From a virus, in the IMG/VR virus record IMGVR_UViG_3300045971_000895, positions 128,001 through 192,000 of that record: a stretch of 64,000 nucleotides of DNA; one strand, given 5' to 3'. The position numbers and the translations under genes were made by a program. The notes beneath the pieces were generated by a model, which did not search any database, was not told where the DNA came from, and was given only the letters and a program-made list of their open reading frames with translations. Each line of letters begins with the position of its first letter. Positions within the stretch are counted from its first letter, which is position 1. Below, piece by piece: positions 1 to 64,000 of this stretch.

Positions 1-1
1 C

Positions 2-358
2 ACCCAGGCGCAGCAGCGAGCCCACTACAAGAAGACGCGGAAGCAGAAGCTGGCCTACCAGAAGGAGTACAACAAGAAGAACCGGGCGGCTCGTCGCGTC
101 TACATGGTGGGGTATCGCTTCGGCCTCACGAAGGAAGCGTACGAGGCGCTCAAGAAGAAGCAGAAGAACCGCTGCGCGATCTGTCGTGGTAAGCAGGTGA
201 AGGGTTGGAAGAACCTGGCGGTCGACCACGACCACAAGACTGGCAAGGTCCGCGGTCTTCTCTGCAACCGCTGCAACAGGGTCATCGGGGCGATGAAGGA
301 CAGCCCGAAGTTGCTCTGGAAGGCAGCACTCTACCTTCGGAAGGCCCATGCCCTCTAA
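2..358 (+). CDS. Endonuclease VII-like Holliday-junction resolvase/HNH-type nuclease (5' end outside window)
   Basis: The frame is open from nt 2 (TQAQQRAHYKKTRKQKLAYQKEYNKKNRAARRVYM...). Motifs 'CAICRG', 'DHDHKTGKVRGLLCNRCN' and the N-terminal '...YG.T.E.Y..L' region fit the Endonuclease_7 family. Confidence 0.72.
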   Translation, partial: TQAQQRAHYKKTRKQKLAYQKEYNKKNRAARRVYMVGYRFGLTKEAYEALKKKQKNRCAICRGKQVKGWKNLAVDHDHKTGKVRGLLCNRCNRVIGAMKDSPKLLWKAALYLRKAHAL

Positions 359-1205
359 GCATCCAGCCGCCAACTTCCTGCGGTATCTCATCATCCAGGA
401 CCGCACCATCCCAGACGCCATGATCCAGAGGCGGCTGGAGGAGTGGGGCTTCCTCTCAGCAGACCCCACGCTGCTGCCCATCATGAAGGCCGAGATCCCC
501 GCCGCGCCGGCGGGGTTCAACCCGGCCGACCGCACGCACCGGCCCAGCGTGCGGTACCTGCGCGAGCAGCAGGTCTACGAGATGTTCCACCCCAACGACG
601 CGCTCAACCAGGCGCTCGACCTGCTCAGCTTCCCTGACCAGCGGCTGGTGGCGGAGCAGCTGCTGCTCTCCCGTCTCGACCTCAAGCTCACCTGCAAGCT
701 GGTGAACGCCAAGCAGAACTGGCACCTGACGGAAGAGGGCCTCTCGATGTACCGGCACTACTTCTGGAACGTGCCGTCCATGACCTTCGACGAGTGGGGG
801 CGCTTCCTCTTCAGCCGCACCTCCTACTACGAGAGATACATGAGCCTGCTCACGGCGCCGCCGAAGCTGTCCTTCTACCACCTCCGACTCGACCAGCAGA
901 TCGACTCGAAGAAGATGATCGAGGACGTGCAGCGCATCGCTCACGAGGCGCTCCTCGAGGTGAGGGAGAAGCCGGGCGTCCCCATCGACAAGGTGAAGAG
1001 CATCAACCTGCTGGGCAAGGTGGTCATCGAGGCACACAACGCCCTCGCCACCTCCGACATGGCGCTGAAGGACACCCTCAAGCAGTTCGAGCAGTGGCGC
1101 ATGGAGCACCCGCAGATCACGCCTCCGTCCTTGCTCAAGCTGGCCCCGGCAGGTAACTTCTCTGGCTCGGGCATGGAAGACAAGAAGTCAGACCTCAAGA
1201 ACTAG
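348..1205 (+). CDS. hypothetical protein (285 aa)
   Basis: Long ORF with GC3-rich codon usage. Its start overlaps the upstream stop. No motif recognised. Confidence 0.5.
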   Translation: MPSKHPAANFLRYLIIQDRTIPDAMIQRRLEEWGFLSADPTLLPIMKAEIPAAPAGFNPADRTHRPSVRYLREQQVYEMFHPNDALNQALDLLSFPDQRLVAEQLLLSRLDLKLTCKLVNAKQNWHLTEEGLSMYRHYFWNVPSMTFDEWGRFLFSRTSYYERYMSLLTAPPKLSFYHLRLDQQIDSKKMIEDVQRIAHEALLEVREKPGVPIDKVKSINLLGKVVIEAHNALATSDMALKDTLKQFEQWRMEHPQITPPSLLKLAPAGNFSGSGMEDKKSDLKN

Positions 1206-1213
1206 GAGGCGAC

Positions 1214-1678
1214 ATGGGCTGGGTGGAACGTAACGAAGCGACAGGGAAGACCGGGTCCAAGGACTCGAAGGATCTCGACGCCGAGAGGCTGGCGGGTCTC
1301 CCCATCATCACCAAGGAAGCGGACAAGGGCGCGATGCCGTTCGAGCCCGTTCGCTTCACCCCGGTGCGGAGCCCCGGCTGCTACGAAGCGCAGTTCGCCA
1401 AGAGGGACGGCGACGTCATCCTCCACTTCTGGCCGCCCGGGTACAACCAGGCGAAGAGGGACGAGAAGCCGCTGCCTCCCTTCAAGACGGGCTTTGAGCT
1501 GAAGCTGAAGTCGATCATGGTGGCGGAGTTCGGGGTCGACAAGGTCGGCTTCCACAACGACCGTGACACCATGGGCGCCTGGTTCGTTCAGGTGAAGGGC
1601 CTGGGCGAGAAGCACTTCTACAGGGACCTCGTGAAGGTCGCCTGCGAGAAGCTGCACTACTCGCTCGGCGGGACATGA
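1214..1678 (+). CDS. hypothetical protein (154 aa)
   Basis: ORF preceded by AGGAGG RBS (ctaggaggcgacATG). Confidence 0.5.
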   Translation: MGWVERNEATGKTGSKDSKDLDAERLAGLPIITKEADKGAMPFEPVRFTPVRSPGCYEAQFAKRDGDVILHFWPPGYNQAKRDEKPLPPFKTGFELKLKSIMVAEFGVDKVGFHNDRDTMGAWFVQVKGLGEKHFYRDLVKVACEKLHYSLGGT

Positions 1679-1681
1679 CCC

Positions 1682-2320
1682 ATGCGCGCTTGGCTTTCCT
1701 CCTTCGCCGATGAGCTGGAGAAGATCGCTGAGACCGAGAAGGTCGAGGCAGCCAAGCAGCGCGCCGTTGCCAACGTCCAGAGGCTGAAGAAGAGCCTCAA
1801 GCCGGGAGACATCCTCTTCACGGCCCCCATCCGCGAGAAGATGCAGAGCACCTTCGGGAAGTACTTCTACAAGCCCATCTCGAAGGCCGTGCAGGGGACC
1901 GACTTCGGCCATGCCGCCATGTACGTTGGGGACGGGCAGGTGGTGGAGGCTCGGATGGGAGAGACCACCAAGGCGGTCTCCCTGGCATCGGTCGCCAAGA
2001 AGCAGCAGATCGTGGCGATGCGCCCGAACGTCACCCCGAAGGAGCGGCGTGAGGCCATCGCCTACGTCGAGTCGCAGAAGGGGAAGCCCTTCAGCATGAC
2101 GGCGCTTGCCAACACCCTGAACCCCTTCCGTGGGAAGCGGAAGGGGCGAAAGCCGGAAGAGGCAGATGCTCTCATCTGTTCCGCTCTCGTCGCCAATGCC
2201 TACGCTCGGAGGAAGTTCTCCGACGCGCCTCGGGTGGTCACCACTCCCGCCGAGGTGATGAGGTCCCCGCACCTCGTGCCGGTTGCGGCCCTCGTCACTG
2301 ACAAGACTCTCGAGGGCTAA
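1682..2320 (+). CDS. permuted papain-fold (YiiX/NlpC-P60-like) cysteine peptidase/amidase with N-terminal 'FADELEKIA' motif
   Basis: 'GHAAMYVGDGQVVEA' precedes 'ALICSALVANAY'. The His-then-Cys order matches the permuted NlpC/P60 (DUF830-like) fold. A GC hairpin follows at 2323..2344. Confidence 0.5.
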   Translation: MRAWLSSFADELEKIAETEKVEAAKQRAVANVQRLKKSLKPGDILFTAPIREKMQSTFGKYFYKPISKAVQGTDFGHAAMYVGDGQVVEARMGETTKAVSLASVAKKQQIVAMRPNVTPKERREAIAYVESQKGKPFSMTALANTLNPFRGKRKGRKPEEADALICSALVANAYARRKFSDAPRVVTTPAEVMRSPHLVPVAALVTDKTLEG

Positions 2321-2346
2321 GGGGGAGGGGTCGCCGCCCCTCCCGC

Positions 2347-2631
2347 CTACGCCGCTCGGACTTTGCCGAGCAGCGCCTGCTCCATCTCTTGCTGCGTCCT
2401 CAGGACCTCTCTCAGATGCGCGTCCAGCTTGTCCGTGCGCTGGTAGAGCGCACCGATCTGACAGCGCATCATGTAGATCATCTTGATGAGAGGCCAGTTC
2501 AGAAGCCCTCCCTTCTCGGCGGCACAGCAGTCCTCGCAGAGGGCGAGTGGCGCTTCCTTCGAGACCCAGTTCTCTTGCGCGAGCTCTACTGGAGCGTCGC
2601 AGAGGAGGCAGGGCTGCACGCAGTTGCTCAT
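2347..2631 (-). CDS. zinc-ribbon protein (94 aa)
   Basis: Start at internal Met 'MSNCVQPCLLCDAP...LCEDCC' with AAGAGGAGGG RBS. ATGA overlap with the upstream gene's stop. Confidence 0.45.
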   Translation of the reverse strand: MSNCVQPCLLCDAPVELAQENWVSKEAPLALCEDCCAAEKGGLLNWPLIKMIYMMRCQIGALYQRTDKLDAHLREVLRTQQEMEQALLGKVRAA

Positions 2632-3095
2632 GGCGCCTTGCCCTCCTCTTCGGCCTGGCGCTTCCGCCACCGCTCCGCCTCGCGCTTCTTCTCCTGCTCC
2701 CTGGCCCGCGCCTGGATGACGTCCTCGACGATGTGGAACATCATGTCGGAGAGCTTGACCCCGAGGGTATCGAACGGCTCTCGGACTGCCTGTGCCAGGG
2801 ACTGCTGCATCTGAAACCTGAACGCCTGGTCGAAGCGGTCGAGCGCCCTCTCGACGACCTCTTCGCCTCGCTTCACGAGGGCGGCCTTGATGAAGTCCGC
2901 ACGCTCCTCGACGACCTTCTTGATGAGGGGAGCCAACAGCGCGTCCATGTTCTTGCGAGTCGTGGTCTGCGCCCGAGTCGTCAGCTCAGAGCGGATGGCG
3001 TACTCGATGTTCTCCTTGATCTTGGCCTGCGACTCGTCCCAGACCTTCTGGACGAGGGCGTCGATCTCGGCGGGTGGCATCTGCTTATCTGTCAT
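2628..3095 (-). CDS. hypothetical acidic/coiled-coil protein (155 aa)
   Basis: The 383-aa ORF 2628..3779 is really two genes. This one starts 'MTDKQMPPAEIDALV' with a GGAAGGA RBS. The region above 3095 is RNase HII in another frame. Confidence 0.5.
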   Translation of the reverse strand: MTDKQMPPAEIDALVQKVWDESQAKIKENIEYAIRSELTTRAQTTTRKNMDALLAPLIKKVVEERADFIKAALVKRGEEVVERALDRFDQAFRFQMQQSLAQAVREPFDTLGVKLSDMMFHIVEDVIQARAREQEKKREAERWRKRQAEEEGKAP

Positions 3096-3703
3096 GGCTT
3101 CCTTCCCATTACCTTCCGGCAGTAGCGCCACCTGTGGAGGTACTTGGTGGTGTCCTGCTTGTTGATGAGGAGGCCGTAAGTGTGAATGGCCTTCTCGTGG
3201 TCTGGGCTCCCGTAGCCCTTGTGGTTCTCGAAGCCGTATTCGGGGAACTGCTTCCCGTAGTCCACCATCATCGTGTCTCTCAGGTGCTTGGCGATCATGC
3301 TGGCCGCGGAGACCTCGATGTGGTTCACGTCGGCCTTGGGCTCGACGATCTGCTTGCCGCCGTACCTGCCGACGTGGTTGCTGCCGTCTACGATGAGGGT
3401 GGCGGGCGGCACCTTCAGCTCTGCGAGTGCCCGGGCGTAACAGAGCTGGAGTGCCGAGCTGACTCCCAGGGTGTCGATCTCCCAGGGCCACGCCCAGCCC
3501 ATGCCCACGTCCTCGCAGGCGGAGATGAGAACGGGGTAGGCGGCGGCGCGCTGCTTCTCGGTGGTCTGCTTCGAGTCCTTGATTCCCGCAGGGAGCAAGC
3601 CTCGAGTGTTGTCGTTGAAGACGGCTACGACGGAGATGATGGGACCGGCCCAGCTTCCGTAGCCGACCTCGTCGATTCCTCCGGTACCCTTCCCGTAGGT
3701 CAC
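3092..3703 (-). CDS. rnhB: ribonuclease HII
   Basis: N-terminal 'GIDEVGYGSWAGPI' matches the RNase HII catalytic-Asp motif. 'DSKQTTEKQR' and the 'GYGSPDH' C-terminal region also fit. GTG start with a 4-nt overlap to the upstream peptide gene. Confidence 0.78.
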   Translation of the reverse strand: MTYGKGTGGIDEVGYGSWAGPIISVVAVFNDNTRGLLPAGIKDSKQTTEKQRAAAYPVLISACEDVGMGWAWPWEIDTLGVSSALQLCYARALAELKVPPATLIVDGSNHVGRYGGKQIVEPKADVNHIEVSAASMIAKHLRDTMMVDYGKQFPEYGFENHKGYGSPDHEKAIHTYGLLINKQDTTKYLHRWRYCRKVMGRKP

Positions 3704-3803
3704 GCCTTCTTCCTTCCGGCAGCCAAGCCATCCAGGTATCCCCAGAGAGCTCCGTTGATGGTGCCAAGAAGGAGTCCAATCAGGATTCCATCAGCAAAGG
3801 TCA
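3700..3803 (-). CDS. small hydrophobic peptide (34 aa), putative membrane peptide
   Basis: Not in the ORF track because it is too short. 'MTFADGILIGLLLGTINGALWGYLDGLAAGRKKA' with a GAGGAA RBS. Its stop overlaps the RNase HII GTG start. Confidence 0.3.
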
Positions 3804-4150
3804 TGTGTGATTCCTCTAAGAGCTTATGCCTACGGCTCCGAGTTCCTTTCTTTGCCCAAACGCTGCTTCATTCCTACGTCGAAGCGCATGTCGAGGGCAG
3901 AGAAGGTGGGCCGACCGACCATGATGCAGTCGTTCTTGGCCGCGTACATGCAGACGATGTTCCACGCCAGCATCCGGCTCTTTGGGGGAAGGGTGGACGC
4001 GAAATGGATGCGTATCGAGTACACTAGTGCGTTGACGCTCTTGTGAGTCTCGAGGGATGCTGGCGTTCCAGCGGCTCTCCCAAGAGAGTCAGTCACACTG
4101 GGGAGCCAAGATAGGGACGGCGGCAGCACGACCACAGGGTAGCAGGGAGA

Positions 4151-5965
4151 GTGATGCAAGTCCTCAGTGCAGAAGAGTTCATGCGGAACTACAGCAGCAA
4201 CGTCGTGATGGTGAACGGCGAACCGGAGATCCCCGAGGAGTGGGACTACGAGCCGGCGATCCCCGAGGAGTACATCGACCAGGACGAGCTCGCCAAGAGA
4301 CGGGCCGATCTCATCAACATCTCCCCCTCCCGGTTCACTGAGTTCGCTGTCCGCATCCCCGACAAGGAAAGCCAGAAGCACGTCAACTTCAGCTTCGATG
4401 GGCGTGAGTACCTCCGCCTCCCCTACGACACACCAGCCAGGCGCACCCTCTTCAAGTGCGGCCGCCAAGTGGAGAAGAGCACGCTGCTGGGCAACCGCAC
4501 GCTCTCCTACTGCTGCGTCATCAACGCCTTCAACGTCCTCTACGTCTCGCCCACCAACCAGCAGACCAAGACCTTCTCCAGAGACCGGCTCAAGGAGCCG
4601 ATGGAGACCAGCGAAGTTCTGAAGAGCTGGACCACCACCAAGCTCTCGGACAACGTCTTCGAGAAGCAGTTCATCAACCGGTCGAAGGTGACGCTGCGCT
4701 ACGCGTACCACCACGCCGACCGAGTCCGCGGCATCCCAGCGGACATGATCGAGATCGACGAGATCCAGGACATCAACACCGACAACATCCCCATCATCGA
4801 GGAGTGCGCCTCCCACTCCCCCTACAAGATCTTCACCTACTCAGGGACGCCGAAGACTCTCGACAACGCCATCGAGAAGTACTGGAACGACTTCAGCACC
4901 CAGAACGAATGGGTGGTTCCCTGCGAGAGACACGGCACGCCGGGCGACTCCTCGAGCTGGCACTGGAACATCCTCACGGAAGACAGCATCGGGAAGAAGG
5001 GCCTCGTCTGCGACAAGTGCAACGAGGTCATCAACCCCACGCACCCGATGGCCCAGTGGGCCTCGCTCTACCCGGAGATCCGCAGGCCGGCGCAGGACGG
5101 TGGCCTTGGAGACAAAGCCTTCGAGGGCTTCCGCATCCCGCAGCTGATGGTGCCGTGGCTGAAGTGGGACGACATCCTGGTGAAGTTCCAGACGTACCCG
5201 CGCGGCCGCTTCTACAACGAGGTGCTCGGGCTCTCGTATGACTCTGGCACCCGTCCCCTGATGCAGCAGGACATCATCGACAACTGCATCCAGGGCTTCT
5301 ACATGTCGCCGCAGACCTTGGCGAAGGTGAAGCACGATGCCTCTGGGACCTCGCCCATCTTCTGCGGCATCGACTGGGGCACCGGCGAAGGGACGTACAC
5401 CGTCCTCTCCTTGGGCACCTACATCAACGGCTTCTTCACCATCTTCTACGTCCACCGCTTCGAGGGGCAGGAGCTCGAGCCGCCCATCCAGTTGGGCATT
5501 GTGGAGGAGTTGATCCGGAACTGGCAGGTCGAGTGTGTGGGAGCCGACTACGGCGGCGGCTTCGATCGCAACGACCACCTCACCCGCAAGTTCGGGCAGG
5601 GCCGCATCTGGAAGTACCAGTACAGCCAGCCGGGCCAGAAGGTGAAGTGGGAGGATCCCCTCAAGAGGTTCCTCGTCCACCGCACCGAAGTGATGAGCGA
5701 TGTGTTCAACGCCATCAAGCGAAGGAACGTCTTCCGCTTCCCCGACTGGAGCCACTTCAAGGAACCCTTCGGCGCCGACATGCTGAACATCTTCAGCGAG
5801 TACAACGAGCAGACTCGGCAGATCGAATACAAGCACGCACCCGACCGCACGGACGATACCTTCCACTCCATGCTGCTTTGCTTCCTCGTCTCGATGCTTC
5901 GCGTGCCGCGGCACGATGTGCTCAACCCGTCTGCGCGTACGGGAGCTTCGTCCGAGATCGACTGA
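4151..5965 (+). CDS. terL: terminase large subunit (ATPase + nuclease)
   Basis: Walker A-like 'KCGRQVEKST', Walker B 'IEIDEIQD', and a C-terminal RNaseH-like nuclease region 'FCGIDWGTG'. GGGAGAG RBS. A low-GC intergenic region lies upstream at 3804..4150. Confidence 0.82.
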   Translation: MMQVLSAEEFMRNYSSNVVMVNGEPEIPEEWDYEPAIPEEYIDQDELAKRRADLINISPSRFTEFAVRIPDKESQKHVNFSFDGREYLRLPYDTPARRTLFKCGRQVEKSTLLGNRTLSYCCVINAFNVLYVSPTNQQTKTFSRDRLKEPMETSEVLKSWTTTKLSDNVFEKQFINRSKVTLRYAYHHADRVRGIPADMIEIDEIQDINTDNIPIIEECASHSPYKIFTYSGTPKTLDNAIEKYWNDFSTQNEWVVPCERHGTPGDSSSWHWNILTEDSIGKKGLVCDKCNEVINPTHPMAQWASLYPEIRRPAQDGGLGDKAFEGFRIPQLMVPWLKWDDILVKFQTYPRGRFYNEVLGLSYDSGTRPLMQQDIIDNCIQGFYMSPQTLAKVKHDASGTSPIFCGIDWGTGEGTYTVLSLGTYINGFFTIFYVHRFEGQELEPPIQLGIVEELIRNWQVECVGADYGGGFDRNDHLTRKFGQGRIWKYQYSQPGQKVKWEDPLKRFLVHRTEVMSDVFNAIKRRNVFRFPDWSHFKEPFGADMLNIFSEYNEQTRQIEYKHAPDRTDDTFHSMLLCFLVSMLRVPRHDVLNPSARTGASSEID

Positions 5966-5973
5966 TAGGTAAG

Positions 5974-6005
5974 AAACTGGGCCCCTCATACTCCAGGGGC
6001 CCAGT
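5974..6005. terminator. bidirectional GC hairpin terminator preceded by 'TGATAGGTAAGAAA'
   Basis: Perfect inverted repeat aactgggcccct/aggggcccagtt between convergent genes. Confidence 0.6.
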
Positions 6006-6027
6006 TCTCACTACGTTCAGCGGTGAG

Positions 6028-6474
6028 CTACTTCATCACCCTGAACTCCGGCCAGCCGTAGCGGTCGGCCAGCCAGTTGTAGCCGAGCACGCCGACGACG
6101 GCGACAGCGACCATCACCGGGATGTGCCAGACCTTGATGTTCGTGGCCGCGAAGCGGCGGGACGTGTTCCAGGCGCCGTCCTCGTGCTTGCCCTCGGAGA
6201 TGAGGTCCGCCATGGCGAGGTTGCCGGAGTTGTACAGCGCGTTGGCCGTCTCCGCGCGGAGCTCCTCCGGCAGCTCCTTGCGGAAGTTGAGGAGGTGCTG
6301 GAACACGGCCTCCCGGCTCTTGGCCTTCATGGCGATGGTCGGAGCCGGCATCGTCGGCGCCGGCGGGGGGGTCTGCGCGAACGGCGGGTGCGGAATCGCC
6401 GTGGCACCGGCGGCTTCTGCGGCGGTGGCTGCGGCGGCATCGAGAGCGATGCCTTTCTTCGGGGTCTGCTTCAT
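6028..6474 (-). CDS. hypothetical protein with C-terminal transmembrane anchor
   Basis: Start 'MKQTPKKG' with GGGGAGGAG RBS. Ala/Pro-rich N-terminal part. Hydrophobic C-terminal segment 'IPVMVAVAVVGVLGY'. Confidence 0.45.
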   Translation of the reverse strand: MKQTPKKGIALDAAAATAAEAAGATAIPHPPFAQTPPPAPTMPAPTIAMKAKSREAVFQHLLNFRKELPEELRAETANALYNSGNLAMADLISEGKHEDGAWNTSRRFAATNIKVWHIPVMVAVAVVGVLGYNWLADRYGWPEFRVMK

Positions 6475-6583
6475 GGTGGACTCGTCTCCTCCCCTTGCAA
6501 GGGAAAACAGCCACGATAGTCGTGGCAGACAGGTCATTACTGACCAGCAAATCCTTATGCCAAGGGTCTGGAGGGAATTGGTG

Positions 6584-7300
6584 CTACCGGCCGGTGAGGG
6601 CCCGGCGCAGTTCGTCCTGGGGGGTATCCAGGGCCTGGAAGAGGGCCTGGGGGATGGTGCCCTTCCCAGACTCTATCCAGAAGAGGGCCGCCGCCCTGAC
6701 CTTCTTGCGGCCCTGCTCCATCTTGGCCTTGAGGGCCTGGAGGGAGAGGTCGTCCTTCACCTTCTTCGGTGAGAGGAAGTCCGACATCCGGGTCACGAGG
6801 TCGAAGAGTGGCTTCCAGGGCTGTGCGCTCCCCGTGACGGCAGCCAAATGCTCGATGGCCTTCTCGTCCACCTGATTGAAGATGCCTGCCCAGGAGTCGA
6901 GTTCCTTCAATTGGTACTTGGGCAGGGTCAGGTAATCGATGACGGCCCTGTGGAGGCTGGCTGCTTCCTTGTCATCCATCTTGAGGGGCTTCTCTTGGAT
7001 GCCCATTGCCTCCCACATGGTCTTCATCACCCGCATCTCTTCCTCGAGTTGCGTGATGCGCCTGTTGAGTTGGAAGACGGTGCGCCGATTCACGACAGGG
7101 AAGTCCGTGCCGAGCTCTTCAGCCAGCTGCTCCACGTCCTCGGACTTCACGAGGACGGCTCGGTTGCGGATTGCTTCCTTCCTCAAGAAGCCCTTCTTGA
7201 GGTAGTTGTGTACGGAGCGCTTCGAGCACCCGAGCCGCGCGGCGGCCTCGGGGACGGTCATGAGCTGGGTGAAAGTGCTTCCCAAGTGGCGACCCTCCAT
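6584..7300 (-). CDS. HTH (MerR/excisionase-type) DNA-binding protein
   Basis: 'MTVPEAAARLGCSKRSVHNYLKKGFL' is an N-terminal helix-turn-helix. The true start may be this internal Met near 7261. Confidence 0.55.
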   Translation of the reverse strand: MEGRHLGSTFTQLMTVPEAAARLGCSKRSVHNYLKKGFLRKEAIRNRAVLVKSEDVEQLAEELGTDFPVVNRRTVFQLNRRITQLEEEMRVMKTMWEAMGIQEKPLKMDDKEAASLHRAVIDYLTLPKYQLKELDSWAGIFNQVDEKAIEHLAAVTGSAQPWKPLFDLVTRMSDFLSPKKVKDDLSLQALKAKMEQGRKKVRAAALFWIESGKGTIPQALFQALDTPQDELRRALTGR

Positions 7301-7325
7301 CTACGCTGAATCCGGAGCATACCTC

Positions 7326-8270
7326 ATGCGAGACGACCTGACGACGTACCTCATCAGCGACCGGAAGCACCGGCCGTCCCTCTCTCCCGAGGCTCTCGAG
7401 CTGATGGGGAAGCAGGCGGCGAACCGGTTCCTCGACGAAGGCATCCCGCTGAACGAGGGGATCGCCAAGCTCGCGAGCGAGCACGCCGACATCAACGCCG
7501 ACCAGGTGCGTCGGGTGGTGGAGTTCGCCAACAAGGCGACCTACCTCGGCCTCCACGACAAGGCGAAGACGGCCGGCGCGAAGGAGAGCTACCCGCAGTT
7601 CGCTCTCGCCGACTCCACCGTCATCCTGGGCAGCCTCGGCGAAGAGGCAAGCCCCCTGCGGACGCCCACCGTCGACACCGACTACAGCTCGAGCGTCGAG
7701 AAGCGGGCCTCCATCGAGGGCACCGTGGCGGACAACCTCCTGGCCGACCTCTTCCAGGTGAAGAAGACCGCCGAGGTCGCCCACACCCGCGACGCCGTGG
7801 TGGAGGAGATCGTCAGTGTGAAGGAGGACCTCACCTCCCTGCGCGACCACCTCACCCACACCGCCTCCACGCTCGACACGCTGTGGAAGGAGGCGCAGGA
7901 GGACTACTACGACCACGTGCGCCGCCACATGCTGAACGGCGGCTCGCTCGCGGACGTCGTGGCCTCCTCCCGCATCCCCGGCGTCGAGCAGGAGAAGATC
8001 TCCTCGGCTCTCCAGCCCTTCGTGGTGCGCCTCCTGAAGGACAAGGTGGCCTCCCCTGCCCAGATGCAGGAGCAGGTGAAGGGCTTCGAGAAGGTGGCCC
8101 ACCGGATCCTCAACGAGAACCACCCGCTGGTCACCACCTTCCGCGCCTACCTCTCGCTCGACTCCGAGATCCAGAAGGTGGCGAGCGGGCTGACCGACGT
8201 CGAGGTCGAGCTGGGCCGGGTGAACTCCTTCATCAAGGAGAAGTTCTGTGGCGGCACGTCGGCTCGCTAA
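7326..8270 (+). CDS. hypothetical phage protein (314 aa)
   Basis: Start at 'MRDDLTTYL' with GGAG RBS. The ORF-track start at 7206 (TTG) overlaps the divergent HTH gene and is unlikely. Confidence 0.5.
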   Translation: MRDDLTTYLISDRKHRPSLSPEALELMGKQAANRFLDEGIPLNEGIAKLASEHADINADQVRRVVEFANKATYLGLHDKAKTAGAKESYPQFALADSTVILGSLGEEASPLRTPTVDTDYSSSVEKRASIEGTVADNLLADLFQVKKTAEVAHTRDAVVEEIVSVKEDLTSLRDHLTHTASTLDTLWKEAQEDYYDHVRRHMLNGGSLADVVASSRIPGVEQEKISSALQPFVVRLLKDKVASPAQMQEQVKGFEKVAHRILNENHPLVTTFRAYLSLDSEIQKVASGLTDVEVELGRVNSFIKEKFCGGTSAR

Positions 8271-8523
8271 GCTGGCGGCCACGGCTCGCCGGCTGGACGC
8301 CAAGATGCAGAAGGAAGCAGTCGTCGGCGCCATCGCCGGGATGCTGGGGCGTGCCGCAGCCGGGGCCGGGAAGCTGGCCGTGAAGAACCCCGGCACCGCA
8401 ATCACCGCAGGTCTCGGCGGTGTTGGCGCCGTGGGCAGCTACCGGCAGCACAAGGCCGGGTTCGATCCGAACGTCCAGAAGGCCATGCTCGGGGACACGC
8501 CAGTCCCCCCAGGAGTTTCGTGA
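8248..8523 (+). CDS. small Ala/Gly-rich protein (91 aa)
   Basis: GTG start 7 nt after an AAGGAG RBS, overlapping the upstream gene's end. Confidence 0.4.
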   Translation: MAARRLAKLAATARRLDAKMQKEAVVGAIAGMLGRAAAGAGKLAVKNPGTAITAGLGGVGAVGSYRQHKAGFDPNVQKAMLGDTPVPPGVS

Positions 8524-9260
8524 TGCTGACCAAGGAAGCCCTCGTGCAGTACGCCGGTGAGACGGCCCCCGCCCTGATGCAGAAGACGGCCGCGGTGCTG
8601 GTCCAGGTGGAGCAGGAGTCTCCCGAAGACGTGGCCTGGGTGGCTCGCGAGCTCGACGCCATCTCCGAGCACACCTTCGACAAGATCGCGGAGATGGGTG
8701 CCTGGGGGAAGTGGGGGCTGGCCGTAGGTACCGGAGTCGCGGCGGGCATCGCCAACGACCTGGCCGGCGACCTCTACTCTTCGGCCAAGCGAGGACTCTC
8801 CAAAAGCCGCAACCTTCGGGCCATCATGAAGGTCAACCCCGACTTGAAGGCCATGGACAAGCATCGTCTCCAGATGTCCTTCGACGCCATCCACCGCTAC
8901 GCTCCGGAGATGACCGCTGACCCGCTGGTGGGCGGCGCTCTCTTGAAGAGCGTGGCCGACGTCTCGGGCAACGAAGGCGTGGCCATCAAGAACATCATCG
9001 ACATGCGGAAGAACGTGGTCAATCCGTTCCGGCCGGGCGAGTCGATCAAGTACGACAAGCCCGAGGTGCACAAGGGCCCGACCGCCGGCGAGGTCTCTCG
9101 TGACGCCAAGCTCCGTGCGGTCGGAGAACTGCACAAGGGTCTGATGCAGAACATCGACCGAGACAAGGATCTGCGGAAGGATCCGAAGCAGCTCGCGGCG
9201 GCCCTCAAGAAGCAGACCTCGGCCTTCAGCAAGCAGGTCGACTCTCTTGCCAAGAAGTAG
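8520..9260 (+). CDS. hypothetical protein (246 aa)
   Basis: ORF translationally coupled to its neighbours. Confidence 0.5.
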   Translation: MMLTKEALVQYAGETAPALMQKTAAVLVQVEQESPEDVAWVARELDAISEHTFDKIAEMGAWGKWGLAVGTGVAAGIANDLAGDLYSSAKRGLSKSRNLRAIMKVNPDLKAMDKHRLQMSFDAIHRYAPEMTADPLVGGALLKSVADVSGNEGVAIKNIIDMRKNVVNPFRPGESIKYDKPEVHKGPTAGEVSRDAKLRAVGELHKGLMQNIDRDKDLRKDPKQLAAALKKQTSAFSKQVDSLAKK

Positions 9261-10979
9261 ATGATCAAGCGGTCCCACTTCCTCGGCAAGTCCGAGCAGG
9301 GCGTCTTCGCTCAAGGGCTCTTCAGTGGGGCCATGGAGAAGACTGCCGGCGTGCCGGGGCCAGCGTGGGACACCGCCGAGCCGATCAAGAAGCTCATCAA
9401 GACGCTGAAGCCAGAGGACCGGAAGAAGAACTGCTACGTCCTCGTGACCGCTCTTGGCGCCGGGGAGTACTACGGCGCCAACGTGAACTCCGACTTCTTC
9501 CCCTGGGAAGCCCTGATGCACAAGGGGAAGGAGTACGGGTACGAGACCTTCCTCGACTCCCACGCGTTCGCACATCATGCGAACAAGGACCCCGAGCGAG
9601 CGTTCGGGGTCCCTGTCGTCTCGGCCCTGAACGACCGCATGAAGAAGGTCGAGCTCGTCATCAAGCTCGACCGCGAGAAGGCCAAGATGGAGGGGGCCGG
9701 GCACATCGTCGACCGCATCGACGCCGGTGACTTCCCCGACGTCTCGATGGGCTGCAAGGTGCCCTTCGACGTTTGCTCCATCTGCGGCAATCGCTCGAAG
9801 ACCCGCAACGACTACTGCGAACACATGCGCCCAGGCCCGGAGAAGAAGGGCATCTGGGGGCCCAATAGGATTCTCGAGGACGGTCGCCAGATCTGCGTCT
9901 ACAACACCCTCCCCCGCTTCTTCGACATCTCGTTCGTGTTCATCGGCGCAGACAAGATCGCCAAGGCGATGGCGAAGCTGGCATCTCGGGGGAGCCATGT
10001 CTGTATTGGTCAAGTGTGCGCAGTACCTTCTCGAGCAGGAGAGGCTGGCTCCGAACCGGAGCTGTACTCAGCAACTGGCGATCGTCTCGAGCTTGGCAGG
10101 CTTCGCAAGCAAGCTGATGGTGGAGCAGCTGTGCGCCGAGGGCCATGCGGCCGGTGCTGCGCTTCTTGCGAGTCCCAGCAGTCCTGCGAACAAGACAAGC
10201 TCGCCTCCGCCTTCGGAGTGAAGGAAGCCGAGAAGAAGATCTCTTCCATCGTGAAGAAGATCCCCTCGGACAACTTCACGGCTCGGAAGCTGCCGGAGAT
10301 CGAAGCCAAGGAGAAGGACTTCCCCAAGGAGGTTCTGGACGCCTTGGCCGAGTACCCTCTCGCCACCAGCACCGGCGCCACCACTTCAGCAGGCATCATC
10401 CTCAAGCCGCATGAGTTCCAGCGCATCGTCTTGGTGCGGATGGGAGAGATGCCGCTGGCGGATGAGCTGGACGCCAAGAAGCAGGTCTTCCAGCCTTCCG
10501 AAGAGTTCGATGACAGCGTTGACCCTGCGCTGCCTGGGCTTCGAGAGGCCCTCTCGATCGTGATGCCCTACCTCTTGGAGCGGAGCGCATTCGCGCCGGC
10601 CCTCTCTCCGAGGCTGATGAAGTTGGCGAACTCCTCGGAGGAACGAAAGAAGTTCTTCCCACACAGGACGGCTATCGGCCATCCTATGCTGGACAAGGTC
10701 AGCGCGGCGTACAATGGCTACCGCCGCAACATCTTGACGAAGCTGTCGCAGGCAAGAGAGGCAGTACAGAGTGACTCGCAGTTGAGGTCGAACTTCTTCG
10801 GAGATGAACTGGTCACGATGTTCAGCAAGACTTCCAGCCCCAATCCGATCATCGACCACAACACGGTCGCATACGTCATGAGCGCTCATCTCTCGAACCG
10901 CAGCCTGCTGATCGCCACCCGAGGCAATGGTGCCTCCGCGGTGGCCATTCCGTGGCTCCCTGAGGAGCTGTCGGCCTAG
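9261..10979 (+). CDS. putative prohead protease (HK97/S78-like N-terminal domain) with long C-terminal extension
   Basis: 'DVSMGCKV' and 'RFFDISFVFIGADKIAKAMAK' resemble the S78 'SiGF ... EvSlV..PA...A.i' motifs. It sits before the scaffold and capsid genes. The ~330-aa extension contains a Cys cluster 'GPCGRCCASCESQQSCEQ'. Confidence 0.38.
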   Translation: MIKRSHFLGKSEQGVFAQGLFSGAMEKTAGVPGPAWDTAEPIKKLIKTLKPEDRKKNCYVLVTALGAGEYYGANVNSDFFPWEALMHKGKEYGYETFLDSHAFAHHANKDPERAFGVPVVSALNDRMKKVELVIKLDREKAKMEGAGHIVDRIDAGDFPDVSMGCKVPFDVCSICGNRSKTRNDYCEHMRPGPEKKGIWGPNRILEDGRQICVYNTLPRFFDISFVFIGADKIAKAMAKLASRGSHVCIGQVCAVPSRAGEAGSEPELYSATGDRLELGRLRKQADGGAAVRRGPCGRCCASCESQQSCEQDKLASAFGVKEAEKKISSIVKKIPSDNFTARKLPEIEAKEKDFPKEVLDALAEYPLATSTGATTSAGIILKPHEFQRIVLVRMGEMPLADELDAKKQVFQPSEEFDDSVDPALPGLREALSIVMPYLLERSAFAPALSPRLMKLANSSEERKKFFPHRTAIGHPMLDKVSAAYNGYRRNILTKLSQAREAVQSDSQLRSNFFGDELVTMFSKTSSPNPIIDHNTVAYVMSAHLSNRSLLIATRGNGASAVAIPWLPEELSA

Positions 10980-11050
10980 AGGGTGCGGAAGCCCCTCGTA
11001 GACGGCCCACACTGATCGCCGAAGTTCAACGAATCGAAGGAGAAGAACAC

Positions 11051-11839
11051 ATGGACAAGACGCTCGCAGAGATCTACGGGACCAATCAGGAGGACGACCA
11101 GGAGAAGCTGGCCGCCGCGGCTGCCGCCGAGGAGCTGACCGAGGACGGCGCCATCGACCTCGAGGGCCTGACCGAGGAGGACCTGGAGGCCGTCGCCGCC
11201 GAGGTGCTCGAGGCCAGCGCCGAGGGCGAGGAGGAGACCGAGGAGGTCGAGGAGCCCGCCGAGGAGGAGAAGACCGCCTCCGACGAGGAGCTCGAGGAGA
11301 AGGTCGCCGAGGCCGACCAGATGGGCCGCATCATGGCCCACGCCTACGTGCAGGAGCTGCGGCAGATCGAGAAGACCGCCGGCGCCCGCATCGACGCGGC
11401 CAAGGCGGCCGTCAAGGGCGTCGGCTCCAAGGTCATGGCGCACGTCCGCTCGGCCGGCTCCAAGGCCGGCGCGGCGGGCAAGCGCGGCGGCGAGCTGCTG
11501 GCCGGCGGCAAGGGTGCCAAGGGCGCCAAGGAGAAGTTCCTCGGCGCGGTCGGCGAGCGCAAGAAGGTCTGGGGCGCCCGCGCGGGCGCCGTGGCCGCCA
11601 CCGGCGCCGCCGGGGCCGGGGCGAAGAAGGCCTTCGGCAAGAAGGAGAAGAAGGCCTCCGCCTTCGAGACCCTGGCCGAGCAGCGCGCCAACGAGATCCT
11701 CGAGGCCTCCGGCATCGAGGAGCAGGAGACCGAGGTCACCAAGTACGACGTCCTCGCCGACGCCGTCGAGCAGCGCGCGGCCGAGATCCTGGCCGAGAAC
11801 GGCTACGAGCTGGCCGACAGCGACGAGAGCGCCGAGTAG
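11051..11839 (+). CDS. acidic scaffolding-like protein
   Basis: Extremely Glu/Ala-rich with low complexity. Its position before the capsid gene fits a scaffold. The C-terminal helix motif 'LAEQRANEILEASGIE' occurs twice. A terminator hairpin follows at 11848..11880. Confidence 0.5.
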   Translation: MDKTLAEIYGTNQEDDQEKLAAAAAAEELTEDGAIDLEGLTEEDLEAVAAEVLEASAEGEEETEEVEEPAEEEKTASDEELEEKVAEADQMGRIMAHAYVQELRQIEKTAGARIDAAKAAVKGVGSKVMAHVRSAGSKAGAAGKRGGELLAGGKGAKGAKEKFLGAVGERKKVWGARAGAVAATGAAGAGAKKAFGKKEKKASAFETLAEQRANEILEASGIEEQETEVTKYDVLADAVEQRAAEILAENGYELADSDESAE

Positions 11840-11899
11840 CTCACCCGGGGAGGGAGGGGCTTCACGGCCCCTCCCCTCTCCACCCCTTCAGAGAACGCC

Positions 11900-12451
11900 A
11901 TGACCTACGACGAACTCAACGACCTGGCCGAGGAGATCCTCCTCGAGAAGACTGCCGCCCGCGGGAAGCACGCGCGGCGCAAGGCAGCCCAGACGGCGCG
12001 TGCCGCCGGCACCATGGCTCCTCACGACTCCGGCTCGAAGCCGGCCAGCAGCCCCGCTCCGGCGGGCGGCTCCTCTGCCTCTTCGATCGGAGACGCCGCG
12101 GGCGAGGCATCGAAGCGGAACAAGGCTCGTCTCGAAGAGCTGGCGTCGCACGCCACGCAGGAGTCCCCCTCTCGCCGCGCCCGGGCCACTGCTCGGCTCG
12201 AGCGGATTCAGAAGGGCCGGTCGGTCAAGGACCGCATCGGTCACGCCGCGCGGCGCGCAGTGAAGGCCGCTCCGGGCATGGTCAAGAAGCACTGGGGGAA
12301 GGGCCTCGCCGCCGCCGCCGGCACCGTCGCCGTCCACCAGGCCGTCAAGCACTTCGGAGGGGAGAAGCGGGCGAGCGCGCTGGACACGCTCGCCATGGCT
12401 CGGGCCTACGAGATCCTCGCGGAGAGCGGCATCGAAGCAGAGCTGGAGTAG
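11900..12451 (+). CDS. scaffolding-like paralog (183 aa)
   Basis: Shares 'DTLAMARAYEILAESGIEAELE' and N-terminal 'LAEEILLE' with the upstream gene. Confidence 0.45.
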   Translation: MTYDELNDLAEEILLEKTAARGKHARRKAAQTARAAGTMAPHDSGSKPASSPAPAGGSSASSIGDAAGEASKRNKARLEELASHATQESPSRRARATARLERIQKGRSVKDRIGHAARRAVKAAPGMVKKHWGKGLAAAAGTVAVHQAVKHFGGEKRASALDTLAMARAYEILAESGIEAELE

Positions 12452-12459
12452 GGGAGCAC

Positions 12460-12705
12460 GTGCATACAGCAGACTCCAACCACAAGACCAAGAACGCAGA
12501 CAGCTTGGCATTGTGGGGGGGATTCGCTGATGAGCTTTCGAAGATCGCCATGACGACGCCGTCCAACATCACCGCCATGGCCCGCCCCAAGCCAATGAAG
12601 ATGGGGCAGACGTCGATGCCACGAGAGTCACCGGCGATGTCGCCAATGAAGGATTCGCTGTCGAGCACGAAGATCACAACCCCGCCGCCCGTCACGGCGG
12701 GCTGA
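12460..12705 (+). CDS. small protein with 'FADELSKIA' motif (81 aa)
   Basis: Carries the motif 'GGFADELSKIAMTT' that recurs in other proteins in this window. Confidence 0.4.
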   Translation: MHTADSNHKTKNADSLALWGGFADELSKIAMTTPSNITAMARPKPMKMGQTSMPRESPAMSPMKDSLSSTKITTPPPVTAG

Positions 12706-12716
12706 AGGAGAAGAAG

Positions 12717-13715
12717 ATGCACACCAAGCTGGCAGGCCGCCTCCCGCTCCAGGACATGATCGCGCAGCACATCGAGTCCGCTCGGGTGAAGCTCGCCGCG
12801 GCCGAGGGCAAGGAGTCGAAGAAGGACGAGAAGGACGAGAAGAAGGTCGAGAAGCTCGTGAAGTACGAGAAGCGCGAGCACGGCGGGAAGATCCCGACCG
12901 AGAAGGAAGAGGAGGCCGAGAAGAAGGCTTCCTTCGACGCCTTCGACCCCGACTCCGTCGAGAAGCTGGCCTCTGCTCTGGACCTCGTGGCCGAGAAGCT
13001 GGCCGGCGACTCCATCGAGCTCGGCGGCGAGAAGCCCCAGGGCGGCGAGGTCCTCCCGACCAAGGGCGTGACCGCCGGCAAGCAGACCTACACCGGGGCC
13101 AAGGCCAAGACCCAGATCCCGCAGAGCTCCAAGGAGAAGGCCACCAAGGACAACCCGGGTGCCGCCACCGCCATGGAGACGGACGAGACCCGCAAGGTCG
13201 GCCCCTCCGCGGCCTACCCGGCCAAGGGCGTCCTCAAGACCGCGGGCCAGGGTGTGCTCGAGCGCATCGCCGCCATGCGCGCCCAGGCCAACGGCGAAGC
13301 CATCGTGGTCCCGGAGAAGACCGCCGGCGCCATCGACTACGTCCTCGAGAAGATCAAGGCCGCCGAGTTCCACGGTGGCGGCGAGACCCTCGACGACAAG
13401 TCGGCCCCCATCCCCAGCAACGCGGGCCGGCAGATGATCGCCAGCAACAAGGCTCCCGTCGGCGCCACCAAGCGCGAGGCCAAGGCTCCCCGCAAGGCGG
13501 AGCTGGCCCAGGTGCTCAAGGAGCCGGCCCTCACATCTTCGACCGACAACACGGTCAACCAGAACCTGCGGAACGCCTCCAAGGGTGGCGTGAAGATCGC
13601 AGCGGCGAAGGCCTACCTCCGCAAGATCGCGGAGGAGGGCTGCAAGTGCGACGGGGACGGTACCTGCCGTCACTGCAAGCTCAAGACGGCCGTCGAGGCC
13701 AAGAAGGCCTCGTAA
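12717..13715 (+). CDS. hypothetical Lys/Glu-rich head-associated protein (332 aa)
   Basis: Long ORF in the head module. C-terminal 'CKCDGDGTCRHC' Cys cluster. Confidence 0.5.
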   Translation: MHTKLAGRLPLQDMIAQHIESARVKLAAAEGKESKKDEKDEKKVEKLVKYEKREHGGKIPTEKEEEAEKKASFDAFDPDSVEKLASALDLVAEKLAGDSIELGGEKPQGGEVLPTKGVTAGKQTYTGAKAKTQIPQSSKEKATKDNPGAATAMETDETRKVGPSAAYPAKGVLKTAGQGVLERIAAMRAQANGEAIVVPEKTAGAIDYVLEKIKAAEFHGGGETLDDKSAPIPSNAGRQMIASNKAPVGATKREAKAPRKAELAQVLKEPALTSSTDNTVNQNLRNASKGGVKIAAAKAYLRKIAEEGCKCDGDGTCRHCKLKTAVEAKKAS

Positions 13716-13746
13716 CAACACCACCGAGAAAGGCAAGGAGAACGTC

Positions 13747-14121
13747 ATGCGGAAGATCAGCAACGTCGAGGTCAGCCAGATGATGAAGCTGGCGGCCGAG
13801 AACCTCCGGACTCTCTCGGAGGAGAACCAGGGGCTCCGCGAGAAGGTCGCGGAGTTCGAGAAGAAGGCGCAGGCCGAGACCATCGCTCACCTGATGGAGG
13901 AGAAGGGCCTCGAGCCCGAGGCCTCCTTCCAGGAGAAGGTGGCTGGTCTGCTCCAGCGTGACGACCTCGAGGTCGTCAGGCAGGCCGTCGGTCTGTCGGC
14001 CCCCCAGATGAAGCTCGCCTCGGTCCATGATGAAGGGACCATCGAGGTCGAGGGCATGGGGACTGACGAGGACGGCGGTTCCGCGGCGGCAGGCTTCGCC
14101 GCGGCCCTGGCCTCCGCCTAG
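13747..14121 (+). CDS. coiled-coil protein (124 aa)
   Basis: ORF with a GGAG RBS. Heptad-like composition. Confidence 0.45.
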   Translation: MRKISNVEVSQMMKLAAENLRTLSEENQGLREKVAEFEKKAQAETIAHLMEEKGLEPEASFQEKVAGLLQRDDLEVVRQAVGLSAPQMKLASVHDEGTIEVEGMGTDEDGGSAAAGFAAALASA

Positions 14122-14176
14122 CTGTACCATTCGCTGCATCCAACGCTACCCCTTGAAGGAATAGGAGACGACAACC

Positions 14177-14662
14177 ATGGCCGGACCGAACTTCGAGCTC
14201 ATCACCGAGCTCCAGACCCTGACCCGCCGCGACTTCACCATCGCGGACAGCACCATCCTCGCCCCCACGGGCACACTCCCTCTCGTCGACGGCGAGTGGC
14301 TCGAGATCAACTCGAGCTACCAGCTGGCGCGCGGCGCGACGGGCGTCCAGTCGTACAGCCCCCTCACCTTCCCGGTGCACACCGAGCGCGGTCGGTACGA
14401 CACGCAGGCCATCGGCAAGGTCAACGTCCTGATGCTCGGCATGTACGAGGCCGAGACCCAGGTCATGGTCGCCTCGGGCATCACCCTGGGCGAGGGGCTG
14501 ATCGTGAACAGCCTCGCCTCCGGTGCCCACCTGGGCCGGCGCGGTCTCGTCGAGCAGGGCTCGGCGACGGCCACCACCCTGGTCGTGGGCTACGCGACCA
14601 AGCTGCCCGCCGCCAACGGTGGGAAGCTCCGCTTCGTCCACTTCGGGAACGCGCTGGTGTAG
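14177..14662 (+). CDS. hypothetical head protein (161 aa), possibly decoration/auxiliary capsid protein
   Basis: Lies immediately upstream of the capsid gene. AGGAGA RBS. Confidence 0.4.
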   Translation: MAGPNFELITELQTLTRRDFTIADSTILAPTGTLPLVDGEWLEINSSYQLARGATGVQSYSPLTFPVHTERGRYDTQAIGKVNVLMLGMYEAETQVMVASGITLGEGLIVNSLASGAHLGRRGLVEQGSATATTLVVGYATKLPAANGGKLRFVHFGNALV

Positions 14663-14698
14663 TTCGGCGCTCACACAGAAAGCACAGGAGACACAACC

Positions 14699-15820
14699 AT
14701 GAGCGCCACTGCCGTTCCAGCCAAGGTCCTCAACGACCTCTTCTTCGAGAAGATCGGGTCCACCGAGGGCAAGGACAAGATCGCCGAGTTCGGAGGCACC
14801 TACATCCGGGACCGCCTCCGTGAGGTCTCGTTCGCCCGCAAGATCATCCCGCCCACTCCCGTCCAGCGGAGCGAGCTCCAGCGCTCGGTGAACCACGACA
14901 CGCTCGTCAAGATCGTGGACATCGAGCCGAACTCGAAGGCCACCAGCCTGACCTTCCGCGGTCAGCCGACGGCTCGGTTCATCCGCGCCCCGCGCTTCGA
15001 GATCCCCTTCTTCACCATCTCCTCGGAGAAGTTCGAGAAGACGGAGCAGGAGCTCCTGGCGTACGAGATGCCCATCACCAAGATCATCGAGGAGAACTCG
15101 GTGAAGGACATCCAGGCGATCGAAGACCGCCAGTTCCTGATCTTCGTCGAGGCCTGCATCCAGGCGATGCAGCTCTCCGCCAACGGTGGCACCGCGACCT
15201 CCAACAAGGTCAACGGCGGCACCGCCGTGGTGTCGTCGGTCATCAAGGGCGCCGGCGCCGTCACCGGCAACGCGAACACCTTCACGGTGTACTCGCTCCA
15301 GAAGAACGACTTCGTCAAGCTGAAGCAGCTCCTGCACCGGCGCTTCCTCCGGTCGGAGCGGCTCCTGATGACGGAGCCGGACTACGACACCCTCTCGACC
15401 TGGACCATGACCGAGGTCTGGAACATCGCTGCCGAGACGGCGACCGAGGGCTGGAAGAGCAACACCGTGGTGGGCCTGAAGATCATCCGGACCATCAAGA
15501 CCAACATCCTGCGCGAGGGCAACGTGTACTGCTTCACGGCGCCCGAGTTCTTCGGCCGGTTCTACATCCTGAACCAGACGAAGTTCTACATCGACAAGAT
15601 CGCCAACCTCATCACCTGGCAGAGCTGGGAAGACATCGGGATGGGCTTCGGCAACGTCGCCGCGGTCACCAAGCTCGAGCTCTTCGGTGGTGGCGTGGTC
15701 CCCGGCGCCTCGCCGGACTCCGGCTACGCGGCCGTCCTGCCGATGGACGAGTCCGACCTGAACCCGGTCAACAACCTGGCCGACGCCGGGACGACCTACC
15801 CGCAGGTCGACCAGTTCTAA
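14699..15820 (+). CDS. major capsid protein
   Basis: 373 aa. Its size and position are right for a capsid protein. Followed by the strongest terminator in the window. No internal Cys-rich or low-complexity region. The assignment rests on context plus general HK97-like length and composition. Confidence 0.6.
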   Translation: MSATAVPAKVLNDLFFEKIGSTEGKDKIAEFGGTYIRDRLREVSFARKIIPPTPVQRSELQRSVNHDTLVKIVDIEPNSKATSLTFRGQPTARFIRAPRFEIPFFTISSEKFEKTEQELLAYEMPITKIIEENSVKDIQAIEDRQFLIFVEACIQAMQLSANGGTATSNKVNGGTAVVSSVIKGAGAVTGNANTFTVYSLQKNDFVKLKQLLHRRFLRSERLLMTEPDYDTLSTWTMTEVWNIAAETATEGWKSNTVVGLKIIRTIKTNILREGNVYCFTAPEFFGRFYILNQTKFYIDKIANLITWQSWEDIGMGFGNVAAVTKLELFGGGVVPGASPDSGYAAVLPMDESDLNPVNNLADAGTTYPQVDQF

Positions 15821-15852
15821 AGCTGGTCGCCTTCGGAGCAGTCATGTAGCTT

Positions 15853-15890
15853 GAGGGGCGGGCGGGAGACCGCCCGCCCCTCTTCTCTTT
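15853..15890 (+). terminator. rho-independent terminator after capsid gene
   Basis: gaggggcgggcgg-gaga-ccgcccgcccctc followed by ttctcttt. Confidence 0.75.
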
Positions 15891-15907
15891 CAGCAGCAGG
15901 AGGTTTC

Positions 15908-16345
15908 ATGGACTACATCATCCGTCCCGCCTACGTCGGTGGTCCCCCGAGCGACAAGCAGCGCACCCACCCGAAGTTCACGGAGGAGCCGGTCATCGGC
16001 GCCTTCCACGTGCGGCGCGGCTCCTTCATCCGCCTGGACGAGGGCCAGTACGCGGCCGCCAAGCACCAGATCGACACCCTGCTCGAGGCCGACGCCATCA
16101 TCGTGACCCGCGAGGGCGAGCCGGCCCCGGTCCAGCAGGCCTCCATGGAGGGCACCAAGCTCCCCGAGGACCTCTCCATCCCCGTCACCCCCATCGCCGG
16201 CCAGGCCTGGCCTGACCCCGTCCAGGTGGCCGAGCAGGCTGCTGCCGACGAGGCCGCCAAGGCCGCCGAGGCCACCACCGACGCTCCGAGCGACGTCACC
16301 ACCACCGAGGTCCCGGTGGCCCGCGCCCCCAAGAAGAAGAAGTAG
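15908..16345 (+). CDS. hypothetical protein (145 aa)
   Basis: Start 'MDYIIRPAYVGG' with AGGAGG RBS. The ORF-track start at 15851 lies inside the terminator. Confidence 0.5.
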   Translation: MDYIIRPAYVGGPPSDKQRTHPKFTEEPVIGAFHVRRGSFIRLDEGQYAAAKHQIDTLLEADAIIVTREGEPAPVQQASMEGTKLPEDLSIPVTPIAGQAWPDPVQVAEQAAADEAAKAAEATTDAPSDVTTTEVPVARAPKKKK

Positions 16346-16348
16346 ACC

Positions 16349-16711
16349 ATGCGGGTCTTCAACCTCACGGCGGAGCCTCTCGCCTTCCGCACCAAGGTGA
16401 TCCCGCCCAGCGGCGGGAGCCTCGACTTCCAGGAGCTCGACTTCTTCATCCCGAACAGGGAGCAGGAGCTCGCGCGAGCCGGCACCATCTCCTTCGGGTC
16501 TCTGCCTCGTGGCTGGGTCCCGAAGGTCATCATCCCTCCCCCACCGCCGGCCAAGACGGCCCCCGTCAAGGTGGTGGAGAAGCAGGTCGTCCAAGAGAAG
16601 GTCGAGAAGGTCTACGTCGACCCCAAGGTGGCCGAGGTTGCCCTGCTGCCCGAAGAGAAGAAGCCGGAGCCGGTCTTCCAGTCCACCGCGGAGAAGTTCA
16701 AGAAGAGGTAG
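16349..16711 (+). CDS. hypothetical Pro-rich protein (120 aa)
   Basis: ORF. Confidence 0.4.
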   Translation: MRVFNLTAEPLAFRTKVIPPSGGSLDFQELDFFIPNREQELARAGTISFGSLPRGWVPKVIIPPPPPAKTAPVKVVEKQVVQEKVEKVYVDPKVAEVALLPEEKKPEPVFQSTAEKFKKR

Positions 16712-16714
16712 GCC

Positions 16715-17251
16715 GTGTCGGACCCCATCAGCAACAAGATCGACCCTGTCCTGCCTGCCCGGAACGCGAGCGAGTTCGCGGACCTTCCGGCATCGCAGAC
16801 GCAGCTCGACAGCTTCATCCAGCTGGTGCGGGCCTACATGCGGGACTACCCGGAGCTCAACCGGCTCATCGCCGGCGAGGAGAGCTCCAACCGGCAGATC
16901 GCCTGGGCCATCATCGACGCGGTGGACGACTTCAACACCACCCCGCCCTTCACCCGCTTCGGCCTGAACGACTACCCCTCTCGCTCCCTCCTGCTGCGCG
17001 CCACAGTCATCACCCTGCTGGAGTCGGTGGGTCTTCTCCAGACCCGCAACCACCTCCAGTTCTCTGACGGTGGCATCACCGTCGGCGTGAACGACAAGAC
17101 GCCCTTCCTCCAAGCCTGGATCCAGCTCTTCCGGAACAGCTACGAGGACAAGAAGATGAAGATCAAGGTCGCCTACAACATCGAGTCGGCCTGGGGCGGC
17201 GGCATCCATTCCGAGTACCGCTTCATCAACAACTTCTACGGGGACTGGTGA
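16715..17251 (+). CDS. hypothetical protein (178 aa), possible head completion/connector
   Basis: GTG start. Position downstream of the capsid gene. Confidence 0.4.
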   Translation: MSDPISNKIDPVLPARNASEFADLPASQTQLDSFIQLVRAYMRDYPELNRLIAGEESSNRQIAWAIIDAVDDFNTTPPFTRFGLNDYPSRSLLLRATVITLLESVGLLQTRNHLQFSDGGITVGVNDKTPFLQAWIQLFRNSYEDKKMKIKVAYNIESAWGGGIHSEYRFINNFYGDW

Positions 17252-17619
17252 TGCAGGTCCTCCGTGGCGGCCTGGCGGACAAGAAGAAGGCCAAGGACTT
17301 CTCCCCCAAGGCGCTGGCACAGGGCCGCAAGGTGGAGAGCGAGCACACCAGCAACCCTCGCATCGCCACCGAGATCGCCGAGGACCACCTCACGGAGGAC
17401 CCGATGTACTACGACAAGCTGAAGCTCATCGAGAAGAAGGCGTTCGCCGACGAGCTCATGAAGATCGCCAAGAAGCTGCCCTTCGGCGCGGGCGTGTACA
17501 AGGACCTCGCCCAGCACTTCGCAGTCAAGCCGAAGCTGAAGCTGCCGGGCTCTGCGATCACAGGCACGCCTGCCGCTGCTGTCCGCAACCCTGGAGTCAT
17601 TGCCCGCATCGGCGGGTAG
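17248..17619 (+). CDS. hypothetical protein (123 aa) with 'FADELMKIA' motif
   Basis: Start overlaps the previous stop (ATGA). Carries the recurring motif 'KKAFADELMKIAKK'. Confidence 0.45.
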   Translation: MMQVLRGGLADKKKAKDFSPKALAQGRKVESEHTSNPRIATEIAEDHLTEDPMYYDKLKLIEKKAFADELMKIAKKLPFGAGVYKDLAQHFAVKPKLKLPGSAITGTPAAAVRNPGVIARIGG

Positions 17620-17628
17620 GAGCACCAC

Positions 17629-17763
17629 ATGACCGTCAAGACCTTCGCCAACGTCGCAGACCTCCAGGCCTACATCACGGCCAACGTCATCACGCTCGCC
17701 AAGACCGTCGCCATCTACTTCGACGCGGCCAGCGGACACCACGTCCTCGTCCACACGCCGTAG
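17629..17763 (+). CDS. small protein (44 aa)
   Basis: 'MTVKTFANVADLQAYITANVITLAKTVAIYFDAASGHHVLVHTP' with AGGAG RBS. Too short for the ORF track. Confidence 0.3.
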   Translation: MTVKTFANVADLQAYITANVITLAKTVAIYFDAASGHHVLVHTP

Positions 17764-17799
17764 TTCCCACACCCTCCTCTACCCGGTAGGCTGGGAGCC

Positions 17800-18225
17800 A
17801 TGAACGTCGTGACCGTGCGCGCCTTCAGAGACGAGCTCACCAAGATCGCCGCAGCTGGCGGTCTCGCTGGTCTCAGCGCCAAGGCTCTCGGCGTCCTCAA
17901 GTCGAACCCCATGGCGGTGAGCGCCGCTCTCGGTGCTGCGACGTTTGTGGCGGCCCAGTACGCCGCCAACAGAGCCCCCAAGGACGGCGGCAAGTCGGGG
18001 CAGCAGAGGCTCTTCTCGAGGATCCAGGCCTCCTCTGAGCACGACGAGAAGCAGCGCAAGAAGGAAGGGAAGAAGCCTACCTTCGTGAGCGAGTCTCGTC
18101 GCATCCTCGCCAAGCCAATGAGTCAGCTTGCGACTCTCTCCACCAAGCATCCCCTTCCTGCGGCCCTTCCTGCGGCCGCCGTCGGCGCCAAGGTCGGCGT
18201 CGAGTTCGCCAAGCTGCTGTTCTAG
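17800..18225 (+). CDS. hypothetical protein (141 aa) with N-terminal 'FRDELTKIA' motif
   Basis: 'MNVVTVRAFRDELTKIAAAGG'. Confidence 0.45.
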   Translation: MNVVTVRAFRDELTKIAAAGGLAGLSAKALGVLKSNPMAVSAALGAATFVAAQYAANRAPKDGGKSGQQRLFSRIQASSEHDEKQRKKEGKKPTFVSESRRILAKPMSQLATLSTKHPLPAALPAAAVGAKVGVEFAKLLF

Positions 18226-18233
18226 GAGAAGAC

Positions 18234-19457
18234 ATGACCCCAGAGATGCAGCTGGCACAGGCCCTCGGTGGCATCGACGAGAAGGAGAAGAAGGCCTACA
18301 CGCTGGCCGAACTCCACGGAGCTGCCACGGCAGTGGGTGCCGGCGCTGGCGGGCTGCGCGGAGCGATGAAGCCCGGCAAGGACGGGAAGGGGAAGACGAA
18401 GAGCCGCGTAAAGGGCGCGCTGAAGGGCGCCGCGAAGGGCGCTCTCGTGGCCAACCTGGCCGCCCCGGCAATCCCTCTGGCACAGATGACGATGGCCCAT
18501 CGCGGAGCGGTCGGGAAGGCCGCCAAGGACATCGCGGAGGTGTACGGCAAAGTGGCCTTCAACACAGGCGACCGCATCCGTCACAGCATCAAGAGGGTCC
18601 TCAGCAAGGAGAAGAAGGCTTTCGACCGGCGAGACATCGCAGGGCACGCCATCAAGGGGATCGCCGGCGGCACCGCGGCGGCACTCACAGGGGCGGCCAT
18701 CAACCACGTCATCAAGAAGCGCAAGGCCAAGAAGCAGGCCGCCATCCAGGCCGCCGACGCGGCTGGCCGCCACCTCGCCCAGGCCAAGACGAAGGAAGCC
18801 AACCTGATGATGGGTCAGGCTCTCCGCACCATGGCCCGCACCAGCGTCGCCAAGAAGGCTCTCGTCGGCGCGGCGGGCGGCGCGGTGCTCAACGGCGCCC
18901 GGGCAGCCGTCTCGAACGACCCCAACGCCAGCGTGGTGGGGAGCGCCCTCACTGGCGCCGCCGGCGGCGCGGCCCTCGCCGGCGGAGCCCACCTCGGCCA
19001 GAAGGCTCTCCTGAGCAGCAAGGGTGCCTGGGGCCAGCAGGCCCGCGGGGCGATGCGGCAGGCCAACGTGGCTGCCCGGGCGGCTCCCGCCGCTGCTCCG
19101 GCAGCTGGGGCGGCCCAGAGGGCCCTCCCGGCGGCGGCTCCGCAGAAGGCGCTCCCCGCCAAGGGTGGCGCTCCCGCGCCCGCCCCGACCCCGATGGCGG
19201 CCCGCGTCATGACGGGCACCGCCCCCGGCGCCGCGCCGGACCCGAAGGCGCTGGCGAGCGCCGTGAAGAAGGCCAAGCAGGCCCCCGGCGACATGGCTGC
19301 TGAGGTCGCTCGCCGCACCGATGCGGCGAAGGGAACTTCAGTCACACCCTCTCCCATCCCCGGCCCGAAGCCGCAGTCGTACGTGGACGCGAGGCAGACG
19401 CGCATGCAGGCAATGCGGGGACGGGTCGCGAGGGCGATGGGGATGGGCCAGGCGTAG
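18234..19457 (+). CDS. Ala/Gly/Lys-rich low-complexity virion protein (407 aa)
   Basis: ORF with an AGGAGAAGACATG RBS. Highly basic and Ala-rich, possibly an internal or ejected protein. Confidence 0.45.
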   Translation: MTPEMQLAQALGGIDEKEKKAYTLAELHGAATAVGAGAGGLRGAMKPGKDGKGKTKSRVKGALKGAAKGALVANLAAPAIPLAQMTMAHRGAVGKAAKDIAEVYGKVAFNTGDRIRHSIKRVLSKEKKAFDRRDIAGHAIKGIAGGTAAALTGAAINHVIKKRKAKKQAAIQAADAAGRHLAQAKTKEANLMMGQALRTMARTSVAKKALVGAAGGAVLNGARAAVSNDPNASVVGSALTGAAGGAALAGGAHLGQKALLSSKGAWGQQARGAMRQANVAARAAPAAAPAAGAAQRALPAAAPQKALPAKGGAPAPAPTPMAARVMTGTAPGAAPDPKALASAVKKAKQAPGDMAAEVARRTDAAKGTSVTPSPIPGPKPQSYVDARQTRMQAMRGRVARAMGMGQA

Positions 19458-19480
19458 GAGCAGACAATGAGAGGTAGCAC

Positions 19481-21286
19481 GTGGCGACTCGCCTCCCTCT
19501 CGATGCCAACGTCGTAGGCTACTGGGGCTTCGACGAAGCAAACGAGACCGACTACGGCATCGACGAGGGGAGCTACGGTCGGAACCTGACCATCGTAGCT
19601 TCCCCTTCCGTTGCCCCCTCTCGCGTCAACAACGGCCGGCAGTTCAACGGCTCCAGCACCTACGCCTACCCCATCTCTCCCGCCCCCTTCAGGCTGCTGG
19701 GGGACATGACGCTCATCGTCTGGCCCATCCTCGACCAGGTGAACAGCTCGGGCTCTCTCCTGCGCTGCTTGGTCGAGTGCTCGAGCGCCACCGACAACAT
19801 CCTCTACGGGCTCTACATCTCCAGCACGGGAGAGATCATCTACCGCCACGAGTACGGCGCCAAGGTCTTGGTCGAACTCAAGACAGCAACAGGCACGGTC
19901 AGGTCTGGCCGCTACTACTCCCTCGCGCTGCTTCGGGCGGCGAACACCATCTACCTCTTCATCGACAACAAGCTCTCCTCTTGGGCTTCTTGCACCGTGA
20001 ACGGGGCTACCCAATCGCCCACCCTCGCAGTCCCTGCGCCCACGGGTGGTGCGACGGCGCTCTTGAAGATCGGCAAGAGCGACCGCCTCGTCGACAACGG
20101 CTGGTGGCAGGGGATGGTGGACGAGCTCTCCATCCACGACGTGGCGAGGACGTACAGCCCCTACCTCCGCTCCGTCTACTTCCGCCTCACCCTCTACTCG
20201 AACTTCTTCCGCCTCACGGCCTACAACAACGTGAAGAGCGTGGGTGCCGCGGAGATGGGCGGCGGCTCGAGGTGGTGGACGTACGAGCGCGACGGGTCGC
20301 TCTACGCCGTACGAGAGAACACGCTCGGACTCTTCAGTCCGGAAGTGCAAATCACTTCGGGCGGTCCGGCCGCCACGGGGGCCATCAACCCCGGGGGCAC
20401 CGAGAAGCCAGAGCTCATCTATGACGCCGCCACGGACACGCTGCTCGTAGCCTTCGTCTCTTCCGGCAAGGTCTACAAGATGACGGCAGGAGTGGGAGAC
20501 CCACCTGCTACGCAGACGATGCCGTACCTGACTGAGTCTTCGACGGTGGTGAAGCTCCATCCTCGACAGTGGAGTGAAGGAGTGCGGCTTGGTGCCGGAG
20601 TCGGCCTGAAGCCGATCGAGCAGGTTGGGTACATCACCAGGACCCCTATCAAGGGCGCCTATGGAGACGCCGTCTTGGTAGGGGCAAACGAGGGCCGGCT
20701 GCGCTCCTTCCAGAAGGGTGATCAAGACGCCCCGAGCGACGCATACTCAACGGTGACGATCGCCTTCACAGGGAAGCCCAGCTTCGGCATCACCATCAGC
20801 GGGTCGAACGCCTACGGCTACTCGGTGTATTCCCTCATCGGCGGCGTTGTCCAACTCCTCGGGTACTCAACATACGTGTTGGAGAGCCAGCTGGGTCGGC
20901 ACTTCTTTGCCCTCTCGACTCGTCTCCGCTATCGAAGCTACTTCGTGCGTCCTCTCACCTCTCTGGGCGTGCCTGCCCTCACGGCGCGCTCCAACACCAT
21001 CAGAGACACTCTCGGCGAGGTCGACAATTACTACCTCACCTACCCGGACACTCTCGTCCTCAACAAGGATGGAGATCTCCCAGAGACGGTGGTTGCTGGC
21101 GTGGGGTCCATCCCTTCCCCCATCTTCCCTGTTGGCTACATCACCAGAACTCCGATCAAGGGCTCCTACGGTGAGGTGGGGTATGGTGCTGGGGTCGGTG
21201 GGGGTCTTGCCTTGAGCTTCTCTTCTACCAACGCTGGCAGCTTGGCGGTTTACACACGATCCCCTCCTCGGTGGAGATACCCATGA
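19481..21286 (+). CDS. structural protein with N-terminal LamG/concanavalin-A-like lectin domain (601 aa)
   Basis: 'LDANVVGYWGFDE...' fits a LamG-like beta-sandwich pattern. It continues through '...LFIDNKL...' to '...WQGMVDELSIHDVAR...'. Confidence 0.5.
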   Translation: MATRLPLDANVVGYWGFDEANETDYGIDEGSYGRNLTIVASPSVAPSRVNNGRQFNGSSTYAYPISPAPFRLLGDMTLIVWPILDQVNSSGSLLRCLVECSSATDNILYGLYISSTGEIIYRHEYGAKVLVELKTATGTVRSGRYYSLALLRAANTIYLFIDNKLSSWASCTVNGATQSPTLAVPAPTGGATALLKIGKSDRLVDNGWWQGMVDELSIHDVARTYSPYLRSVYFRLTLYSNFFRLTAYNNVKSVGAAEMGGGSRWWTYERDGSLYAVRENTLGLFSPEVQITSGGPAATGAINPGGTEKPELIYDAATDTLLVAFVSSGKVYKMTAGVGDPPATQTMPYLTESSTVVKLHPRQWSEGVRLGAGVGLKPIEQVGYITRTPIKGAYGDAVLVGANEGRLRSFQKGDQDAPSDAYSTVTIAFTGKPSFGITISGSNAYGYSVYSLIGGVVQLLGYSTYVLESQLGRHFFALSTRLRYRSYFVRPLTSLGVPALTARSNTIRDTLGEVDNYYLTYPDTLVLNKDGDLPETVVAGVGSIPSPIFPVGYITRTPIKGSYGEVGYGAGVGGGLALSFSSTNAGSLAVYTRSPPRWRYP

Positions 21287-21822
21287 TCGAAATCCATGAG
21301 CTCTCCCCTGAGGACTCTGCGCTTATCCTTTCCGCCATGCGCGGTCCTCCGAACGCCTCATTCGGTTGCTCCATCAAGGGCTTCTTCGACGCCGTCTGTC
21401 GGAACCCAGACGGAGAGGTTGCCTGGGAGATCCACCAACCGAACCTTCAAACCGACTACGGTCGGCGCACGTGGGCAGACAGGCTGTATGCCAACAGCCT
21501 CGCCCTCTTCACCAGTCCGGTCGGAGAGCCTGCTCTCGTCTCCCGTTACGCCCTCTTCGACCACTCTGGTCAAGCGCAGATCACCGCCGCGGTTACGCCA
21601 ACCGTAGACGGCAACGCAATCACCAAAACGGTCAGCACGATCTTCAACGTTCCGGCCTCCAACAGACAGCTGGCAGCTGTCGGCCTTGCGTCGACGGGTC
21701 TGGGGATCACTATCGGGGCGACCGGTGTGATGTGCTACTCCCTGATCAACCCGGTCAAGACCCAGACGACGATTCAGACGCTCGAAGTTTCCTATCGGCT
21801 CACCCTCCAGGCGGCGGTGTAA
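21271..21822 (+). CDS. hypothetical protein (183 aa)
   Basis: ORF overlapping the previous gene's end. Confidence 0.4.
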   Translation: MEIPMIEIHELSPEDSALILSAMRGPPNASFGCSIKGFFDAVCRNPDGEVAWEIHQPNLQTDYGRRTWADRLYANSLALFTSPVGEPALVSRYALFDHSGQAQITAAVTPTVDGNAITKTVSTIFNVPASNRQLAAVGLASTGLGITIGATGVMCYSLINPVKTQTTIQTLEVSYRLTLQAAV

Positions 21823-21825
21823 CTC

Positions 21826-24800
21826 ATGCGCGAGATTCTCAGTCAGGTTCGCATCGAACGTACGGGGCTTGGCGGTGTTCGAGAGGTCCTCGAGAAGGCC
21901 AACACGGTATTCAAGGCAGAGCTCGCTGAGGTCACCACCTGGTGGTGGAACGCAAACACGTCCGCCCCGAACCTGTACCCGCTCATGTGGCCCTGGAGGT
22001 CACATCCCGCGCTTGCCGCAGGAGCTGTACTGACTTCCCCAGTTCGTCACAGTTTCCTTGGGCTCGACAATACCTACGGGTATCCGGCGTACAACATTCA
22101 GGCCAACATTGCGACGAACGTCGACATCGGCAGGATGAGGATTGCCACAACTACCCCCGTGTCGGTTCTACAGGCCACCATTCCGGCGGTGTTCTCTGGC
22201 ATCGGTATCGGCCATGCGCAGAACCGTACTCTCAATTACAACAGCTACTGGGGTCACAACAACATGGTGTCGCTGACCGACCTGGGGGTTCAGCAGATCG
22301 GTATTCCTTACCTTCACCCGGCAGCAGCATGCACCGTGACCACGTCCGTGGGGCTGTCTTACATCACGTTCGTCACGAGCACGGTTAGCCTCAACTTCAG
22401 CGGAGGCCACACCCATCAGCATCTCACATCAATCTTGCGTATCGAGACGGGCGCAGATCGAGGGCAGTACTTCGTCCAACACCTCGATCGGACCAACGGC
22501 CGGCTGTATCTCCAGACGATGACGGGACAGCCGTTTATCGCACAGGCCTCTACCGTCGGAGTCGCCGCCAGCCTTTCGCAGCGTCCAGCCTTCTTCAATG
22601 AGACCGCCGTCATGTGGGCCTCTGTCGGGCGTGTCGACGTCGATGGTTTCTTCGACCCCGGTGAGAGCAGGAACTCACTCGCTTTCAGGGTTCACTTCGA
22701 GAAGAGCGGATCTCCGTCTCCGACAAACGAGGCGCAGCGTGGATCCTACTGGTTCTCCCATCGGCCTTGGTTGTGGGGGTCAGGGGGCTTTGACAGCGCC
22801 GCCAACTACGGTTCTGAGGACAATGGCTGTGCCTCGCATCGACTCATCTACCCCTCCATCGCCACTGAAGGGGGCTTCCACTACAACGTGAGTGGAGGAG
22901 TTACCGCATACTCTATCTGCACGGGGATGGGTCTCGACAAGGTGTCTCAGCGCCTCTGGCTCGCCCATGGCGACAGGTACACTGCCGGAGCCCCGTCCAG
23001 CATCGGGTATTGGAACTACAAGAGCCCGGAGACGATGCGGGAAGTTGCAACCACCACCGGTACTCCGAACGACCCTCTTCCGACGCCATTCACTCTTCCT
23101 GATGCCTCAACTGCGTGTGGGTGCGAGATCGGTAGTGACGGCACCGCGTACTTCCCGATCTACCACCTTACGGACAATACGAAGAACGGCGTGCTCGCCA
23201 TCAAGCGCGACCTGTCCTACACGTTCCTCACTGGGGCCGCGCTCGGCACCACGGGAGGCTATGCTCCTTCCGGTCTGGTGCTCGACAAGACGCGCTTCCG
23301 CTCGGGTACGGCGGGAGACGCTGCCTCGACCGTTGCCGGCCACATCACCTCTGCTACTGGGGCGTTCGCGGCGCAGGATATCGGCCGCTGCATCACCCTC
23401 ACAGGTAACGCGCAGGACAACGGGACATACCTCATCTCGGCGAGGAACTCCGCTACCGACGTCACGGTCACAACCCTCGCCGGCGGTGCCGTCTCCTTCG
23501 CCGGGGGAAGTGGGGGCACCTACTCCATCGGCGACCGCATCTACTTGTTCACGTCGACGGACACCGCATGGAACGCGGGAAAGATGTCGTACCTGGACTC
23601 GCTCTCTCTCACTCAGCGGTTTACCAAGACCGTGACGATGACGAACGGGACCACCATCGCACCGTACTACCTCGGCAGCGTGCCCTCCGCGTGCGTGGAT
23701 CCCCTCAATGGCAACGTCTTCTGGTACTCCACCGACACGGCGGGCCGCCTCAACAAGTTTGTGGTCTCCACAGGCTTGGTCGAACAACGGCCTCTCACAG
23801 ACTTCGCCGTTCAAGTTCCTGGATCCAACTTCAACCCGACGGCTCCGACCATCGCCTACTCGGTGGCGGTCAACACCAACACCTACTTCCGCGAGCTCTG
23901 GGTCGGTACCAACCAAGGACAGTTTAAGTTCAACCCTGACACATTCTCCGCACAGTTCTCTCGCTATTTCGGACTAAACACCACGGGAACATACGCGGAA
24001 GCTGACGGCAAACTGATGCTGGACGGCACAGACGCATCGTACACCAACATCCCCAAGGTCAGACAGTTCCTCTTCATGCCCGATGGGCAAGTCTACTGCT
24101 CACTGATGGAGATAGCCCAACAGGCCTACAGCCACCTCGTTCACCTCAATAGAGAATCGGACTGCTTCGAGGTCGGTGGGTTCCACGTCTCCGAGATGCC
24201 ATCGTACTGGTCTGGGGCTCCATACTTCACCAGCACCCCCAACATGCTGTACTTCATGGATGGGTATGGGGGATTCGTCTGGTATCGCCCGGAACGCAAC
24301 CTTGGAGCGACCTATCCTGGGCTTGTTGTCGCACACGTGAGCGCCACCCACTATCAGTGGGTCGGTGGGGCGTGGGTCGCTCGGGAAGTCGTGCGTGGGT
24401 CGCTTCCGGACGCCACGAGCTCCCCGGGCTGCCTCACCAAGCCTCTGCACACGACACTTGACGACCTCGTCTTTGGGGTGAAGGTCAAGTTCACTCGACA
24501 GGCTGGGGTCGGAGGGGAGAACACGGACTTCATCGGCCGTGTTGGCCAACTCGGTACCGCCAAGAACGACGGGGCCACTGCGTCTGGGGCCGGGAGCTTC
24601 ACCGGCTCTGGTTTCTCGTCCCTCAGTTTCATCGCTGCCGACAAGGGCCGTTACTACCTCCGGGTCGAGAGTGGCGCCGACGCGGGCGTCTACATCATCT
24701 CTGCTGTGACGAACGACACTCTTCTGACTCTCCAGAAGTTCAACGGCGTGGCTCTCTTGGCCACCGCCACAGCCGGATCTCTCCAGTACACGATCTGGGA

Positions 24801-27219
24801 TCTCGGCGCTGGCGCAGCCATCGGCCCAGAGAACTGCACTTTCACGGCGTGCACCGGCTACGCAAAGGACAACACCCAGGACATCACCGGCCTTCTGTAC
24901 GAGGCCTACGTCGCCAAGACGCTACTCTCGGAGCAAGAGGAGCCCATCAAGTTCGCGATGGATGTTGTGCCAGTTATGGGTGCTGGGGTAGCTCAGTGTT
25001 ACGCAGAATCCTACGCCGCTGCGAATCCCAACTTCTCTCCGTCGAAGCCTGCCCATCTGGCTCTCCCAGGGTCTCCTCTCACGGGAGGCGACCAGTTGCT
25101 GGACGGTTGTATCGCTCGGTCACTCGACGGGACCGGCAACAGAACCAACGTCCCGATTCCTACCTCCTTCATTGGGGGCACCGTCGTCAACGCTGTTGGC
25201 TGTGCCCACACGGTCGACGCGGGACTTGATGTGGAGATCGGTTCCATCATCATTCGGGCACGCGCCAGTACGCTCGCACAATACGCGCAGTGGCTGTCTC
25301 CTCTCGCGGCCAACGGCGGGCTGCTCGGCATTCTCTACAATGCGCCGAACGCTGGCGGTGCCCCGGCAGCATCGTCTTCGATCAGGACCAGCGGCACCGC
25401 CAACATCACTGCAACACTCAGCAGCACTACGATCTCCGTCAGCTCTGGCGACTTCCTGGGAACCTCGGTCTCCTCTGGCGCAGATGGAGAAACGAGCCCT
25501 GGGACCTACGGAGTCAACGTCTTCGTCTCTGCTGTCGGCAAGTTCACAGGCCACGCCGGGAAGGCCCTCAAGATCACCTCCGGGTCCGATGCAGGGTCCT
25601 ACCGGATCGTCTCCGTCAACGGAGACGGCTCGCAGGCAACCATTTGCAACCTCGACCAGACCGCCAAGTCATTCTCCGGTGCCGCGACCGGGCTCACTTT
25701 TGCCGTGCACGACAGCGTGACGGAAGAGGATCTCATTTGCATCCCGAGCCTTGCCGTGCCCACGTACCAGTACGTCGTGGAGCGGCTGCTCTCCACAACG
25801 ACGGCTCAGGTTCGTCATACCCCTGGAGTCACCTCTACCAACCAGAATTGGCAGTGTGTGAAGCCCACTTGGAGCGTGGTGAAGAGGCTCTCCTATTCGG
25901 GTACGGCCACTCCTCCTGATGTCGCCAACAACGGCACCTTCATCAGCAACGACGGCAAGGAGAACTTTAGTCAGCGCACGCTCTTCTCCGCTCAGTACTA
26001 CACATCTCACGACGTGAAGATCGTGTTCGACTTGTCCGATCTTCCTTCGGCAGCACGGACCGCTCGGTGGTGGAAGTTTGGCGCCACTGGTCGAACCTCT
26101 GGCTCTTTGGCTGCGATGACCTCGATCGACAGCATCGAGATGTTCGACACGAGCGGGAAGAGGCTGTTCCTGACGGACTACAGCCGGGCAGACTCCGTCG
26201 ACTCGCAACCGAACTTCCTTGCGGCCTGCTTCAACCGCGTGGACTTCATCCAGGCAAAGCAGAGCGCAGCTCCGCAGTACGCCTGGGCCAATGGCACGGC
26301 TGCCCTTGGTGGCACGGCGGGGGATACCATCACTCTCACCGGTGCCAACAAGTTCCTCGGCTTCCGGGTCAGGCCGAAGGGAACCAACGGCACCTCAAAT
26401 GGAACGAGCACCTTTACCGCTGGCGGTGGAGATCCTCCCTTCCTGACCTCCGACGTTGGCCGCTTCTTGGTCATCGCCAGCGGGGTGAACCTCAACGCCG
26501 TCTTCCGCATCTCCTCCTACGTCTCCGCGACGCAGGTGACTGTGACCTCTCCTGCTGGCAACGCGGCCACTGTCTCCTCCGACACGGCGGTCACCTTCTC
26601 CGTGCATGAGGGCATCAACGCCGGTGGAACTGTTCCGGACTACATCGTCCTCATGAGCGGCTCCAACCAGGTGGGGCTCACCGAGATGAGCATCCTCAGC
26701 ATCTCGGACGACCTGAAGACCATCGTGGTCAACGAGAAGCAGTGGCGCAGCGCGACCGGCCAGAACTGGGAGATCCGCAGGCGCTGTGTCGAGAACCGCA
26801 CGGTCACCATGGGCATCGACGCTACCAACGTCGCACGGCTCCTCTTCACCGAGCACATGTACCCGCAGCAGTCGGGTGATGTGAGCCAGGACATCAAGGG
26901 CGTCGTGAAGTTCTGGCCTGCCGACGTGGGAGGCACCAGCCTCACCGCAGGGGTGACCGTCGCCGGCGGCAACCACCTCCAGGCTGCTGCTTCCATCTTC
27001 ACGGCCGATGATGTTGGGCGTGTCCTCCTCATCACGGGAGGCACCGCCAACAAGGGACCGTACAAGATCGCCACTCTCGTCTCCGGCACTGAAGTCACGC
27101 TGGTGAACGCTTTCACCGGCGCCAGCCCGACCTTCGCCGGTGAGGTCTCTCTCACCTACACGATCAAGGGAGAGCGCCGCCACCGCTTCAGCCGCTACAC
27201 GACCGCCCTGAGGCAGTAG
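21826..27219 (+). CDS. giant beta-rich structural protein (1797 aa), baseplate/fibre-like
   Basis: Uninterrupted 5.4 kb ORF rich in Gly/Thr/Ser/Asn. No coiled-coil, so it is not a tape measure. Confidence 0.55.
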   Translation: MREILSQVRIERTGLGGVREVLEKANTVFKAELAEVTTWWWNANTSAPNLYPLMWPWRSHPALAAGAVLTSPVRHSFLGLDNTYGYPAYNIQANIATNVDIGRMRIATTTPVSVLQATIPAVFSGIGIGHAQNRTLNYNSYWGHNNMVSLTDLGVQQIGIPYLHPAAACTVTTSVGLSYITFVTSTVSLNFSGGHTHQHLTSILRIETGADRGQYFVQHLDRTNGRLYLQTMTGQPFIAQASTVGVAASLSQRPAFFNETAVMWASVGRVDVDGFFDPGESRNSLAFRVHFEKSGSPSPTNEAQRGSYWFSHRPWLWGSGGFDSAANYGSEDNGCASHRLIYPSIATEGGFHYNVSGGVTAYSICTGMGLDKVSQRLWLAHGDRYTAGAPSSIGYWNYKSPETMREVATTTGTPNDPLPTPFTLPDASTACGCEIGSDGTAYFPIYHLTDNTKNGVLAIKRDLSYTFLTGAALGTTGGYAPSGLVLDKTRFRSGTAGDAASTVAGHITSATGAFAAQDIGRCITLTGNAQDNGTYLISARNSATDVTVTTLAGGAVSFAGGSGGTYSIGDRIYLFTSTDTAWNAGKMSYLDSLSLTQRFTKTVTMTNGTTIAPYYLGSVPSACVDPLNGNVFWYSTDTAGRLNKFVVSTGLVEQRPLTDFAVQVPGSNFNPTAPTIAYSVAVNTNTYFRELWVGTNQGQFKFNPDTFSAQFSRYFGLNTTGTYAEADGKLMLDGTDASYTNIPKVRQFLFMPDGQVYCSLMEIAQQAYSHLVHLNRESDCFEVGGFHVSEMPSYWSGAPYFTSTPNMLYFMDGYGGFVWYRPERNLGATYPGLVVAHVSATHYQWVGGAWVAREVVRGSLPDATSSPGCLTKPLHTTLDDLVFGVKVKFTRQAGVGGENTDFIGRVGQLGTAKNDGATASGAGSFTGSGFSSLSFIAADKGRYYLRVESGADAGVYIISAVTNDTLLTLQKFNGVALLATATAGSLQYTIWDLGAGAAIGPENCTFTACTGYAKDNTQDITGLLYEAYVAKTLLSEQEEPIKFAMDVVPVMGAGVAQCYAESYAAANPNFSPSKPAHLALPGSPLTGGDQLLDGCIARSLDGTGNRTNVPIPTSFIGGTVVNAVGCAHTVDAGLDVEIGSIIIRARASTLAQYAQWLSPLAANGGLLGILYNAPNAGGAPAASSSIRTSGTANITATLSSTTISVSSGDFLGTSVSSGADGETSPGTYGVNVFVSAVGKFTGHAGKALKITSGSDAGSYRIVSVNGDGSQATICNLDQTAKSFSGAATGLTFAVHDSVTEEDLICIPSLAVPTYQYVVERLLSTTTAQVRHTPGVTSTNQNWQCVKPTWSVVKRLSYSGTATPPDVANNGTFISNDGKENFSQRTLFSAQYYTSHDVKIVFDLSDLPSAARTARWWKFGATGRTSGSLAAMTSIDSIEMFDTSGKRLFLTDYSRADSVDSQPNFLAACFNRVDFIQAKQSAAPQYAWANGTAALGGTAGDTITLTGANKFLGFRVRPKGTNGTSNGTSTFTAGGGDPPFLTSDVGRFLVIASGVNLNAVFRISSYVSATQVTVTSPAGNAATVSSDTAVTFSVHEGINAGGTVPDYIVLMSGSNQVGLTEMSILSISDDLKTIVVNEKQWRSATGQNWEIRRRCVENRTVTMGIDATNVARLLFTEHMYPQQSGDVSQDIKGVVKFWPADVGGTSLTAGVTVAGGNHLQAAASIFTADDVGRVLLITGGTANKGPYKIATLVSGTEVTLVNAFTGASPTFAGEVSLTYTIKGERRHRFSRYTTALRQ

Positions 27220-29363
27220 TGACCGTCTCCGCCATCAGCCAGGTGACGCAGGAGGGGTACGTCGAGTACCTCTCCTCGTTCTCCAAGAGCGGCGTGATGC
27301 ATCTCGCCTGGACCACGCAAGGGTCCGGGGTAGATAGGATCCTTCAGTGGAAGCCCCACACGAGTGGGGACTTCACCGAGGTGGCTGGGGCCACTCAAGC
27401 CTCGTTCCACAACGTAGCGACGATCTACGTTCCGTCGTCGAACGCGGTCGTCGCGGTCTTCGATGTTGGTGGAACGGACCTCTACGTGGCGCGGTTCGAT
27501 GAGACTACTGGGGCCACGCTTGCACTGCCGACCCGTCTCGGTGTTGGGATGAAGCCATCCATCCTGTACCGCGGCGGCGTGCAGGGGCCCACGCTCGAGA
27601 TGGTGTACGGGAACCCGAGACTGCCACAGGTCTACCTTCGGGAGAGCTTGGATGGCGGGGTGACGTGGAGCGGGGAGCGTCCCGTTCTTTCCAACTACGT
27701 CCGCAACACCGTCGACATCGCAGCCGTTCCCTTCGATGACACGCATGTCTCCGTTCTCCAGCTCGGCAACGATGCAAGGCCGATGTTGGAGACGGGCTCG
27801 TACACCCGCACCCGGCCGGTTGCCGGGATCCTGAAGCACCCGACGCTGCCCGACCAGTTCTACGTCGTCGAAGGGAGCAATCGTGGTACTCGCCTTGGTG
27901 ACTATGTACGTGGCGCCGTACTCGGTAGCAGTCTCAAGTTCCTCGACGGCGACCGGTACGGATCTGATGACGGTCTTGGCCCCCTCAGCCTGTTCAGTGG
28001 CTCTGGCCTCGTCCCGACAGTCGTCACTGCCCAAGTGGCGGGAGCAGCTCTTGGAGACGTCGTTGGGCCGGCGCAGGCAGCGGACCTTGCACTCGGCCCG
28101 ACCTACCTCTACGCGGCTCTCTACTCCGATGCAGTCGCCAACCAGGGCACGCTCTACGTTGCGCCCATCGCCGGGGGATCATCGGGGACTCCCATCACAG
28201 GCATCGCGGCAGTACACGCGGTCTCGGTGAGCAACGGCGTCCTCTTCGTGGCAACGCTCGAGGGGACGCAGGAGAAGCTCCGCATCTTCACGGAGAACGG
28301 GCTCACTCCTATCGCGCAGACCGACCACAAGATGCCCGCAAGAGTGAATAAGCTTCTTGCGGTGATGTCTTCTCCCTCCGTCGGGTACATCTACGTCTCG
28401 ATGTTGGACCGCTTCAACGTCTACAGGGTCGAGGGCCTTACCAGCCCCATTCGCATGGTGATGACGACCCCCGTGCTGAGTCGGGGATCCTTCTTCCAAG
28501 CGAAGGTGCTCTCCACGGGAAACATCCTCGTGGCGATGGGGGATGGTGGCATCATCGCCCTGACCCCCGAGGGCGGCGTCATCTCCGAGACCGTGCTCAC
28601 CGGGAAGATGGCTTCGCCCTGGGTCGCGAGCAAGGTTTACGCCTTGAACGACATCGTGGCGCCTACGTCCGAGTCGCCTTACGCCCAGTACCGCAGGTAC
28701 TTCCGCTGCTCGGTCGGGGGCACGAGCTACATCACCGAACCGCTCTGGTCACCGAGCGGGACCGTCATCGACAACACGGCGCAGTGGGTTGAGGTCGGCT
28801 CTGTCTCCGCCATCATCACGGGCCTCGAGGTCGATGAATCGAGATCTAAGATCTTCGCGGTTGGTGTTGTGGGAGGGAGCTCCGGCACATCGGGAAGGGT
28901 GTACTGCATCAGCGCCCCTGGTGTGGTCCCTGCCAACCCCATCTGGCGCGGCGTCGGCAGTGTTTGGTGGTTTGCCCGGCCTGACACGTTCTTTGAAGTG
29001 ACGGCCTCTGTGACGTATCCACCAAACAGTAACCCGTTCGCGTTCGACTCTTATGGTGCCGGGATAGGCACGGAGCAGTCCGTCGAGATCCGCTCACCGG
29101 GATCCTTCTCTGGGATCCAGATGCTTGGTGGCGGCGACTGGGAAGCCACCAACGGCCTTGAGCTCCAGCTCCTGCGTCCTGATGGAGTCTGGGTCACGGT
29201 TCGGGCTTGGCCTCCCGGTTTGGTCGTGGGCCTCGGCAGTTCCGAAGTCCTCTTTACGCCCCCGTCTTGGTGGGGGCTCTACGGAGGTTCTTACTGCGCC
29301 AGGTTCCACGGGATCGGTGTTCGATTCTCCGGCTCCGTAGATAGCCTCCGAGTCCTGTCCTGA
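27219..29363 (+). CDS. BNR/Asp-box (sialidase-like beta-propeller) repeat structural protein (714 aa)
   Basis: Asp-box 'SLDGGVTW' (S-x-D-x-G-x-T-W). Start coupled to the previous stop. Confidence 0.5.
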   Translation: MTVSAISQVTQEGYVEYLSSFSKSGVMHLAWTTQGSGVDRILQWKPHTSGDFTEVAGATQASFHNVATIYVPSSNAVVAVFDVGGTDLYVARFDETTGATLALPTRLGVGMKPSILYRGGVQGPTLEMVYGNPRLPQVYLRESLDGGVTWSGERPVLSNYVRNTVDIAAVPFDDTHVSVLQLGNDARPMLETGSYTRTRPVAGILKHPTLPDQFYVVEGSNRGTRLGDYVRGAVLGSSLKFLDGDRYGSDDGLGPLSLFSGSGLVPTVVTAQVAGAALGDVVGPAQAADLALGPTYLYAALYSDAVANQGTLYVAPIAGGSSGTPITGIAAVHAVSVSNGVLFVATLEGTQEKLRIFTENGLTPIAQTDHKMPARVNKLLAVMSSPSVGYIYVSMLDRFNVYRVEGLTSPIRMVMTTPVLSRGSFFQAKVLSTGNILVAMGDGGIIALTPEGGVISETVLTGKMASPWVASKVYALNDIVAPTSESPYAQYRRYFRCSVGGTSYITEPLWSPSGTVIDNTAQWVEVGSVSAIITGLEVDESRSKIFAVGVVGGSSGTSGRVYCISAPGVVPANPIWRGVGSVWWFARPDTFFEVTASVTYPPNSNPFAFDSYGAGIGTEQSVEIRSPGSFSGIQMLGGGDWEATNGLELQLLRPDGVWVTVRAWPPGLVVGLGSSEVLFTPPSWWGLYGGSYCARFHGIGVRFSGSVDSLRVLS

Positions 29364-29579
29364 GCTCCTCCTATGCTCAGTCCCCCTTGCCCTCTATCAT
29401 GGTGCTGCATGGCCGACGCCTACGTCACTCTCGCCTCCATCCAGCCTTCGGGCTCCACCCAGGTCGAGACCCCTCAGGAATCGAAGACGCAGGGCGGCCG
29501 CTCCATGAAGCAGGGCATCTACGCTGAGAAGCGGAAGAACGCCGTCGACAGCACATCCACGAAGCTCCCGGAGTAAGAG

Positions 29580-30524
29580 ATGGCCATCGCCTACCCGTTC
29601 ACCGCTCGCTACTTCGTCCGCTTCCGCCACTCGGACACGGCCCTCACTCCGACGTTCAACTACTTCAAGAGGGCGGACACCCTCGTCGGTGTGACGTCTC
29701 CCCCCATCCTCGAGGTGGGCGGCGGGACGTACTACTTCGACTACAGCTTCACCACCTCGGCGGCGCCGGACCTCGTCTTCGAGATCGATGGCGGCTCCTC
29801 CATCCCCACGGAGGAGGTGCGCTACATCTCCGACACCATCTCCATCAAGGACCACTTCATCGACCAGCCTACGTCCCAAGTCGTCTCCGACGTCTGGACG
29901 GACGCCGTGGTCTACGCTGCCGGCACGAAGGGGAAGCGCGTCGCCGATGTTGGCGTGACAGGAGATGCCTACAACGCGGGTACTCTCTTCGGCGCCATCG
30001 TCAACGCCATCGAGATGATTCGAGGTGACGGCCACGGCAACACGGCAGGCAATAGCGTGAAGCAGGCCTACGACCGCATCGGGACTCCCGTCGGACTGAC
30101 CATCTCGGCCGACCTCCAGACGATCGACTCCCACATCACCACGTCGACCGGCGACACCGGAACGGCCATCACGGCTGCCGTCGTCAGCATCAAGGGAGGG
30201 GACGGCCGAGACCTCACCCAGATCTACAACTTCTCCAGTCACTTCGATGGGCAGATCGACCTCGTGCAGGCGATGGTCGCGCGGTGTCTCGGGATGCTCC
30301 ACGAGAACGCGGTGCTCGACAAGTGCATCTACGACATCTCGACCAACAAGTTGAGCTCGGCCCGGCTGCGGATGTACGACAGCTCTACCAACGCCCAGGC
30401 CGCCAAGGCGTTGGGGGATGGCACCACCTACACCACCGGCATGATCGGGCAGCACTCCATCGTCGCCGAGTACTCGGGCAGCAACATGTCCAACTACATG
30501 GTGGTGCGCGAGCTGCCGCTGTAA
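29580..30524 (+). CDS. hypothetical tail/baseplate protein (314 aa)
   Basis: ORF. Confidence 0.45.
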   Translation: MAIAYPFTARYFVRFRHSDTALTPTFNYFKRADTLVGVTSPPILEVGGGTYYFDYSFTTSAAPDLVFEIDGGSSIPTEEVRYISDTISIKDHFIDQPTSQVVSDVWTDAVVYAAGTKGKRVADVGVTGDAYNAGTLFGAIVNAIEMIRGDGHGNTAGNSVKQAYDRIGTPVGLTISADLQTIDSHITTSTGDTGTAITAAVVSIKGGDGRDLTQIYNFSSHFDGQIDLVQAMVARCLGMLHENAVLDKCIYDISTNKLSSARLRMYDSSTNAQAAKALGDGTTYTTGMIGQHSIVAEYSGSNMSNYMVVRELPL

Positions 30525-30533
30525 GGAGCTGCG

Positions 30534-31445
30534 ATGCTGGAGGTAACCAAGTTCTGGACTCGCTCCTTCGACCTCGACAGGGTTGATCTCTTCTGGGAGA
30601 TCGCCAACGTCCCTGGTCCGCGCTCGGATGCGGATCGGCACGATGTCTTGGAGCACGAGATCTTCGTTCTTCGGGCCGGGGACAGCCCAATGGGTCCGTA
30701 CGAGCAGATCGGCGGACCGCTTGTGGATCAGTACTTCTTCCGCGATGTGAAGGTGAACCTCCTTCACAAGTGGCGGCAGTACTTCTACAAGCTGCGGGTC
30801 GTGGATCGCCGGACGGGTGAGGCCAAGGAGTTCGGCCCCACTTCGTCCGGCGAGGATGCTCCCGACCTCATCGGCTCCGAGATCCAGCGCCAAGAGGACG
30901 TCCTCTTCCGCGAGTTCGTGGGGAGGAAGGGTTACCTCTTCATCTCGAGAACCTTCGGGCCGAGATGCTCTTGCTTCGACGTCACGCTGGGCCGCATCAC
31001 CAGGTCGAACCACCGGCCCTGCTATGGCACCGGGTGGTTGGGCGGCTACATGCAGCCCATCGAAGTCTTCGCCCAGTTCGACCCCAACCCCAAGAACGTC
31101 ACGCACAGCTCTCTGCCTCCGCAACAGGCAAGTGACACCTCCGCGAGGATGATCTCCTTCCCACCTGTGTCCCCCAAGGACATACTGGTCGAGGCAGACA
31201 ACAGGCGCTGGAGAGTCATCAGCGTTCGCAGCACCCAGAGGCTTCGCGCAGTGGTTCGGCAGGAGATCCAGCTTCACGAGATCCCCAGAGGGGATATCGA
31301 GTACGACCTCCCGGTGAACGTCAACGAGCGAGAGATGGTGGCCGTCGCCGACCGCAACTACACGAATCCCCAGAACGTCGAGAGCGGCAAGAGCTACTCC
31401 GACATCCTCTCCGCCTACGGACACCCCAGTGGAACTCTCCGGTAA
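30534..31445 (+). CDS. hypothetical tail/baseplate protein (303 aa)
   Basis: ORF with AGGAG RBS. Confidence 0.45.
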   Translation: MLEVTKFWTRSFDLDRVDLFWEIANVPGPRSDADRHDVLEHEIFVLRAGDSPMGPYEQIGGPLVDQYFFRDVKVNLLHKWRQYFYKLRVVDRRTGEAKEFGPTSSGEDAPDLIGSEIQRQEDVLFREFVGRKGYLFISRTFGPRCSCFDVTLGRITRSNHRPCYGTGWLGGYMQPIEVFAQFDPNPKNVTHSSLPPQQASDTSARMISFPPVSPKDILVEADNRRWRVISVRSTQRLRAVVRQEIQLHEIPRGDIEYDLPVNVNEREMVAVADRNYTNPQNVESGKSYSDILSAYGHPSGTLR

Positions 31446-31770
31446 CCTGCACCCCATCACGAAGCTCGCCTTCATCGACGAGCTCGAGAAGATCTCGAGA
31501 GAGGTCTCCCCGAGGGCACAGGCGAACCGGGACCAGGCCAAGAAGTTCTTGAAGAGCACCGCCATCATGATGGCAGGCTCTGCCGCTGGAGTGGGCACCT
31601 TCATGGTTGGAGACTTGCTGGCAGGGAAGCTCTTCGGTGCCGGATGGAACAGCCTCCCCAAGGAGGCTCGCCACATGATCCTCACGGCAGCAGGTGGCGC
31701 GGCCGCAGTAGGGTCTGCTCACTACGTGAAGCGCCTCGCTGAAGAGCGAGAGAAGTACATGCGCGCATGA
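31429..31770 (+). CDS. small protein with 'FIDELEKIS' motif and Gly/Ala-rich hydrophobic segment (113 aa)
   Basis: 'KLAFIDELEKISREV' followed by 'AIMMAGSAAGVGTFMVGDLLAG'. Confidence 0.4.
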   Translation: MELSGNLHPITKLAFIDELEKISREVSPRAQANRDQAKKFLKSTAIMMAGSAAGVGTFMVGDLLAGKLFGAGWNSLPKEARHMILTAAGGAAAVGSAHYVKRLAEEREKYMRA

Positions 31771-32543
31771 GCGTCCGAGTTCCGGCCGGGCCCCCGCAGC
31801 CCCAGGGTGTCGGTGAGGATCCTCTCACGCAGTACACTCGCGTCTTCACCAAGTTCCTCCAGCTCGTCTTCGCGAGCTTCCAGAAGGGGAACTACCAGTG
31901 GTCGTCCGACTACGAGACCACGGACATCATCGTCCAAGGCGAAGGCACGGTGGCTCTCGAGGTGGTGGAGAAGCGCCCGGCCATCGTCGTGGCGAGAGGC
32001 CCTGCCGCCTTCACCAACATCGCTCTCGATCAGTTCGCGGGGCCGCTCCTCGACGCAAGGACAGGGCGCATCACCCTCAACTACGACCCCGCCACGAGCG
32101 CACGCCGGCACACTGACCTCCTCTCTTCGGTGATGACCTTCAACTGTCTCTCGGCTGAGGGGCTCGAGGCACAGCGCCTTGCCTGGATCGCCGCCTACGC
32201 GGTGAGGACCTTGAAGCGGGCACTCATGCAGGTCGGGATGCACCGTGTAGGGGAAGACATCCAGGTTGGCGGCGAGAGCCCGCCCGGCGCCATCGTTCAG
32301 CCCGACACCACGGAGATCATCATGGTCTCCGTCTCGGTCCCGTTCTTCTTCCAGCAGACGTGGACCACCCAGCCGGAAGACAAAACGCTTCTCAATCAGG
32401 TGTCCATCGCTCTAAGGTCCGAGGTAGGCCTCCCGGAGACTGTGCAGCCGGTCATCCGCGGGGCAGGGATGAATGGACAGCTCCTGAGAGGCACGCAGTC
32501 TGTCCGCATTGACGAGATCCCAGGCCCCATCACAGGGCCGTAA
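31767..32543 (+). CDS. hypothetical tail protein (258 aa)
   Basis: ORF coupled to the previous gene. Confidence 0.45.
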   Translation: MSVRVPAGPPQPQGVGEDPLTQYTRVFTKFLQLVFASFQKGNYQWSSDYETTDIIVQGEGTVALEVVEKRPAIVVARGPAAFTNIALDQFAGPLLDARTGRITLNYDPATSARRHTDLLSSVMTFNCLSAEGLEAQRLAWIAAYAVRTLKRALMQVGMHRVGEDIQVGGESPPGAIVQPDTTEIIMVSVSVPFFFQQTWTTQPEDKTLLNQVSIALRSEVGLPETVQPVIRGAGMNGQLLRGTQSVRIDEIPGPITGP

Positions 32544-32569
32544 AGTGAAGAAGGAAGAAGGAGCCTGAC

Positions 32570-35500
32570 ATGGCGACTGGTGAGCTTCTGAGGCCCGGAG
32601 TCGAGGTCATCCAGCAGATTCGGAAGGCCTCTCCGACCGTGCTTCGTCCGACGCTTGTTCCCTGCGTCGTGGGGACGGCGTTCGAGGTCGTGAACGTCCT
32701 CAACTCGGACGGCACGATCAACACGAAGGCCAAGTGGGGCTCGTACGCGCAGATCGCCAAGGCGATCTCCGAGAGCGCCTTCCCCGATCCCCGCGGCAAC
32801 ATCGCGGAGCTCGACTTCCTCGAGGACACCGTCCGGCCGTACCTGCTGCACGGCGGCTCCCTGAGCTACCTGCCGCTGACGCACGGTTCGGCCTTCCTGG
32901 CGTCCCTGCACAAGGCGAGCAAGGCGGCCATCCAGACCGACATCTTCTCTGGCGTGTCCGGCAAGGCCCTCAACGGCCTGGTGCTCACCCTCGCCATCGA
33001 CCTCCCCGCCATCGCGGACCACAGCCGCGACATCGCCATCACCTTCGTCGGCTCTGGCGCCGGCGGGACTGGGGTGCTCACCTCTCAGCAGTGCGCGGAC
33101 CAGATCAACACCGCGGTCGGTGAGATCGTCGCCACCGTGGTCGGTGCCTCGCCCAACGACCGGGTGCAGATCGCATCGCCCACCTACGGCGCGCTCTCCT
33201 CGGTCACCATCCGGCCGGGCACCGCCAACGTCCCGCTCAAGGTCGCCTTCCTCACCACCGACGGCAACTACACCGAGCGCGTCGAGGGTGCCGGCCTGCG
33301 CGGCCAGGACGACCTGAACAACGACACCATCACGCCGTGGGTCGAGTTCTTCCAGGGCGAGTACTACTACGGTGCGGCCTCCGCGGCTGTCGCCGCGTCG
33401 TACCGGGCCCAGGTCGGCGCCATCGACCTCGAGACCCAGGTCTTCGCCGCGGCGAAGGCTGCTGCGGTCACCTTCTCTGGAGGCAGCCCGACGGTGCCCC
33501 TGAAGGTCGGCGACTTCGTCATCGCGGACGGCGTGCGCCTCGCCAGCGGCGAGGTGATGAAGGTCGAGACCAGCCGCTTCAAGGTCGGGACCATCAACAC
33601 GCTGCTCTCGTCCGCGGATGCCCAGGGCAACTACACCACCAAGGTGTACGACACCCAGCAGGTCGGGACGGCGTACGACTCGACGCCCTTCGCGCCGACG
33701 TACTGCTACTTCGTGGCCAACGACATCAACTGGCGTCTCGCCACTGGTGCGATGGCCGCCACGGTCACCGGCACCACGGTGTCCTTCGCCGCTGCCACCG
33801 CCGCCACCGTGGCCACCGTGGCCACCCCCGCCGGCCCCTACTCGCTCCAGGGCCTGGGGCTCCACTACACCGTCACCATCGACGGCGTGGAGACCGAGGG
33901 GACCTTCACCTTCACGGCCGCCTCCTACGCCGACATGGATGCGGTGGTCGCTGCGCTCGGGACCAACATCCCCGGCGTCCTCGCCACCAACGCCGGCGGG
34001 CAGCTCACGCTGACCTCGACGAAGACCGGCATCCTCCAGGGCATCACGGTCTGGGGCAACAGCACCTGCCGCTCGGTGCTGCTCTTCGCCTCCGATGTCG
34101 CTGACGTCGGCAGCGACACGAACTACACTGGCCTGACGGGCAAGTACCTGACGTTCCAGTTCGACTCGAACCCCCACACCTACCAGGTGCTGGCCACCAG
34201 CCTCTCCCTCGAGGAGCTCGTCGCCGAGGTCAACAAGACCGTCGGCGCGACGGTGGCGACCATCTCGTCTGGCTTCATCACGCTCACCTCGCCCCTCAAG
34301 GGCATCGCGAGCCGGGTGACCGTCCTCGACACCGGCTCCAGCAAGGCCGAGGACATCCTCGGGCTGACCGCGGGCAACACCAACGGCACGGGCCGCCCCT
34401 ACCCGGACGCCTACCTCGACGACTCGCTGGTCCTCCACATCGGCTCGGAGGTCCTGCGCGACTCGGTCAAGGGCTACCCGCTCGACCAGGCCTACGACAC
34501 CGGCACGCTCTACGTGCAGTACAAGGCGCTCCGCAAGGACGTCTCGGCTGCCTCGGCGCAGCCCGGCGTCATCCGCGTCTCCGACACCGACACCCTGCTG
34601 GCGGTGCTCGACCCGGTGACCGAGGAGAACCCGCTCGCCCTGGGCATGTTCCTCACCATGCTGAACGCCCCCACCTTCGAGGTGAAGGGTCTCGGCATCG
34701 ACGAGGTGACTGCCGCGGCGCCGGAGGGCACCGAGGTCGCCTGGGCCCGCGCGGCCGCGCTGCTGGAGACCGAAGAGGTCTACGCCATCGCCCCGCTCAC
34801 CCAGAACGAAGTCGTCCAGGGCATGTGGATGACCCACTGCTCGATCATGAGCGCCCCGGAGCAGGGTGGCGAGCGCATCGTCTTCCCCAACAAGAAGATG
34901 CCGACCACCAAGAACCCGGGCATCGCGGCCTCCGGCTCGGCGGCCAACAGCACGGCTTCTCCGAACCAGCTGGTGCTCGACACGAACCCGTCCTCGGGCC
35001 TCGTGGCTCTCGGCGTCAACCCCGCTCTCGCCTTCGCCCTCTCGAAGGGCGTCTACGTCGAGGTGACGGTCGCCAGCGAGCTCCGCCGGTACAACGTGTC
35101 GAGCGTCTCCGGCTCGCTCGTCAACCTGCGGACCACCTTCGCCACCGGCGAGAACACCGACGCCTTCTACTCGGACGTCTTCCTGAACGTCCCGGTGGTC
35201 AACAGCGCCTACTCGCTGAAGGTGCGCGGCGCCTCGCTCACCATCCCCGGCACCAACCCGGCGCTGTACGACTACTCGCTCATGAGCGAGACGGTCGCCG
35301 AGGCCAACGCCCTCTACAAGAACCGCCGCGTCTACGAGGTCTTCCCCGAGACGGTGCGGCTCCAGGTGAGCGGCGTCGAGAAGGCGCTGCCCGGCTACTA
35401 CGCCTCCTGCGCCATCGTGGGCATGGTGGCGGCGCAGCCCCCGCAGCAAGGCTTCACCAACTTCCCCATCGTCGGCCTGACCGGCGTGGTGGGGTCGGAG

Positions 35501-35908
35501 AAGTTCACCAAGCGCCAGCTGAACGTGATGGCCGGTGGCGGCACCTACATCCTCGTCCAGGAGGTTCCGGGTGGCTCCGTCTTCTGCCGGCACCAGCTGT
35601 CGACCGACCTGACCAGCGTCGAGACCCGCGAGCTCTCCATCACCAAGGTGGTCGACTTCGCGGCCAAGATCCTGCGCATCGGTGTTCGCCGGTTCATCGG
35701 GACCAGCAACATCAACCCCCAGCTGCTCGACATGCTGGGCGCCACGGTGCACGCCATCCTGAAGTTCCTCGAGGACACCGGCGTCATCAACGGGTCGAAC
35801 ATCAACAACCTGGTCCAGGACAAGGCGAACCCGGACACCATCCTCGTCGACGTCACCCTGGACGTTCCGTACCCCTGCAACTACATCCGCCTCACCTTGA
35901 TGGTGTGA
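32570..35908 (+). CDS. tail sheath protein (1112 aa)
   Basis: The C-terminal region '...FIGTSNINPQLLDMLGATVHAILKFLEDTGVINGSNINNLV...VTLDVPYPCNYIRLTL' resembles the conserved sheath C-terminal domain. Gene order before the putative tube fits. GGAG RBS. Confidence 0.5.
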   Translation: MATGELLRPGVEVIQQIRKASPTVLRPTLVPCVVGTAFEVVNVLNSDGTINTKAKWGSYAQIAKAISESAFPDPRGNIAELDFLEDTVRPYLLHGGSLSYLPLTHGSAFLASLHKASKAAIQTDIFSGVSGKALNGLVLTLAIDLPAIADHSRDIAITFVGSGAGGTGVLTSQQCADQINTAVGEIVATVVGASPNDRVQIASPTYGALSSVTIRPGTANVPLKVAFLTTDGNYTERVEGAGLRGQDDLNNDTITPWVEFFQGEYYYGAASAAVAASYRAQVGAIDLETQVFAAAKAAAVTFSGGSPTVPLKVGDFVIADGVRLASGEVMKVETSRFKVGTINTLLSSADAQGNYTTKVYDTQQVGTAYDSTPFAPTYCYFVANDINWRLATGAMAATVTGTTVSFAAATAATVATVATPAGPYSLQGLGLHYTVTIDGVETEGTFTFTAASYADMDAVVAALGTNIPGVLATNAGGQLTLTSTKTGILQGITVWGNSTCRSVLLFASDVADVGSDTNYTGLTGKYLTFQFDSNPHTYQVLATSLSLEELVAEVNKTVGATVATISSGFITLTSPLKGIASRVTVLDTGSSKAEDILGLTAGNTNGTGRPYPDAYLDDSLVLHIGSEVLRDSVKGYPLDQAYDTGTLYVQYKALRKDVSAASAQPGVIRVSDTDTLLAVLDPVTEENPLALGMFLTMLNAPTFEVKGLGIDEVTAAAPEGTEVAWARAAALLETEEVYAIAPLTQNEVVQGMWMTHCSIMSAPEQGGERIVFPNKKMPTTKNPGIAASGSAANSTASPNQLVLDTNPSSGLVALGVNPALAFALSKGVYVEVTVASELRRYNVSSVSGSLVNLRTTFATGENTDAFYSDVFLNVPVVNSAYSLKVRGASLTIPGTNPALYDYSLMSETVAEANALYKNRRVYEVFPETVRLQVSGVEKALPGYYASCAIVGMVAAQPPQQGFTNFPIVGLTGVVGSEKFTKRQLNVMAGGGTYILVQEVPGGSVFCRHQLSTDLTSVETRELSITKVVDFAAKILRIGVRRFIGTSNINPQLLDMLGATVHAILKFLEDTGVINGSNINNLVQDKANPDTILVDVTLDVPYPCNYIRLTLMV

Positions 35909-35943
35909 GCGGGTTGAACGTCCACTGCTACTGAGGAGCGCAC

Positions 35944-36678
35944 ATGTCCAGCCTCACGTCTTGGAATCCCTACTCCCAGAAGGTCGACAACGCGTCGGCC
36001 CTTGGAGAGGGCAGGTTTGCCTCCGGCGCGTTCACCATGATCGCCGCCGGTCCCCCGCGCCTCTCGTCCATCGGCGGCGGCGCGGCGGCAGGGCTCGACC
36101 TGTCCAGCGGCACGTCGAACTGGGCTCTGCCCATCGGCGTCGTCCAGAACTTCAACCTCGCCCACAACAAGAGCTTCGCCCGCTTCTGGGAGCTCGGCAG
36201 TGAGCGGTCGTACTTCATCGCCGGCCGCACGCAGGCGCAGGCCGGGTTCAGCCGGGTGCTCTACAACGGGCCCTCGCTGCTCCGGATGATGTACGCCTTC
36301 TACCAGGACCTCCTGGCGCCCACGACCATCAAGTCGTTCGGGGTCGACGCCAAGATCCCGCTCACGGTGGCGAACCAGCACAACGTGAAGATCCCGCCCG
36401 GGTTCGAGAACATCTACCTGAACCTGGCCTCGGACCTCTTCTCGCAGCCGTGCGGGCTCCTCTGCTACATGAAGGACTCCAACGAGACCACCCTCGGGGC
36501 CATCTACCTCGAGGAGACCTACCTGCCCTCGCACAGCATCGCGACGGACGCCCAGGGCGTGGTCATCCAGGAGCAGGTCTCGCTCCAGCCCGAGCGCGCG
36601 GTGCCCATCGCGCTCAACAGCCTGGCCCTGGTCGACTCGACCCTCACGCAGGCGCTCAACGCCGTCACTGGCGCCTAG
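35944..36678 (+). CDS. putative tail tube protein (244 aa)
   Basis: Immediately downstream of the sheath gene. Followed by a terminator. Confidence 0.38.
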   Translation: MSSLTSWNPYSQKVDNASALGEGRFASGAFTMIAAGPPRLSSIGGGAAAGLDLSSGTSNWALPIGVVQNFNLAHNKSFARFWELGSERSYFIAGRTQAQAGFSRVLYNGPSLLRMMYAFYQDLLAPTTIKSFGVDAKIPLTVANQHNVKIPPGFENIYLNLASDLFSQPCGLLCYMKDSNETTLGAIYLEETYLPSHSIATDAQGVVIQEQVSLQPERAVPIALNSLALVDSTLTQALNAVTGA

Positions 36679-36704
36679 CACGCCCCAAACGGGTAAGGGC
36701 TAAG

Positions 36705-36745
36705 AAGAAGGGCCGGTTCCTCGGGGGGAGCTGGCCCTTCCGCTT
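36705..36745 (+). terminator. hairpin terminator after tail module, preceded by 'GGGTAAGGGCTAAGAAGAAG'
   Basis: gaagggccgg...ctggcccttc inverted repeat between convergent genes. Confidence 0.55.
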
Positions 36746-36817
36746 TGGTGCGCCAGACGAAGCAGGGCTCGATTCTAGAGGGCCTGCTCTCCGGACCGCC
36801 CAAGGAGACGGGGCGGC

Positions 36818-37069
36818 CTACTTCTCGATGCCAGGGGCCCGCGGCTTGCGCGGCTTGGGGGTCTTCGTGAGGGACCTGACGCGGCCTGCCTGACGCCGGC
36901 CCTTCTCGTCGGTCACCACCTCGAACTCCACCGTGTCGCCCTGCGTCAGGGTCCGGTAGCCCTCCATCTCGATGTTCGAGTGGTGGACGAAGAGATCCTT
37001 GTCATCCCCGTCGGGGACAACGAAGCCGAAGCCCTTGACACTACTGAACCACTTCACCTTGCCATGCAC
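36818..37069 (-). CDS. cold-shock protein (CspA family) with basic C-terminal tail
   Basis: 'HGKVKWFSSVKGFGFVVPDGDDKDLFVHHSNI' matches the RNP1/RNP2 CSD motifs. Probable GTG start. C-terminal tail 'KTPKPRKPRAPGIEK'. Confidence 0.72.
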   Translation of the reverse strand: MHGKVKWFSSVKGFGFVVPDGDDKDLFVHHSNIEMEGYRTLTQGDTVEFEVVTDEKGRRQAGRVRSLTKTPKPRKPRAPGIEK

Positions 37070-37113
37070 GGAGCCATTGTCCGTGCATGGAGGGTCTGTG
37101 GGTAGGGGAAAGG

Positions 37114-37719
37114 CTAGGCGCTGGGTGCCGCGAGCGGCATGAAGGTCGGCGGAGCTGCGCCGTTTCCCGGCAGGGGAGTCGGCAGGAAGGTCGGCGGCGC
37201 CACGGAAGCCTTGGGCTCCGACGCGCGCCGGCGGGCCACCTCGGCCGCGATGCGGTCCTTCTCGCCGGTCTGGATGGCGTCGAGGCTGACCGTGACCTCG
37301 TCCCTGCCGGTGAGCGTGACCTCCGTCTGCCCGCCGCTGTGCGGCAGGAGCTGACGCAGCCGGTCGAGGTGGTCGAGCGTCCTCGCGGCCATGCTCTCGA
37401 ACTTGCCGAGCAGCTCCAGGTTGCCGCAGTTGCCCAGGGTCAGGTGGTTGGTGCAGACGTTGGTGAGGATCGTGGAGACCCGGTCCATCTCGTTGCGGAG
37501 GTCGTACTGCGAAGGGCTCTCCTCCTTCGTGAAGGCCGTCTCGACCTGGACGTTGGCGGGGGCGTCCTTCCACGGCTTCTTCAGGGGCGAGGGGGCCGCC
37601 GTCTTCACGGCGTGAGGGGTAACGGCAGGGGCCGACTTCATGGCCGCCTTGCCGGCCGCCTTCTTCTCGGCGGCGCGCTGCGTCTTGGTCTTGGTCCGGT
37701 CGTACTGTCCACGAGGCAT
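37114..37719 (-). CDS. hypothetical basic protein (201 aa)
   Basis: ORF with a Lys/Ala-rich N-terminus. Confidence 0.45.
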   Translation of the reverse strand: MPRGQYDRTKTKTQRAAEKKAAGKAAMKSAPAVTPHAVKTAAPSPLKKPWKDAPANVQVETAFTKEESPSQYDLRNEMDRVSTILTNVCTNHLTLGNCGNLELLGKFESMAARTLDHLDRLRQLLPHSGGQTEVTLTGRDEVTVSLDAIQTGEKDRIAAEVARRRASEPKASVAPPTFLPTPLPGNGAAPPTFMPLAAPSA

Positions 37720-37763
37720 GAGGGACTCCTGTGTGTGGGGAAAACTACCACAGGTCTATAACG

Positions 37764-37937
37764 TCACTCTGACACCCGTTCCAAGAACTTCTTGATGATG
37801 AGAAGAATCACCGTGCTCTTGGTAACTCTCTTCTTTGTGACGACTTGCATATCCTTCCGAAGAGCCTCGAGTTTGACTGAGAACTCTCTCGGAAGGGTCA
37901 CCTCAACGCGGTAACCCTTCACGCCGGTCTCCTCCAT
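37764..37937 (-). CDS. ribbon-helix-helix (CopG/Arc-like) DNA-binding protein
   Basis: 'MEETGVKGYRVEVTLPREFSVKLEALRKDM...' fits an RHH beta-strand plus helix pattern. Confidence 0.5.
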   Translation of the reverse strand: MEETGVKGYRVEVTLPREFSVKLEALRKDMQVVTKKRVTKSTVILLIIKKFLERVSE

Positions 37938-38215
37938 GCCATGAGAGCTCCCCACAGGATTCCCTGGTTGATGGGGAGCCCGAGATCGAAGTCAGTCGCC
38001 AGAAGAGACCGACCGAGACGCTGCTCGAGGCAGTAGAGGCACAGGGAGACGAAGCGCTTCTCCCTGTGCTCTCTCTCCTTCCCGGGCCACCTCGCTCGGA
38101 GCTCTGACTGCACCTCTCGGTAGTTCGGAAAGGCCTTGAGCCAGACCTCGTCGAGCACCATGTACGTCGGCGTCGCCTTGTCGCAGACGTAGCACCCCAG
38201 CCCGCCGTCCTTCAT
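37919..38215 (-). CDS. zinc-finger protein (98 aa)
   Basis: 'GCYVCDK...CLYC'. ATGA overlap with the upstream gene. Confidence 0.45.
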   Translation of the reverse strand: MKDGGLGCYVCDKATPTYMVLDEVWLKAFPNYREVQSELRARWPGKEREHREKRFVSLCLYCLEQRLGRSLLATDFDLGLPINQGILWGALMAWRRPA

Positions 38216-38502
38216 CTCGGCGACGCCACGTTGTCCTGGCGCAGCTCCTCGATGCTGTGCTCTCCGAGCATCCACAGCACGCCCTGGAGGAAGCCGTACC
38301 ACATGATGACGAGGTCCGGCTGGCCCACCTCGACGAAGTGGAGGATCTGGTTGCAGACCCAGAGAGCGTGCTGCTTCACCTCTCCCGTGCTGGTCTCGAC
38401 GGAGATGATGTCGACCTCGTGCATCTTCTTGGCGACGAAGCCCTCGCGGGTGAGCTCGTCGCGGTACTTCTTTACATCCTTGATGATCAGCTCTTCGGTC
38501 AT
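38212..38502 (-). CDS. hypothetical protein (96 aa)
   Basis: Start 'MTEELIIKDVKKY' with GAGGAGG RBS. Confidence 0.5.
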   Translation of the reverse strand: MTEELIIKDVKKYRDELTREGFVAKKMHEVDIISVETSTGEVKQHALWVCNQILHFVEVGQPDLVIMWYGFLQGVLWMLGEHSIEELRQDNVASPR

Positions 38503-38666
38503 TGTTCCTCCTCGGGGGCGTCCACCTTGTACTCGAGCTTCCTCTCCAACTCTTGCACCTTGGCACCGAGCGCCTTCACGCACTCGTACAGCCAACCGTC
38601 GTCTTGTCCGTCCTTGCCCGCCGGGTGCTTCAGCCCGCAGAAGCGGCAAGCCTTCTGGGCCATCAG
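38499..38666 (-). CDS. small zinc-ribbon protein (55 aa)
   Basis: 'MAQKACRFCGLKHPAGKDGQDDGWLYECVK' with GAAGGAA RBS. ATGA overlap downstream. Confidence 0.4.
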   Translation of the reverse strand: MMAQKACRFCGLKHPAGKDGQDDGWLYECVKALGAKVQELERKLEYKVDAPEEEQ

Positions 38667-39139
38667 GGTTCCTTCGGTGGCGCCGGCGTCTTCTCGCCGT
38701 AGCAGTAGGAGCAGGCGCCGTCTCCCGTGCGCGCCCAGGTGGCTTGGTCACGACCGCAGTGCTTGCACACCATGATGATCCGCGGAGACTCTCGATGCTC
38801 TGCGATGGTCTCCTCGAGCCAAGAGCCCGGCACGACACCAGGCACGAGCCCCTTTGCTCGCTCGGCGGCCAGGGCCGCAGACTTGGCGTCAGCAGCGATG
38901 GCCTCCGGAGAGTTCCACGGATGCTGAGTGGTGGGGCCTGGCCTCTTGCACAGCGGGCAGGACTTGTAGACCTTCCAGTCCATCTCGCCCGGATCTTGGA
39001 TGCGCTTCCGGAGGACGTTGTAGGCGACGAGGGTGGTGATGATGCGGTCCCATCCGTAGATGGCGATGGCCTCTTGTGCGTGACCGCCCTCGTAGATGTC
39101 TCTGATCTCCTCGTCAGAGAGGAGTGCTGGGATCGGCAT
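38663..39139 (-). CDS. hypothetical protein with C-terminal zinc ribbon (158 aa)
   Basis: 'CPLCKRPG' ... 'CKHCG...CSYC'. Confidence 0.45.
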   Translation of the reverse strand: MPIPALLSDEEIRDIYEGGHAQEAIAIYGWDRIITTLVAYNVLRKRIQDPGEMDWKVYKSCPLCKRPGPTTQHPWNSPEAIAADAKSAALAAERAKGLVPGVVPGSWLEETIAEHRESPRIIMVCKHCGRDQATWARTGDGACSYCYGEKTPAPPKEP

Positions 39140-39299
39140 GTGTCTCTTTCTTGGCGCGTTCGATGAAGCGGAGGAAGGCCTCCAACACCTCGGGCTCGAG
39201 GTAGATCGTGTTGGAAGCCTCCGCTCCGTTCTCAGTGGTGAGGATGACGTTGTACGGCCTGACCTCGGCGTACACGCTGTCCCCGAGGTAGGTCTTCAT
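39114..39299 (-). CDS. small protein (61 aa)
   Basis: 'MKTYLGDSVYAEVRPYNVILTTENG...' with AGGAA RBS. Confidence 0.4.
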   Translation of the reverse strand: MKTYLGDSVYAEVRPYNVILTTENGAEASNTIYLEPEVLEAFLRFIERAKKETHADPSTPL

Positions 39300-39583
39300 G
39301 GCGTTCCTTTGTTCCTCTTCATGAGCTTCGGCCCCTTCGGCTTGGGTGGCTTCTTCGGCAGCCGAAGCTCCTGGAAGAGCGACGAGATGATGAAGATGAC
39401 GGGGAGGAGGTTCGGCGCGAGGTACTTCCCGTCCATGATGCAGCCACAGACGAAGCAGTAGGGCGCCGATGTGGCCGTGTCGTGCACCGTGGTGACGTAG
39501 TTGATGACGAGCACTTCGGCATGGCAGGAGGCGCACGTTCCTTCATGCGCCCCCTTGCCGGCCCAGACGTCGTAGCGCCTCAC
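39296..39583 (-). CDS. zinc-finger membrane protein (~96 aa)
   Basis: GTG start with a GTGA overlap. 'CASCH...CFVCGC' followed by a hydrophobic 'LLPVIFIISSLF'. Confidence 0.4.
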   Translation of the reverse strand: MRRYDVWAGKGAHEGTCASCHAEVLVINYVTTVHDTATSAPYCFVCGCIMDGKYLAPNLLPVIFIISSLFQELRLPKKPPKPKGPKLMKRNKGTP

Positions 39584-39921
39584 AGCGAGAGCTCCGTCTG
39601 CATGGTCTTGGGCTTGCGCTTCAGGCACATCTTGCAGTCAACCCGGGCCCAGTCCTCGGTGAGACGGCTGGCGGGCACCATCTTGTCGGAGCAGATCGGG
39701 CAGTTCATGATGCCCCAGTGCATCTTGCGCGGGATGAGGCGCATCGACTCTTCCTTCGTCGGGACGTTGTGGCCGACCTCCGAGCCGAGCACGGAGTAGT
39801 GGAAGGTCCTGAACTGCTTTGCAGCCTGCTGGAGGACGCTATTCGACGCGCCCTCCAGCATCTGCTCGTCCCGCTCGTTCCTGGCCTCGACCAGGATGCG
39901 AAGCGTGACGACCCGCTTCAC
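39580..39921 (-). CDS. zinc-ribbon protein (113 aa)
   Basis: 'CPICSDK...CKMC'. Confidence 0.45.
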   Translation of the reverse strand: MKRVVTLRILVEARNERDEQMLEGASNSVLQQAAKQFRTFHYSVLGSEVGHNVPTKEESMRLIPRKMHWGIMNCPICSDKMVPASRLTEDWARVDCKMCLKRKPKTMQTELSL

Positions 39922-40190
39922 TCCTTCTTCTCCGGCTCCTGCTGCGCCGCGAAGGGGGCCTCGCTCACGGCCGCCACGACCTCGGCGTCGGTGGCCGCGG
40001 GGTGCGCGACCTTCCCGATCTCGCCGGGGACCATCTTCGGGTGGGCCTTCTTCCAGGCCTCCCGCTTCTCGCCCCGCGCCTGGTAGCGCTTGACGGTGGA
40101 GGGCTTCGACTTCTTCTTGACGATCTTGGCCGGCGACTTCTTCTTGGTGACGACGGCGGGCTTCTTGGGGGCGATCTTCTTCTGGGCCAT
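39918..40190 (-). CDS. histone H1-like / basic KKP-repeat DNA-binding protein (90 aa)
   Basis: 'MAQKKIAPKKPAVVTKKKSPAKIVKKKSKPSTVKR' is a Lys/Ala/Pro-rich low-complexity stretch. Confidence 0.5.
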   Translation of the reverse strand: MAQKKIAPKKPAVVTKKKSPAKIVKKKSKPSTVKRYQARGEKREAWKKAHPKMVPGEIGKVAHPAATDAEVVAAVSEAPFAAQQEPEKKE

Positions 40191-40200
40191 TGCGGGCCTC

Positions 40201-40518
40201 CTACTTCGGTGGTGGTCGGAGCACGAGGCGGTACCCGAGCTGATTCGCTCGAGCCCGCACCTCTGCCACTTGCTCTTCCCTGGTCTTCTCCACAGTTGGC
40301 GGTGAAGGTGCTGACATCCACTGGTCGGGGAGGTTCTTTCGTGTTGCCTTGTTGTCGAGCTCTACGAGTTGGAGGGCGAGACTCTTCGCCGCCTCCTTGA
40401 AGGAGTCGTCGAGGTCCATGTCCTGACCAAACTCGTAGTTGAACTCGACACCCAAGAACCGAAGGATGCGCTCCGCGTTGAGCCGCGCATCCCGGAGAAC
40501 CTCGTTGACGTTCATCGC
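40201..40518 (-). CDS. hypothetical protein (105 aa)
   Basis: Internal start 'MNVNEVLRDARLN'. The part of the ORF upstream of it is Pro/Arg-rich and looks like an artefact. Confidence 0.4.
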   Translation of the reverse strand, partial: AMNVNEVLRDARLNAERILRFLGVEFNYEFGQDMDLDDSFKEAAKSLALQLVELDNKATRKNLPDQWMSAPSPPTVEKTREEQVAEVRARANQLGYRLVLRPPPK

Positions 40519-40871
40519 TACATCTCGCTCTCTTCCGCAACGTCGTTCAGGCTGTTGATCTCCGACTCCAGGCTGATCATGGTGTCGCAGATCACAGGGA
40601 CCTCCACAGTGAGGTCCTGGTTGAAGCGCATCTTCAGCTCGTCCTTCATCGACTTGAAGTAGTCGACCTTCTTCTCGTACGAGGAGGTGGGAACAGTATA
40701 GACGGCACACAGGTTCCCGTTGGGCTCCCTCACTTCGATGATGCGAACGTCCCGGAGCTTGCGCAGCATCTGGCAGCGCTTCTTGTACTGCTCGAGCTCC
40801 TCTCGCAGCAGCATCTCCGTACGGAGCGCCGTCGAGAGCGTCTTCTTGGGCTTCTTCTTGACCCTAGCCAT
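40518..40871 (-). CDS. hypothetical protein (117 aa)
   Basis: ORF 'MARVKKKPKKT...'. Confidence 0.45.
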   Translation of the reverse strand: MARVKKKPKKTLSTALRTEMLLREELEQYKKRCQMLRKLRDVRIIEVREPNGNLCAVYTVPTSSYEKKVDYFKSMKDELKMRFNQDLTVEVPVICDTMISLESEINSLNDVAEESEM

Positions 40872-41094
40872 GGGTGATCCCGTGCTTCTCGCGAGTGCGC
40901 TGAAGGATCATCTCGTAGTGCTTCTCCATCGCAGCGTGAAGCTCCTTGTTGTTGATGGCCATCATCACCATGGCTCCCGCCCTGCTCGCCGTGTTGATCT
41001 CGGTAGGGTTCGACCGGTCGGGGAACTGGCCCTCTGCCATGCCGTTCTCTCGGAAGATGATCGCCGACTCGTTGTCCTTGATCTCGAACTTCAT
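40864..41094 (-). CDS. hypothetical protein (76 aa)
   Basis: 'MKFEIKDNESAIIFRENGMAEGQFPD' with GAGGAG RBS. Confidence 0.45.
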   Translation of the reverse strand: MKFEIKDNESAIIFRENGMAEGQFPDRSNPTEINTASRAGAMVMMAINNKELHAAMEKHYEMILQRTREKHGITHG

Positions 41095-41096
41095 CC

Positions 41097-42824
41097 TTAG
41101 CTCCTCAGGTAGTTGGTGAAGGAGGTCCTCACGAGATCGGTCATCTCGAAGAAGAGGTCCTCCGGGTTGTCTCCTACTCGAACCCAGCGCTTCGGGCCCA
41201 GCATCCTGTCCGCCTCTGACGACGGCAGGGTGTTGCCCAGCAGCACGGTACTGACTCGGATGCGCCGGCGAGCGGCATCGACCACGTCTTGTCTTACCTG
41301 CTCGCGCAGGCCGATGTTCGACTGAGCCCCGATGGTCTGCGGATTCCCGTCCGAGACGATGAGCAGGTGCTTCATCCGCCCAGGCATCTGGGCCAGCTGC
41401 CGTGCGGCGACAGGGACAGCGATGTGGAGCGGAGTGAGCCCCCACGCCTCGGGGATGGTCTTCTTCGGCAGGTAGCCCTTGGTCGGGTCCTCGAAGTCGA
41501 TGATGACCGTCCCTCCGGTGCTGTCTCCAGAGAAGCCCCAGACCTTCACATTCGAGAAGGGGAACTTGGTGGCCACCGCGGCCACTTTCGCCGCCCTCGA
41601 CACCGTCATCCAGAGCTGCTGCATGGAGCCGCTCATGTCGAGCAGGATGATGAGGTCGAAGCCCTTGGCTGGGCGGTCCTCGAGGAAGAACTCCATGTCG
41701 CCCTGACCGTGGAGGAACTCGATGTAGCGCTCGGGGTCGAGGTGAGATCCGTCTTCGGCCCTCGCACGGGTGCGCTGGTCGATGAGCCGGATGAAGATGC
41801 GGCGCAACTCCGAGGCAAGCTTGGAGTCCCTCTCGCTCAGCCTGAACTCCTCAGCATCGTGGGCAGGAACGTGAACGAGCTTCGTCCTGTGCATCCCCTT
41901 CAGGAGGTCTTGGTCCGGAGGGATCTCTCGCAGTCGGGAGGAGAGCTTGCGGATGAGCGTCTGCACTTCCTCCGTGCCCAAGCTGATGAGCTGAGCGAGT
42001 GCGTCATCCGACTCGAGACCCATCGCAGTGCGTGCGACGTGCTTGGTCTTCCCCGTGTCCCTGTCGAGCGCTCGAGGGGACTCGGTGTCGAACAGCATGG
42101 CTGCTCCCCGAGACTGAAGCGCTGCCTTCTCGAGCTGAACGACTGCTCGCTCGTTGCTGTAGATCTTCCTCTTCGTCATCCTCTTCGCGCCGCCGGCCTG
42201 CGGCACGCCAGGCTCTTGTGGCACCTCCTCATCTGCGAGGAGGCCGATGACGTGGTCGAGGATGATGCGAGTGGCCACGAGCACGGTGGGGTAGCTGGCA
42301 CGCTTCACCAGCTCGAGCGCACGCAAGATGACGGGGTCGAAGCGGTCCCAGCTGCTGCCAGGGATCTCGGCCGCACCGATGCCGAGGGCGATGACCCTCA
42401 TGGTCAGGTTGCCTTTCGTCCCGTTGGCGAGGAGCCGCTCCCACCGAGTCTTCAGCTTCTCGGCGCTGCCCGGGTACACCATCTCGTGGAGAGAGTGCAC
42501 GCGAACATCGTCGATCGCGTTCGCCAGCATGTCGATGAAGTCCTCTTGGAGGGAGGTGGGGGAGAGCCCAGTCAGCTTCCGCTCCTCGAGGTAGAGCTTC
42601 ACGAAGTGGGCTCGAGCATGGAGGTCGGTGCCGAAGAGGATGTGCGTCCACTCATGCTTGTGGATGACGTCCACCTCCTGGTCTTCGATGGGGACGGAGA
42701 GGTAGGTCTCGGTGTCCGTCCGACCAGGAGGATCAGCGGCGAAGAGGGTGATCTCCTTCCCCGTGAGGCCGCAGAAGATCTTGTGGACCTTCCGCACGAT
42801 GTCGACCCGGTCCTTGTGGTTCAT
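41097..42824 (-). CDS. VWA-domain protein (CobT-like partner of MoxR ATPase)
   Basis: MIDAS motif 'DLIILLDMSGSM' in the C-terminal half. 4-nt overlap with the upstream ATPase gene. Confidence 0.7.
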   Translation of the reverse strand: MNHKDRVDIVRKVHKIFCGLTGKEITLFAADPPGRTDTETYLSVPIEDQEVDVIHKHEWTHILFGTDLHARAHFVKLYLEERKLTGLSPTSLQEDFIDMLANAIDDVRVHSLHEMVYPGSAEKLKTRWERLLANGTKGNLTMRVIALGIGAAEIPGSSWDRFDPVILRALELVKRASYPTVLVATRIILDHVIGLLADEEVPQEPGVPQAGGAKRMTKRKIYSNERAVVQLEKAALQSRGAAMLFDTESPRALDRDTGKTKHVARTAMGLESDDALAQLISLGTEEVQTLIRKLSSRLREIPPDQDLLKGMHRTKLVHVPAHDAEEFRLSERDSKLASELRRIFIRLIDQRTRARAEDGSHLDPERYIEFLHGQGDMEFFLEDRPAKGFDLIILLDMSGSMQQLWMTVSRAAKVAAVATKFPFSNVKVWGFSGDSTGGTVIIDFEDPTKGYLPKKTIPEAWGLTPLHIAVPVAARQLAQMPGRMKHLLIVSDGNPQTIGAQSNIGLREQVRQDVVDAARRRIRVSTVLLGNTLPSSEADRMLGPKRWVRVGDNPEDLFFEMTDLVRTSFTNYLRS

Positions 42825-43777
42825 GTGAGCCCCGCTCGAGTGGCGAGGTCGGCATGGGTCCCGTTCTTGGTGATGTCCTGGATGCGCTCGATGACGAGCT
42901 TCCGGTCCTCGTCGCCAAACTTCTGGCAGAGGAGGAACATCATGTCGAACCAGCCGACGCGGGGGAGCAGGTTGATGAGCTCCACCAGGTCGCGGGTGGA
43001 GAGGGAGTAGCTGGTGGCTCCCTGCCTGGTCTGGTTGGCGATGTTCACCAGCATCTCCAGGCCCTGCTGCTGGATGGGGTCTCCCATCGAGCCCGTCTTC
43101 CCGTAGCCGGTCATCTCCATGAGGATCTCCTTCTCGGCCTCGGGAGGCGGGTAGGGGATGTCGATGCAGGTGAAGCGGCTCCTCAGGTCATCGTTCAGCT
43201 CGTTGGTTCCGCCGTAGACGGTGGGGTTCTGCGTGGCGATGACCCAGAGCTTGCAGCCCTCCCGGAGCTCGAGGCGCGTGGAGAGCTCTGGGATCTCCAG
43301 CTTGCGGCGGAAGTCGGTGAAGCTGTTCACCAGCTTCTGCTGCTGGTTGGGCAGCGAGTTCAGCTCCTCGAGCACGAGCATGGCGAAGCCGCACTCGTTG
43401 GCCACCTTGATGGCGTTGGCGACGGTGCCGAGGATGAAGGGGGTCTCCCCGCTCTTGGCGACGAAGCCTCCCTTGAAGTGCCGCTCCCTCGTCTCTTCCG
43501 AGCAGTCCATGGAGAGGTAGGGGATGCCGAGGGTCTCGGCCATGTACGACGCCAGCAGGGACTTCCCCGTCCCCTTGGGCCCGTTGAGCAGGAGGTTGGG
43601 AGGATCCCAGGTACCCGAACCGGTAGGCACCTGACTCATCTTTGTGAGGAAAGGTATGAGCTCGAAGACATCGACGTACTTCAAGCCCTTCCTCAAGACG
43701 AGAGAGGCGGGTACCATGTACCTGACCTCGACGCCGTTGATGCGGAGGATGCCCTCTCCGACTGCTTCAAGTGTCAT
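42821..43777 (-). CDS. MoxR/CobS-like AAA+ ATPase
   Basis: Walker A 'LLLNGPKGTGKS' and Walker B 'MLVLEELN'. Size and architecture match phage CobS-like proteins. Confidence 0.75.
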   Translation of the reverse strand: MTLEAVGEGILRINGVEVRYMVPASLVLRKGLKYVDVFELIPFLTKMSQVPTGSGTWDPPNLLLNGPKGTGKSLLASYMAETLGIPYLSMDCSEETRERHFKGGFVAKSGETPFILGTVANAIKVANECGFAMLVLEELNSLPNQQQKLVNSFTDFRRKLEIPELSTRLELREGCKLWVIATQNPTVYGGTNELNDDLRSRFTCIDIPYPPPEAEKEILMEMTGYGKTGSMGDPIQQQGLEMLVNIANQTRQGATSYSLSTRDLVELINLLPRVGWFDMMFLLCQKFGDEDRKLVIERIQDITKNGTHADLATRAGLT

Positions 43778-43845
43778 GTGTCCTCTGGTAGTGTAGGTTG
43801 TTGGCCTTCAAGGTCTTATCCCTTCAACGCGGACCCTTTGGACCG

Positions 43846-44169
43846 ATGCCCCAAGACCAAGAACTGACCATCGACAAGCTCTCCGCCGGCGACCGCCCTT
43901 CGATCCTTGCTCTTGGCGTGGCCGCGGCCGAGTCGTTGAAGCAGGCCAGCATCGCCGTCTTCATGGTGGACGTCTTGGGCCGCGTCCAGATCCTTCCGCC
44001 GAACTCGATCACCGTGAAGATCCCTGCTCGCGTGAAGACCGCTGAGCTGGATTCTCTCGACGAGGCCTCGGCCATCAACATCATGACTGCGCAGGGAGAC
44101 GGCGATGACTCCATAGTGGAGTACCTTCGCCACAGGGAGGGTCTGGGGGATGGCAACTCGAATCTGTGA
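43846..44169 (+). CDS. hypothetical protein (107 aa)
   Basis: Start 'MPQDQELTIDKLSAGD'. Divergent from the ATPase operon across a 70-bp intergenic region. Confidence 0.4.
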   Translation: MPQDQELTIDKLSAGDRPSILALGVAAAESLKQASIAVFMVDVLGRVQILPPNSITVKIPARVKTAELDSLDEASAINIMTAQGDGDDSIVEYLRHREGLGDGNSNL

Positions 44170-44407
44170 CACGGAGCCGTGCGACAAGATGAAGATGGCG
44201 TTGAGCCTCTTCTTCCGCACCGAGGCGTTGGAGAACTACAACCCCGAAGAGGGGCTGCTCGTCGCTCGGGTGGAGAAGAAGAAAGGGTTCGCCCCGGTCG
44301 ACCTCCACTTCAAGTACTGCCCCTTCTGCGGAACCAGAGCGGCCCTCGGCCTGGTGGATGGCCTCGAGGAAGAGTACGAGATGCGCGGGTCGAGGCAGCT
44401 GGCGTAG
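44150..44407 (+). CDS. zinc-ribbon protein (85 aa)
   Basis: 'CDTEPCDK...CPFCG'. Confidence 0.45.
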   Translation: MATRICDTEPCDKMKMALSLFFRTEALENYNPEEGLLVARVEKKKGFAPVDLHFKYCPFCGTRAALGLVDGLEEEYEMRGSRQLA

Positions 44408-44410
44408 CAG

Positions 44411-45088
44411 ATGCCTATCCCGGTCGCTCTCCCTGTCGGTGCGCTGGTCATCGACGACACGATCTCGGCAACAGCTGAGGCGTTCGTCGCTGCCATCGGT
44501 CAGGTCTTGCGGTCGGGAACGTCTGGGGCCACGCTCAACACCCCGCCCACTCTCTTCCCGGACGGAACCAACCCAGGCATCGACTCAGGCACGGGGCAGC
44601 CGTACCTCGCCTCGCTCGTCATCAGCACGCCCGAGCAGCAGCTCTTCTACCGGCAGCTGGGCGCGGCCATCGCATCGGCCATCGGTTCAGGCGGTGGAGG
44701 GCCAACACCTACTCCGACCGTCCAGCTCGTCCAGCTCGATGCGCTGTGCCCTTCGACGGTGGCGGTAGGCAACCTCGTTCGAGTGGCGAGCGCAGGTCAT
44801 GTCGACAAGACCGACATCACCGACATCACGAAGCTCCCCGCCATCGGAGTCGTGACCGCCAAGGCAACGACCACGAGCTGCACGGTGCAGACGCATGGCA
44901 TCGTCTCGGGGATCTTCACGGGCCTCACGCCTGGCCTGCTCTACTACGTGGCGCTCGACAGCACACTCGGGCCCATACCAGTTCCCACCACCGGTCAGGT
45001 TCTGTTCTGGCAGGCGGTGGGTGTCGCGCTCGATGCCACGAGCCTTGTGCTCTCACCGAGCTTCAGTCTCACCCGTATCGTAGGGTAA
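44411..45088 (+). CDS. hypothetical beta-rich protein (225 aa), possibly fibre-associated
   Basis: ORF. Gly/Thr-rich. Confidence 0.45.
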   Translation: MPIPVALPVGALVIDDTISATAEAFVAAIGQVLRSGTSGATLNTPPTLFPDGTNPGIDSGTGQPYLASLVISTPEQQLFYRQLGAAIASAIGSGGGGPTPTPTVQLVQLDALCPSTVAVGNLVRVASAGHVDKTDITDITKLPAIGVVTAKATTTSCTVQTHGIVSGIFTGLTPGLLYYVALDSTLGPIPVPTTGQVLFWQAVGVALDATSLVLSPSFSLTRIVG

Positions 45089-45153
45089 CATCCACGTTCC
45101 CACCCCCGCAGGGTGGGTGCTAACTTCAAACCACAACCGAGGAGCCAAGCACT

Positions 45154-45579
45154 ATGGCACGTAGAAACCTGAAGAGCGTCGAGCCCGAGACCGTGACCCC
45201 CGTCATCCCGAACGTGGCTCTTCCGCCTCCCCCGGCGGCCGGCACCGCTCTGGACGTCCTGAAGATCGACGAGCTGCGGCTGCTCAAGGTCACTCGCCTG
45301 ATGGAGAAGGAGCGGGCCGCCCGCTACGAGTCGATGGCGGCGGTCAGCGCGCTCAACGCGATGTTCCAGGAGTTCCTCTCCAAGGACCCGAAGGGGAAGG
45401 AGCTCAGCGACCGCGTCAACCAGCTCCAGGCAGAGGCGCAGAAGGCCAACAAGGAGTACCAGGCCATCGCGTTCGAGATCGGCAGAGACCTCAAGATCGA
45501 CATGCAGGAGTACGCCTTCGACGACGAGACCGGCGTGCTCCACAAGCTCCCGCCTGCGGCGGGGGCCACCAAGCCGTAG
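45154..45579 (+). CDS. hypothetical protein (141 aa)
   Basis: GAGGAG RBS. Low-GC promoter-like region upstream at 45089..45153. Confidence 0.5.
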   Translation: MARRNLKSVEPETVTPVIPNVALPPPPAAGTALDVLKIDELRLLKVTRLMEKERAARYESMAAVSALNAMFQEFLSKDPKGKELSDRVNQLQAEAQKANKEYQAIAFEIGRDLKIDMQEYAFDDETGVLHKLPPAAGATKP

Positions 45580-45597
45580 TCTCTTCAAGGAGAGGGC

Positions 45598-48500
45598 ATG
45601 GCCCTTCGCAGGTTCCTGTTCCAGAACCTCGGTGCGGGCTCTGGCTTCTTCGATCAGAACCAGGACTCGGACGAGGTACAGGTAGCGAGGGTCACCATCG
45701 TCGCCGGCGTAGGCGGCGTTGGTCTCGCTCTTGGCCTGACCGACATCTCTGGGGCTCGGGACATCAGCGCCCGGTTCGTCTCGTTCACCACCGGCGTCAC
45801 CGGTGGCGTGGCGATCGACGCCGGCGGCCTGCGCATCACCAACCTGGCGCTCGTTCCCACCGGGCCCAGCGAAGCCGTCTCGATGCAGTTCGTCGTGGAC
45901 GCCATCGCTGGGATGACCGGCGTTGGCGCCACAGGAGCCACAGGCCCTGCTGGCCAGCAGGGACCAACCGGTGCCGCGATCACCGGGGCCACTGGCCCGC
46001 AGGGCTCGCCCGGGCCCACAGGGCAGCAAGGTCTTCAGGGCGTCACTGGAGCAACTGGGCCTGTCGGTCCGCAAGGCCCTACCGGAGCGGCGATCACAGG
46101 GGTCGCTGGGCCGCAAGGGGCAACAGGTGTCACGGGAGCCCGAGGTGCTGACGGCGTCACTGGGGCGACGGGCCCTCAAGGGCCGCAGGGGGTCACGGGA
46201 TTCACCGGTCCCCTTGGTCCTCAAGGCGTCGATGGCGTCACTGGTCCGCAGGGTCCGACTGGAGCTGGCAGCTATCCCGGTGGCACGACGGGGCAGCTGC
46301 AATACTTCAACGCCGGGTCCTTCGGTGGCGCTACCAACATTACTTTTGAGAACGGGTCGCTTGTTCTCAAAGCAGATGGTGTCCACCCAATACTGGTCAT
46401 CAAGAACTCTTCTGGCGTAACCGTTGGTGGATGGGATGCCTCCGCAGGGCATCTATCCACCACCTTCCTAGATCCTGTTGCATCGCTGCGTACAGGCCAT
46501 GATGGCTACTTCGAGCAGGGAGGTTTCTTCTTCGACTCTTCCCTTACGGCGACTACCGGAATAGCTGCTGACGTTCTTGTTCTGGATACGGCAGCTGCGC
46601 TTAGAACCAAGAAGGCTACGACCGCTCTTGAGATCCCCTTGGGGGTTGCGGGGCAGTTCAACGCGCCTACTTGGATGCTCACTAGCGGTAAGGCTAGCGT
46701 TACTGCGGATACTGCCGCAGTGGCCATTGGTGACCGTATCGTGATGTCCCCCACGCTGATTGGGGCCGTCACTCCCGACAACACATGGGACCTTGCGAAG
46801 CCCATGCTTGGGTACGCGCTGTCGAGCAAGGCAGGAGGGTCCAGCGGGGCAATCACTATATGGCTGGCCCAGCAAGCGGGGATACCGTCTCTCAACTACT
46901 CCGGCACGCTTGTCTCAACAAACAACATCACCGCACCAACGTTCCTCGGCAACGTGACGGGTACCGGGCCATCTTCCCTGGGGCCTTTGAGTGTCACTGG
47001 AGCAGCTACCGCAGATCAGCCTACGTTTGGCCCCGAGCTGCTCAGCGCAACAGGCTGGACTTCGGTCGGATGGACTGGCGGGCCTTGGCCTACTGGGTTC
47101 GCACACACCGCCGGCAACACTTCCGTTCTCTCCAACACCTTGGCTGCCGTCATCGGCACCAAGTACCACATCACGTTTGCCGTTACGGGGCGTACGGTCG
47201 GAACGTTCGACTTGCAGTTCGGTGGCCAGACCATCCCACTGCTGTTCTCTTCCACCACGGTCAACCTCGGGGACGCGAACGGCTACGGCAGCGTGGACCC
47301 TACCGCCACGACGACCGGTGGCCTGACGATCACTCCGACAACGGACTTCAACGGGACGATCACCCTCTCGATCAAAGCCATCACGGCCGTCTCTACTCCT
47401 GTGTTCAAGCTCCTCTCCAGCACGTGGGGAGTCCAAGTAGAGGTCCGCGTCAACACGGTAGAGAGCGGCACTAACATCGCAAGCATGTTCATCGGCCAGG
47501 ACTCTGGCTCCTATGCGACTACCGGGTTCAACAATACGTTCCTCGGTAACGCTGCGGGCATGAACCTGACGTCAGGCCATGACAACTGCGGCCAAGGCAA
47601 CCTGGCCCTCAAGGCTCTCACGGTTGGGTTCGGCAACTCGGCCTTTGGGTCTTACGCTCTTCGGCAGATCATCGCGTCCAAGTACAACACGGCGATGGGC
47701 ACCGGGGCTTTGCGGTTGCTCACCTCGGGCTACGGCAACACGGGCGTTGGGTTCAGTGCCCTCTACTCCAACACCACGAGCATCTACAGCTCTGCCCTCG
47801 GCGTAAGTTCCGGACGCTACTTGGTTGATGGCATCACCGAGCTTACTGACTCTTCCTACTCGGTGTTCCTGGGCTACAAGTCGATGTCGTTTGCCCAGGC
47901 ACAGACCAACGAGATCGTCATCGGAGCCTTGGCTCTTGGCAACGGCTCCAACACGGCCACGCTCGGTAACGACAGCGTCACCAAGACCTACCTCAAGGGC
48001 GTGCTCACGAGCTTGGTTGTTGATAGCGCCGCAGCGGTGGCTCATGCCATCAACTCCCCAGCCTACAGCACGGCCGGCGCCAAGCTCCTCTCGATCCGCA
48101 ACAACGGCGTCGAGAAGTTCTACGTCGACAAAGATGGCAACGCCTACTCGAACGGAGTGCTGCTCGGTGCCACGGGCCCAGCTGGAGCGACAGGAGCTCA
48201 GGGCGTTACTGGAGCACAAGGGATCCAAGGTGTCACCGGTGCAACTGGTCCGACTGGTCCACAAGGAGCCACTGGGCCGTTGGGTGCCACTGGCGTTCAA
48301 GGCATCCAGGGAGTCACTGGGTCGACAGGCCCTGCCGGCGCGCAAGGTGCCACGGGTCTTCAAGGCATTCAGGGTGTCACGGGAGCGACCGGGCCTACGG
48401 GCCCGAAGGGCGACACCGGCGCTGCGATCACTGGAGCGCAGGGCGCAACTGGTGTGCAGGGTCCGCAGGGCATCACCGGCGTCACAGGACCGATGGGACC

Positions 48501-51500
48501 TGGGAGTCCCTCCGCTGGCCCTCAGGGCAGCCCAGGCGTCACTGGTGCGACGGGTGCTCAGGGTCCACAAGGAGTAACGGGGGCAACAGGTCCCACTGGG
48601 CCTCAGGGCCCAACTGGCGCCGCCATCACTGGCGCTCAGGGTCTTCCCGGTGTCACCGGTGCTACGGGCACAACCGGAGCGCGAGGCGCGACCGGTGTCG
48701 ATGGTGTCACCGGCGCCACAGGTGTTCGCGGTGCCACTGGTGTGGACGGTGTGACCGGCGCGACGGGTCCTACGGGGGCTCGAGGTGCGACAGGCATCGA
48801 CGGAGTCACCGGGGCTACTGGCCCTCGTGGTGCAACCGGAGTCGATGGAGTCACAGGAGTCACGGGACCAACCGGCGCACGAGGTGCGACTGGCGTTCAA
48901 GGAGTCACTGGGGCTACTGGTCCTCAAGGGGCCACAGGCGTCGACGGCGTTACCGGATCAACGGGACCTCGAGGTGCGACCGGAGTGACTGGTGCGACAG
49001 GTCCTGTCGGTCCTCAAGGGCCTACGGGAGCGGCCATCACCGGCGCCATCGGGCCGCAGGGCCCGACAGGTGTGACCGGTGCTCGCGGCGCTGACGGCGT
49101 CACTGGCGCAACAGGTCCGACAGGGCCACAGGGTGTGCAGGGTCCTACTGGTGCGGCCATCACAGGAGCGCAAGGAATCCCCGGCACGACCGGAGCTACT
49201 GGCACAACTGGTGCGAGAGGCGCGACTGGCGTCGACGGTGTCACTGGTGCCACGGGGCCGACCGGACCGGTCGGTGCTCAGGGCGTGACGGGAGCTACCG
49301 GCCCAACAGGCGCACGGGGAGCGACGGGTGTTGATGGTGTGACGGGCTCGACAGGTCCTCGTGGCGCCACCGGCGTTGACGGAGTGACCGGAGCAACAGG
49401 CCCCACTGGTGCACGCGGGGCGACAGGCGTCGATGGAGTCACTGGGGTCACAGGCCCAACCGGTGCCCGCGGTGCAACGGGTATCACCGGTGCCACTGGT
49501 CCCATCGGCCCGCAGGGTGTGACTGGTGCGACTGGCCCGGTTGGCCCACAGGGGGCGACGGGCGCCACTGGTCCTGTTGGTCCGCAAGGCCCCACTGGTG
49601 CGGCGATCACTGGGGCTCAAGGCATCCAAGGGCCAACGGGTGCTGCGATCACGGGTGCGGTTGGTCCGCAAGGTGTCACCGGCGCTACTGGTGTGACTGG
49701 TGCTCGAGGTGCTGATGGCGTGACTGGTGTCACCGGCCCCGCCGGCGCCAGGGGCGCGACAGGCGTTGATGGTGTCACCGGCGTTACAGGTCCGACCGGA
49801 GCGCAAGGTGCCACTGGGCCTGGTGCGAACCCTGGCGGCATCACCGGCCAGATCCAGTTCAACGAAGGCCCGACCTTCAACGGCGACGTCGGCCTCACCT
49901 ACGACAAGGTGTCGAAGGCTCTCTTCGTCAGCACCATTGACGCTCTCCCCAACAACCCTCTCAGCCTGTTTGGGAGTGCGACGGCCGGAGCGACGAGCGG
50001 CGCCATCATCCTCACGCAGACCCCGGGCCTTACGGTCCCCGGGTCCAGGCTCTTCAGCCTCCGCAACAACAGCGCTGAGAGGTTCTACGTAGACGAAAGC
50101 GGCAGAACCTACGCAGCCGGCATGGAGGTATTCAAAACCAACGACGTGGTGATGAACACCAACCCGTTCGGTGGACGCAAGCTCTACCTCAACAGCATCA
50201 ACAATGCGCTCTTCCGTGCCGAGAGCCGCTGGGCCGTTACTGGGGCTCGGTACCTGACGAGCGACGACAGCCTTCTGTCTGCCATCTCGCAGGTGGAGCT
50301 CGCCACGCTCTTCGATGGCAACTACGAGGCGGTACTCAACATCCCCGCCGGCCAGTACATCATCGTCAACATCAACTTCGCCACCGAGCTCGGCTCCGGT
50401 GGCGTCTACCCCGGGTACCCGTACGGCAACTTCCTCGTCTCGCACTACTACACTGACTACTCTGCCGGGGGCACGGTCAGCGCGTACTCAACCTACGTGC
50501 CCCATGGCGTTGGGTGGCACTCGCAGACGTTCTACGACTACCTCCGAGTCGGCACCACCAACCTGATCCTTCAGGCGCGGAACGACGTCTACGCGATCTC
50601 TCAGCTGGAGTTCAAGTTCTCGGCGCTGCCAGGCACTGCGGCCAAAATCACCCAGATTGACTGGAACCTCGATCGCCCTGGCGGTAACGAGATGCCGCTG
50701 TTGGATAAGTTCAAGGCCAACATCCTGTACTCTCACTTGTCGTTTGAGAGCGGGCTTTCGACGACTGCTGTGATTTCGGTTGCCGGTGAGGGCCGCTTTG
50801 CTGCGCTGTACGGCGTCACTGGGTCGTTGCCGCTGCACGGTCAGGCCGTAGACGGAAGCTCTGCTGTTGGGGTGAGCGTCAACAACACGACTGCGCTCAC
50901 CACGGCTGGTGCGAAGCTCTTGTCTGTCCGCAACAACTACGTCGAGAAGTTCTACGTCGACAAGGATGGCAACTTCGGAGGCCCGAACGGCGTCTTCCGC
51001 GTTACGGAGACGCGCACTCTCCCGATCACTGTCGGGGACTATGTTTCGCTCGGCTCCGTTCAGGTCCCAAGCGGCGCACACCAGCTGATTGTTCAGCTTA
51101 CCGTGTCGAGCTCCGGGTTCTCCGTCGCGAAGCTCTACTTCGTCACTGCTGCCTACGGCCAGACGGGGAACGTTTGGAAGACTGTCGATCCCGTCGACGA
51201 CACGGGCCCGTTCTCGAACGACTTCGCGTTGGAGGTCAACACAGTCAACGCCTCACTCTTCCTGCGGGTGCGCCGTACTTCGGGAGCCGTTGCTGGAGTC
51301 GTCACGGCAGTCATGACGATCGGCGACTCCAACGTCGCTAGTTGGTTTACCGACTCCTCGACCGGGGGCACTGGGTCGGTGGCGACGGGCTACTTCGCCG
51401 GCGTTGCCTCCAAGATCCTGCGGAGCGGTCTTGCGGACTCAGGTTCGGCGGTCGCTGCGCTCATCGACACCACGGCGACGTTCACCACAGCTGGTGCGAA

Positions 51501-54500
51501 GCTCCTCTCCATCAGGAACGCGGGCATCGAGAAGGCCTACGTCGACAAGGACGGCAACTACTGGTCAAACGGCCAACAGATCAGCGTCACTGGCCCCACT
51601 GGCCCTCAGGGCGCCACCGGGGTCAACGGCGTCACTGGAGCAACTGGCCCAACAGGGCCTCAAGGCATCCAAGGCGTCACGGGAGTCACCGGTCCAACTG
51701 GTGCGCGTGGTGCTACCGGAGTTGATGGCGTCACCGGAGTGACTGGGCCTACCGGTGCACGAGGCGCCACTGGTGTTGATGGTGTCACGGGAGCAACCGG
51801 GCCAACAGGTGCTCGCGGCGCAACTGGTGTCACCGGAGCAACTGGCCCTGTTGGGCCGCAAGGAGTGACGGGCGCTACTGGCCCCGTCGGACCGCAGGGA
51901 CCTACCGGGGCAGCCATCACTGGAGCACAGGGCATCCAAGGTCCTACCGGAGCCGCCATCACTGGTGCTGTCGGGCCCCAAGGGCCTACCGGCGTCACGG
52001 GTGCGCGCGGTGCGGATGGTGTGACCGGGGCCACTGGGCCGACAGGTCCGGTTGGCGCACAAGGTGCGACAGGGTGGACAGGCCCCACCGGGGCGAGGGG
52101 TGCCACCGGTGTGGACGGCGTCACCGGCGTCACGGGCCCGACTGGCGCCCGCGGCGCCACCGGGGTCACCGGTGCCCAAGGCATCCAGGGCATCCAAGGC
52201 GTCACCGGGTCGACCGGCCCGCAGGGCGGGCAGGGCCTCCAGGGCGTCACTGGGGCCACGGGACCGACCGGACCCCAGGGCGCGCAAGGGGTGACAGGCG
52301 CAACGGGCCCCACGGGCCCGCAGGGCGCTCAGGGAGTGACCGGCTGGACCGGCCCGACGGGCGCCAGGGGCGCCACGGGCGTGGACGGTGTCACAGGTGT
52401 GACCGGACCCACCGGGGCCCGTGGTGCGACCGGCGTGACGGGTGCGCAGGGCATCCAAGGGAACCCCGGTGTCACCGGTGCGACAGGTCCTCAAGGCGCT
52501 CAGGGACCGACTGGTGCAGCCATCACTGGGCCGCAGGGTGTCACAGGAGCCACAGGGCCTGTCGGTTCACAGGGCCCGACAGGAGCTCTCGGCCCCACGG
52601 GAGCAGGCAGCTTCCCTGGAGGCGCGAACACTCAGGTCCAGTTCAACAACTCCGGCGCGTTCGGTGGATCTGCGAGCCTGTTCTGGAACGGCACCTCTCT
52701 CGTCGTAGGCACCTCTGCGGCAGGCTCCAGCCAGCTCTCAAGCGCCAACGCCTTCCAAGAGTACTGGTCTACGGAAGTGTACCCTCGCGTGTGGCTCTCC
52801 CGCGATGCAGGGTCGAGCGGCGTGGCCGGTCTGGCGTTCGGCATTGGCTCCGTTGCCCCGGACAGCAAGATCCATCGAGCCACCAACGGTGCTGGCCTCG
52901 CCTTGATGGGCGGCAACGTCGGCATCGGCACGACGACCCCTGGGTACAAGCTCGATGTGGCGGGTAACGCCAACATCAGCAACGGATCTTACTACTACGC
53001 TGGAGGCTTGCCGCTTTCGGCCGGCGCTGGTGCAGAAAACTACCTGTTCACCAGAACCAACGGCCTGCTGATCCGCAACGCAGGTGAGACCGCGACCCTT
53101 GGTGTCATCGACAACAGCGGTAATGCGTCGTTCATAGGGACGCTCTCCACAGGAGGCAACGCAGTCATTCATGCCGGTAACATCGGCACCCAGAGCGTCG
53201 CTAACGCAAACACTGTCGACTCGGTCCATTCGTCATCGCTCCGTCGTCTGGACTCGGACGGCTTCTTCTCTACCGGGACCTACCCAGGCAACCTGAACGG
53301 CTCTGACTACCAGTACACGTTCCAGTCTGCGCCACAGTCGATGATCGGGGATGCCTTCGCCTGGAACCCTCCCACGTCCTACGAGATATGGAATGGGTCT
53401 GCGTGGGTGTCCGGTGGCGCCGTACCAGTCGAGGTGTTCCGGGGAGACCCCGCCCAGAACTGGGGCAACGTATCCATCCCCTACGGGACGCAGAAGGTCC
53501 GCTTCACGTGGAACAACTTCGAGTACTTCTACTGGAACGCTCTCCAGATGGCCCACTCCACCAATGGGCACACCTTTGTCGTGAAGGTGCAGCAGAGCGA
53601 CGCAGCGGGAACGACGTTCACTGACACGGTCACCTCGGCCGCCATCGGCTCTTGGCCCGGGTATACGATCCTCCCTCACACGGGCGTTTCGCACCCCTCC
53701 AACACACTTCACGCTCGGATCGAGATCACCCCGACGTGGAATGGTACCTACCCTTCCAACACCATCGGCATCGGGCACATCGGCCTGCTGGGCGCGTATG
53801 GCCCGATGAGGAAGCTCTACACTTGGGACGCAGCTCGAAACATCTATCTCCAATCAAGCCTTGTCATCGACCCCACCGGCACCAGCGGCATCTACATCAA
53901 CTCCGCTAGCATCCGGCGGTCAGGGAACTCGTACCTCGATATCTCTGCCCCAGACGCTGGAGGACGCCTTAGACTTCGTGGCGCTTCAGGCGTTGGCATA
54001 TACAACGGCACAAACGACTACGATGTAATCCACGCGGGCAACATCGCGTCGCAGACCGTCGCCAGTGCCACCAACGTGACGTCAGTCGCTGACACTACGA
54101 CGACCAGTGGATTCTTACTCTTCCACCCCGGGAGCGGGACCTACCAGCCCAGACTGAGCGCGGCGCTATACTACGACGCTACTACTGGGTCTCTGTTCTC
54201 TACGAAGTTCTTCGGGAACGCTTCCGGGCTTACGGGTTCGGCGGGCAGTCTAACTGCCGGCGCGACCACGAATGTAACCGCTGGTGGGTCCGTCACCACT
54301 ACCACCATAAGCGCCCTGGTCGCGGGTGGAGCCTTAGACCCGTACGGCGCAGTCGCCATCGCGGCACCCAACGACGCTACCAGCCACTCCTACATGTCGT
54401 TCACTAGGAACGCGCAGGTAGGTATTGGGTTTGGTATCACGAGCTCAAATGAGTACTGGGTTGGGCCAGCCACGGCGGGCTTCGCCGGGGTGATGAGTGG

Positions 54501-55209
54501 TACGCCCTGGCTGCGTCTGAACGGCACTACTGCCCAGATCAACGGCAATAACATCATTCACGCCGGAAACATCGCCTCTCAGACCGCGGGTACCGCTACC
54601 AACGCCGTCAACGTTGGGGTCACCGACGACACGACGACCAACGCTACTCACTACATAACGTTCGTGAACACGGCCTCGGGCAACCGTGCGATCGAGGTCA
54701 GCAGCAGCAAGCTGACGTACAACCCGTCGACCGGTGGTCTCACCACCGCCGGCAACATCACCGGCAGCGACATCTATGCCATCCGTGCGAGCAATACGGC
54801 TTCAGGCGTCATCTACTTCGGCAACAGCGGCGCCCAGTACCTCTTCTACAACGGTGCTGGCGCATACAGCCTGACAAGCGGAACTCTGACCGTTGGTGGC
54901 ATCGTCTACGCCACCGACTTCTCGGCATCTTCCGACTACAGGCTGAAGGACAACATCGCCACCATCCCCAACGCGCTGCGCCGTGTTCTTGGGATGCGCG
55001 GAGTGAACTTCACACGCGCTGACGACGAGAGTAACCGTTTGCACATGGGCGTCATCGCGCAAGAGATGGAAGAGATCGCACCCGAGGTCGTCAGCACCGA
55101 CGAGCATGGTATGAAGTCCGTCAGCTACACAGGGCTGGTGGGCATCCTGATCGAAGCGGTCAAGGAACTTCAAACCAAGGTCGAGGCGCTCCAAGCGCAG
55201 AAGGTGTGA
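45598..55209 (+). CDS. giant collagen-like tail fibre (3203 aa) with C-terminal peptidase S74 intramolecular-chaperone domain
   Basis: Three Gly-X-Y segments (about 110, 550 and 340 aa) separated by beta-rich modules. The C-terminus '[55 protein letters not shown]...[17 protein letters not shown]' matches the auto-cleaving chaperone domain of endosialidase-type fibres. Confidence 0.82.
48170..49830 (+). repeat. collagen-like GXY coding repeat (9-nt periodicity, 'GgtGcgACnGGn' units)
   Basis: Hundreds of near-identical '[13 protein letters not shown]' triplets. Shorter copies at 45920..46270 and 51590..52610. Confidence 0.85.
51590..52610 (+). repeat. collagen-like GXY coding repeat (third segment)
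   Basis: Same unit as above. Prone to recombination and length variation. Confidence 0.85.
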
Positions 55210-55210
55210 C

Positions 55211-56338
55211 ATGAGCGGCAAGCGCGAGTTCCACATGGACTTGAACTTGACCAACCAGTGCAACCTTCGCTGCTCCTACTGCGTTGAGGCTGGGCTGTTC
55301 ACCTCCAAGACCTGCGAGGAGATGCTCCCTCGCTTCTACGCTTGGATCGACCGGTTCATCGGCTCCCAGTACTTCAAGGAGCGCTACGACGAGCTCCACA
55401 TCGCACTGTGGGGCGGAGAGCCGACGCTCGAGTGGCGAACCATCATCGAGTTGGTGCGGCGCTACCTCGGAGACAACCGGGTCGCGTTCTTCCTGTACAC
55501 GAACGGCTACAACCACCCCAAGGGTCTTCAAGACCTTCTGGTGGACGCCACCAACAAGCACCGAGAGCAGCCCGACAAGTACCCAGCCTTCCCCATCCAG
55601 ATCTCGTACGACGGCATGCCCCTACAAGACATGTTCCGCAAGACGGTCGGAGGCAAGCCGTCTTCGGAGCGCGTCATCGAGACCATCCGGTGGGCGCAGG
55701 CCAAGGGATTGGACTTCAGCCTCAAGGCCACGATCACCGTGGCGTCATTGAAGCACCTCTACGCAGCCTGGCATGACATCAACATCCTTGGCCGAGGCGA
55801 GCTCACTTACTTCCCCACACTCGACTACTACAACGCGGTGATCAGCGACGATACGGCTGTCCTCGACACCAGCATCGAGGAGATGAAGACCTGCATGAAG
55901 ATGATCGCCGCCGACACGCTCAGGGCTCGAGCGGCAGGGAAGCAGGTGGCGCACTTCAGGTGGTTCGACTCTGCGAAGGCCAGCTGCTCGGCGGGACAGA
56001 ACCTGTTCAGCGTGGACCTCGATGGTGTGGTGTACGCCTGTCACACCGCCCCCTACTCCGAGAAGAAGGCCGACCATGTCGTTGGGGCTCTGGAGGACGA
56101 CTTCTCGATCTTCGACGTATCTGCTGAGAAGCATCGCGGCCTCCGTCCGCACCAGTGCTCTGGCTGCGAGGCGGTCTTCTGCGTGGTGTGCAGCGTGTCG
56201 AAGTATCGGATGTCGGACAAGGACAACTACCTCGACCGGTGGATGGACTACACCAACGACGATGAGTCCTGCCGCATCTACCGAGAGATGGGCAAAGTCA
56301 CTCGTGCGTTCCTTCAGCTCAAGGAGGAGATCAAGTGA
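55211..56338 (+). CDS. radical SAM enzyme with C-terminal SPASM/twitch-like Cys cluster (peptide/protein-modifying maturase)
   Basis: 'CNLRCSYC' is CxxxCxxC 18 residues from the N-terminus. The C-terminal cluster is 'YACH...QCSGCEAVFCVVCSV...ESC'. The start is 2 nt after the fibre stop. Confidence 0.8.
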   Translation: MSGKREFHMDLNLTNQCNLRCSYCVEAGLFTSKTCEEMLPRFYAWIDRFIGSQYFKERYDELHIALWGGEPTLEWRTIIELVRRYLGDNRVAFFLYTNGYNHPKGLQDLLVDATNKHREQPDKYPAFPIQISYDGMPLQDMFRKTVGGKPSSERVIETIRWAQAKGLDFSLKATITVASLKHLYAAWHDINILGRGELTYFPTLDYYNAVISDDTAVLDTSIEEMKTCMKMIAADTLRARAAGKQVAHFRWFDSAKASCSAGQNLFSVDLDGVVYACHTAPYSEKKADHVVGALEDDFSIFDVSAEKHRGLRPHQCSGCEAVFCVVCSVSKYRMSDKDNYLDRWMDYTNDDESCRIYREMGKVTRAFLQLKEEIK

Positions 56339-56997
56339 GCTTCATGGGGAACACGTACTACCCACTGGCCGATCGCATCAGCTACGGAGACGTGGAGTCT
56401 GCGCTTGCCGACCTCGAGGCTCTGGACGCTCCAGAGAGCCACACTGACTTGCTGGCCCTGCACAGGTGGTTCCAGGTCAGCACGGGGAAGCTGCGCTGCT
56501 ACACCAAGCTGAAGCGCCTCGAGGATGCTCGGGCCATCGCGTCTCGTATGATCTCTGTGAGCCCAGAGAACATGGCCGCCATGGTGGGCGACTACCCGGT
56601 GGCGGGCTTCTCTGCTGCCCTGATTCAGTTCATGCGTTTGGTAGATCAGGGGAACTTCATGACCAACCCTGCGCTACAGCCTTACCGAGACTTCTTGGAT
56701 CTCAACCTTGCCGTAGACGGGAATCGCCACGGTGCTCGCGTGTACGCTCTGTACAAGCTCGGAGTCGATGCTGCTTGGAACATGCGCCAGGACGAGCCCG
56801 CGATGGGGCCCACGCTTGCCCTGCTGGACGCCTTGACCCCAGACAACATCAGCCTTCTTCAGGTTGGGCACATGAGCCTACTGTTCTTTGCGGTCCACAT
56901 GCTGTCGGTACTGACCGGCCATCTACCTCCAGAGTCCGAGGTGGTTGCTCGAGTCAAGGCCCTAACGGAGACCGTGCTCGCGCTCCCGCGCGGGTAA
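56335..56997 (+). CDS. all-helical partner protein of rSAM cassette (220 aa)
   Basis: GTG/ATG start overlapping the rSAM stop (GTGA). No motif recognised. Helical repeat-like composition. Confidence 0.5.
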   Translation: MSFMGNTYYPLADRISYGDVESALADLEALDAPESHTDLLALHRWFQVSTGKLRCYTKLKRLEDARAIASRMISVSPENMAAMVGDYPVAGFSAALIQFMRLVDQGNFMTNPALQPYRDFLDLNLAVDGNRHGARVYALYKLGVDAAWNMRQDEPAMGPTLALLDALTPDNISLLQVGHMSLLFFAVHMLSVLTGHLPPESEVVARVKALTETVLALPRG

Positions 56998-57003
56998 CTG
57001 ACC

Positions 57004-57678
57004 ATGGCGATCATCCCATCGTTGCCGCCCATCGTCCTCAGAGGCTCGACCAGCATCGCCACCAATGCGGTGAGCGTGAACATCTACGGCACGCCAACTA
57101 ACCTGACCCTCACCGCGACCATCGTTCGTACGCTCTTCGCCAAGCTGACTGGGACGATCAATCTCTTGGATGGAAGGGGTAAGTGCTACTCCAACTGCCT
57201 GTGCAACGGCGATTGCGGCTGCGACGCCAACTGCGGCTGCGACGCCAACCTGTGCGGCTGCGACGCGTTCTGCCCGGCTCCTGATGTCCCACTGCGTATG
57301 GCGGATGGGACCGAGAAGCTCGCTGGCGACATCGTGGTCGGAGACCTGGTGGTGGCTTGGGATGAGCACGCAGGAGAGTTCTCTACTCGCAAGGTCATCC
57401 ACGCATCACTCCACTCCAACCTCCGAATGCTCCTCGAGCTCAACAACGGGAAGTCCGGAGAGTTCGCAGCCAACCACAGGTTCCTCACGCAGAAGGGCCG
57501 TTGGGTCGAGCTTCAAGATCTCCATGTTGGTGAGAGGCTCTCGACGGGGCTGCTGGTCACCAAGACGGCGCTCACCTGCATCGGCCCCGTCGTGTCCATC
57601 ACCGTCGAGGACCTGCACACCTACGTCACCCTCGGCGTCATCTCTCACAACGTCAAGAACTGTCCGCCAGGAGTCTAG
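57004..57678 (+). CDS. Cys-rich (CxC-repeat) peptide fused to Hint/intein-like (BIL-type) autoprocessing domain
   Basis: Residues ~60-90 are 'CYSNCLCNGDCGCDANCGCDANLCGCDAFC'. Hint block A is 'CPAPDVPLRMADGTEKLAGDIVVGDLVV'. Block B is 'ANHRFLTQKGRWVELQDLHVGERL' (compare 'TANHRFLT' in the DnaB mini-intein). The C-terminal block is 'VEDLHTYVTLGVISHN', followed by 'VKNCPPGV' with no Cys/Ser/Thr at +1. Confidence 0.75.
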   Translation: MAIIPSLPPIVLRGSTSIATNAVSVNIYGTPTNLTLTATIVRTLFAKLTGTINLLDGRGKCYSNCLCNGDCGCDANCGCDANLCGCDAFCPAPDVPLRMADGTEKLAGDIVVGDLVVAWDEHAGEFSTRKVIHASLHSNLRMLLELNNGKSGEFAANHRFLTQKGRWVELQDLHVGERLSTGLLVTKTALTCIGPVVSITVEDLHTYVTLGVISHNVKNCPPGV

Positions 57679-57681
57679 GGC

Positions 57682-57975
57682 ATGTACACATCGCTCACGA
57701 ACGACGACCTCTCCGCAGAGTCCCTCTCAACACTGTCTCCCAAGGACAGGGCCTATGTGGAGGCCGCGGTGCTCATCATCGCAGCCAAGGAGTTGATTGC
57801 ATCCCACGAGCCTCTCTATGGTGAGATGCTGAGCGTTCAGGCACACCACCTGCTCGGGCCTCTGCGGAAGAAGAAGACAGAGGACGCAGCAGCAACAGCG
57901 GCCAGGCTGAAGAGCGAAGTAGACGACATCGCGAAGGACATCCAGCGGTTCACCATCGAAGGGAGCAAGAGATGA
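57682..57975 (+). CDS. hypothetical protein (97 aa)
   Basis: ORF. Confidence 0.45.
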   Translation: MYTSLTNDDLSAESLSTLSPKDRAYVEAAVLIIAAKELIASHEPLYGEMLSVQAHHLLGPLRKKKTEDAAATAARLKSEVDDIAKDIQRFTIEGSKR

Positions 57976-58127
57976 ACAACACCAACGATACCCAGAAGCC
58001 CGAAGTCACCGGCGGCACCTCCACGAAGACCGGCTGGGCCGGCGTGCCTGCCACCACCAAGTACATCGTGATCGGCGTGGGGGCATTCCTCCTCCTCGCC
58101 GCGCTGATGGCGCTGAAGTTCCGGTAG
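57972..58127 (+). CDS. tiny single-pass membrane protein (51 aa), holin-like candidate
   Basis: 'MNNTNDTQKPEVTGGTSTKTGWAGVPATTKYIVIGVGAFLLLAALMALKFR'. ATGA overlap with the upstream gene. Confidence 0.35.
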   Translation: MNNTNDTQKPEVTGGTSTKTGWAGVPATTKYIVIGVGAFLLLAALMALKFR

Positions 58128-58151
58128 CCACCAAGCCTGATAGGTAAGAAA

Positions 58152-58189
58152 GAAGAGGGTCCCCAGGCAATCACCCGGGGACCCTCTTC
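58152..58189. terminator. bidirectional GC hairpin terminator preceded by 'TGATAGGTAAGAAA'
   Basis: agagggtcccc...ggggaccctct between convergent genes. Confidence 0.6.
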
Positions 58190-58218
58190 ACGCGAACGAG
58201 TCCGCTCTCGCGGCTCGT

Positions 58219-58773
58219 CTAGTTCATCGCCACCATCAACACCTTGGCCTGCTTCCGGTATCTCTCGATCCGGGTGCTGTACACAAGCCTGAGCTCGGTG
58301 TCCGCGGTGTTGTAGAACGAGTACCCCAGGCTCTCTGGGTGGCGGTCGAGTACGTCACGAAGGATCTTCGCTGCGATGCGCAGGTTGTATCCATCGTCGC
58401 TACGCAGCCTCTTGGCGTCGAGCTCGAGCTCGTCCACCCAGAATGAGTTCACCTGTGCGAGGCCATAGTCACAGGTACGGCGGCCACTGGCGTTATAGCA
58501 GCTCTTGGCGCCGGTCTTGAAGTGACTCTCTTGGCGCACGATGGCACCGAACAGAGCCACGTCGATCTTGAACTCGTTGGCCACCTCTTCGACCAGACGA
58601 GCGATGCGCTCAGCTTCGGGTGCGCTGAGGTGAGGGTTTGACGTCTTCACGAAGGTGAGCAGCTTCGGTGTGGGCAGCGGTGCTGGTAGAGCCGGCGGCA
58701 GCTGGGTGTCACTCGTCTTCAGCGGCGAGATGCACGCCGTGAACAGAGCAGCAGACAGAAGTAGTCGTCTCAC
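58219..58773 (-). CDS. lytic transglycosylase (SLT domain) lipoprotein
   Basis: 'QESHFKTGAKS...DYGLAQVN' SLT catalytic-Glu motif. Signal peptide plus lipobox-like 'ALFTAC'. GTG start after AGGAGG. Confidence 0.72.
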   Translation of the reverse strand: MRRLLLSAALFTACISPLKTSDTQLPPALPAPLPTPKLLTFVKTSNPHLSAPEAERIARLVEEVANEFKIDVALFGAIVRQESHFKTGAKSCYNASGRRTCDYGLAQVNSFWVDELELDAKRLRSDDGYNLRIAAKILRDVLDRHPESLGYSFYNTADTELRLVYSTRIERYRKQAKVLMVAMN

Positions 58774-58867
58774 TCGAGCCTCCTTTCAGAGGTTGAGTTC
58801 TTACCTTACGGTGAGTGATGGTGAGTGCACAGATTGCAGTTGCGTACCATGTGCGTGGTACTTGAAG

Positions 58868-59262
58868 TGGACCTGGAGGGAGTCGAACCCTCGTCCGGAA
58901 AGCCTTGCTTCAAGGCACTACGAGCGTAGCCCTGTAGACCTGGGCAGGTTGCAGCTGTTGCATCGACCTCTGTCCGCGGCGCCTCCCTCGATGCCAGGAG
59001 AGTGGACCCATTTCCTTCACATCCCACAACCGCGGTGTCCCTCGTGTGGTTGCGCCTATCCAGCTACCCGAGAGGCACTCTCGCTGGTAGACGGCTGAGC
59101 TCTCGTGGTCTCAGCAACATGGTGCCGCTAGGCTGCTGCGGCGGCCATGTTGATCATGGGCTCGTTGGCACATGAACGTGGTCTGCTTGGTAACGGGGCC
59201 TGCTGACCAACCCCGGCTCGCTCCTTGATCTGGGTACCCTCCGTCGAAACCGGTTCAGGCCC
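58868..59262 (-). ncRNA. ssrA: tmRNA (ssrA), one-piece, about 395 nt
   Basis: On the minus strand the 5' end is 'GGGCCTGAACCGGTTTCGACGGAGGG' (compare E. coli 'GGGGCUGAUUCUGGAUUCGACGGG'). The 3' end is 'GGACGAGGGTTCGACTCCCTCCAGGTCCA'. Acceptor stem GGGCCUG/CAGGUCC has a G3-U wobble. Candidate tag ORF 'GCCAACGAGCCC...GCCTAG' encodes ANEPMINMAAAAA*. Confidence 0.65.
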
Positions 59263-59451
59263 GTGAAGCCCTGAGCCAGCCCCAAGGGGCCTTGAACCTG
59301 TAGGTCGTTCGACTCGCTGGTAGGCCGCAGTCGATGAGTATGTTCACGCCTACAGAGCAAGGGCCCCTGGCACCGGCCCAGGGATGAAGCATCCTACACG
59401 ACTAGGCGGATGGGGGGTCCTCTTGCTCCGCCTCTTGCGTGGTACCCGACC

Positions 59452-60054
59452 CTACTGGGTCTGCTGTGGCTGCTGCTCGGCCGGCGCGGGGATCTGCTCA
59501 GCCGGAGGCATGTGCCCCGCCGCTTGGAGCTTCTCGGCCATCGACTGCGTGAGGGGCCTCTGCGAAGGCGGCAGAGGCCTCTGCCCGGGCTGGCCGGAGG
59601 TGCGGGGGTGCCGCCCTCGGTAACCCGCTTGAACCTGCTGGGGCGTCCTCGGGGGAGGCCCCTGGACGGCCTGCGGAGCCTTCGGCTGCGGCGGCTGGGA
59701 CGCGGCCACCTCGCTGAAGTGCTTGCTCCGCATGTCGTCTCCCATCTTCCTCGTCTTGTACCGGAAGATGCCCTTCACCACGTCGAGGTTCTCGGAGAGA
59801 ACCTTGACCGCGATGTCGGAGAGCACGGCCAGCGTGCCGAAGAACCGCGCCTGGGCGTTGTTCTTGGCAGCCGCACTCGTGAGCCAGCCGAAGACCAGCG
59901 TCTTCGACTTCTCGATCTCTTCCGGCGACAACACCTGCACCAGCGATTCCACCGTGCTTGACTCCACCAAGCTCGGTGCGGCGACCTCCACTGGCTTCTT
60001 CTCGACCACCCGTGCTGCCCCCGCCGCCCTCTTCGTCCGCTTCTTGGTCGCCAT
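59452..60054 (-). CDS. hypothetical protein with Pro/Gln-rich C-terminus (~200 aa)
   Basis: ORF. Probable start 'MATKKRTKRAAG'. Confidence 0.4.
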   Translation of the reverse strand: MATKKRTKRAAGAARVVEKKPVEVAAPSLVESSTVESLVQVLSPEEIEKSKTLVFGWLTSAAAKNNAQARFFGTLAVLSDIAVKVLSENLDVVKGIFRYKTRKMGDDMRSKHFSEVAASQPPQPKAPQAVQGPPPRTPQQVQAGYRGRHPRTSGQPGQRPLPPSQRPLTQSMAEKLQAAGHMPPAEQIPAPAEQQPQQTQ

Positions 60055-60137
60055 CGGTCTGTGTCCCCACTTTGTGTGCGTGACGGCTGACAATCAGCCG
60101 CACAACACCTTATCCCCCACGATGGAATCTTTTGGAT

Positions 60138-60176
60138 GAGGGCTAAAACAAGAGTCCCGATGCTCTGGGACTCTTG
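60138..60176 (-). terminator. rho-independent terminator (minus strand)
   Basis: caagagtccc...gggactcttg followed on the minus strand by TTTTAG. Confidence 0.6.
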
Positions 60177-60210
60177 CCGACGGTTGCATCGCTGCGCGGG
60201 AGGAGCCGCG

Positions 60211-60684
60211 CTACGCCTGCGCCATCTTCTGCGTGGCCTTCTCCGCCTCCAGCTGGAACTGGTTGGAGTCGGCCGCCTTCTTCACGTAGCTTGCGAGCTC
60301 CCACGGCGCGATGCCGAGCTCAATCACCGACTCGAAGGTGATCTCGCGGTAGGTATCCTTACCCAAACCGAGATCTTCGAGCGCAGTCTCGAACGCCGAA
60401 GACATGACGGCGTGCGGCCTCCACTGGGCTCCGAAGATGAACTCGTCTTCGCCGTTGAGGCCGAGCACGACGATCCTCGCGTGCACCAAGGACTCCGCGC
60501 CGTCGATGCAGCGCCGGTTGTCCAGCCCGATAGAGCACTTGAAGATCTCCGCCGGGGGCTTCTTCATTGAGAGCAGCAGGGTGAGGAGAGGCCGAAGGCC
60601 GCGAAGTGCGACTCTCGGCAGGGACTCCTGGTAGTTGCCGATGAAGTGGTCACACTCCTTCACGATCTCTTCGTTCTTCGTCAT
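60211..60684 (-). CDS. hypothetical protein (157 aa)
   Basis: Start 'MTKNEEIVKECDHF' with GGAGGTGG RBS. Confidence 0.45.
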   Translation of the reverse strand: MTKNEEIVKECDHFIGNYQESLPRVALRGLRPLLTLLLSMKKPPAEIFKCSIGLDNRRCIDGAESLVHARIVVLGLNGEDEFIFGAQWRPHAVMSSAFETALEDLGLGKDTYREITFESVIELGIAPWELASYVKKAADSNQFQLEAEKATQKMAQA

Positions 60685-61163
60685 GACCACCTCCGAGTCT
60701 TCGGGTTGAGCACCAAAGTCGAGTCCCCTCTGCTTCTGGTGATGGTCTGCCCCTTCACCTCTCGCTTCATACGACGCGAGCGGATGACGGCGCGAATGAC
60801 CCACACCAACACCATCCCCAACAGCACGTACCCCGTCATCCGAACCTCCAGGCTATGGTTGTCTCTGCTCTCTTCTTATGCCTCCACGCTCCGACCTTTG
60901 GGAGGCACTCGCACGATTGGTACGATGAAACATTACCCTCAAACGTGCACGGTGCAAGGGGTTTGCACGATACCCCCTCCCACCCGTCAAGCAACGAATG
61001 TACAGGGCTGTCCTGCAACTCCGGGCAACCACGAGAGGTATGGAGATTAGCCGCCTCCCGGCGGCCTACTCGAAGCGCCTCTCAAGTTCTCATCTGGAAG
61101 CGAGGTGCAACTAACACCTCTCCCAGATGGGAACTGAGCGGACTCTAGAGAGCATCACGGTCA

Positions 61164-62132
61164 GTGCAACAAGCAGTGAACTTCACCGCTACATCCTTAT
61201 GCCCAAATCGCACTCGTACTTGCTACCACATCCACCGCACTCTTCATGCTCCCCACCGCAGACTCAGGAGAGTAGCGTGGAGGTACGTGACCACCTACCC
61301 AGTACCTCCAGGCACTTCCAGGCGCGTTCCGCGTTACGTGACGTTGCTTCTTTGTTGGTTGGGGGTCGCGATATGTGGAGGGCTGGATGGTTGGCTCGAC
61401 ATGGCCTTCCACTACAACTTCACACCAACACCGATCTACCTAATTCCCATCTCGGTGGCAGCGTGGCTTGGAGGAATCCCTCTTGGCCTTCTCGTCGCTG
61501 CTCCTGCCTTGGCACTCGAGGTGTGGTTCAGTGTCGACGCAGTCAAGGTGCACCACTCCAACGGTGTAGTCATCACAGAGGCACTCTCGCTACTCATCGC
61601 CGCAGAGATGCTGACGGGTGTGCTCATCATCTCGAGACTGCGCGGCTACGTTCGCAAGTACCACCACTTCGCTTCGGTGGACGAGCTCACGGAGTGCCTC
61701 AACGCCAGAGCATTCAAGCACGAGTGTGAGATCTCCATCGAGCGCCTGAAGCGCCACAGCAACACGCACCTCTCAGTGATGTACATCGACGTGGATGACT
61801 TCAAGCTCGTGAACGACGAGAAGGGTCACAAGCATGGCGATGAAGCGCTCAAGATACTCGGCCAAGCACTTCGAGACTCGGTGCGCGTGGTGGATGTGGT
61901 TGGAAGAGTGGGAGGAGATGAGTTCGCCATTCTCTTGCCAGAGGCTAGTGAGAGCGATCTCCCATGTATCATCGAGCGCATCAAAGCTGCACTCGTGCAG
62001 ATGCAGTTCCCCACCACCATCAGCATCGGCTACGTGACCTACCCGCCCGGTGTGCCGAAGGATCTCGACGAGGTCTTCCACACGGCCGACCGGCGCATGT
62101 ACGAAGCCAAGAAGGCACGCAAGAAGAGGTAA
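61164..62132 (+). CDS. membrane-anchored GGDEF diguanylate cyclase
   Basis: 'RVGGDEFAILLP' active-site motif and 'MYIDVDDFKLVNDEKGHKHGD'. Hydrophobic N-terminal segments. The true start is probably downstream, around 61338..61400. A hairpin follows at 62137..62160. Confidence 0.68.
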   Translation: MQQAVNFTATSLCPNRTRTCYHIHRTLHAPHRRLRRVAWRYVTTYPVPPGTSRRVPRYVTLLLCWLGVAICGGLDGWLDMAFHYNFTPTPIYLIPISVAAWLGGIPLGLLVAAPALALEVWFSVDAVKVHHSNGVVITEALSLLIAAEMLTGVLIISRLRGYVRKYHHFASVDELTECLNARAFKHECEISIERLKRHSNTHLSVMYIDVDDFKLVNDEKGHKHGDEALKILGQALRDSVRVVDVVGRVGGDEFAILLPEASESDLPCIIERIKAALVQMQFPTTISIGYVTYPPGVPKDLDEVFHTADRRMYEAKKARKKR

Positions 62133-62163
62133 AACACAGGGGCCTGTACAAGCGCCCCTGGTG

Positions 62164-62454
62164 CTACTCCTCAGCTCTGGCCTCGAAGATCCTGGCCGCC
62201 CTGAGTGCTCCGTTGGCGTAGTGCTTCAGCTGCTCGTCGGTGACGCCATCACCATCGCCAAAGCACGGGATGAGCTCGGCCTTGTCGACTTCCTTCTTGA
62301 ACAACTCCCAGGCCTTCTCGGCCACGCGCCGCTTGAAGGCCTCCTCCTTGGTGGCCTTGTCGGGCTCGAGCAACGACCGCAGCGAGCGGTTGATGCCCTT
62401 CACGGCTTCGGCCATCTCCTGACCGAGCCTCGTCTGAATCCATTCAGCTGGCAT
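62164..62454 (-). CDS. hypothetical protein (96 aa)
   Basis: Start 'MPAEWIQTRLGQEM' with AGAGGAAG RBS. Confidence 0.45.
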   Translation of the reverse strand: MPAEWIQTRLGQEMAEAVKGINRSLRSLLEPDKATKEEAFKRRVAEKAWELFKKEVDKAELIPCFGDGDGVTDEQLKHYANGALRAARIFEARAEE

Positions 62455-62677
62455 TGTTCTTCCTCTTCTGCCGCCTGGCTCGTTCATAGCCATCAAGCCA
62501 GCCAGCTTCATGAGCGTCTGTGCCAGCCTGCTGCACTGGGCACGCCGGTGGGGGTGGCGCGATGCATTCGAGATTGCCAGCGCACCACCCACTCTTCCAC
62601 CCCGCTGCGAAGCTCTTGCAGTAGGGCGCATCGAACGGGTTCTGCGCGAGCAGCAAGGCCACGATGAGCGGAGTCAT
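62444..62677 (-). CDS. small secreted Cys-containing protein (77 aa)
   Basis: Signal-like 'MTPLIVALLLAQNPF' followed by four Cys. Its stop overlaps the downstream start. Confidence 0.35.
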   Translation of the reverse strand: MTPLIVALLLAQNPFDAPYCKSFAAGWKSGWCAGNLECIAPPPPACPVQQAGTDAHEAGWLDGYERARRQKRKNNAS

Positions 62678-63025
62678 CTAGGCCTCCGGAGACAGGATGA
62701 AGAGCGTCTCAGCAGGCTCCTTCGACCACTCGAACCTGCTCATCTGCTCCTCGTACTCGAGCACAGCGATCTCCACCGGGAAGCTCCTCAGCCGCATGGC
62801 GCAGAAGAACGCCATGCGGATGGTGTGCTCGTCGATGTGGCCGTCGTGGACGAGCTGCCGCACGCACTCCCGCTTGGCCTCGAGCGGAACGCTGTCGGCC
62901 TTGAGGTCCCCAATCCTGAAGAGCCCGAGGAGACCACCGCAGAGGCGGAACTTCGCCTTCACGACGTCGGGCAGCTTCTCGAGCTGGGTGATGAACTTCT
63001 TGTGCGCCTCTTCGATGAGGTCCAT
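62678..63025 (-). CDS. hypothetical protein (115 aa)
   Basis: Start 'MDLIEEAHKKFITQLEKL'. Confidence 0.45.
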   Translation of the reverse strand: MDLIEEAHKKFITQLEKLPDVVKAKFRLCGGLLGLFRIGDLKADSVPLEAKRECVRQLVHDGHIDEHTIRMAFFCAMRLRSFPVEIAVLEYEEQMSRFEWSKEPAETLFILSPEA

Positions 63026-63026
63026 C

Positions 63027-63419
63027 TCAGCCTGCCTTTCTGGCGTGCTCGTACGTGCCCCACAGCGAGATGGGCTTGGCGAGCGGGGTGAAGCCCTTCT
63101 CGAGCAGCTCCATGCTGTACTTCGGAGGCACGAGAGGGGCGCAGGAGATGGTGATGTGCGCCACTCCTTTGTCCATTCGCAAGAGCTGCTCCTTGATGTG
63201 GACGGCCTGCCCCTTGTCATCAGAGGCCACACCATCCACCGTCAAGAGCACCAGCTGCCCCAGCTTCGGAGCGAACTGCTGCACCACCATGTCGTGGGGC
63301 TTGAACATGACCGTGAGGTGCTCAGCGAACACCTTCGGGTGGATGGCCGGCACAGCAGCCAAGAGCGCCTTCTTGGAGACGTCGCTGAGGTAGATGGCGA
63401 TGAACGTGGGGAGAGCCAT
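63027..63419 (-). CDS. 2H phosphoesterase superfamily protein (LigT/Acb1-like), ~130 aa
   Basis: Two H-x-T/S-x motifs, 'EHLTVMF' and 'AHITISC', at the spacing expected for the 2H fold. Internal Met start coupled to the upstream gene by a TGATG overlap. Confidence 0.55.
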   Translation of the reverse strand: MALPTFIAIYLSDVSKKALLAAVPAIHPKVFAEHLTVMFKPHDMVVQQFAPKLGQLVLLTVDGVASDDKGQAVHIKEQLLRMDKGVAHITISCAPLVPPKYSMELLEKGFTPLAKPISLWGTYEHARKAG

Positions 63420-63661
63420 CACATCCCCATCCTGTCGGGGATGCGCAGGTGCTTGATCTCCTCGAGGAGGTCTTCGCCCTTGTCCTGGCGCTCGAGGAGG
63501 GAGAGGACGGTGTCCCGCATGCCCAGCTGCGAGGACACCTGCACCGCGATGAGGCGGAGCTTCGAGTCGCTGCTCTTGAGGTGGCAGCAGCACGGCGGAC
63601 CGTGCCAGAGCTCTCCCGGGAGGCGCAAGCTGCACTTGGGGCAGAACGCGATGCCCACCAT
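63419..63661 (-). CDS. zinc-ribbon protein (80 aa)
   Basis: 'CPKCSLRLPGELWHGPPCCCH'. Confidence 0.4.
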   Translation of the reverse strand: MVGIAFCPKCSLRLPGELWHGPPCCCHLKSSDSKLRLIAVQVSSQLGMRDTVLSLLERQDKGEDLLEEIKHLRIPDRMGM

Positions 63662-63820
63662 CTAGGCCTCCTGCTTCATCTTCTCGTCGAGGTACTTCTC
63701 CTTCGCCGCGGGGCTGAGGGAGTCGAAGTACTTGGCCTCACGGGCCTCCACCTTCTTGGCCTTCTTGCGCTTGGCGGTGCGGAGCATCGTCTTCAGTGAG
63801 AACGCGTTGCGGGTCTTCAT
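63662..63820 (-). CDS. small basic protein (52 aa)
   Basis: 'MKTRNAFSLKTMLRTAKRKKAKKVEAREAKYF...' with AGGGAGG RBS. Confidence 0.4.
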   Translation of the reverse strand: MKTRNAFSLKTMLRTAKRKKAKKVEAREAKYFDSLSPAAKEKYLDEKMKQEA

Positions 63821-63852
63821 GTGTGTTGCCTCCCTTACGGGGTGTGGGGGGA

Positions 63853-64000
63853 CTACAGTCTGCCGTTCAAGAACGGGGCTTCGATGCTGGCCTTGTGGAT
63901 GCGGTGGTGCAGCGTTGGCTTGTGGCAACGGGCCAACACCTCAGGGACGATGAGCGCAACCTGGTCTCTGCAATCGGGGCAAGAGCGGAACCGCCGATAG
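63853..64000 (-). CDS. zinc-finger protein, 3' end only (gene continues past window end)
   Basis: '...CPDCRDQVALIVPEVLARCHKPTLHHRIHKASIEAPFLNGRL*'. Confidence 0.35.
   Translation of the reverse strand, partial: YRRFRSCPDCRDQVALIVPEVLARCHKPTLHHRIHKASIEAPFLNGRL

Follow-up and report, generated by a model that had tools for sequence, protein, structure and literature searches.

The 64,000-nt stretch of viral DNA analysed here (hereafter the window; positions 128,001 to 192,000 of IMG/VR record IMGVR_UViG_3300045971_000895) carries a gene at 58868-59262 on the minus strand that, judged from its full-length match to the tmRNA family model, is a complete one-piece tmRNA. We propose, at a probability of about 0.8, that it is the complete tmRNA of a large tailed phage (at least ~160 kb) with likely Anaeromyxobacteraceae-like hosts, and that it would add ribosome-rescue capacity by way of the host machinery. 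Phage tmRNAs are already established, having been reported in the mycobacteriophages Bxz1, Catera and Wildcat (PMC1475703), in the Sphingobium phage Lacusarx (PMC5648845) and in huge phages (PMC7162821), and the window gene is a further example of this known class. With it, a clear instance is added of a lineage of large Myxococcota phages in which a tmRNA has become fixed; our literature search for tmRNAs in Anaeromyxobacter phages found no paper.

A cmscan search with Rfam RF00023 matched 58865-59262 of the minus strand with 100.2 bits (gathering score 47; E 6.1e-38), and the match covered model positions 1-374 of 374, that is, the full length without truncation. The preliminary description of this DNA had recognized a complete tmRNA with both halves of the tRNA-like domain and had proposed an Rfam scan as a check, and the scan bore this out with a score above the gathering threshold. 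The ~395 nt that it had placed between the two halves is instead the length of the whole gene, the halves lying ~340 nt apart. The parts of the gene, in the order of the RNA, are as follows:

59262..58868, minus strand (58868..59262): one-piece tmRNA (ssrA-like) gene, 395 nt in total, running exactly from G1 to discriminator A395; the Rfam match reaches 58865
59244..59262, minus strand: 5' half of the tRNA-like domain, with acceptor strand GGGCCUG and the D-loop-like AACCGGUUUCGA (tmRNA 1-19)
59180..59215, minus strand: pseudoknot 1 (PK1), stem 1 CGGGG/CCCCG and stem 2 GGUCAGC/GCAGACC (tmRNA 48-83)
59128..59169, minus strand: tag frame ANEPMINMAAAAA with UAG stop, in the Rfam register (tmRNA 94-135)
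59116..59151, minus strand: helix 5, AACAUGG/CCAUGUU with inner GCCGC/GCGGC, also predicted by RNAalifold (tmRNA 112-147)
59053..59115, minus strand: PK2 region, with hairpin A GCUGAG/CUCAGC and hairpin B CGUCUACCAGC/GCUGGAUAGGCG (tmRNA 148-210)
58927..59052, minus strand: PK3-PK4 region, ~20-30 nt longer than that of relatives (tmRNA 211-336)
58868..58926, minus strand: 3' strand of helix 2, T-arm, acceptor 3' strand CAGGUCC and discriminator A (tmRNA 337-395)

All seven pairs of the acceptor stem (GGGCCUG/CAGGUCC) are standard in the window tmRNA. The alanine-identity G3-U pair and the 7-nt T-loop named in the preliminary description can both be read directly from the sequence: G3 pairs with U392, the equivalent of G3:U70, and the T-arm consists of a 5-bp stem GAGGG/CCCUC closed by the loop UUCGACU. 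The discriminator is A, and CCA is not encoded, the downstream letters being ...ACUU. Six nucleotides past the discriminator, a hairpin follows in the 3' trailer:

58844..58861, minus strand: 3' trailer hairpin GUACCACGCACAUGGUAC

The copy of this hairpin in L120, a related viral locus described below, differs by one loop change, and we infer a role for the hairpin in processing.

In the Rfam register, the tag frame reads GCC AAC GAG CCC AUG AUC AAC AUG GCC GCC GCA GCA GCC UAG, with the resume codon GCC at tmRNA 94-96, 10 nt 3' of PK1, and the UAG stop in the apical loop of helix 5. This agrees with the earlier reading of an in-frame tag that opens with Ala-Asn and ends in poly-Ala before a TAG stop, and the register assigns the same resume codon as had been proposed; ARAGORN uses the same register for the L120 and Anaeromyxobacter tmRNAs. 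The prefix ANEPM is common to all 15 tmRNAs that we aligned. Among the relatives, the Ala codons of the tag vary at third positions only, suggesting that the peptide is under selection.

The secondary structure was assessed by hand-assigning 70 base pairs on the window tmRNA and counting them over an alignment of 15 tmRNAs, comprising the window gene, L120, five genes of the clade with ANEPMINM tags and eight Anaeromyxobacter-type genes. Standard pairs filled 85.4% of the cells (70 pairs, 15 tmRNAs), against 38-45% when the partners were slid by 1-3 columns. Across the alignment, 33 of the 70 assigned pairs were altered on both sides, and none of 500 shuffles matched the observed values. The acceptor stem, the T-stem, helix 2a, helix 2d and PK1 stem 1 were 100% paired and helix 2c 87%, with nine pairs of the long-range helix 2 doubly changed among the relatives. 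G3:U was invariant in 15/15 tmRNAs, and so were the D-loop-like GG..UUCGAC positions except for one substitution in L120. Acceptor pairs 4-6 of the window tmRNA differ on both sides from those of all 14 relatives, as do two of its T-stem pairs; that is, 5 of the 12 acceptor and T-stem pairs are doubly changed with no pair broken, and this speaks for a functional RNA.

In PK1, stem 1 contains a covarying pair that is AU, UA or GC, and stem 2, with a single A·A mismatch in the window, was 86% paired over the alignment; at one stem 2 position 13 of the 15 tmRNAs, the window's among them, are unpaired (A·A or A·C). The pairs of helix 5 were verified in the window, and its two parts were 70% and 57% paired over the alignment, where tag lengths differ. 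Every pair of the two PK2-region hairpins is standard in the window and 71-73% were paired across the alignment; eight pairs of hairpin B are doubly changed, and hairpin A is identical to that of L120 at 22/22 positions. In the Rfam alignment, the PK3-PK4 region contained non-standard pairs and was placed with low posterior probabilities; it shared 23-34% identity with relatives, and nested folding of this region was no better than that of shuffles (z +1.56). Possible stems noticed there by eye include two CCGCGG palindromes. In E. coli tmRNA, PK2-4 can be replaced or dispensed with without loss of tagging. Folding of PK1-PK4 had been suggested earlier as a check on the gene, and the outcome is divided: PK1 and two hairpins of the PK2 region were recovered, and PK3-PK4 aligned poorly to the Rfam model. 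The comparison shows the tRNA-like domain, helix 2, PK1, the resume region and the tag frame to be intact and, as read from the aligned pairs, maintained by compensatory changes. These data argue that the window tmRNA is functional and under structural constraint.

The gene sits between phage genes on both sides. The surrounding features are:

4151-5965: gpA-type large terminase (TerL)
9261-10979: head-protease-like protein
14699-15820: major head protein
45598-55209: collagen-repeat fibre of 3203 aa with an endosialidase-chaperone (S74) domain
58152..58189, minus strand: intrinsic-terminator-like hairpin, a 17-bp stem followed by UUUCUU
58219..58773, minus strand: lytic transglycosylase gene (SLT domain; Pfam SLT 1.7e-8), co-oriented with the tmRNA and 92 nt 3' of it
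59452..60054, minus strand: gene for a 200-aa protein with no Pfam match, upstream of the tmRNA and co-oriented; gene call on a Logan contig

Past the fibre come a radical SAM protein, a HINT-domain protein and the SLT lytic transglycosylase. On its 5' side, the tmRNA is preceded by a dense array of ~33 small genes that extends over 14.5 kb, to window-equivalent 73.8 kb; all but three of them are on the same strand, and their sole Pfam match is a GGDEF protein. The terminator-like hairpin closes the block of small genes, tmRNA and SLT gene, and although it is the sole such site in 58100-60300, shuffles average 1.2, which makes it weak evidence. By exact-protein look-ups, the window was found to be covered by two overlapping SRR35489142 contigs of 34,964 bp and 109,071 bp, with the break inside the collagen repeat. 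The longer one begins at window ~50,808 and gives contiguous sequence to window-equivalent ~159.9 kb. The phage is large and tailed, with contiguous phage-type sequence of at least ~160 kb.

Several searches of this region returned nothing. No sigma-70-like promoter appeared in a scan around the tmRNA gene, no smpB was found in 74 kb by tblastn with an approximate E. coli SmpB query (best E 1.9), and no credible tRNA was detected in the 64-kb window or the next 10 kb, an ARAGORN call of tRNA-Arg(tct) at 15243-15334 being rejected as a false positive. Window 40000-64000 gave no megablast match in a phage collection. The 197-aa ORF at 60211-60804 was not on record in an exact look-up; its called start differs.

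With the SLT protein as query, IMG/VR yielded two related viral loci, L120 and L121. L120 comprises 47-60 kb of IMGVR_UViG_3300045747_000694, a viral contig of 153,172 bp, and contains a tmRNA at L120:5542-5910 (105 bits; ARAGORN tag ANEPMFAQQLAAA). Eleven flanking proteins and the fibre C-terminus, from both sides of the tmRNA, have homologues in L120 in the same order at 40-86% identity, including the 200-aa, 157-aa, 52-aa, GGDEF, SLT, 97-aa, HINT, 220-aa and radical SAM proteins. As in the window, the L120 tmRNA is placed after the homologous 200-aa gene (58% identical) and directly upstream of the SLT gene, which is 86% identical in L120 and 76% in L121. L121 terminates in the 3' part of a tmRNA, with its SLT gene ~1.2 kb beyond. 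A search for relatives of the locus of the radical SAM protein found none. The two tmRNAs share a G-C pair in PK1 stem 1 as well as PK2 hairpin A, yet they are 53% identical overall and carry different tags. They also differ in the tRNA-like domain: that of L120 is host-type, its T-arm and acceptor being identical to bacterial genes at 28/28 positions, whereas that of the window is recoded. The tmRNA is fixed in this phage lineage, and its locus position is conserved among related viral genomes.

Since tmRNA genes are common integration sites, the gene might instead be the chromosomal ssrA of a host, used as attB and bordering an integrated prophage. The 3' end of the window tmRNA does face the phage structural module, the side expected for an integrated element, and in L072, one of the bacterial-type contigs described below, a tyrosine integrase ORF starts 6 nt past the tmRNA 3' end. 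However, the 5' side of the window gene does not look chromosomal, since the small genes packed there over at least 14.5 kb lie nearly all on one strand and gave a single Pfam match between them; genes on both sides have counterparts around the tmRNA of the 153-kb viral contig; and the acceptor and T stems are unlike those of every bacterial relative found. No Phage_integrase match was obtained for 38 window ORFs searched against Pfam, nor is one on record for the called Logan-contig genes, and the tmRNA 3' 22-mer is unique in the window when up to 3 mismatches are allowed. On the grounds of these phage-type flanks, the synteny with L120 and the lack of an integrase or 3' repeat in the sequence searched, we rejected a host ssrA at a prophage junction and consider it extremely improbable. 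The preliminary description had anticipated this result, having noted compact phage-style flanking genes and no adjacent integrase or attachment repeat, and having favoured a phage-encoded gene over a host ssrA serving as attB; each of these points holds, within the ORFs scanned and the window searched.

It has also to be considered whether the phage gene is a non-functional captured copy, or merely provides homology through which recombination or integration into host ssrA could occur. Its Rfam score of 100 bits is below the 122-146 bits of the bacterial relatives, its PK3-4 region is expanded and gains nothing over shuffles when folded as nested helices, and ARAGORN gives no call. Set against this are the five doubly changed and unbroken stem pairs of the tRNA-like domain, the complete pairing of helix 2a, helix 2d and PK1 stem 1, the conservation of the tag peptide through synonymous codon changes, and the retention of the gene at one locus in phages with flanking proteins that are by now only 40-86% identical. 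Moreover, the 3' end, the usual site of an att core, is only ~70% identical to host genes (20/28). A captured copy of this kind is therefore very unlikely.

To find bacterial relatives, a pattern derived from PK1 was used to retrieve the tmRNAs of Anaeromyxobacter and Anaeromyxobacteraceae genomes. Typical Anaeromyxobacter tmRNAs (L057-L065) have the tag ANEPMALAA. Tags of the window type were found on a MAG contig (L066) and six metagenome contigs (L068-L073), in the forms ANEPMINMSAAAA, ANEPMINMTAAAA and ANEPMINMQLAAA, or generally ANEPMINM(S/T)AAAA or ANEPMINMQLAAA. The neighbours of these seven tmRNAs are cellular (H+-PPase, MacB/FtsX, T2SS-F, HAD, histidine kinase, RibD_C and CMD/cupin), and their tRNA-like domains match ordinary Anaeromyxobacter genes. 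The window tag differs from ANEPMINM(S/T)AAAA by one residue and from ANEPMINMQLAAA by two; at position 9 it has A, against S, T or Q in the closest bacterial tags. A scan of IMG/VR with the exact tag DNA returned nothing. The preliminary description had called the tag atypical, which is right in that it departs from the textbook ...ALAA ending, but the ending is not phage-specific, as chromosomal tmRNAs of bacteria carry it. As read from these sequences, the poly-Ala ending is shown to be native to a bacterial clade near Anaeromyxobacter and not a viral invention.

In architecture, the window tmRNA resembles the bacterial one-piece tmRNAs of the Anaeromyxobacteraceae type (L066, L069-L072 and L057-L065), sharing G3:U70, helix 2, PK1, a resume codon 10 nt past PK1, a stop in helix 5, the ANEPM prefix and a non-encoded CCA. 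Those genes are chromosomal, whereas the window gene lies in a phage genome. They also differ from it in the acceptor stem (GGGGGCG/CGCCUCC, against GGGCCUG/CAGGUCC in the window), in the T-stem (CCGGG/CCCGG or CGGGG/CCCCG, against GAGGG/CCCUC) and in their shorter PK3-4 region. Judged by tmRNA similarity only, the likely hosts are Anaeromyxobacteraceae-like Myxococcota. The tag may in this way indicate the probable host group of an uncultured phage, and the Ala/Ser difference at position 9 could act as a natural barcode by which proteomics of infected cells would separate phage-driven from host-driven tagging.

In the role that we propose, the tmRNA would be transcribed along with the small genes of its minus-strand block. 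Trimming would fall to host RNase P and 3' nucleases, and the host CCA-adding enzyme would supply the non-encoded CCA. Host AlaRS would alanylate the RNA via G3:U70 and the discriminator A, and host SmpB and EF-Tu would bring it to stalled ribosomes, which would resume at GCC, append a host-like degron and end at UAG. The phage could benefit from extra ribosome rescue while host transcription is off and host mRNA is degraded; alternatively, the need might be triggered by host nucleases cutting mRNAs or tRNAs. Ribosomes would stay free for phage messages, and tagged fragments would still reach host proteases. Such additional rescue capacity agrees with the role proposed for huge-phage tmRNAs (PMC7162821).

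The same features could be read in the opposite sense, with the phage tmRNA antagonizing or modifying host trans-translation, either as a decoy for SmpB or the ribosome or through a tag that alters the fate of the tagged protein, for example by slowing ClpXP degradation. Functions of this kind have been suggested for other phages. The Lacusarx paper speculates that its tmRNA counteracts host tagging (PMC5648845), and both the A at tag position 9, in place of S, T or Q, and the recoded stems of the tRNA-like domain could be taken in its favour. However, the tag frame is intact, its ANEPMINM and final AAAA are shared with the bacterial clade, the Ala codons differing only synonymously, and the resume region is identical to that of L071 and L072 at 9/9 positions. 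The C-terminal degron is thus unchanged, and the resume region too is that of the bacterial clade, which makes a decoy or an altered tag less likely here; we regard it as unlikely, and extra rescue capacity remains our preferred reading.

The similarity of the window tmRNA to its bacterial and phage relatives is uneven along its length. Its identities to L071/L072, the bacterial-type genes just named, and to the sister phage locus are:

Overall: 61% to L071/L072, 53% to L120
Pre-resume segment: 100% to L071/L072, 55% to L120
Tag codons 6-13 and stop: 85-88% to L071/L072, 48% to L120
PK2 hairpin A: 95% to L071/L072, 100% to L120
T-arm and acceptor 3' strand: 71% to L071/L072, 71% to L120

Taken as one block, the pre-resume segment, tag and PK2 hairpin A are 88-100% identical to the bacterial clade, as is the pre-resume plus tag segment to L071/L072, and the rest of the window tmRNA is ~20-85% identical. 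This patchwork fits with segments having been exchanged between tmRNAs of phage and host. A more specific version, in which the window tmRNA would be a mosaic kept host-matched by recombination (gene conversion) with host ssrA during infection, is offered tentatively, and we think it rather unlikely. If it were true, the recoded acceptor and T stems, whose changes are all compensated, would mark a phage-specific tRNA-like domain, which may escape a host factor acting on host tmRNA or favour particular partners, and the tags of phage tmRNAs would form a readable record of host range.

Like the window gene, the tmRNAs of Bxz1, Catera, Wildcat, Lacusarx and the huge phages belong to large tailed phages and are full-length with a tag frame. 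The same applies to Myxococcus phage Mx1, in which we found a tmRNA with Rfam and ARAGORN at OR576727.2: 46646-47023, unannotated in the GenBank record. Mx1 is likewise a phage of Myxococcota, its tag ends in AAA, and its T-arm and acceptor agree with the window's in 24/26 aligned columns, although the tag region is unrelated (34% identity). Previously reported phage tmRNAs usually lie in or next to a tRNA cluster, as in Mx1 with ~30 tRNAs around, whereas the window tmRNA stands alone between protein genes. Also unlike the usual phage picture, it combines a host-matched tag with a recoded tRNA-like domain.

When IMG/VR was scanned with the T-arm/acceptor 28-mer shared with Mx1, 46 loci were recovered; their tags were unrelated and their flanking proteins not homologous. 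We gave up the idea that myxophages have a tRNA-like domain of their own, as the 28-mer pattern occurs in these 46 unrelated viral contigs and, being common in unrelated viral tmRNAs, is no sign of kinship. A second scan, with the 5' pattern GGGCCTGANNNGGTTTCGACGG, yielded 51 loci, many of them permuted-looking, with the 3' piece upstream of the 5' pattern; none of the 51 was like the window tmRNA outside the tRNA-like domain.

ARAGORN, which the preliminary description had also named as a check, made no correct call on the window gene even with thresholds at 50%; all that it returned were permuted calls on the wrong strand, which were spurious. Bacterial relatives were also missed or mis-framed, which points to a limit of the tool rather than a defect of the gene. 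ARAGORN is the tool used in the cited phage studies (PMC1475703, PMC7162821). Besides the window gene, it missed 13 of the 15 other Rfam-positive viral tmRNAs that we checked, suggesting that phage tmRNAs are probably under-counted.

The tRNA cluster of Myxococcus phage Mx1 was found to contain a full-length tmRNA (L001:6001-6378, corresponding to OR576727.2 46646-47023; Rfam, 117.7 bits), whose tag was read by ARAGORN as VNTNVFGSQMMAAA. This gene carries no annotation in the GenBank record OR576727.2, in which a 41-aa CDS designated 'Hef-like endonuclease' (46919-47044) overlies its 3' part; this CDS is probably spurious.

Among L076-L118, the IMG/VR loci retrieved with the T-arm and acceptor 28-mer shared by the window and Mx1, 16 viral loci had no ARAGORN tmRNA call, 15 of which were covered by an Rfam scan. 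A tmRNA was present in 13 of these 15, with 12 matching RF00023, several at an unusual length (416-560 nt), and one matching the permuted-tmRNA family. Given this proportion of ARAGORN-negative but Rfam-positive loci, phage tmRNAs are probably under-counted in ARAGORN-based surveys. At one of the IMG/VR loci, L077, an 80-nt match across both ends of the tmRNA model (6216-6295) scored 47.2 bits, exactly at the threshold. This candidate looks like a 'mini tmRNA' that consists of the tRNA-like domain alone and lacks a tag frame, resembling the one described for mycobacteriophage DS6A (PMC11915505).

In three large IMG/VR contigs, long tmRNAs co-occur with Pistol ribozymes (L081:1907-1980, L091:1632-1705 and L110:7874-7947; 49.6-54.5 bits), and a RAGATH-34 RNA was detected in a fourth (L117:10331-10435; 70.3 bits). 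All four contigs originate from sample 3300045988.

A useful contrast to the window tmRNA is provided by L072, a metagenome contig of a bacterial clade near Anaeromyxobacter, which has an integrase at the tmRNA 3' end:

32-398, bacterial-clade tmRNA with the tag ANEPMINMTAAAA
404-2395, tyrosine-integrase ORF, starting 6 nt past the tmRNA 3' end

In this arrangement, ssrA serves as an integration site in the classical way.

The ~88 nt immediately upstream of the window tmRNA (59263-59350, - strand) are missing in the sister viral contig L120 (compared at L120:5500-5541). A block conserved in both phages, TAGGATGCTTCATCCCTGGGCCGG in the window, lies ~110-135 nt upstream of the tmRNA in the window versus ~20-45 nt in L120, and may represent a promoter or processing element.

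The only tRNA called by ARAGORN in the window, a tRNA-Arg(tct) at 15243-15334 (- strand), was rejected as a false positive. In this 92-nt call the D-stem is 3 bp long, the acceptor is mismatched, the extra arm is long and unpaired, and a T-Psi-C loop is missing. The call lies antisense within the major-head-protein ORF and gave no Rfam match.

Several protein genes in the window were also identified:

3092-3703, - strand, RNase HII (Pfam, 2.4e-27)
36818-37069, - strand, cold-shock-domain protein (precomputed Pfam match of a Logan gene call)
41097-42824, - strand, CoxE-like VWA domain protein
42821-43777, - strand, MoxR-like AAA_5 ATPase
45598-55209, + strand, 3203-aa ORF that combines 10 or more blocks of collagen triple-helix repeats with a Peptidase_S74 intramolecular chaperone at its C-terminus
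55211-56338, + strand, radical SAM protein
within 55211-57678, + strand, 220-aa protein
57004-57678, + strand, HINT/intein-like domain protein
61401-62132, + strand, GGDEF (diguanylate cyclase) domain protein

The 3203-aa ORF, inside which the public short-read assembly breaks, presumably encodes a tail fibre of great length. The three proteins encoded after it are all kept in L120 (40-60% identity), and we would guess at a role in fibre modification or maturation. The GGDEF protein, encoded on the opposite strand inside a block of small phage genes, is 80% identical to its L120 homologue and is thus a conserved phage-borne c-di-GMP enzyme. The MoxR-like and CoxE-like genes overlap by 4 nt, and this ATPase/VWA pair is encoded on the other strand from the structural genes.

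Follow-up and report, generated by a model that had tools for sequence, protein, structure and literature searches.

The locus and its phage setting

Near one end of the window (the whole 64,000-nt stretch of viral DNA that was analysed) lies a single plus-strand gene, for a predicted diguanylate cyclase, set between two blocks of minus-strand genes. It is preceded by a conserved stretch of gene-free DNA, on the far side of which a leftward unit begins with a short open reading frame (ORF) of 52 aa. The features of the locus are the following.

58865-59262, minus strand: phage tmRNA gene (Rfam RF00023, 100.2 bits)
60681-60839, minus strand: ORF of 52 aa (a single hydrophobic helix plus a basic tail; called in L001, L002 and L003)
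60840-61286, no strand: conserved gene-free element of 447 bp (identity to relatives, folding)
60875-60901, minus strand: proximal promoter-like site, GGCATAAG (60875-60882) with CCAAAG (60896-60901), 36 nt before the 52-aa ORF
60945-60968, no strand: palindromes pointed out in the earlier note, partly conserved, with one compensatory pair
61050-61065, no strand: hairpin H4, GCCGCC-TCCC-GGCGGC, with 16 of 16 bases invariant in five lineages
61066-61146, no strand: long imperfect hairpin H3 (inverted repeat I1)
61172-61190, minus strand: hairpin H1, directly after the distal promoter, with five pairs, 96% of cells paired and two double-side changes
61196-61203, minus strand: distal promoter-like motif GGCATAAG, from motif recurrence and conservation
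61287-62132, plus strand: predicted diguanylate cyclase gene, 281 aa, GTG start (Pfam GGDEF, AlphaFold, PDB matches)
61287-61670, plus strand: membrane module at the N terminus (aa 1-128), made up of four hydrophobic helices and a connecting helix, DUF4118-like (hydropathy, AlphaFold)
61671-62126, plus strand: GGDEF catalytic domain, aa 129-280 (Pfam profile)
61884-61895, plus strand: inhibitory-site motif RVVD (RxxD), R200-D203, five residues before GGDEF (direct reading)
61911-61925, plus strand: active-site motif GGDEF, aa 209-213 (direct reading)
62137-62160, no strand: hairpin lying past the cyclase stop, before the gene that converges on it from the minus strand (direct reading)

The window is phage and not host DNA. 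Its genes include those for a terminase large subunit (E 9e-59), a head protease, a major head protein and a fibre of 3203 aa in which Collagen and Peptidase_S74 domains occur. Five related lineages share the synteny of the SLT and tmRNA genes, of the 200-aa, 157-aa and 52-aa genes, of the gap and of the GGDEF gene, the 153-kb contig of one relative being filed whole in IMG/VR as a viral genome. The tmRNA gene is full length and includes the tag, and its orthologue in L003 (105 bits) likewise has a tag peptide and is syntenic. Its similarity to the tmRNA of Myxococcus phage Mx1 is a hint of Myxococcota. The leftward operon runs towards this tmRNA gene. No close phage relative was found by DNA among 50,697 phage records, and the 157-aa and 200-aa neighbour proteins, used as queries, returned the same lineages only. 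A scan for the radical-SAM protein across viral contigs gave no match, and PHROGs searches with ten more genes yielded no information on lifestyle genes.

The earlier note had offered a host island boundary as an alternative for this site. tmRNA genes are common integration sites, and one lies only 1.6 kb away, which speaks for a prophage or host-island edge with the tmRNA gene as its integration target. Against such an edge, the tmRNA is full length and tagged and keeps its synteny in the 153-kb viral contig, phage genes run on for at least 10 kb on both sides, and no integrase was seen. Since the cyclase gene, its neighbours and the phage tmRNA gene are syntenic in five lineages, the boundary idea was rejected; it retains next to no probability, and it is already refuted, barring host genes directly past the flanks that were examined.

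A GGDEF protein with a membrane module

The cyclase gene starts at GTG 61287, with GGAGG placed 3 nt 5′ of it, and neither at the ORF start 61164 nor at the database-called ATG 61401; all five lineages conserve the first 38 residues of the protein. The GGDEF domain claimed in the earlier note is well supported, with 128.6 bits (E 2.5e-37) for PF00990 and 126.5 bits for TIGR00254 against curated cut-offs of 23.8 and 37.4 bits, respectively, and for the reading from the GTG start the PF00990 match (E 1.8e-37) covers profile positions 1-160 of 161. The active site is literally G-G-D-E-F and is not degenerate: among 63 homologues G209, G210, D211 and E212 are invariant and F213 is nearly so. Further invariant columns of these 63 homologues (A5) are D168, D170, K173, N176, D177, H181, R200, D203, R207 and K275, with D185 close to invariance (at least 90%). 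We take D168, N176, D185 and K275 to be the equivalents of PleD D327, N335, D344 and K442, and by alignment all metal-binding and guanine- or substrate-binding residues are present in the phage protein. Its AlphaFold model has a pLDDT of 90.7, and the best 50 PDB matches are all diguanylate cyclases or GGDEF-domain proteins, led by the folds of ImcA, WspR, PleD and other cyclases (E 1e-12 to 1e-9); by sequence the protein matches 44 solved cyclases. A 4-residue insertion was considered as a phage-specific signature and dropped, because bacterial members such as P0017 carry it as well.

The N-terminal hydrophobic helices described earlier were recovered by hydropathy (aa 14-35, 50-83 and 91-118) and correspond to helices 16-41, 48-89 and 93-130 of the AlphaFold model, and the hydropathy analysis places basic residues at both cytoplasmic ends of the module. 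The four helices would anchor the cyclase in the inner membrane so that its two termini face the cytoplasm, a long helix running on into the GGDEF domain. DUF4118 (PF13493) scores only 12.3-14 bits on the phage module (E 0.04-0.15), under its cut-off of 28.4, while the full-length bacterial homologue P0012 passes with 35.7 bits, and the module is therefore termed DUF4118-like and not a member.

Judged by its sequence, 61287-62132 should make c-di-GMP, the molecule that sets the choice between swimming and settling or biofilm in many bacteria. By analogy with solved cyclases, two subunits would pair and condense two GTP to c-di-GMP, and the RxxD site would give product inhibition. Expressed from the phage genome, the enzyme would raise c-di-GMP in an infected or lysogenic cell and so would shift that cell to a sessile, matrix-producing state of low motility; we infer activity, dimerisation, timing of expression and effect on the host alike. 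The suggestion of a phage-borne c-di-GMP synthase thus stands at the level of sequence, on the domain, the intact catalytic and inhibitory residues, the phage location and the synteny in five lineages.

Inactive GGDEF proteins are many, and some GGDEF relatives take part in phage-defence signalling according to one report (PMC12657218); both points count for a protein that is no c-di-GMP synthase, being either a degenerate receptor or a maker of another cyclic dinucleotide. Against this stand the complete set of residues for GTP binding and catalysis and a search of the PADLOC defence models, none of which matched. Guanine specificity goes with Asp at one position, versus Ser in cGAMP-making variants, and the phage protein has Asp (D185) there. 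A non-synthase appears distinctly improbable.

The cyclase gene as a unit

The cyclase gene has a GC of 0.577 and a GC3 of 0.70, compared with a GC3 of mostly 0.75-0.95 in the other genes of the window and a GC of 0.634 for the window as a whole. The hairpin after its stop is found at this site in all five lineages, with stem sequences that differ in L003 and L004 by compensatory change, and on the minus strand TGTTTTA comes next; it would terminate leftward transcription arriving at the cyclase gene. Opposite orientation, a terminator of its own and atypical composition are among the marks of a phage moron, an accessory gene transcribed on its own, and the present gene has the first and third of these together with the conserved post-stop hairpin. 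The best reading of the gene is an insulated, moron-like unit beside a conserved regulatory region. A sigma-70 scan found no plus-strand promoter for the cyclase, and the conserved blocks GTACTTGC (61216-61223) and TTCATGCTCCCCAC (61243-61256) are mere candidates. The gene's own promoter would lie within the 84 bp from the distal motif to the start codon, or would overlap the element.

A conserved element without a recognisable gene

The noncoding region had been put at about 500 bp from 60805. Its extent is instead 447 bp, bounded by the 52-aa ORF and by GTG 61287. It had also been called the longest noncoding stretch, a rank that by length belongs to 58774-59451 (678 bp); this gap is explained by the tmRNA gene within it, and the element is the longest stretch without a recognisable gene. 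Its GC is indeed lower than that of the surroundings (0.564, versus a window value of 0.634), which ranks it among the lowest 1.1% of 447-bp segments, and the low GC spans the cyclase gene too, the two together forming the lowest-GC 1.3 kb of the window. The observation as a whole, a cyclase gene behind low-GC noncoding DNA, thus holds in part and with corrections. On the left, the leftward unit opens with the 52-aa ORF, which has a Shine-Dalgarno sequence (GGAGG) before its ATG and is 69% identical to the copy in L003.

Identity of the element to its relatives is 80, 84, 69 and 59%, compared with 78, 79, 64 and 62% when the coding DNA of the cyclase is aligned, and the proteins flanking it are just 47-69% identical. 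Substitutions in the element have no codon (3-base) periodicity (p 0.42-0.97); in the cyclase gene the variable columns at codon positions 1, 2 and 3 are 0.50, 0.36 and 0.75. Rfam searches of 60830-61300 on both strands returned nothing at the gathering score, the tmRNA elsewhere being the only match, and neither the c-di-GMP-I and c-di-GMP-II riboswitches nor other Rfam riboswitches matched the element even at E up to 10. The matches below threshold (E up to 10) comprised microRNA-precursor models, which reflect the long hairpin, one Burkholderia sRNA model and a raiA model, each of them scoring far under its gathering value. Pattern scans of viral, metagenome and genome collections for further copies gave the known lineages and chance high-GC matches, as confirmed by BLAST, and the covariance model R1 found orthologous copies only, matching neither a second site in the window nor the two further phage loci that carry a cyclase. 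Purifying selection on the element is clear, and it belongs to no known family. The 10-nt inverted repeat that flanks it (60881-60890 with 61274-61283) is unconserved and was put down to chance.

It may be asked whether the conservation reflects a hidden small protein gene, for which the plus-strand ORF 60925-61050 (41 codons) is the candidate, its ATG and first 41 codons being in frame and free of indels in all five lineages. Its stop is unconserved, the frame staying open past 41 codons in four of four relatives (to at least 58 aa), it lacks a Shine-Dalgarno sequence whereas local genes have strong ones, and its variable sites by codon position (21/15/23) are not in excess at position 3. The ORF was rejected on these grounds, and a coding role is highly unlikely.

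Promoter-like motifs directed away from the cyclase

The exact promoter-like motif recurs four times in the window, where 0.55 occurrences would be expected, and always in the same orientation. Six of six GG[C/G]ATAAG sites in the window fall within gene-free DNA, and five of them precede a minus-strand start codon by 17-55 nt, whereas behind the distal copy, which is the sixth, the next such codon comes only 357 nt downstream. The distal motif is kept in all five lineages, reading GGTATAAG in L006 and L004. The arrangement of the proximal site, CCAAAG-N13-GG[C/G]ATAAG, is also found at 60116, at 43822 and in relatives. Both copies in the element are directed away from the cyclase, and the element is therefore probably more than the upstream region of the cyclase gene; it seems to serve mostly leftward (minus-strand) genes. 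A reading of the palindrome as a sigma-54 promoter was discarded, the GG at -24 being missing and the site unconserved by eye.

Hairpins and tests of RNA structure

The palindromes named in the earlier note do exist, as GTGCAC (60945-60950) and as GTGCAA and TTGCAC (60952-60957 and 60963-60968). In H3 the core arms are 61085-61100 and 61120-61135, and GAGGTG (61102-61107) pairs with CACCTC (61115-61120) at the tip; ten pairs are changed on both sides (helices 6 and 7), and in the tip helix all three varying pairs are compensatory. None of the six pairs of the H4 helix ever varies, and the loop reads GGGA on the minus strand, which is of the GNRA type on that strand only. The minus-strand tail after H4 (TAATCTCC) is a poor U-run, which makes termination at H4 uncertain.

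Compared with shuffled sequences, the element folds with z-scores of -5.3 on the minus and -5.7 on the plus strand. Pairs changed on both sides number 20, versus 8.4-8.7 in shuffles (0 of 500 reach this count) and 2-8 in slid controls, these counts being inflated because the structures were derived from the same alignment of five sequences. Both strands fold and covary equally well, with a tie of 9 versus 9 between G-U and A-C counts in the long hairpin. Much of the element is invariant and does not covary, and such invariance fits protein-binding DNA as well as RNA. The earlier idea that the low-GC region may encode an sRNA thus gains indirect support from conservation, compensatory pairs and the orphan promoter; the promoter motifs, however, face away from the cyclase.

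Possible roles of the element

Taken together, we consider it on balance probable that the locus combines a phage membrane-anchored cyclase with a 447-bp conserved non-coding control region that acts mostly for leftward genes. The proximal motif copy would serve the 52-aa ORF and the genes after it, and the distal copy would yield a structured minus-strand RNA comprising H1, H3 and H4 with its GNRA loop, either as a small RNA of about 150 nt ending at H4 or as a leader of about 320 nt that tunes read-through into the operon. The element probably holds a structured leader or small RNA on the minus strand. In its most specific form the proposal is tentative, though possible: the region would encode an undescribed family of minus-strand structured RNA (about 150-320 nt, with H1, H3 and H4) transcribed from a phage promoter divergent from the cyclase, which, either as a small RNA or as a leader acting in cis by attenuation or antitermination, would couple the leftward operon to the state of the infected cell.

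The element may instead act only as DNA, namely as a divergent promoter region full of operators for regulators of the phage or the host, whose palindromes are protein-binding sites and in which RNA structure is irrelevant, an explanation that we hold to be possible and yet doubtful. It would account for the long invariant runs (all 16 bases of H4, the block TGGTACGATGAAA and GTCCTGC...TCCGGG), for the equal scores of both strands in the structure tests and for the two promoter-like motifs within the element. It accords less well with H1, H3 and the H3 tip, which retain their pairing via changes on both sides, or with stems that are long and imperfect, unlike typical operators; moreover, the distal promoter has no ORF behind it for 357 nt, so that a non-coding transcript is expected anyway. 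It is unlikely that the cyclase mRNA begins with the element as a long plus-strand 5′ UTR, which would control cyclase expression in the manner of a riboswitch or attenuator. The element directly precedes the cyclase and is conserved with it in all five lineages, both are low in GC, and a hairpin at 61275-61313 sequesters the Shine-Dalgarno sequence and start in the window and L007 (-26 kcal/mol, z -2.9). This hairpin is missing in L003, L006 and L004, however, no plus-strand promoter-like site was found, both recognised promoter motifs face the other way, Rfam riboswitches gave no match at E up to 10, and the H4 loop is GNRA on the minus strand only.

A promoter together with an unwinding element makes up the transcription-primed type of replication origin known from phage T4, and the conserved promoter without a gene behind it, the location in the lowest-GC DNA of the window and the position with the structural module on one side and small early-type genes on the other would suit an origin of this kind. 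At 56% GC the element is not easily melted, though, and neither iterons, a clear turning point of GC skew at the element nor an adjoining replication gene was found, which leaves an origin very improbable. Compared with these alternatives, a control region for leftward genes remains our preferred reading, and its order of parts (promoter, conserved hairpins, then a GC hairpin upstream of an operon) resembles that of promoter-proximal structured phage leaders, such as the put antitermination RNAs of phage HK022, and of phage small RNAs. The element differs in matching no Rfam family by sequence or model, and its RNA is putative.

Relation to known cyclases and biological meaning

The cyclase adds a further representative to a protein type that is already known. 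Small bacterial membrane cyclases of the type of P0012 and P0017 (about 280-310 aa, DUF4118-type module plus GGDEF, chromosomal) can be aligned with it over the full length, with 30-39% identity and 88-100% coverage, and share the helix pattern as well as the catalytic and RxxD residues. In contrast to them, the phage protein ends some 10-20 residues sooner, is carried by a phage and has a membrane module under the DUF4118 threshold. The GGDEF fold and motifs are also common to PleD, WspR and the membrane cyclase ImcA (8wcn), the last aligning over 284 columns that include the helices before the domain, but the phage protein lacks both a receiver and a periplasmic sensor domain, and with inter-helix loops of only 3-10 residues it has no obvious ligand-binding part.

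A diguanylate cyclase gene on viral contigs has been reported (PMC11295528). GGDEF proteins are already annotated in Bacillus phage G (gp350), Bacillus phage SP-15, Bordetella phage CN1, Escherichia phage vB_EcoS-683R6 and viral metagenome contigs; compared with the present cyclase, they are at most 38% identical, over the domain only, and none has the same genomic surroundings. Outside the clade its nearest relatives are P0006 and P0007, which lie in phage-like contigs without the upstream element, and the neighbour-joining grouping of the phage-context proteins is weak.

The retention of the cyclase at one site in five related large phages, its nearest relatives being in two other phage-like contigs, suggests that seizing this signal repeatedly benefits large phages. 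Possible benefits for the phage are the removal of motility-linked receptors, a block to superinfection and a host held in a productive state. As for the element, an RNA would add a class of phage regulatory RNA, and control at the DNA level would define the promoter architecture of an uncultivated phage group. The cyclase gene itself is small and self-contained.

Phage context and gene order

The window is phage DNA, and the following genes were placed in it by PHROGs, public gene calls, and Rfam.

4151-5965: terminase large subunit (PHROGs, E 9e-59)
9261-10979: head maturation protease (PHROGs)
14699-15820 (+): major head protein (PHROGs)
45598-55209 (+): 3203-aa fibre-like ORF, with Collagen and Peptidase_S74 domains in public calls
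55211-56338 (+): radical SAM protein, directly after the fibre-like ORF
58865-59262 (-): full-length phage tmRNA (Rfam RF00023, 100 bits)

Most of the remaining products had no match in Pfam. A Hint/intein-like protein lies a little past the radical SAM gene (57004-57678, +; PT-HINT at 24.6 bits, just under threshold). The cyclase gene occurs in five lineages, this phage and four relatives, with protein identities of 100, 80, 79, 61, and 58%. The identical protein is on record in contigs of up to 198 kb, and the 79%-identical one comes from a 153-kb contig, the whole of which is a viral genome in IMG/VR. Neighbours are listed for four long contigs (L001 and L002 of this phage, L003 of a relative, and the 19.8-kb contig of the homologue P0005), and these share the order SLT transglycosylase, gap, one gene each of the 200-aa and 157-aa classes, a long gap, and the GGDEF gene, after which small minus-strand genes run on; on the short contigs L004-L007 the comparison covers the immediate neighbours of the cyclase. 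The earlier note had offered the edge of a host island as an alternative, which we reject because the tmRNA belongs to the phage, being syntenic in L003, and the window carries phage genes.

Boundaries of the gene-free element

The longest ORF through the cyclase site is 61164-62132 (+), yet the gene starts at GTG 61287, and neither at 61164 nor at ATG 61401 of the public call P0001. All five lineages conserve the 38 residues preceding 61401, which in alignments match the first membrane helix of bacterial homologues; a GGAGG stands 3 nt before the GTG; and residues 16-41 form a confident helix in AlphaFold. On the left the element is bounded by one small gene.

60681-60839 (-): 52-aa ORF with its own GGAGG, called in database contigs, 69% identical in a relative

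It is called separately in L001-L003 and L006 only. These two boundaries therefore leave a gene-free stretch of 447 bp (60840-61286): the noncoding region reported before the cyclase is present, but both of its boundaries had to be corrected. Nor is it the longest in the window, since the gap at 58774-59451 (678 bp) exceeds it, although that gap contains the tmRNA gene. Its lower GC is genuine and modest (0.564, against 0.634 for the window; the lowest 1.1% of same-size windows); the cyclase gene is also low (0.577), and the two together form the 1.3 kb of lowest GC in the whole window. The palindromes are likewise real on direct reading, GTGCAC at 60945-60950 and GTGCAA/TTGCAC at 60952-60957 and 60963-60968. 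The 52-aa ORF, the first gene past the element, is conserved and has one membrane helix and a basic tail.

The phage-encoded diguanylate cyclase

The cyclase carries a complete GGDEF domain (PF00990 at 128.6 bits, E 2.5e-37; TIGR00254 at 126.5 bits), its motif being read at 61911-61925. An inactive or non-canonical GGDEF protein was considered as an alternative, but G209, G210, D211, and E212 are invariant among 63 homologues, as are D132, R156, D168, D170, F172, K173, N176, D177, H181, R200, D203, R207, S246, G248, D268, Y272, and K275, with D185 nearly so. By comparison with PleD, this set includes the Asp that binds metal, the Asn and Asp that contact guanine, the catalytic Lys, and the RxxD site of inhibition, which reads directly as RVVD at 61884-61895; the position that sets guanine specificity holds Asp, the residue also seen in c-di-GMP synthases. 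AlphaFold gives a confident model (pLDDT 90.7, pTM 0.77), whose best PDB matches are diguanylate cyclases, among them the membrane cyclase ImcA (8wcn), WspR, PleD, and DgcR.

The N-terminal hydrophobic helices noted earlier are borne out, with segments at aa 14-35, 50-83, and 91-118 in the N-terminal third of the 281-aa reading. Basic residues precede helix 1 and come after helix 4, which puts the two termini on the cytoplasmic side together with the catalytic domain, and the inter-helix loops are very short, so that there is no periplasmic sensor. The protein can be aligned from end to end with a large family of bacterial proteins of 280-310 aa, at 30-39% identity. Some of these pass the Pfam cut-off for the DUF4118 membrane module, but the cyclase itself stays below it (E 0.04-0.15). 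A membrane-bound, product-inhibited diguanylate cyclase made by the phage would be expected to raise c-di-GMP in the host.

P0006 and P0007, the two closest proteins outside the clade, both lie in phage-like contexts: P0006 among small ORFs, adjoining a Laminin_G_3 protein that resembles one in the window, and P0007 on a 210-kb contig that consists of small ORFs and includes HNH, Ro60, and HTH genes. The homologues P0012 and P0017 sit amid housekeeping genes. Seven phage-context proteins cluster in a neighbour-joining tree with weak support, and a 4-residue segment was discarded as a phage signature, as bacterial members carry it too. Phage-borne GGDEF proteins are already known, those on record being Bacillus phage G gp350 and proteins of phage SP-15, Bordetella phage CN1, and uncultured phages, and a diguanylate cyclase gene has been described on viral contigs (PMC11295528). 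On the 210-kb contig (L038 3968-7123), a Ro60/TROVE gene is followed by a gene-free gap of ~1.5 kb, which might hold Y-RNA-like or tRNA genes.

A promoter-like motif and the probable layout of transcription

The cyclase is the sole plus-strand gene between two minus-strand blocks, and its stop codon is directly followed by a hairpin.

62137-62160: hairpin, followed on the minus strand by TGTTTTA

Each of the five lineages has a hairpin here, although L003 and L004 build the stem from other sequences, and it looks like a terminator under structural selection. Such a terminator would end leftward transcription before it could cross the cyclase as antisense, and leftward transcription would then have to restart, for which the element would supply the means. 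The cyclase gene would be an insulated, moron-like unit.

Four copies of the 8-mer CTTATGCC (minus-strand reading GGCATAAG) lie in the window, all in one orientation, where 0.55 would be expected, and allowing G at the third position (GG[C/G]ATAAG) yields six minus-strand sites, all in gene-free DNA.

61203 (-): distal site of the element (61196-61203)
60882 (-): proximal site of the element, 36 nt ahead of the 52-aa ORF
60116 (-): motif site
43822 (-): motif site
6561 (-): motif site
3830 (-): motif site

Five of the six precede a start codon on the minus strand by 17-55 nt, CCAAAG often standing 13 nt upstream of the motif, and the same arrangement precedes minus-strand genes in relatives (seen in L001, L003, L004, L006, and L007). 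From this recurrence and position we infer a phage promoter for minus-strand units; the motif was never seen ahead of plus-strand (structural) genes, which suggests two promoter classes. The cyclase's own promoter was not found in the region before it; candidates are two conserved blocks, 61216-61223 and 61243-61256. Both sites of the element point left, and the distal one, followed by 357 nt without an ORF, is present in every one of the five lineages, two of which read GGTATAAG.

Some further sites deserve mention. The site at 3830 is apparently followed by a similar tiny hydrophobic ORF (ATG at 3804), and a MoxR-type AAA ATPase (AAA_5) paired with a VWA/CoxE-like protein (41097-43777, -) stands behind one of the motif sites. 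In L001, ~3 kb past the right end of the window, a 786-bp gene-free gap between divergent genes (14374-15160) is longer than the element and has the motif at its left edge.

Conservation and folding of the element

The element is 80, 84, 69, and 59% identical to its four relatives, where the cyclase coding DNA reaches 78, 79, 64, and 62%; its conservation thus equals or exceeds that of the coding DNA, and between the window and L003 the proteins on its flanks share only 47, 62, and 69% identity. A hidden small ORF was considered, as 41 codons at 60925-61050 (+) stay in frame in all five lineages, but this frame has no Shine-Dalgarno, conserved stop, or codon-like variation. In none of the gap-free blocks of the element do substitutions follow a three-base period (p 0.42-0.97), whereas 50, 36, and 75% of columns vary at codon positions 1, 2, and 3 of the cyclase gene. 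Open frames here simply follow from high GC together with conservation, and we treat the element as non-coding.

The segment 60884-61190 folds far better than shuffles on either strand (z -5.3 and -5.7), and in local helices of the five-sequence alignment 20 pairs are changed on both sides, against ~8.5 in shuffles (0 of 500 reach 20) and 2-8 in slid controls.

61172-61190: 5' hairpin immediately past the distal promoter, among the clearest helices
61066-61146: long imperfect hairpin, among the clearest helices
61050-61065: GC hairpin, all 16 bases invariant

The tip of the long hairpin, GAGGTG/CACCTC, becomes GGAGTG/CACTCC and GAGATG/CATCTC in relatives. The loop of the GC hairpin is GGGA, a tetraloop of the GNRA type, only when read on the minus strand, and the invariance of this hairpin beside the freely varying terminator past the cyclase points to sequence-level constraint. 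The element is a real, selected, unclassified non-coding feature, and we regard it as the conserved control region of the leftward unit, in which the orphan distal promoter would probably drive a structured minus-strand leader or small RNA. The earlier suggestion of an sRNA gains indirect support from the conservation, the double-changed pairs, and the orphan promoter. No Rfam family matches the element, even at E up to 10. A covariance model found orthologous copies only, and k-mer and repeat searches found no second copy within the window.

With five lineages only, and with G-U against A-C counts in the long hairpin that are equal (9 vs 9) and so favour neither strand, RNA structure is supported but not proven. 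An operator region acting purely at the DNA level is a serious rival. We also considered a riboswitch-like plus-strand 5' UTR and a replication origin primed by transcription. On the plus strand, a hairpin at 61275-61313 pairs the Shine-Dalgarno and start codon of the cyclase with codons 6-9 (-26 kcal/mol, z -2.9); we give it little weight because it is present in the window and L007 only, and absent from L003, L006, and L004.

The tmRNA and the host

ARAGORN missed the tmRNA of the window, though it called the syntenic L003 orthologue (105 bits in Rfam) with the tag ANEPMFAQQLAAA; the tag read off the Rfam alignment for the window is ANEPMINMAAAAA, and the 3' end is ...UCCACUU, CCA not being encoded. 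ARAGORN also called a 92-nt tRNA-Arg(TCT) at 15243-15334 (-), within the major head protein ORF, which is probably false; Rfam found no tRNA there. The first 84 nt of the tmRNA (58865-58948) are 79% identical to Myxococcus phage Mx1 (OR576727.2 46646-46729; L043 7001-7084), in an unannotated stretch inside a tRNA cluster, which suggests that this cluster holds an unannotated tmRNA and hints weakly at a myxobacterial host.

Follow-up and report, generated by a model that had tools for sequence, protein, structure and literature searches.

The protein of 130 residues encoded at 63027..63419 on the minus strand of the 64,000-nucleotide stretch of phage DNA analyzed here (the window) is a trimmed-down member of the CNPase/tRNA-ligase-CPD branch of the 2H superfamily. 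This assignment follows from the structural matches of its predicted model and from the matches of its short relatives to the Pfam family PF08302 (tRNA_lig_CPD). The protein is probably an RNA 2',3'-cyclic phosphodiesterase, a minimal enzyme of this clade that takes part in RNA or tRNA end-healing; its substrate, the regiochemistry of its product, and its role in infection are predicted. A preliminary description of the gene had offered two functions, a nuclease acting on cyclic-oligonucleotide immune signals or an RNA-repair enzyme. The second is the better option, because profile similarity to the phage nuclease Acb1 is not significant and because the fusions of the family and its neighborhoods in phages are made up of RNA-repair modules.

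The source is a large uncultivated tailed phage with a GC content of 63%. The large terminase encoded in the window shares 29% identity with the terminase of Salmonella phage Arash, and metagenomic contigs, the longest of them 198 kb, also carry the exact 130-residue protein. The gene stands in an array of small genes that are as tightly coupled as previously described:

63027..63419, minus strand: stand-alone 2H gene, 130 aa, with its ATG at 63419 and its stop codon ending at 63027
63419..63661, minus strand: upstream Cys-rich ORF, 80 aa, whose stop codon overlaps the 2H start codon by one base
62678..63025, minus strand: downstream ORF, 115 aa, beginning 1 nt after the 2H gene
62444..62677, minus strand: downstream ORF, 77 aa, 0 nt after the 115-aa ORF
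62164..62454, minus strand: downstream ORF, 96 aa, with an 11-nt overlap with the 77-aa ORF
62697..63665, plus strand: antisense ORF, 322 aa, covering the 2H gene and its neighbors, GC3 of 0.81

The GC contents of the 2H gene at the three codon positions are 0.61, 0.37, and 0.87. The antisense ORF was rejected as a gene and is regarded as a high-GC artifact, because the gene on the minus strand has homologs and is under purifying selection. The small ORFs flanking the 2H gene have no match in Pfam or PHROG. A homolog of the Cys-rich ORF is absent from every other fetched locus, including that of a homolog with 74% identity to the window protein (locus L004); the three downstream ORFs have homologs in L004 only among the fetched loci. 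As orphans, the flanking ORFs speak neither for nor against the anti-defense locus proposed in the preliminary description. A scan for promoters and terminators over 61–64 kb of the window gave no signal above chance. A gene for a GGDEF diguanylate cyclase (61401..62132, plus strand; Pfam E-value of 1.2e-37) converges on the small-gene array. The cyclase is membrane-anchored and hydrophobic in its N-terminal region, its GGDEF motif and its RxxD I-site are both intact, and the gene is conserved in L004 and L005. A functional link between this gene and the 2H gene was considered and rejected, as the arrangement is conserved in the close relative only and is absent from the fusions of the family.

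The two motifs reported in the preliminary description are present in the protein:

63312..63320, minus strand: first HxT motif, His34-Leu-Thr36 (CAC CTC ACG), within EHLTV at residues 33–37
63150..63158, minus strand: second HxT motif, His88-Ile-Thr90 (CAC ATC ACC), within AHITI at residues 87–91, with Ile91-Ser92 directly after Thr90

The pair of motifs alone is weak evidence, because the protein has six His residues and the estimated chance that two of them carry Thr or Ser at the +2 position is about 1 in 8. However, the motifs are conserved across the family and the gene is under purifying selection (dN/dS of 0.38 against the 74%-identical homolog), and both are therefore taken to be real. 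Across 110 aligned short relatives, His34 and Thr90 are invariant, and Thr36 and His88 are each kept in 109 sequences. Ser92 is retained in 107 of the 110, and the column of Phe39 is occupied by Phe or Tyr in 104. The other strongly conserved positions are Phe6 (Tyr or Phe), His27, Asp67, Gln71, Tyr101, and Ser102. Cys93, five residues after His88, is shared by 76 sequences. In the columns of Lys84 and Met103, Asn is found in 62 and 95 of the 110 sequences, respectively. A sub-branch formed by the window protein, P0002, P0003, and P0171 has Lys84 and Met, Gly, or Ala at position 103 in place of these Asn residues. By sequence register alone, the two columns lie four residues before and 15 residues after the second His and correspond to Asn763 and Asn782 of Trl1, which coordinate water in the Trl1 CPD (PMC7145591). 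The specificity of the sub-branch may thus be shifted by the replacements.

Only four close homologs were found, all of them metagenomic. Direct searches with the 130-residue protein in Pfam, in PHROG, and by sequence in the PDB gave nothing usable, the only matches being ASA5 at an E-value of 0.023 and phrog_36523 at an E-value of 0.16; a tblastn search against 50,697 phage records gave zero matches. Against 1.84 billion cluster representatives, in contrast, a profile search yielded at least 1474 relatives at E ≤ 1e-3 and 539 at E ≤ 1e-10, counted as clusters of 50% identity. Among the best 150 relatives, 38 are longer proteins. PF08302 was matched by 83 of the 110 short relatives, with a best E-value of 4.3e-10, and by 27 of the 38 fused ones. 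The window protein itself does not match PF08302 even at E ≤ 10, and it is thus assigned to the clade transitively, by way of the family profile. Furthermore, 78 of the 110 short relatives match phrog_36523, which is listed as "unknown function", and no NCBIfam family matches any of them. A literature search found no biochemistry for any member of the short 2H family.

An AlphaFold prediction made with four sequences was poor (pLDDT of 67) and was set aside. The model used here was obtained with the 110-sequence alignment, and it has a pLDDT of 93.5 and a pTM of 0.85. The predicted topology is beta-alpha-beta-alpha-beta-beta / beta-alpha-beta, and the two HxT motifs are located inside the predicted strands 34–39 and 88–93. 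The model was compared with solved 2H enzymes as follows (similarity score, deviation, aligned residues, and identity):

mouse CNPase catalytic domain (2xmi_A): 14.3, 1.8, 124 of 130, and 21%
Acb1 (7t27): 7.4, 3.5, 100, and 12%
plant Appr>p CPDase (1fsi): 7.3, 4.1, 109, and 14%
Acb1 (9q2y): 7.1, 3.3, 97, and 11%
LigT/ThpR-type enzymes (1vgj, 5h7f, 4qak, and 2d4g): 5.7–7.0, 3.6–3.9, 103–107, and 13–21%

The similarity to these enzymes confirms a 2H fold for the model, and the earlier assignment of the protein as a 2H phosphoesterase is thus borne out by both the conservation in the 110 relatives and the predicted structure. Judged from the model, the nearest structural neighbor is found in the CNPase/tRNA-ligase-CPD clade rather than in another 2H clade. 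The best 50 Foldseek matches in the PDB are all CNPase or its fish homolog RICH. Searched against the viral structure library BFVD, the model has Trl1-like RNA ligases of giant viruses among its best named matches, and Acb1 appears only from rank 9. In a profile search against the PDB, the stretch containing the second HxT motif was aligned with the corresponding motif region of CNPase. The preliminary description had proposed a comparison with Acb1 and LigT and had named a fold closer to the tRNA-ligase type as one half of what would speak against its anti-defense reading; the predicted fold is indeed nearer to the tRNA-ligase type. Its statement that the motifs have the correct spacing is right only loosely. 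The two His residues are separated by 54 residues, which is shorter than the 69 of Acb1 (H44/H113; PMC9117128) and the 85 of the Candida Trl1 CPD (H682/H767; PMC7145591); the fold is a trimmed-down one. As a separate observation, the top Foldseek matches in BFVD were the Env proteins of walleye dermal sarcoma virus (E-value of 8e-6) and walleye epidermal hyperplasia virus 1 (E-value of 1e-4), and the comparison of models suggests a CNPase-like domain in the Env polyproteins of both walleye retroviruses.

The partners of the family point to RNA repair. The domains fused to the 2H domain in the 38 long relatives are HAD_SAK_1 (8), the P-loop kinases AAA_33 (4) and KTI12 (4), RNA_lig_T4_1 (2), the PolyA_pol head (2), R3H (2), and the MJ1316 cyclic-end recognition domain (1). 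Related loci were collected with a 12-sequence family alignment as the query. In L020, a protein of 1550 aa joins the 2H domain to a CCA-type nucleotidyltransferase, and in L023 the nucleotidyltransferase adjoins the 2H gene. In five loci (L006, L011, L014, L018, and L028), a PNK-like kinase of the AAA_33 family, with a GxGKS P-loop and an SADD motif, is encoded 1.5–3.5 kb from a stand-alone 2H gene. In the cultured Aphanizomenon phage CL131, the homolog gp125 is located 1.7 kb from gp120, which is annotated as "polynucleotide kinase/phosphatase". In L018, a phage contig of 47 kb in IMG/VR, the 2H homolog and the kinase are interspersed in a tRNA array (1900..11700) whose genes, at least 22 in number, are on the strand opposite to both. 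The linkage to the kinase is loose, extending over kilobases, and is not operonic. Seen from the side of the kinase, three of 80 loci carry a 2H gene. In an IMG/VR scan with the PNK-like kinase, the 153-kb contig of the 74% relative was not in the best 80 of 230 matches, which is only suggestive of the kinase being missing from that contig. Some members of the family are chromosomal in bacterial MAGs and have no obvious partners. A further sub-branch (P0004, P0005, and P0168; L006 10001..10603 and L014 5596..6378) has an N-terminal extension of about 75–120 aa, which is coiled-coil-like and has no Pfam match.

Such partners were also looked for around the window gene, over the 64 kb of the window and an additional 9.4 kb of the roughly 198-kb phage contig. 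A Pfam scan of 56 window ORFs found no kinase, RNA ligase, HAD_SAK phosphatase, CCA-type nucleotidyltransferase, or Tpt1. A phmmer search of all window ORFs with the fusion-partner segments and four phage kinases gave no kinase, ligase, HAD_SAK, or nucleotidyltransferase either, and the 9.4 kb beyond the window contain no kinase, ligase, HAD phosphatase, nucleotidyltransferase, or Tpt1.

A mechanism can be proposed by analogy with solved enzymes. His34 and His88, aided by Thr36 and Thr90, would hold a terminal 2',3'-cyclic phosphate by its phosphate group, and the ring would be opened by metal-independent acid-base catalysis, as in CNPase, the Trl1 CPD, and ThpR. The product expected for the CNPase/tRNA-ligase-CPD clade is a 3'-OH end with a 2'-phosphate. 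Phe6 and Phe39 may stack on the terminal nucleoside. Phe6 in strand 1 is in the same register as Phe8 of ThpR and Tyr647 of Trl1, and Phe39, five residues after His34, is in the register of Phe48 of ThpR and His687 of Trl1; in the solved structures, these ThpR and Trl1 residues are packed against the terminal nucleoside (PMC7145591). During infection, the enzyme would heal the ends of tRNA, and possibly of mRNA or rRNA, that are produced by metal-independent RNases of the host, such as anticodon nucleases, HEPN enzymes, and toxin RNases. Opening of the cyclic phosphate would be the first step of a heal-and-seal pathway, and the kinase, the ligase or CCA-adding enzyme, and a remover of the 2'-phosphate would be supplied by the rest of the approximately 198-kb genome or by the host. 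The enzyme may also act alone. It counts against the repair reading that the 2'-phosphate product needs more processing before normal tRNA returns, and so do the lack of partners in the window and the 9.4 kb beyond it, the failure of the window protein to match PF08302, the two Asn replacements, and the loose linkage to the kinase.

The main alternative is that the enzyme erases a signal or by-product, acting alone to hydrolyze small 2',3'-cyclic phosphates or the cyclic-phosphate ends of tRNA halves. Its substrates could then be 2',3'-cNMPs from host RNase activity or ADP-ribose 1'',2''-cyclic phosphate, whose removal would blunt the stress or defense sensing of the host. An eraser and a repair enzyme are inseparable by sequence analysis because their chemistry is identical. 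The modules fused to the family (ligase, PNK-type kinase, CCA-type nucleotidyltransferase, R3H, and MJ1316) handle polynucleotides and are not small-molecule enzymes, and the analysis identified neither a sensor nor a pathway that would use such a signal. We therefore consider this alternative unlikely. A broader proposal, which we find rather improbable, is that the whole short branch (phrog_36523), including the sub-branch of the window with its Lys84 and Met103 replacements, consists of counter-defense enzymes destroying a 2',3'-cyclic-phosphate signal, or that it is a second independent 2H lineage that cleaves cyclic oligonucleotides. The candidate signals under this proposal would be RtcR-sensed tRNA halves, 2',3'-cNMPs, or ring-nuclease-type intermediates.

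The first function offered in the preliminary description, an immune-evasion nuclease like Acb1 that cuts 3'-5'-linked cyclic oligonucleotides (3'3'-cGAMP, cA3, or cA4) of CBASS or type III CRISPR systems, is very unlikely. Acb1 (T4 gp57B; PDB 7t27 and 9q2y) does resemble the window protein in its 2H fold, its HxT/HxT tetrad, its small size, and its origin from a phage accessory gene (PMC9117128). However, the family profile matched Acb1 (9q2g) only at a non-significant E-value of 1.6 and in the first motif region only, and the predicted fold is far nearer to CNPase than to Acb1. In addition, Acb1 closes a lid over the bound cyclic dinucleotide (residues 145–152, with W147, in FBB1 Acb1; PMC9117128). 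The model has no counterpart of this C-terminal lid, because its last strand ends at residue 125 and is followed by just five poorly conserved residues, none of which is Trp. None of the relatives has a CBASS-related linkage, and the anti-CBASS proposal also disagrees with the RNA-repair fusions and neighborhoods of the family. The suggested anti-Pycsar activity is irrelevant here, as Apyc1 belongs to a different, metal-dependent enzyme family (PMC9117128). It is hardly credible that the protein is a 2H enzyme of the LigT/ThpR type or the 2'-5' "RNA ligase" type, or a catalytically dead relic: the similarity to CNPase is much higher, Cys93 occupies the second His+5 position taken to be that of the essential Arg130 of ThpR, which thus has no counterpart, and a relic is disfavored by the conserved catalytic tetrad and the purifying selection.

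The predicted RNA 2',3'-cyclic phosphodiesterase can be compared with several known systems. CNPase (PDB 2xmi and 2ydd) and goldfish RICH have a catalytic domain of about 215 aa. At 130 aa and a His-His spacing of 54, the phage protein would, if the prediction is true, rank as roughly the smallest known cyclic phosphodiesterase of the CNPase type. It lacks the PNK-like N-terminal domain and the membrane anchor of CNPase. CNPase is of vertebrate origin, whereas the 130-residue protein comes from a phage and its activity is a prediction. The CPD of the fungal and plant tRNA ligases Trl1 and AtRNL (PF08302; Candida PDB 6u00) is fused to a kinase and a ligase, while the window protein stands alone, falls below the detection of PF08302, and replaces both Asn residues with Lys84 and Met103. 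The His-His spacing also differs, as given above, and no Tpt1 for removal of the 2'-phosphate is encoded in the window. The two are alike in having no Arg equivalent to Arg130 of ThpR (PMC7145591). In the "Swiss Army Knife" (SAK) RNA-repair polyproteins of bacteria and phages, the same 2H family is found alongside HAD_SAK_1, a nucleotidyltransferase of the CCA type, and a kinase, while here it is a solo domain of 130 aa with no such partner in 64 kb. SAK RNA-repair proteins are reportedly treated in the 2016 work of Burroughs and Aravind, as cited in PMC7824862.

The role proposed here, healing of the 2',3'-cyclic phosphate ends of tRNA cleaved by the host, is the same as that of T4 Pnkp and Rnl1 acting against PrrC (PMC3592404, PMC7824862). 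T4 Pnkp is unrelated to the 2H protein in fold and chemistry, and, unlike in the T4 pathway, no ligase or kinase was found in the window. The phosphatase of T4 Pnkp is a DxDxT acylphosphatase that takes the phosphate off entirely, whereas the expected product of a CNPase-type enzyme retains it as a 2'-phosphate. For the 2H enzymes of jumbo phages, a role in clearing 2',3'-cyclic ends so that RNA ligases can act was already predicted from comparative genomics (PMC7824862). The family-level role is thus anticipated in the literature and no new question is opened by it; the protein itself is an unusually small new member. If the assignment is true, it names a large family listed as of unknown function (phrog_36523, with at least 1474 clusters). 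Being compact and metal-independent, such an enzyme might also find use as a reagent for RNA end-healing.

If the prediction is true, the gene also fits the picture of large phages carrying kits that keep translation going under attack by host RNases; here the kit would comprise the cyclic-phosphate-opening enzyme and a tmRNA. The tmRNA gene is located 3.8 kb downstream of the 2H gene on the same strand, and the 74% relative also has one:

58865..59262, minus strand: tmRNA gene of the window, Rfam RF00023, 100 bits, full length, missed by ARAGORN
17085..17453, plus strand of L004: tmRNA gene, Rfam RF00023, 105 bits

A comparison of the two phages shows covariation at positions 4–6 of the acceptor stem, and the G3.U70 pair is kept. 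The 3' end is CCACUU, so that CCA is not encoded. Plausible tags, ANEPMINMAAAAA and ANEPMFAQQLAAA, can be read from the tmRNAs. The tmRNA may be a second component, next to the 2H enzyme, of a translation-rescue set, a link suggested by the proximity of the two genes only.

Other features of the window were also noted. The sole tRNA called by ARAGORN in the window, a tRNA-Arg(tct) of 92 nt (15243..15334, minus strand), is probably a false positive; the site is below the Rfam gathering score for tRNA and lies inside an ORF on the plus strand (14699..15820) with a GC3 of 0.96. An ORF of 3203 aa (45598..55209, plus strand), which is a collagen-repeat/Peptidase_S74 protein in related contigs, is probably a giant tail fiber. 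It is directly followed by a gene for a radical SAM protein (55211..56338, plus strand). The Pfam survey of the 56 window ORFs also revealed AAA_5 and VWA_CoxE (a MoxR-like pair), PT-HINT, Peptidase_C92, DUF5661, RNase HII, and endonuclease VII.
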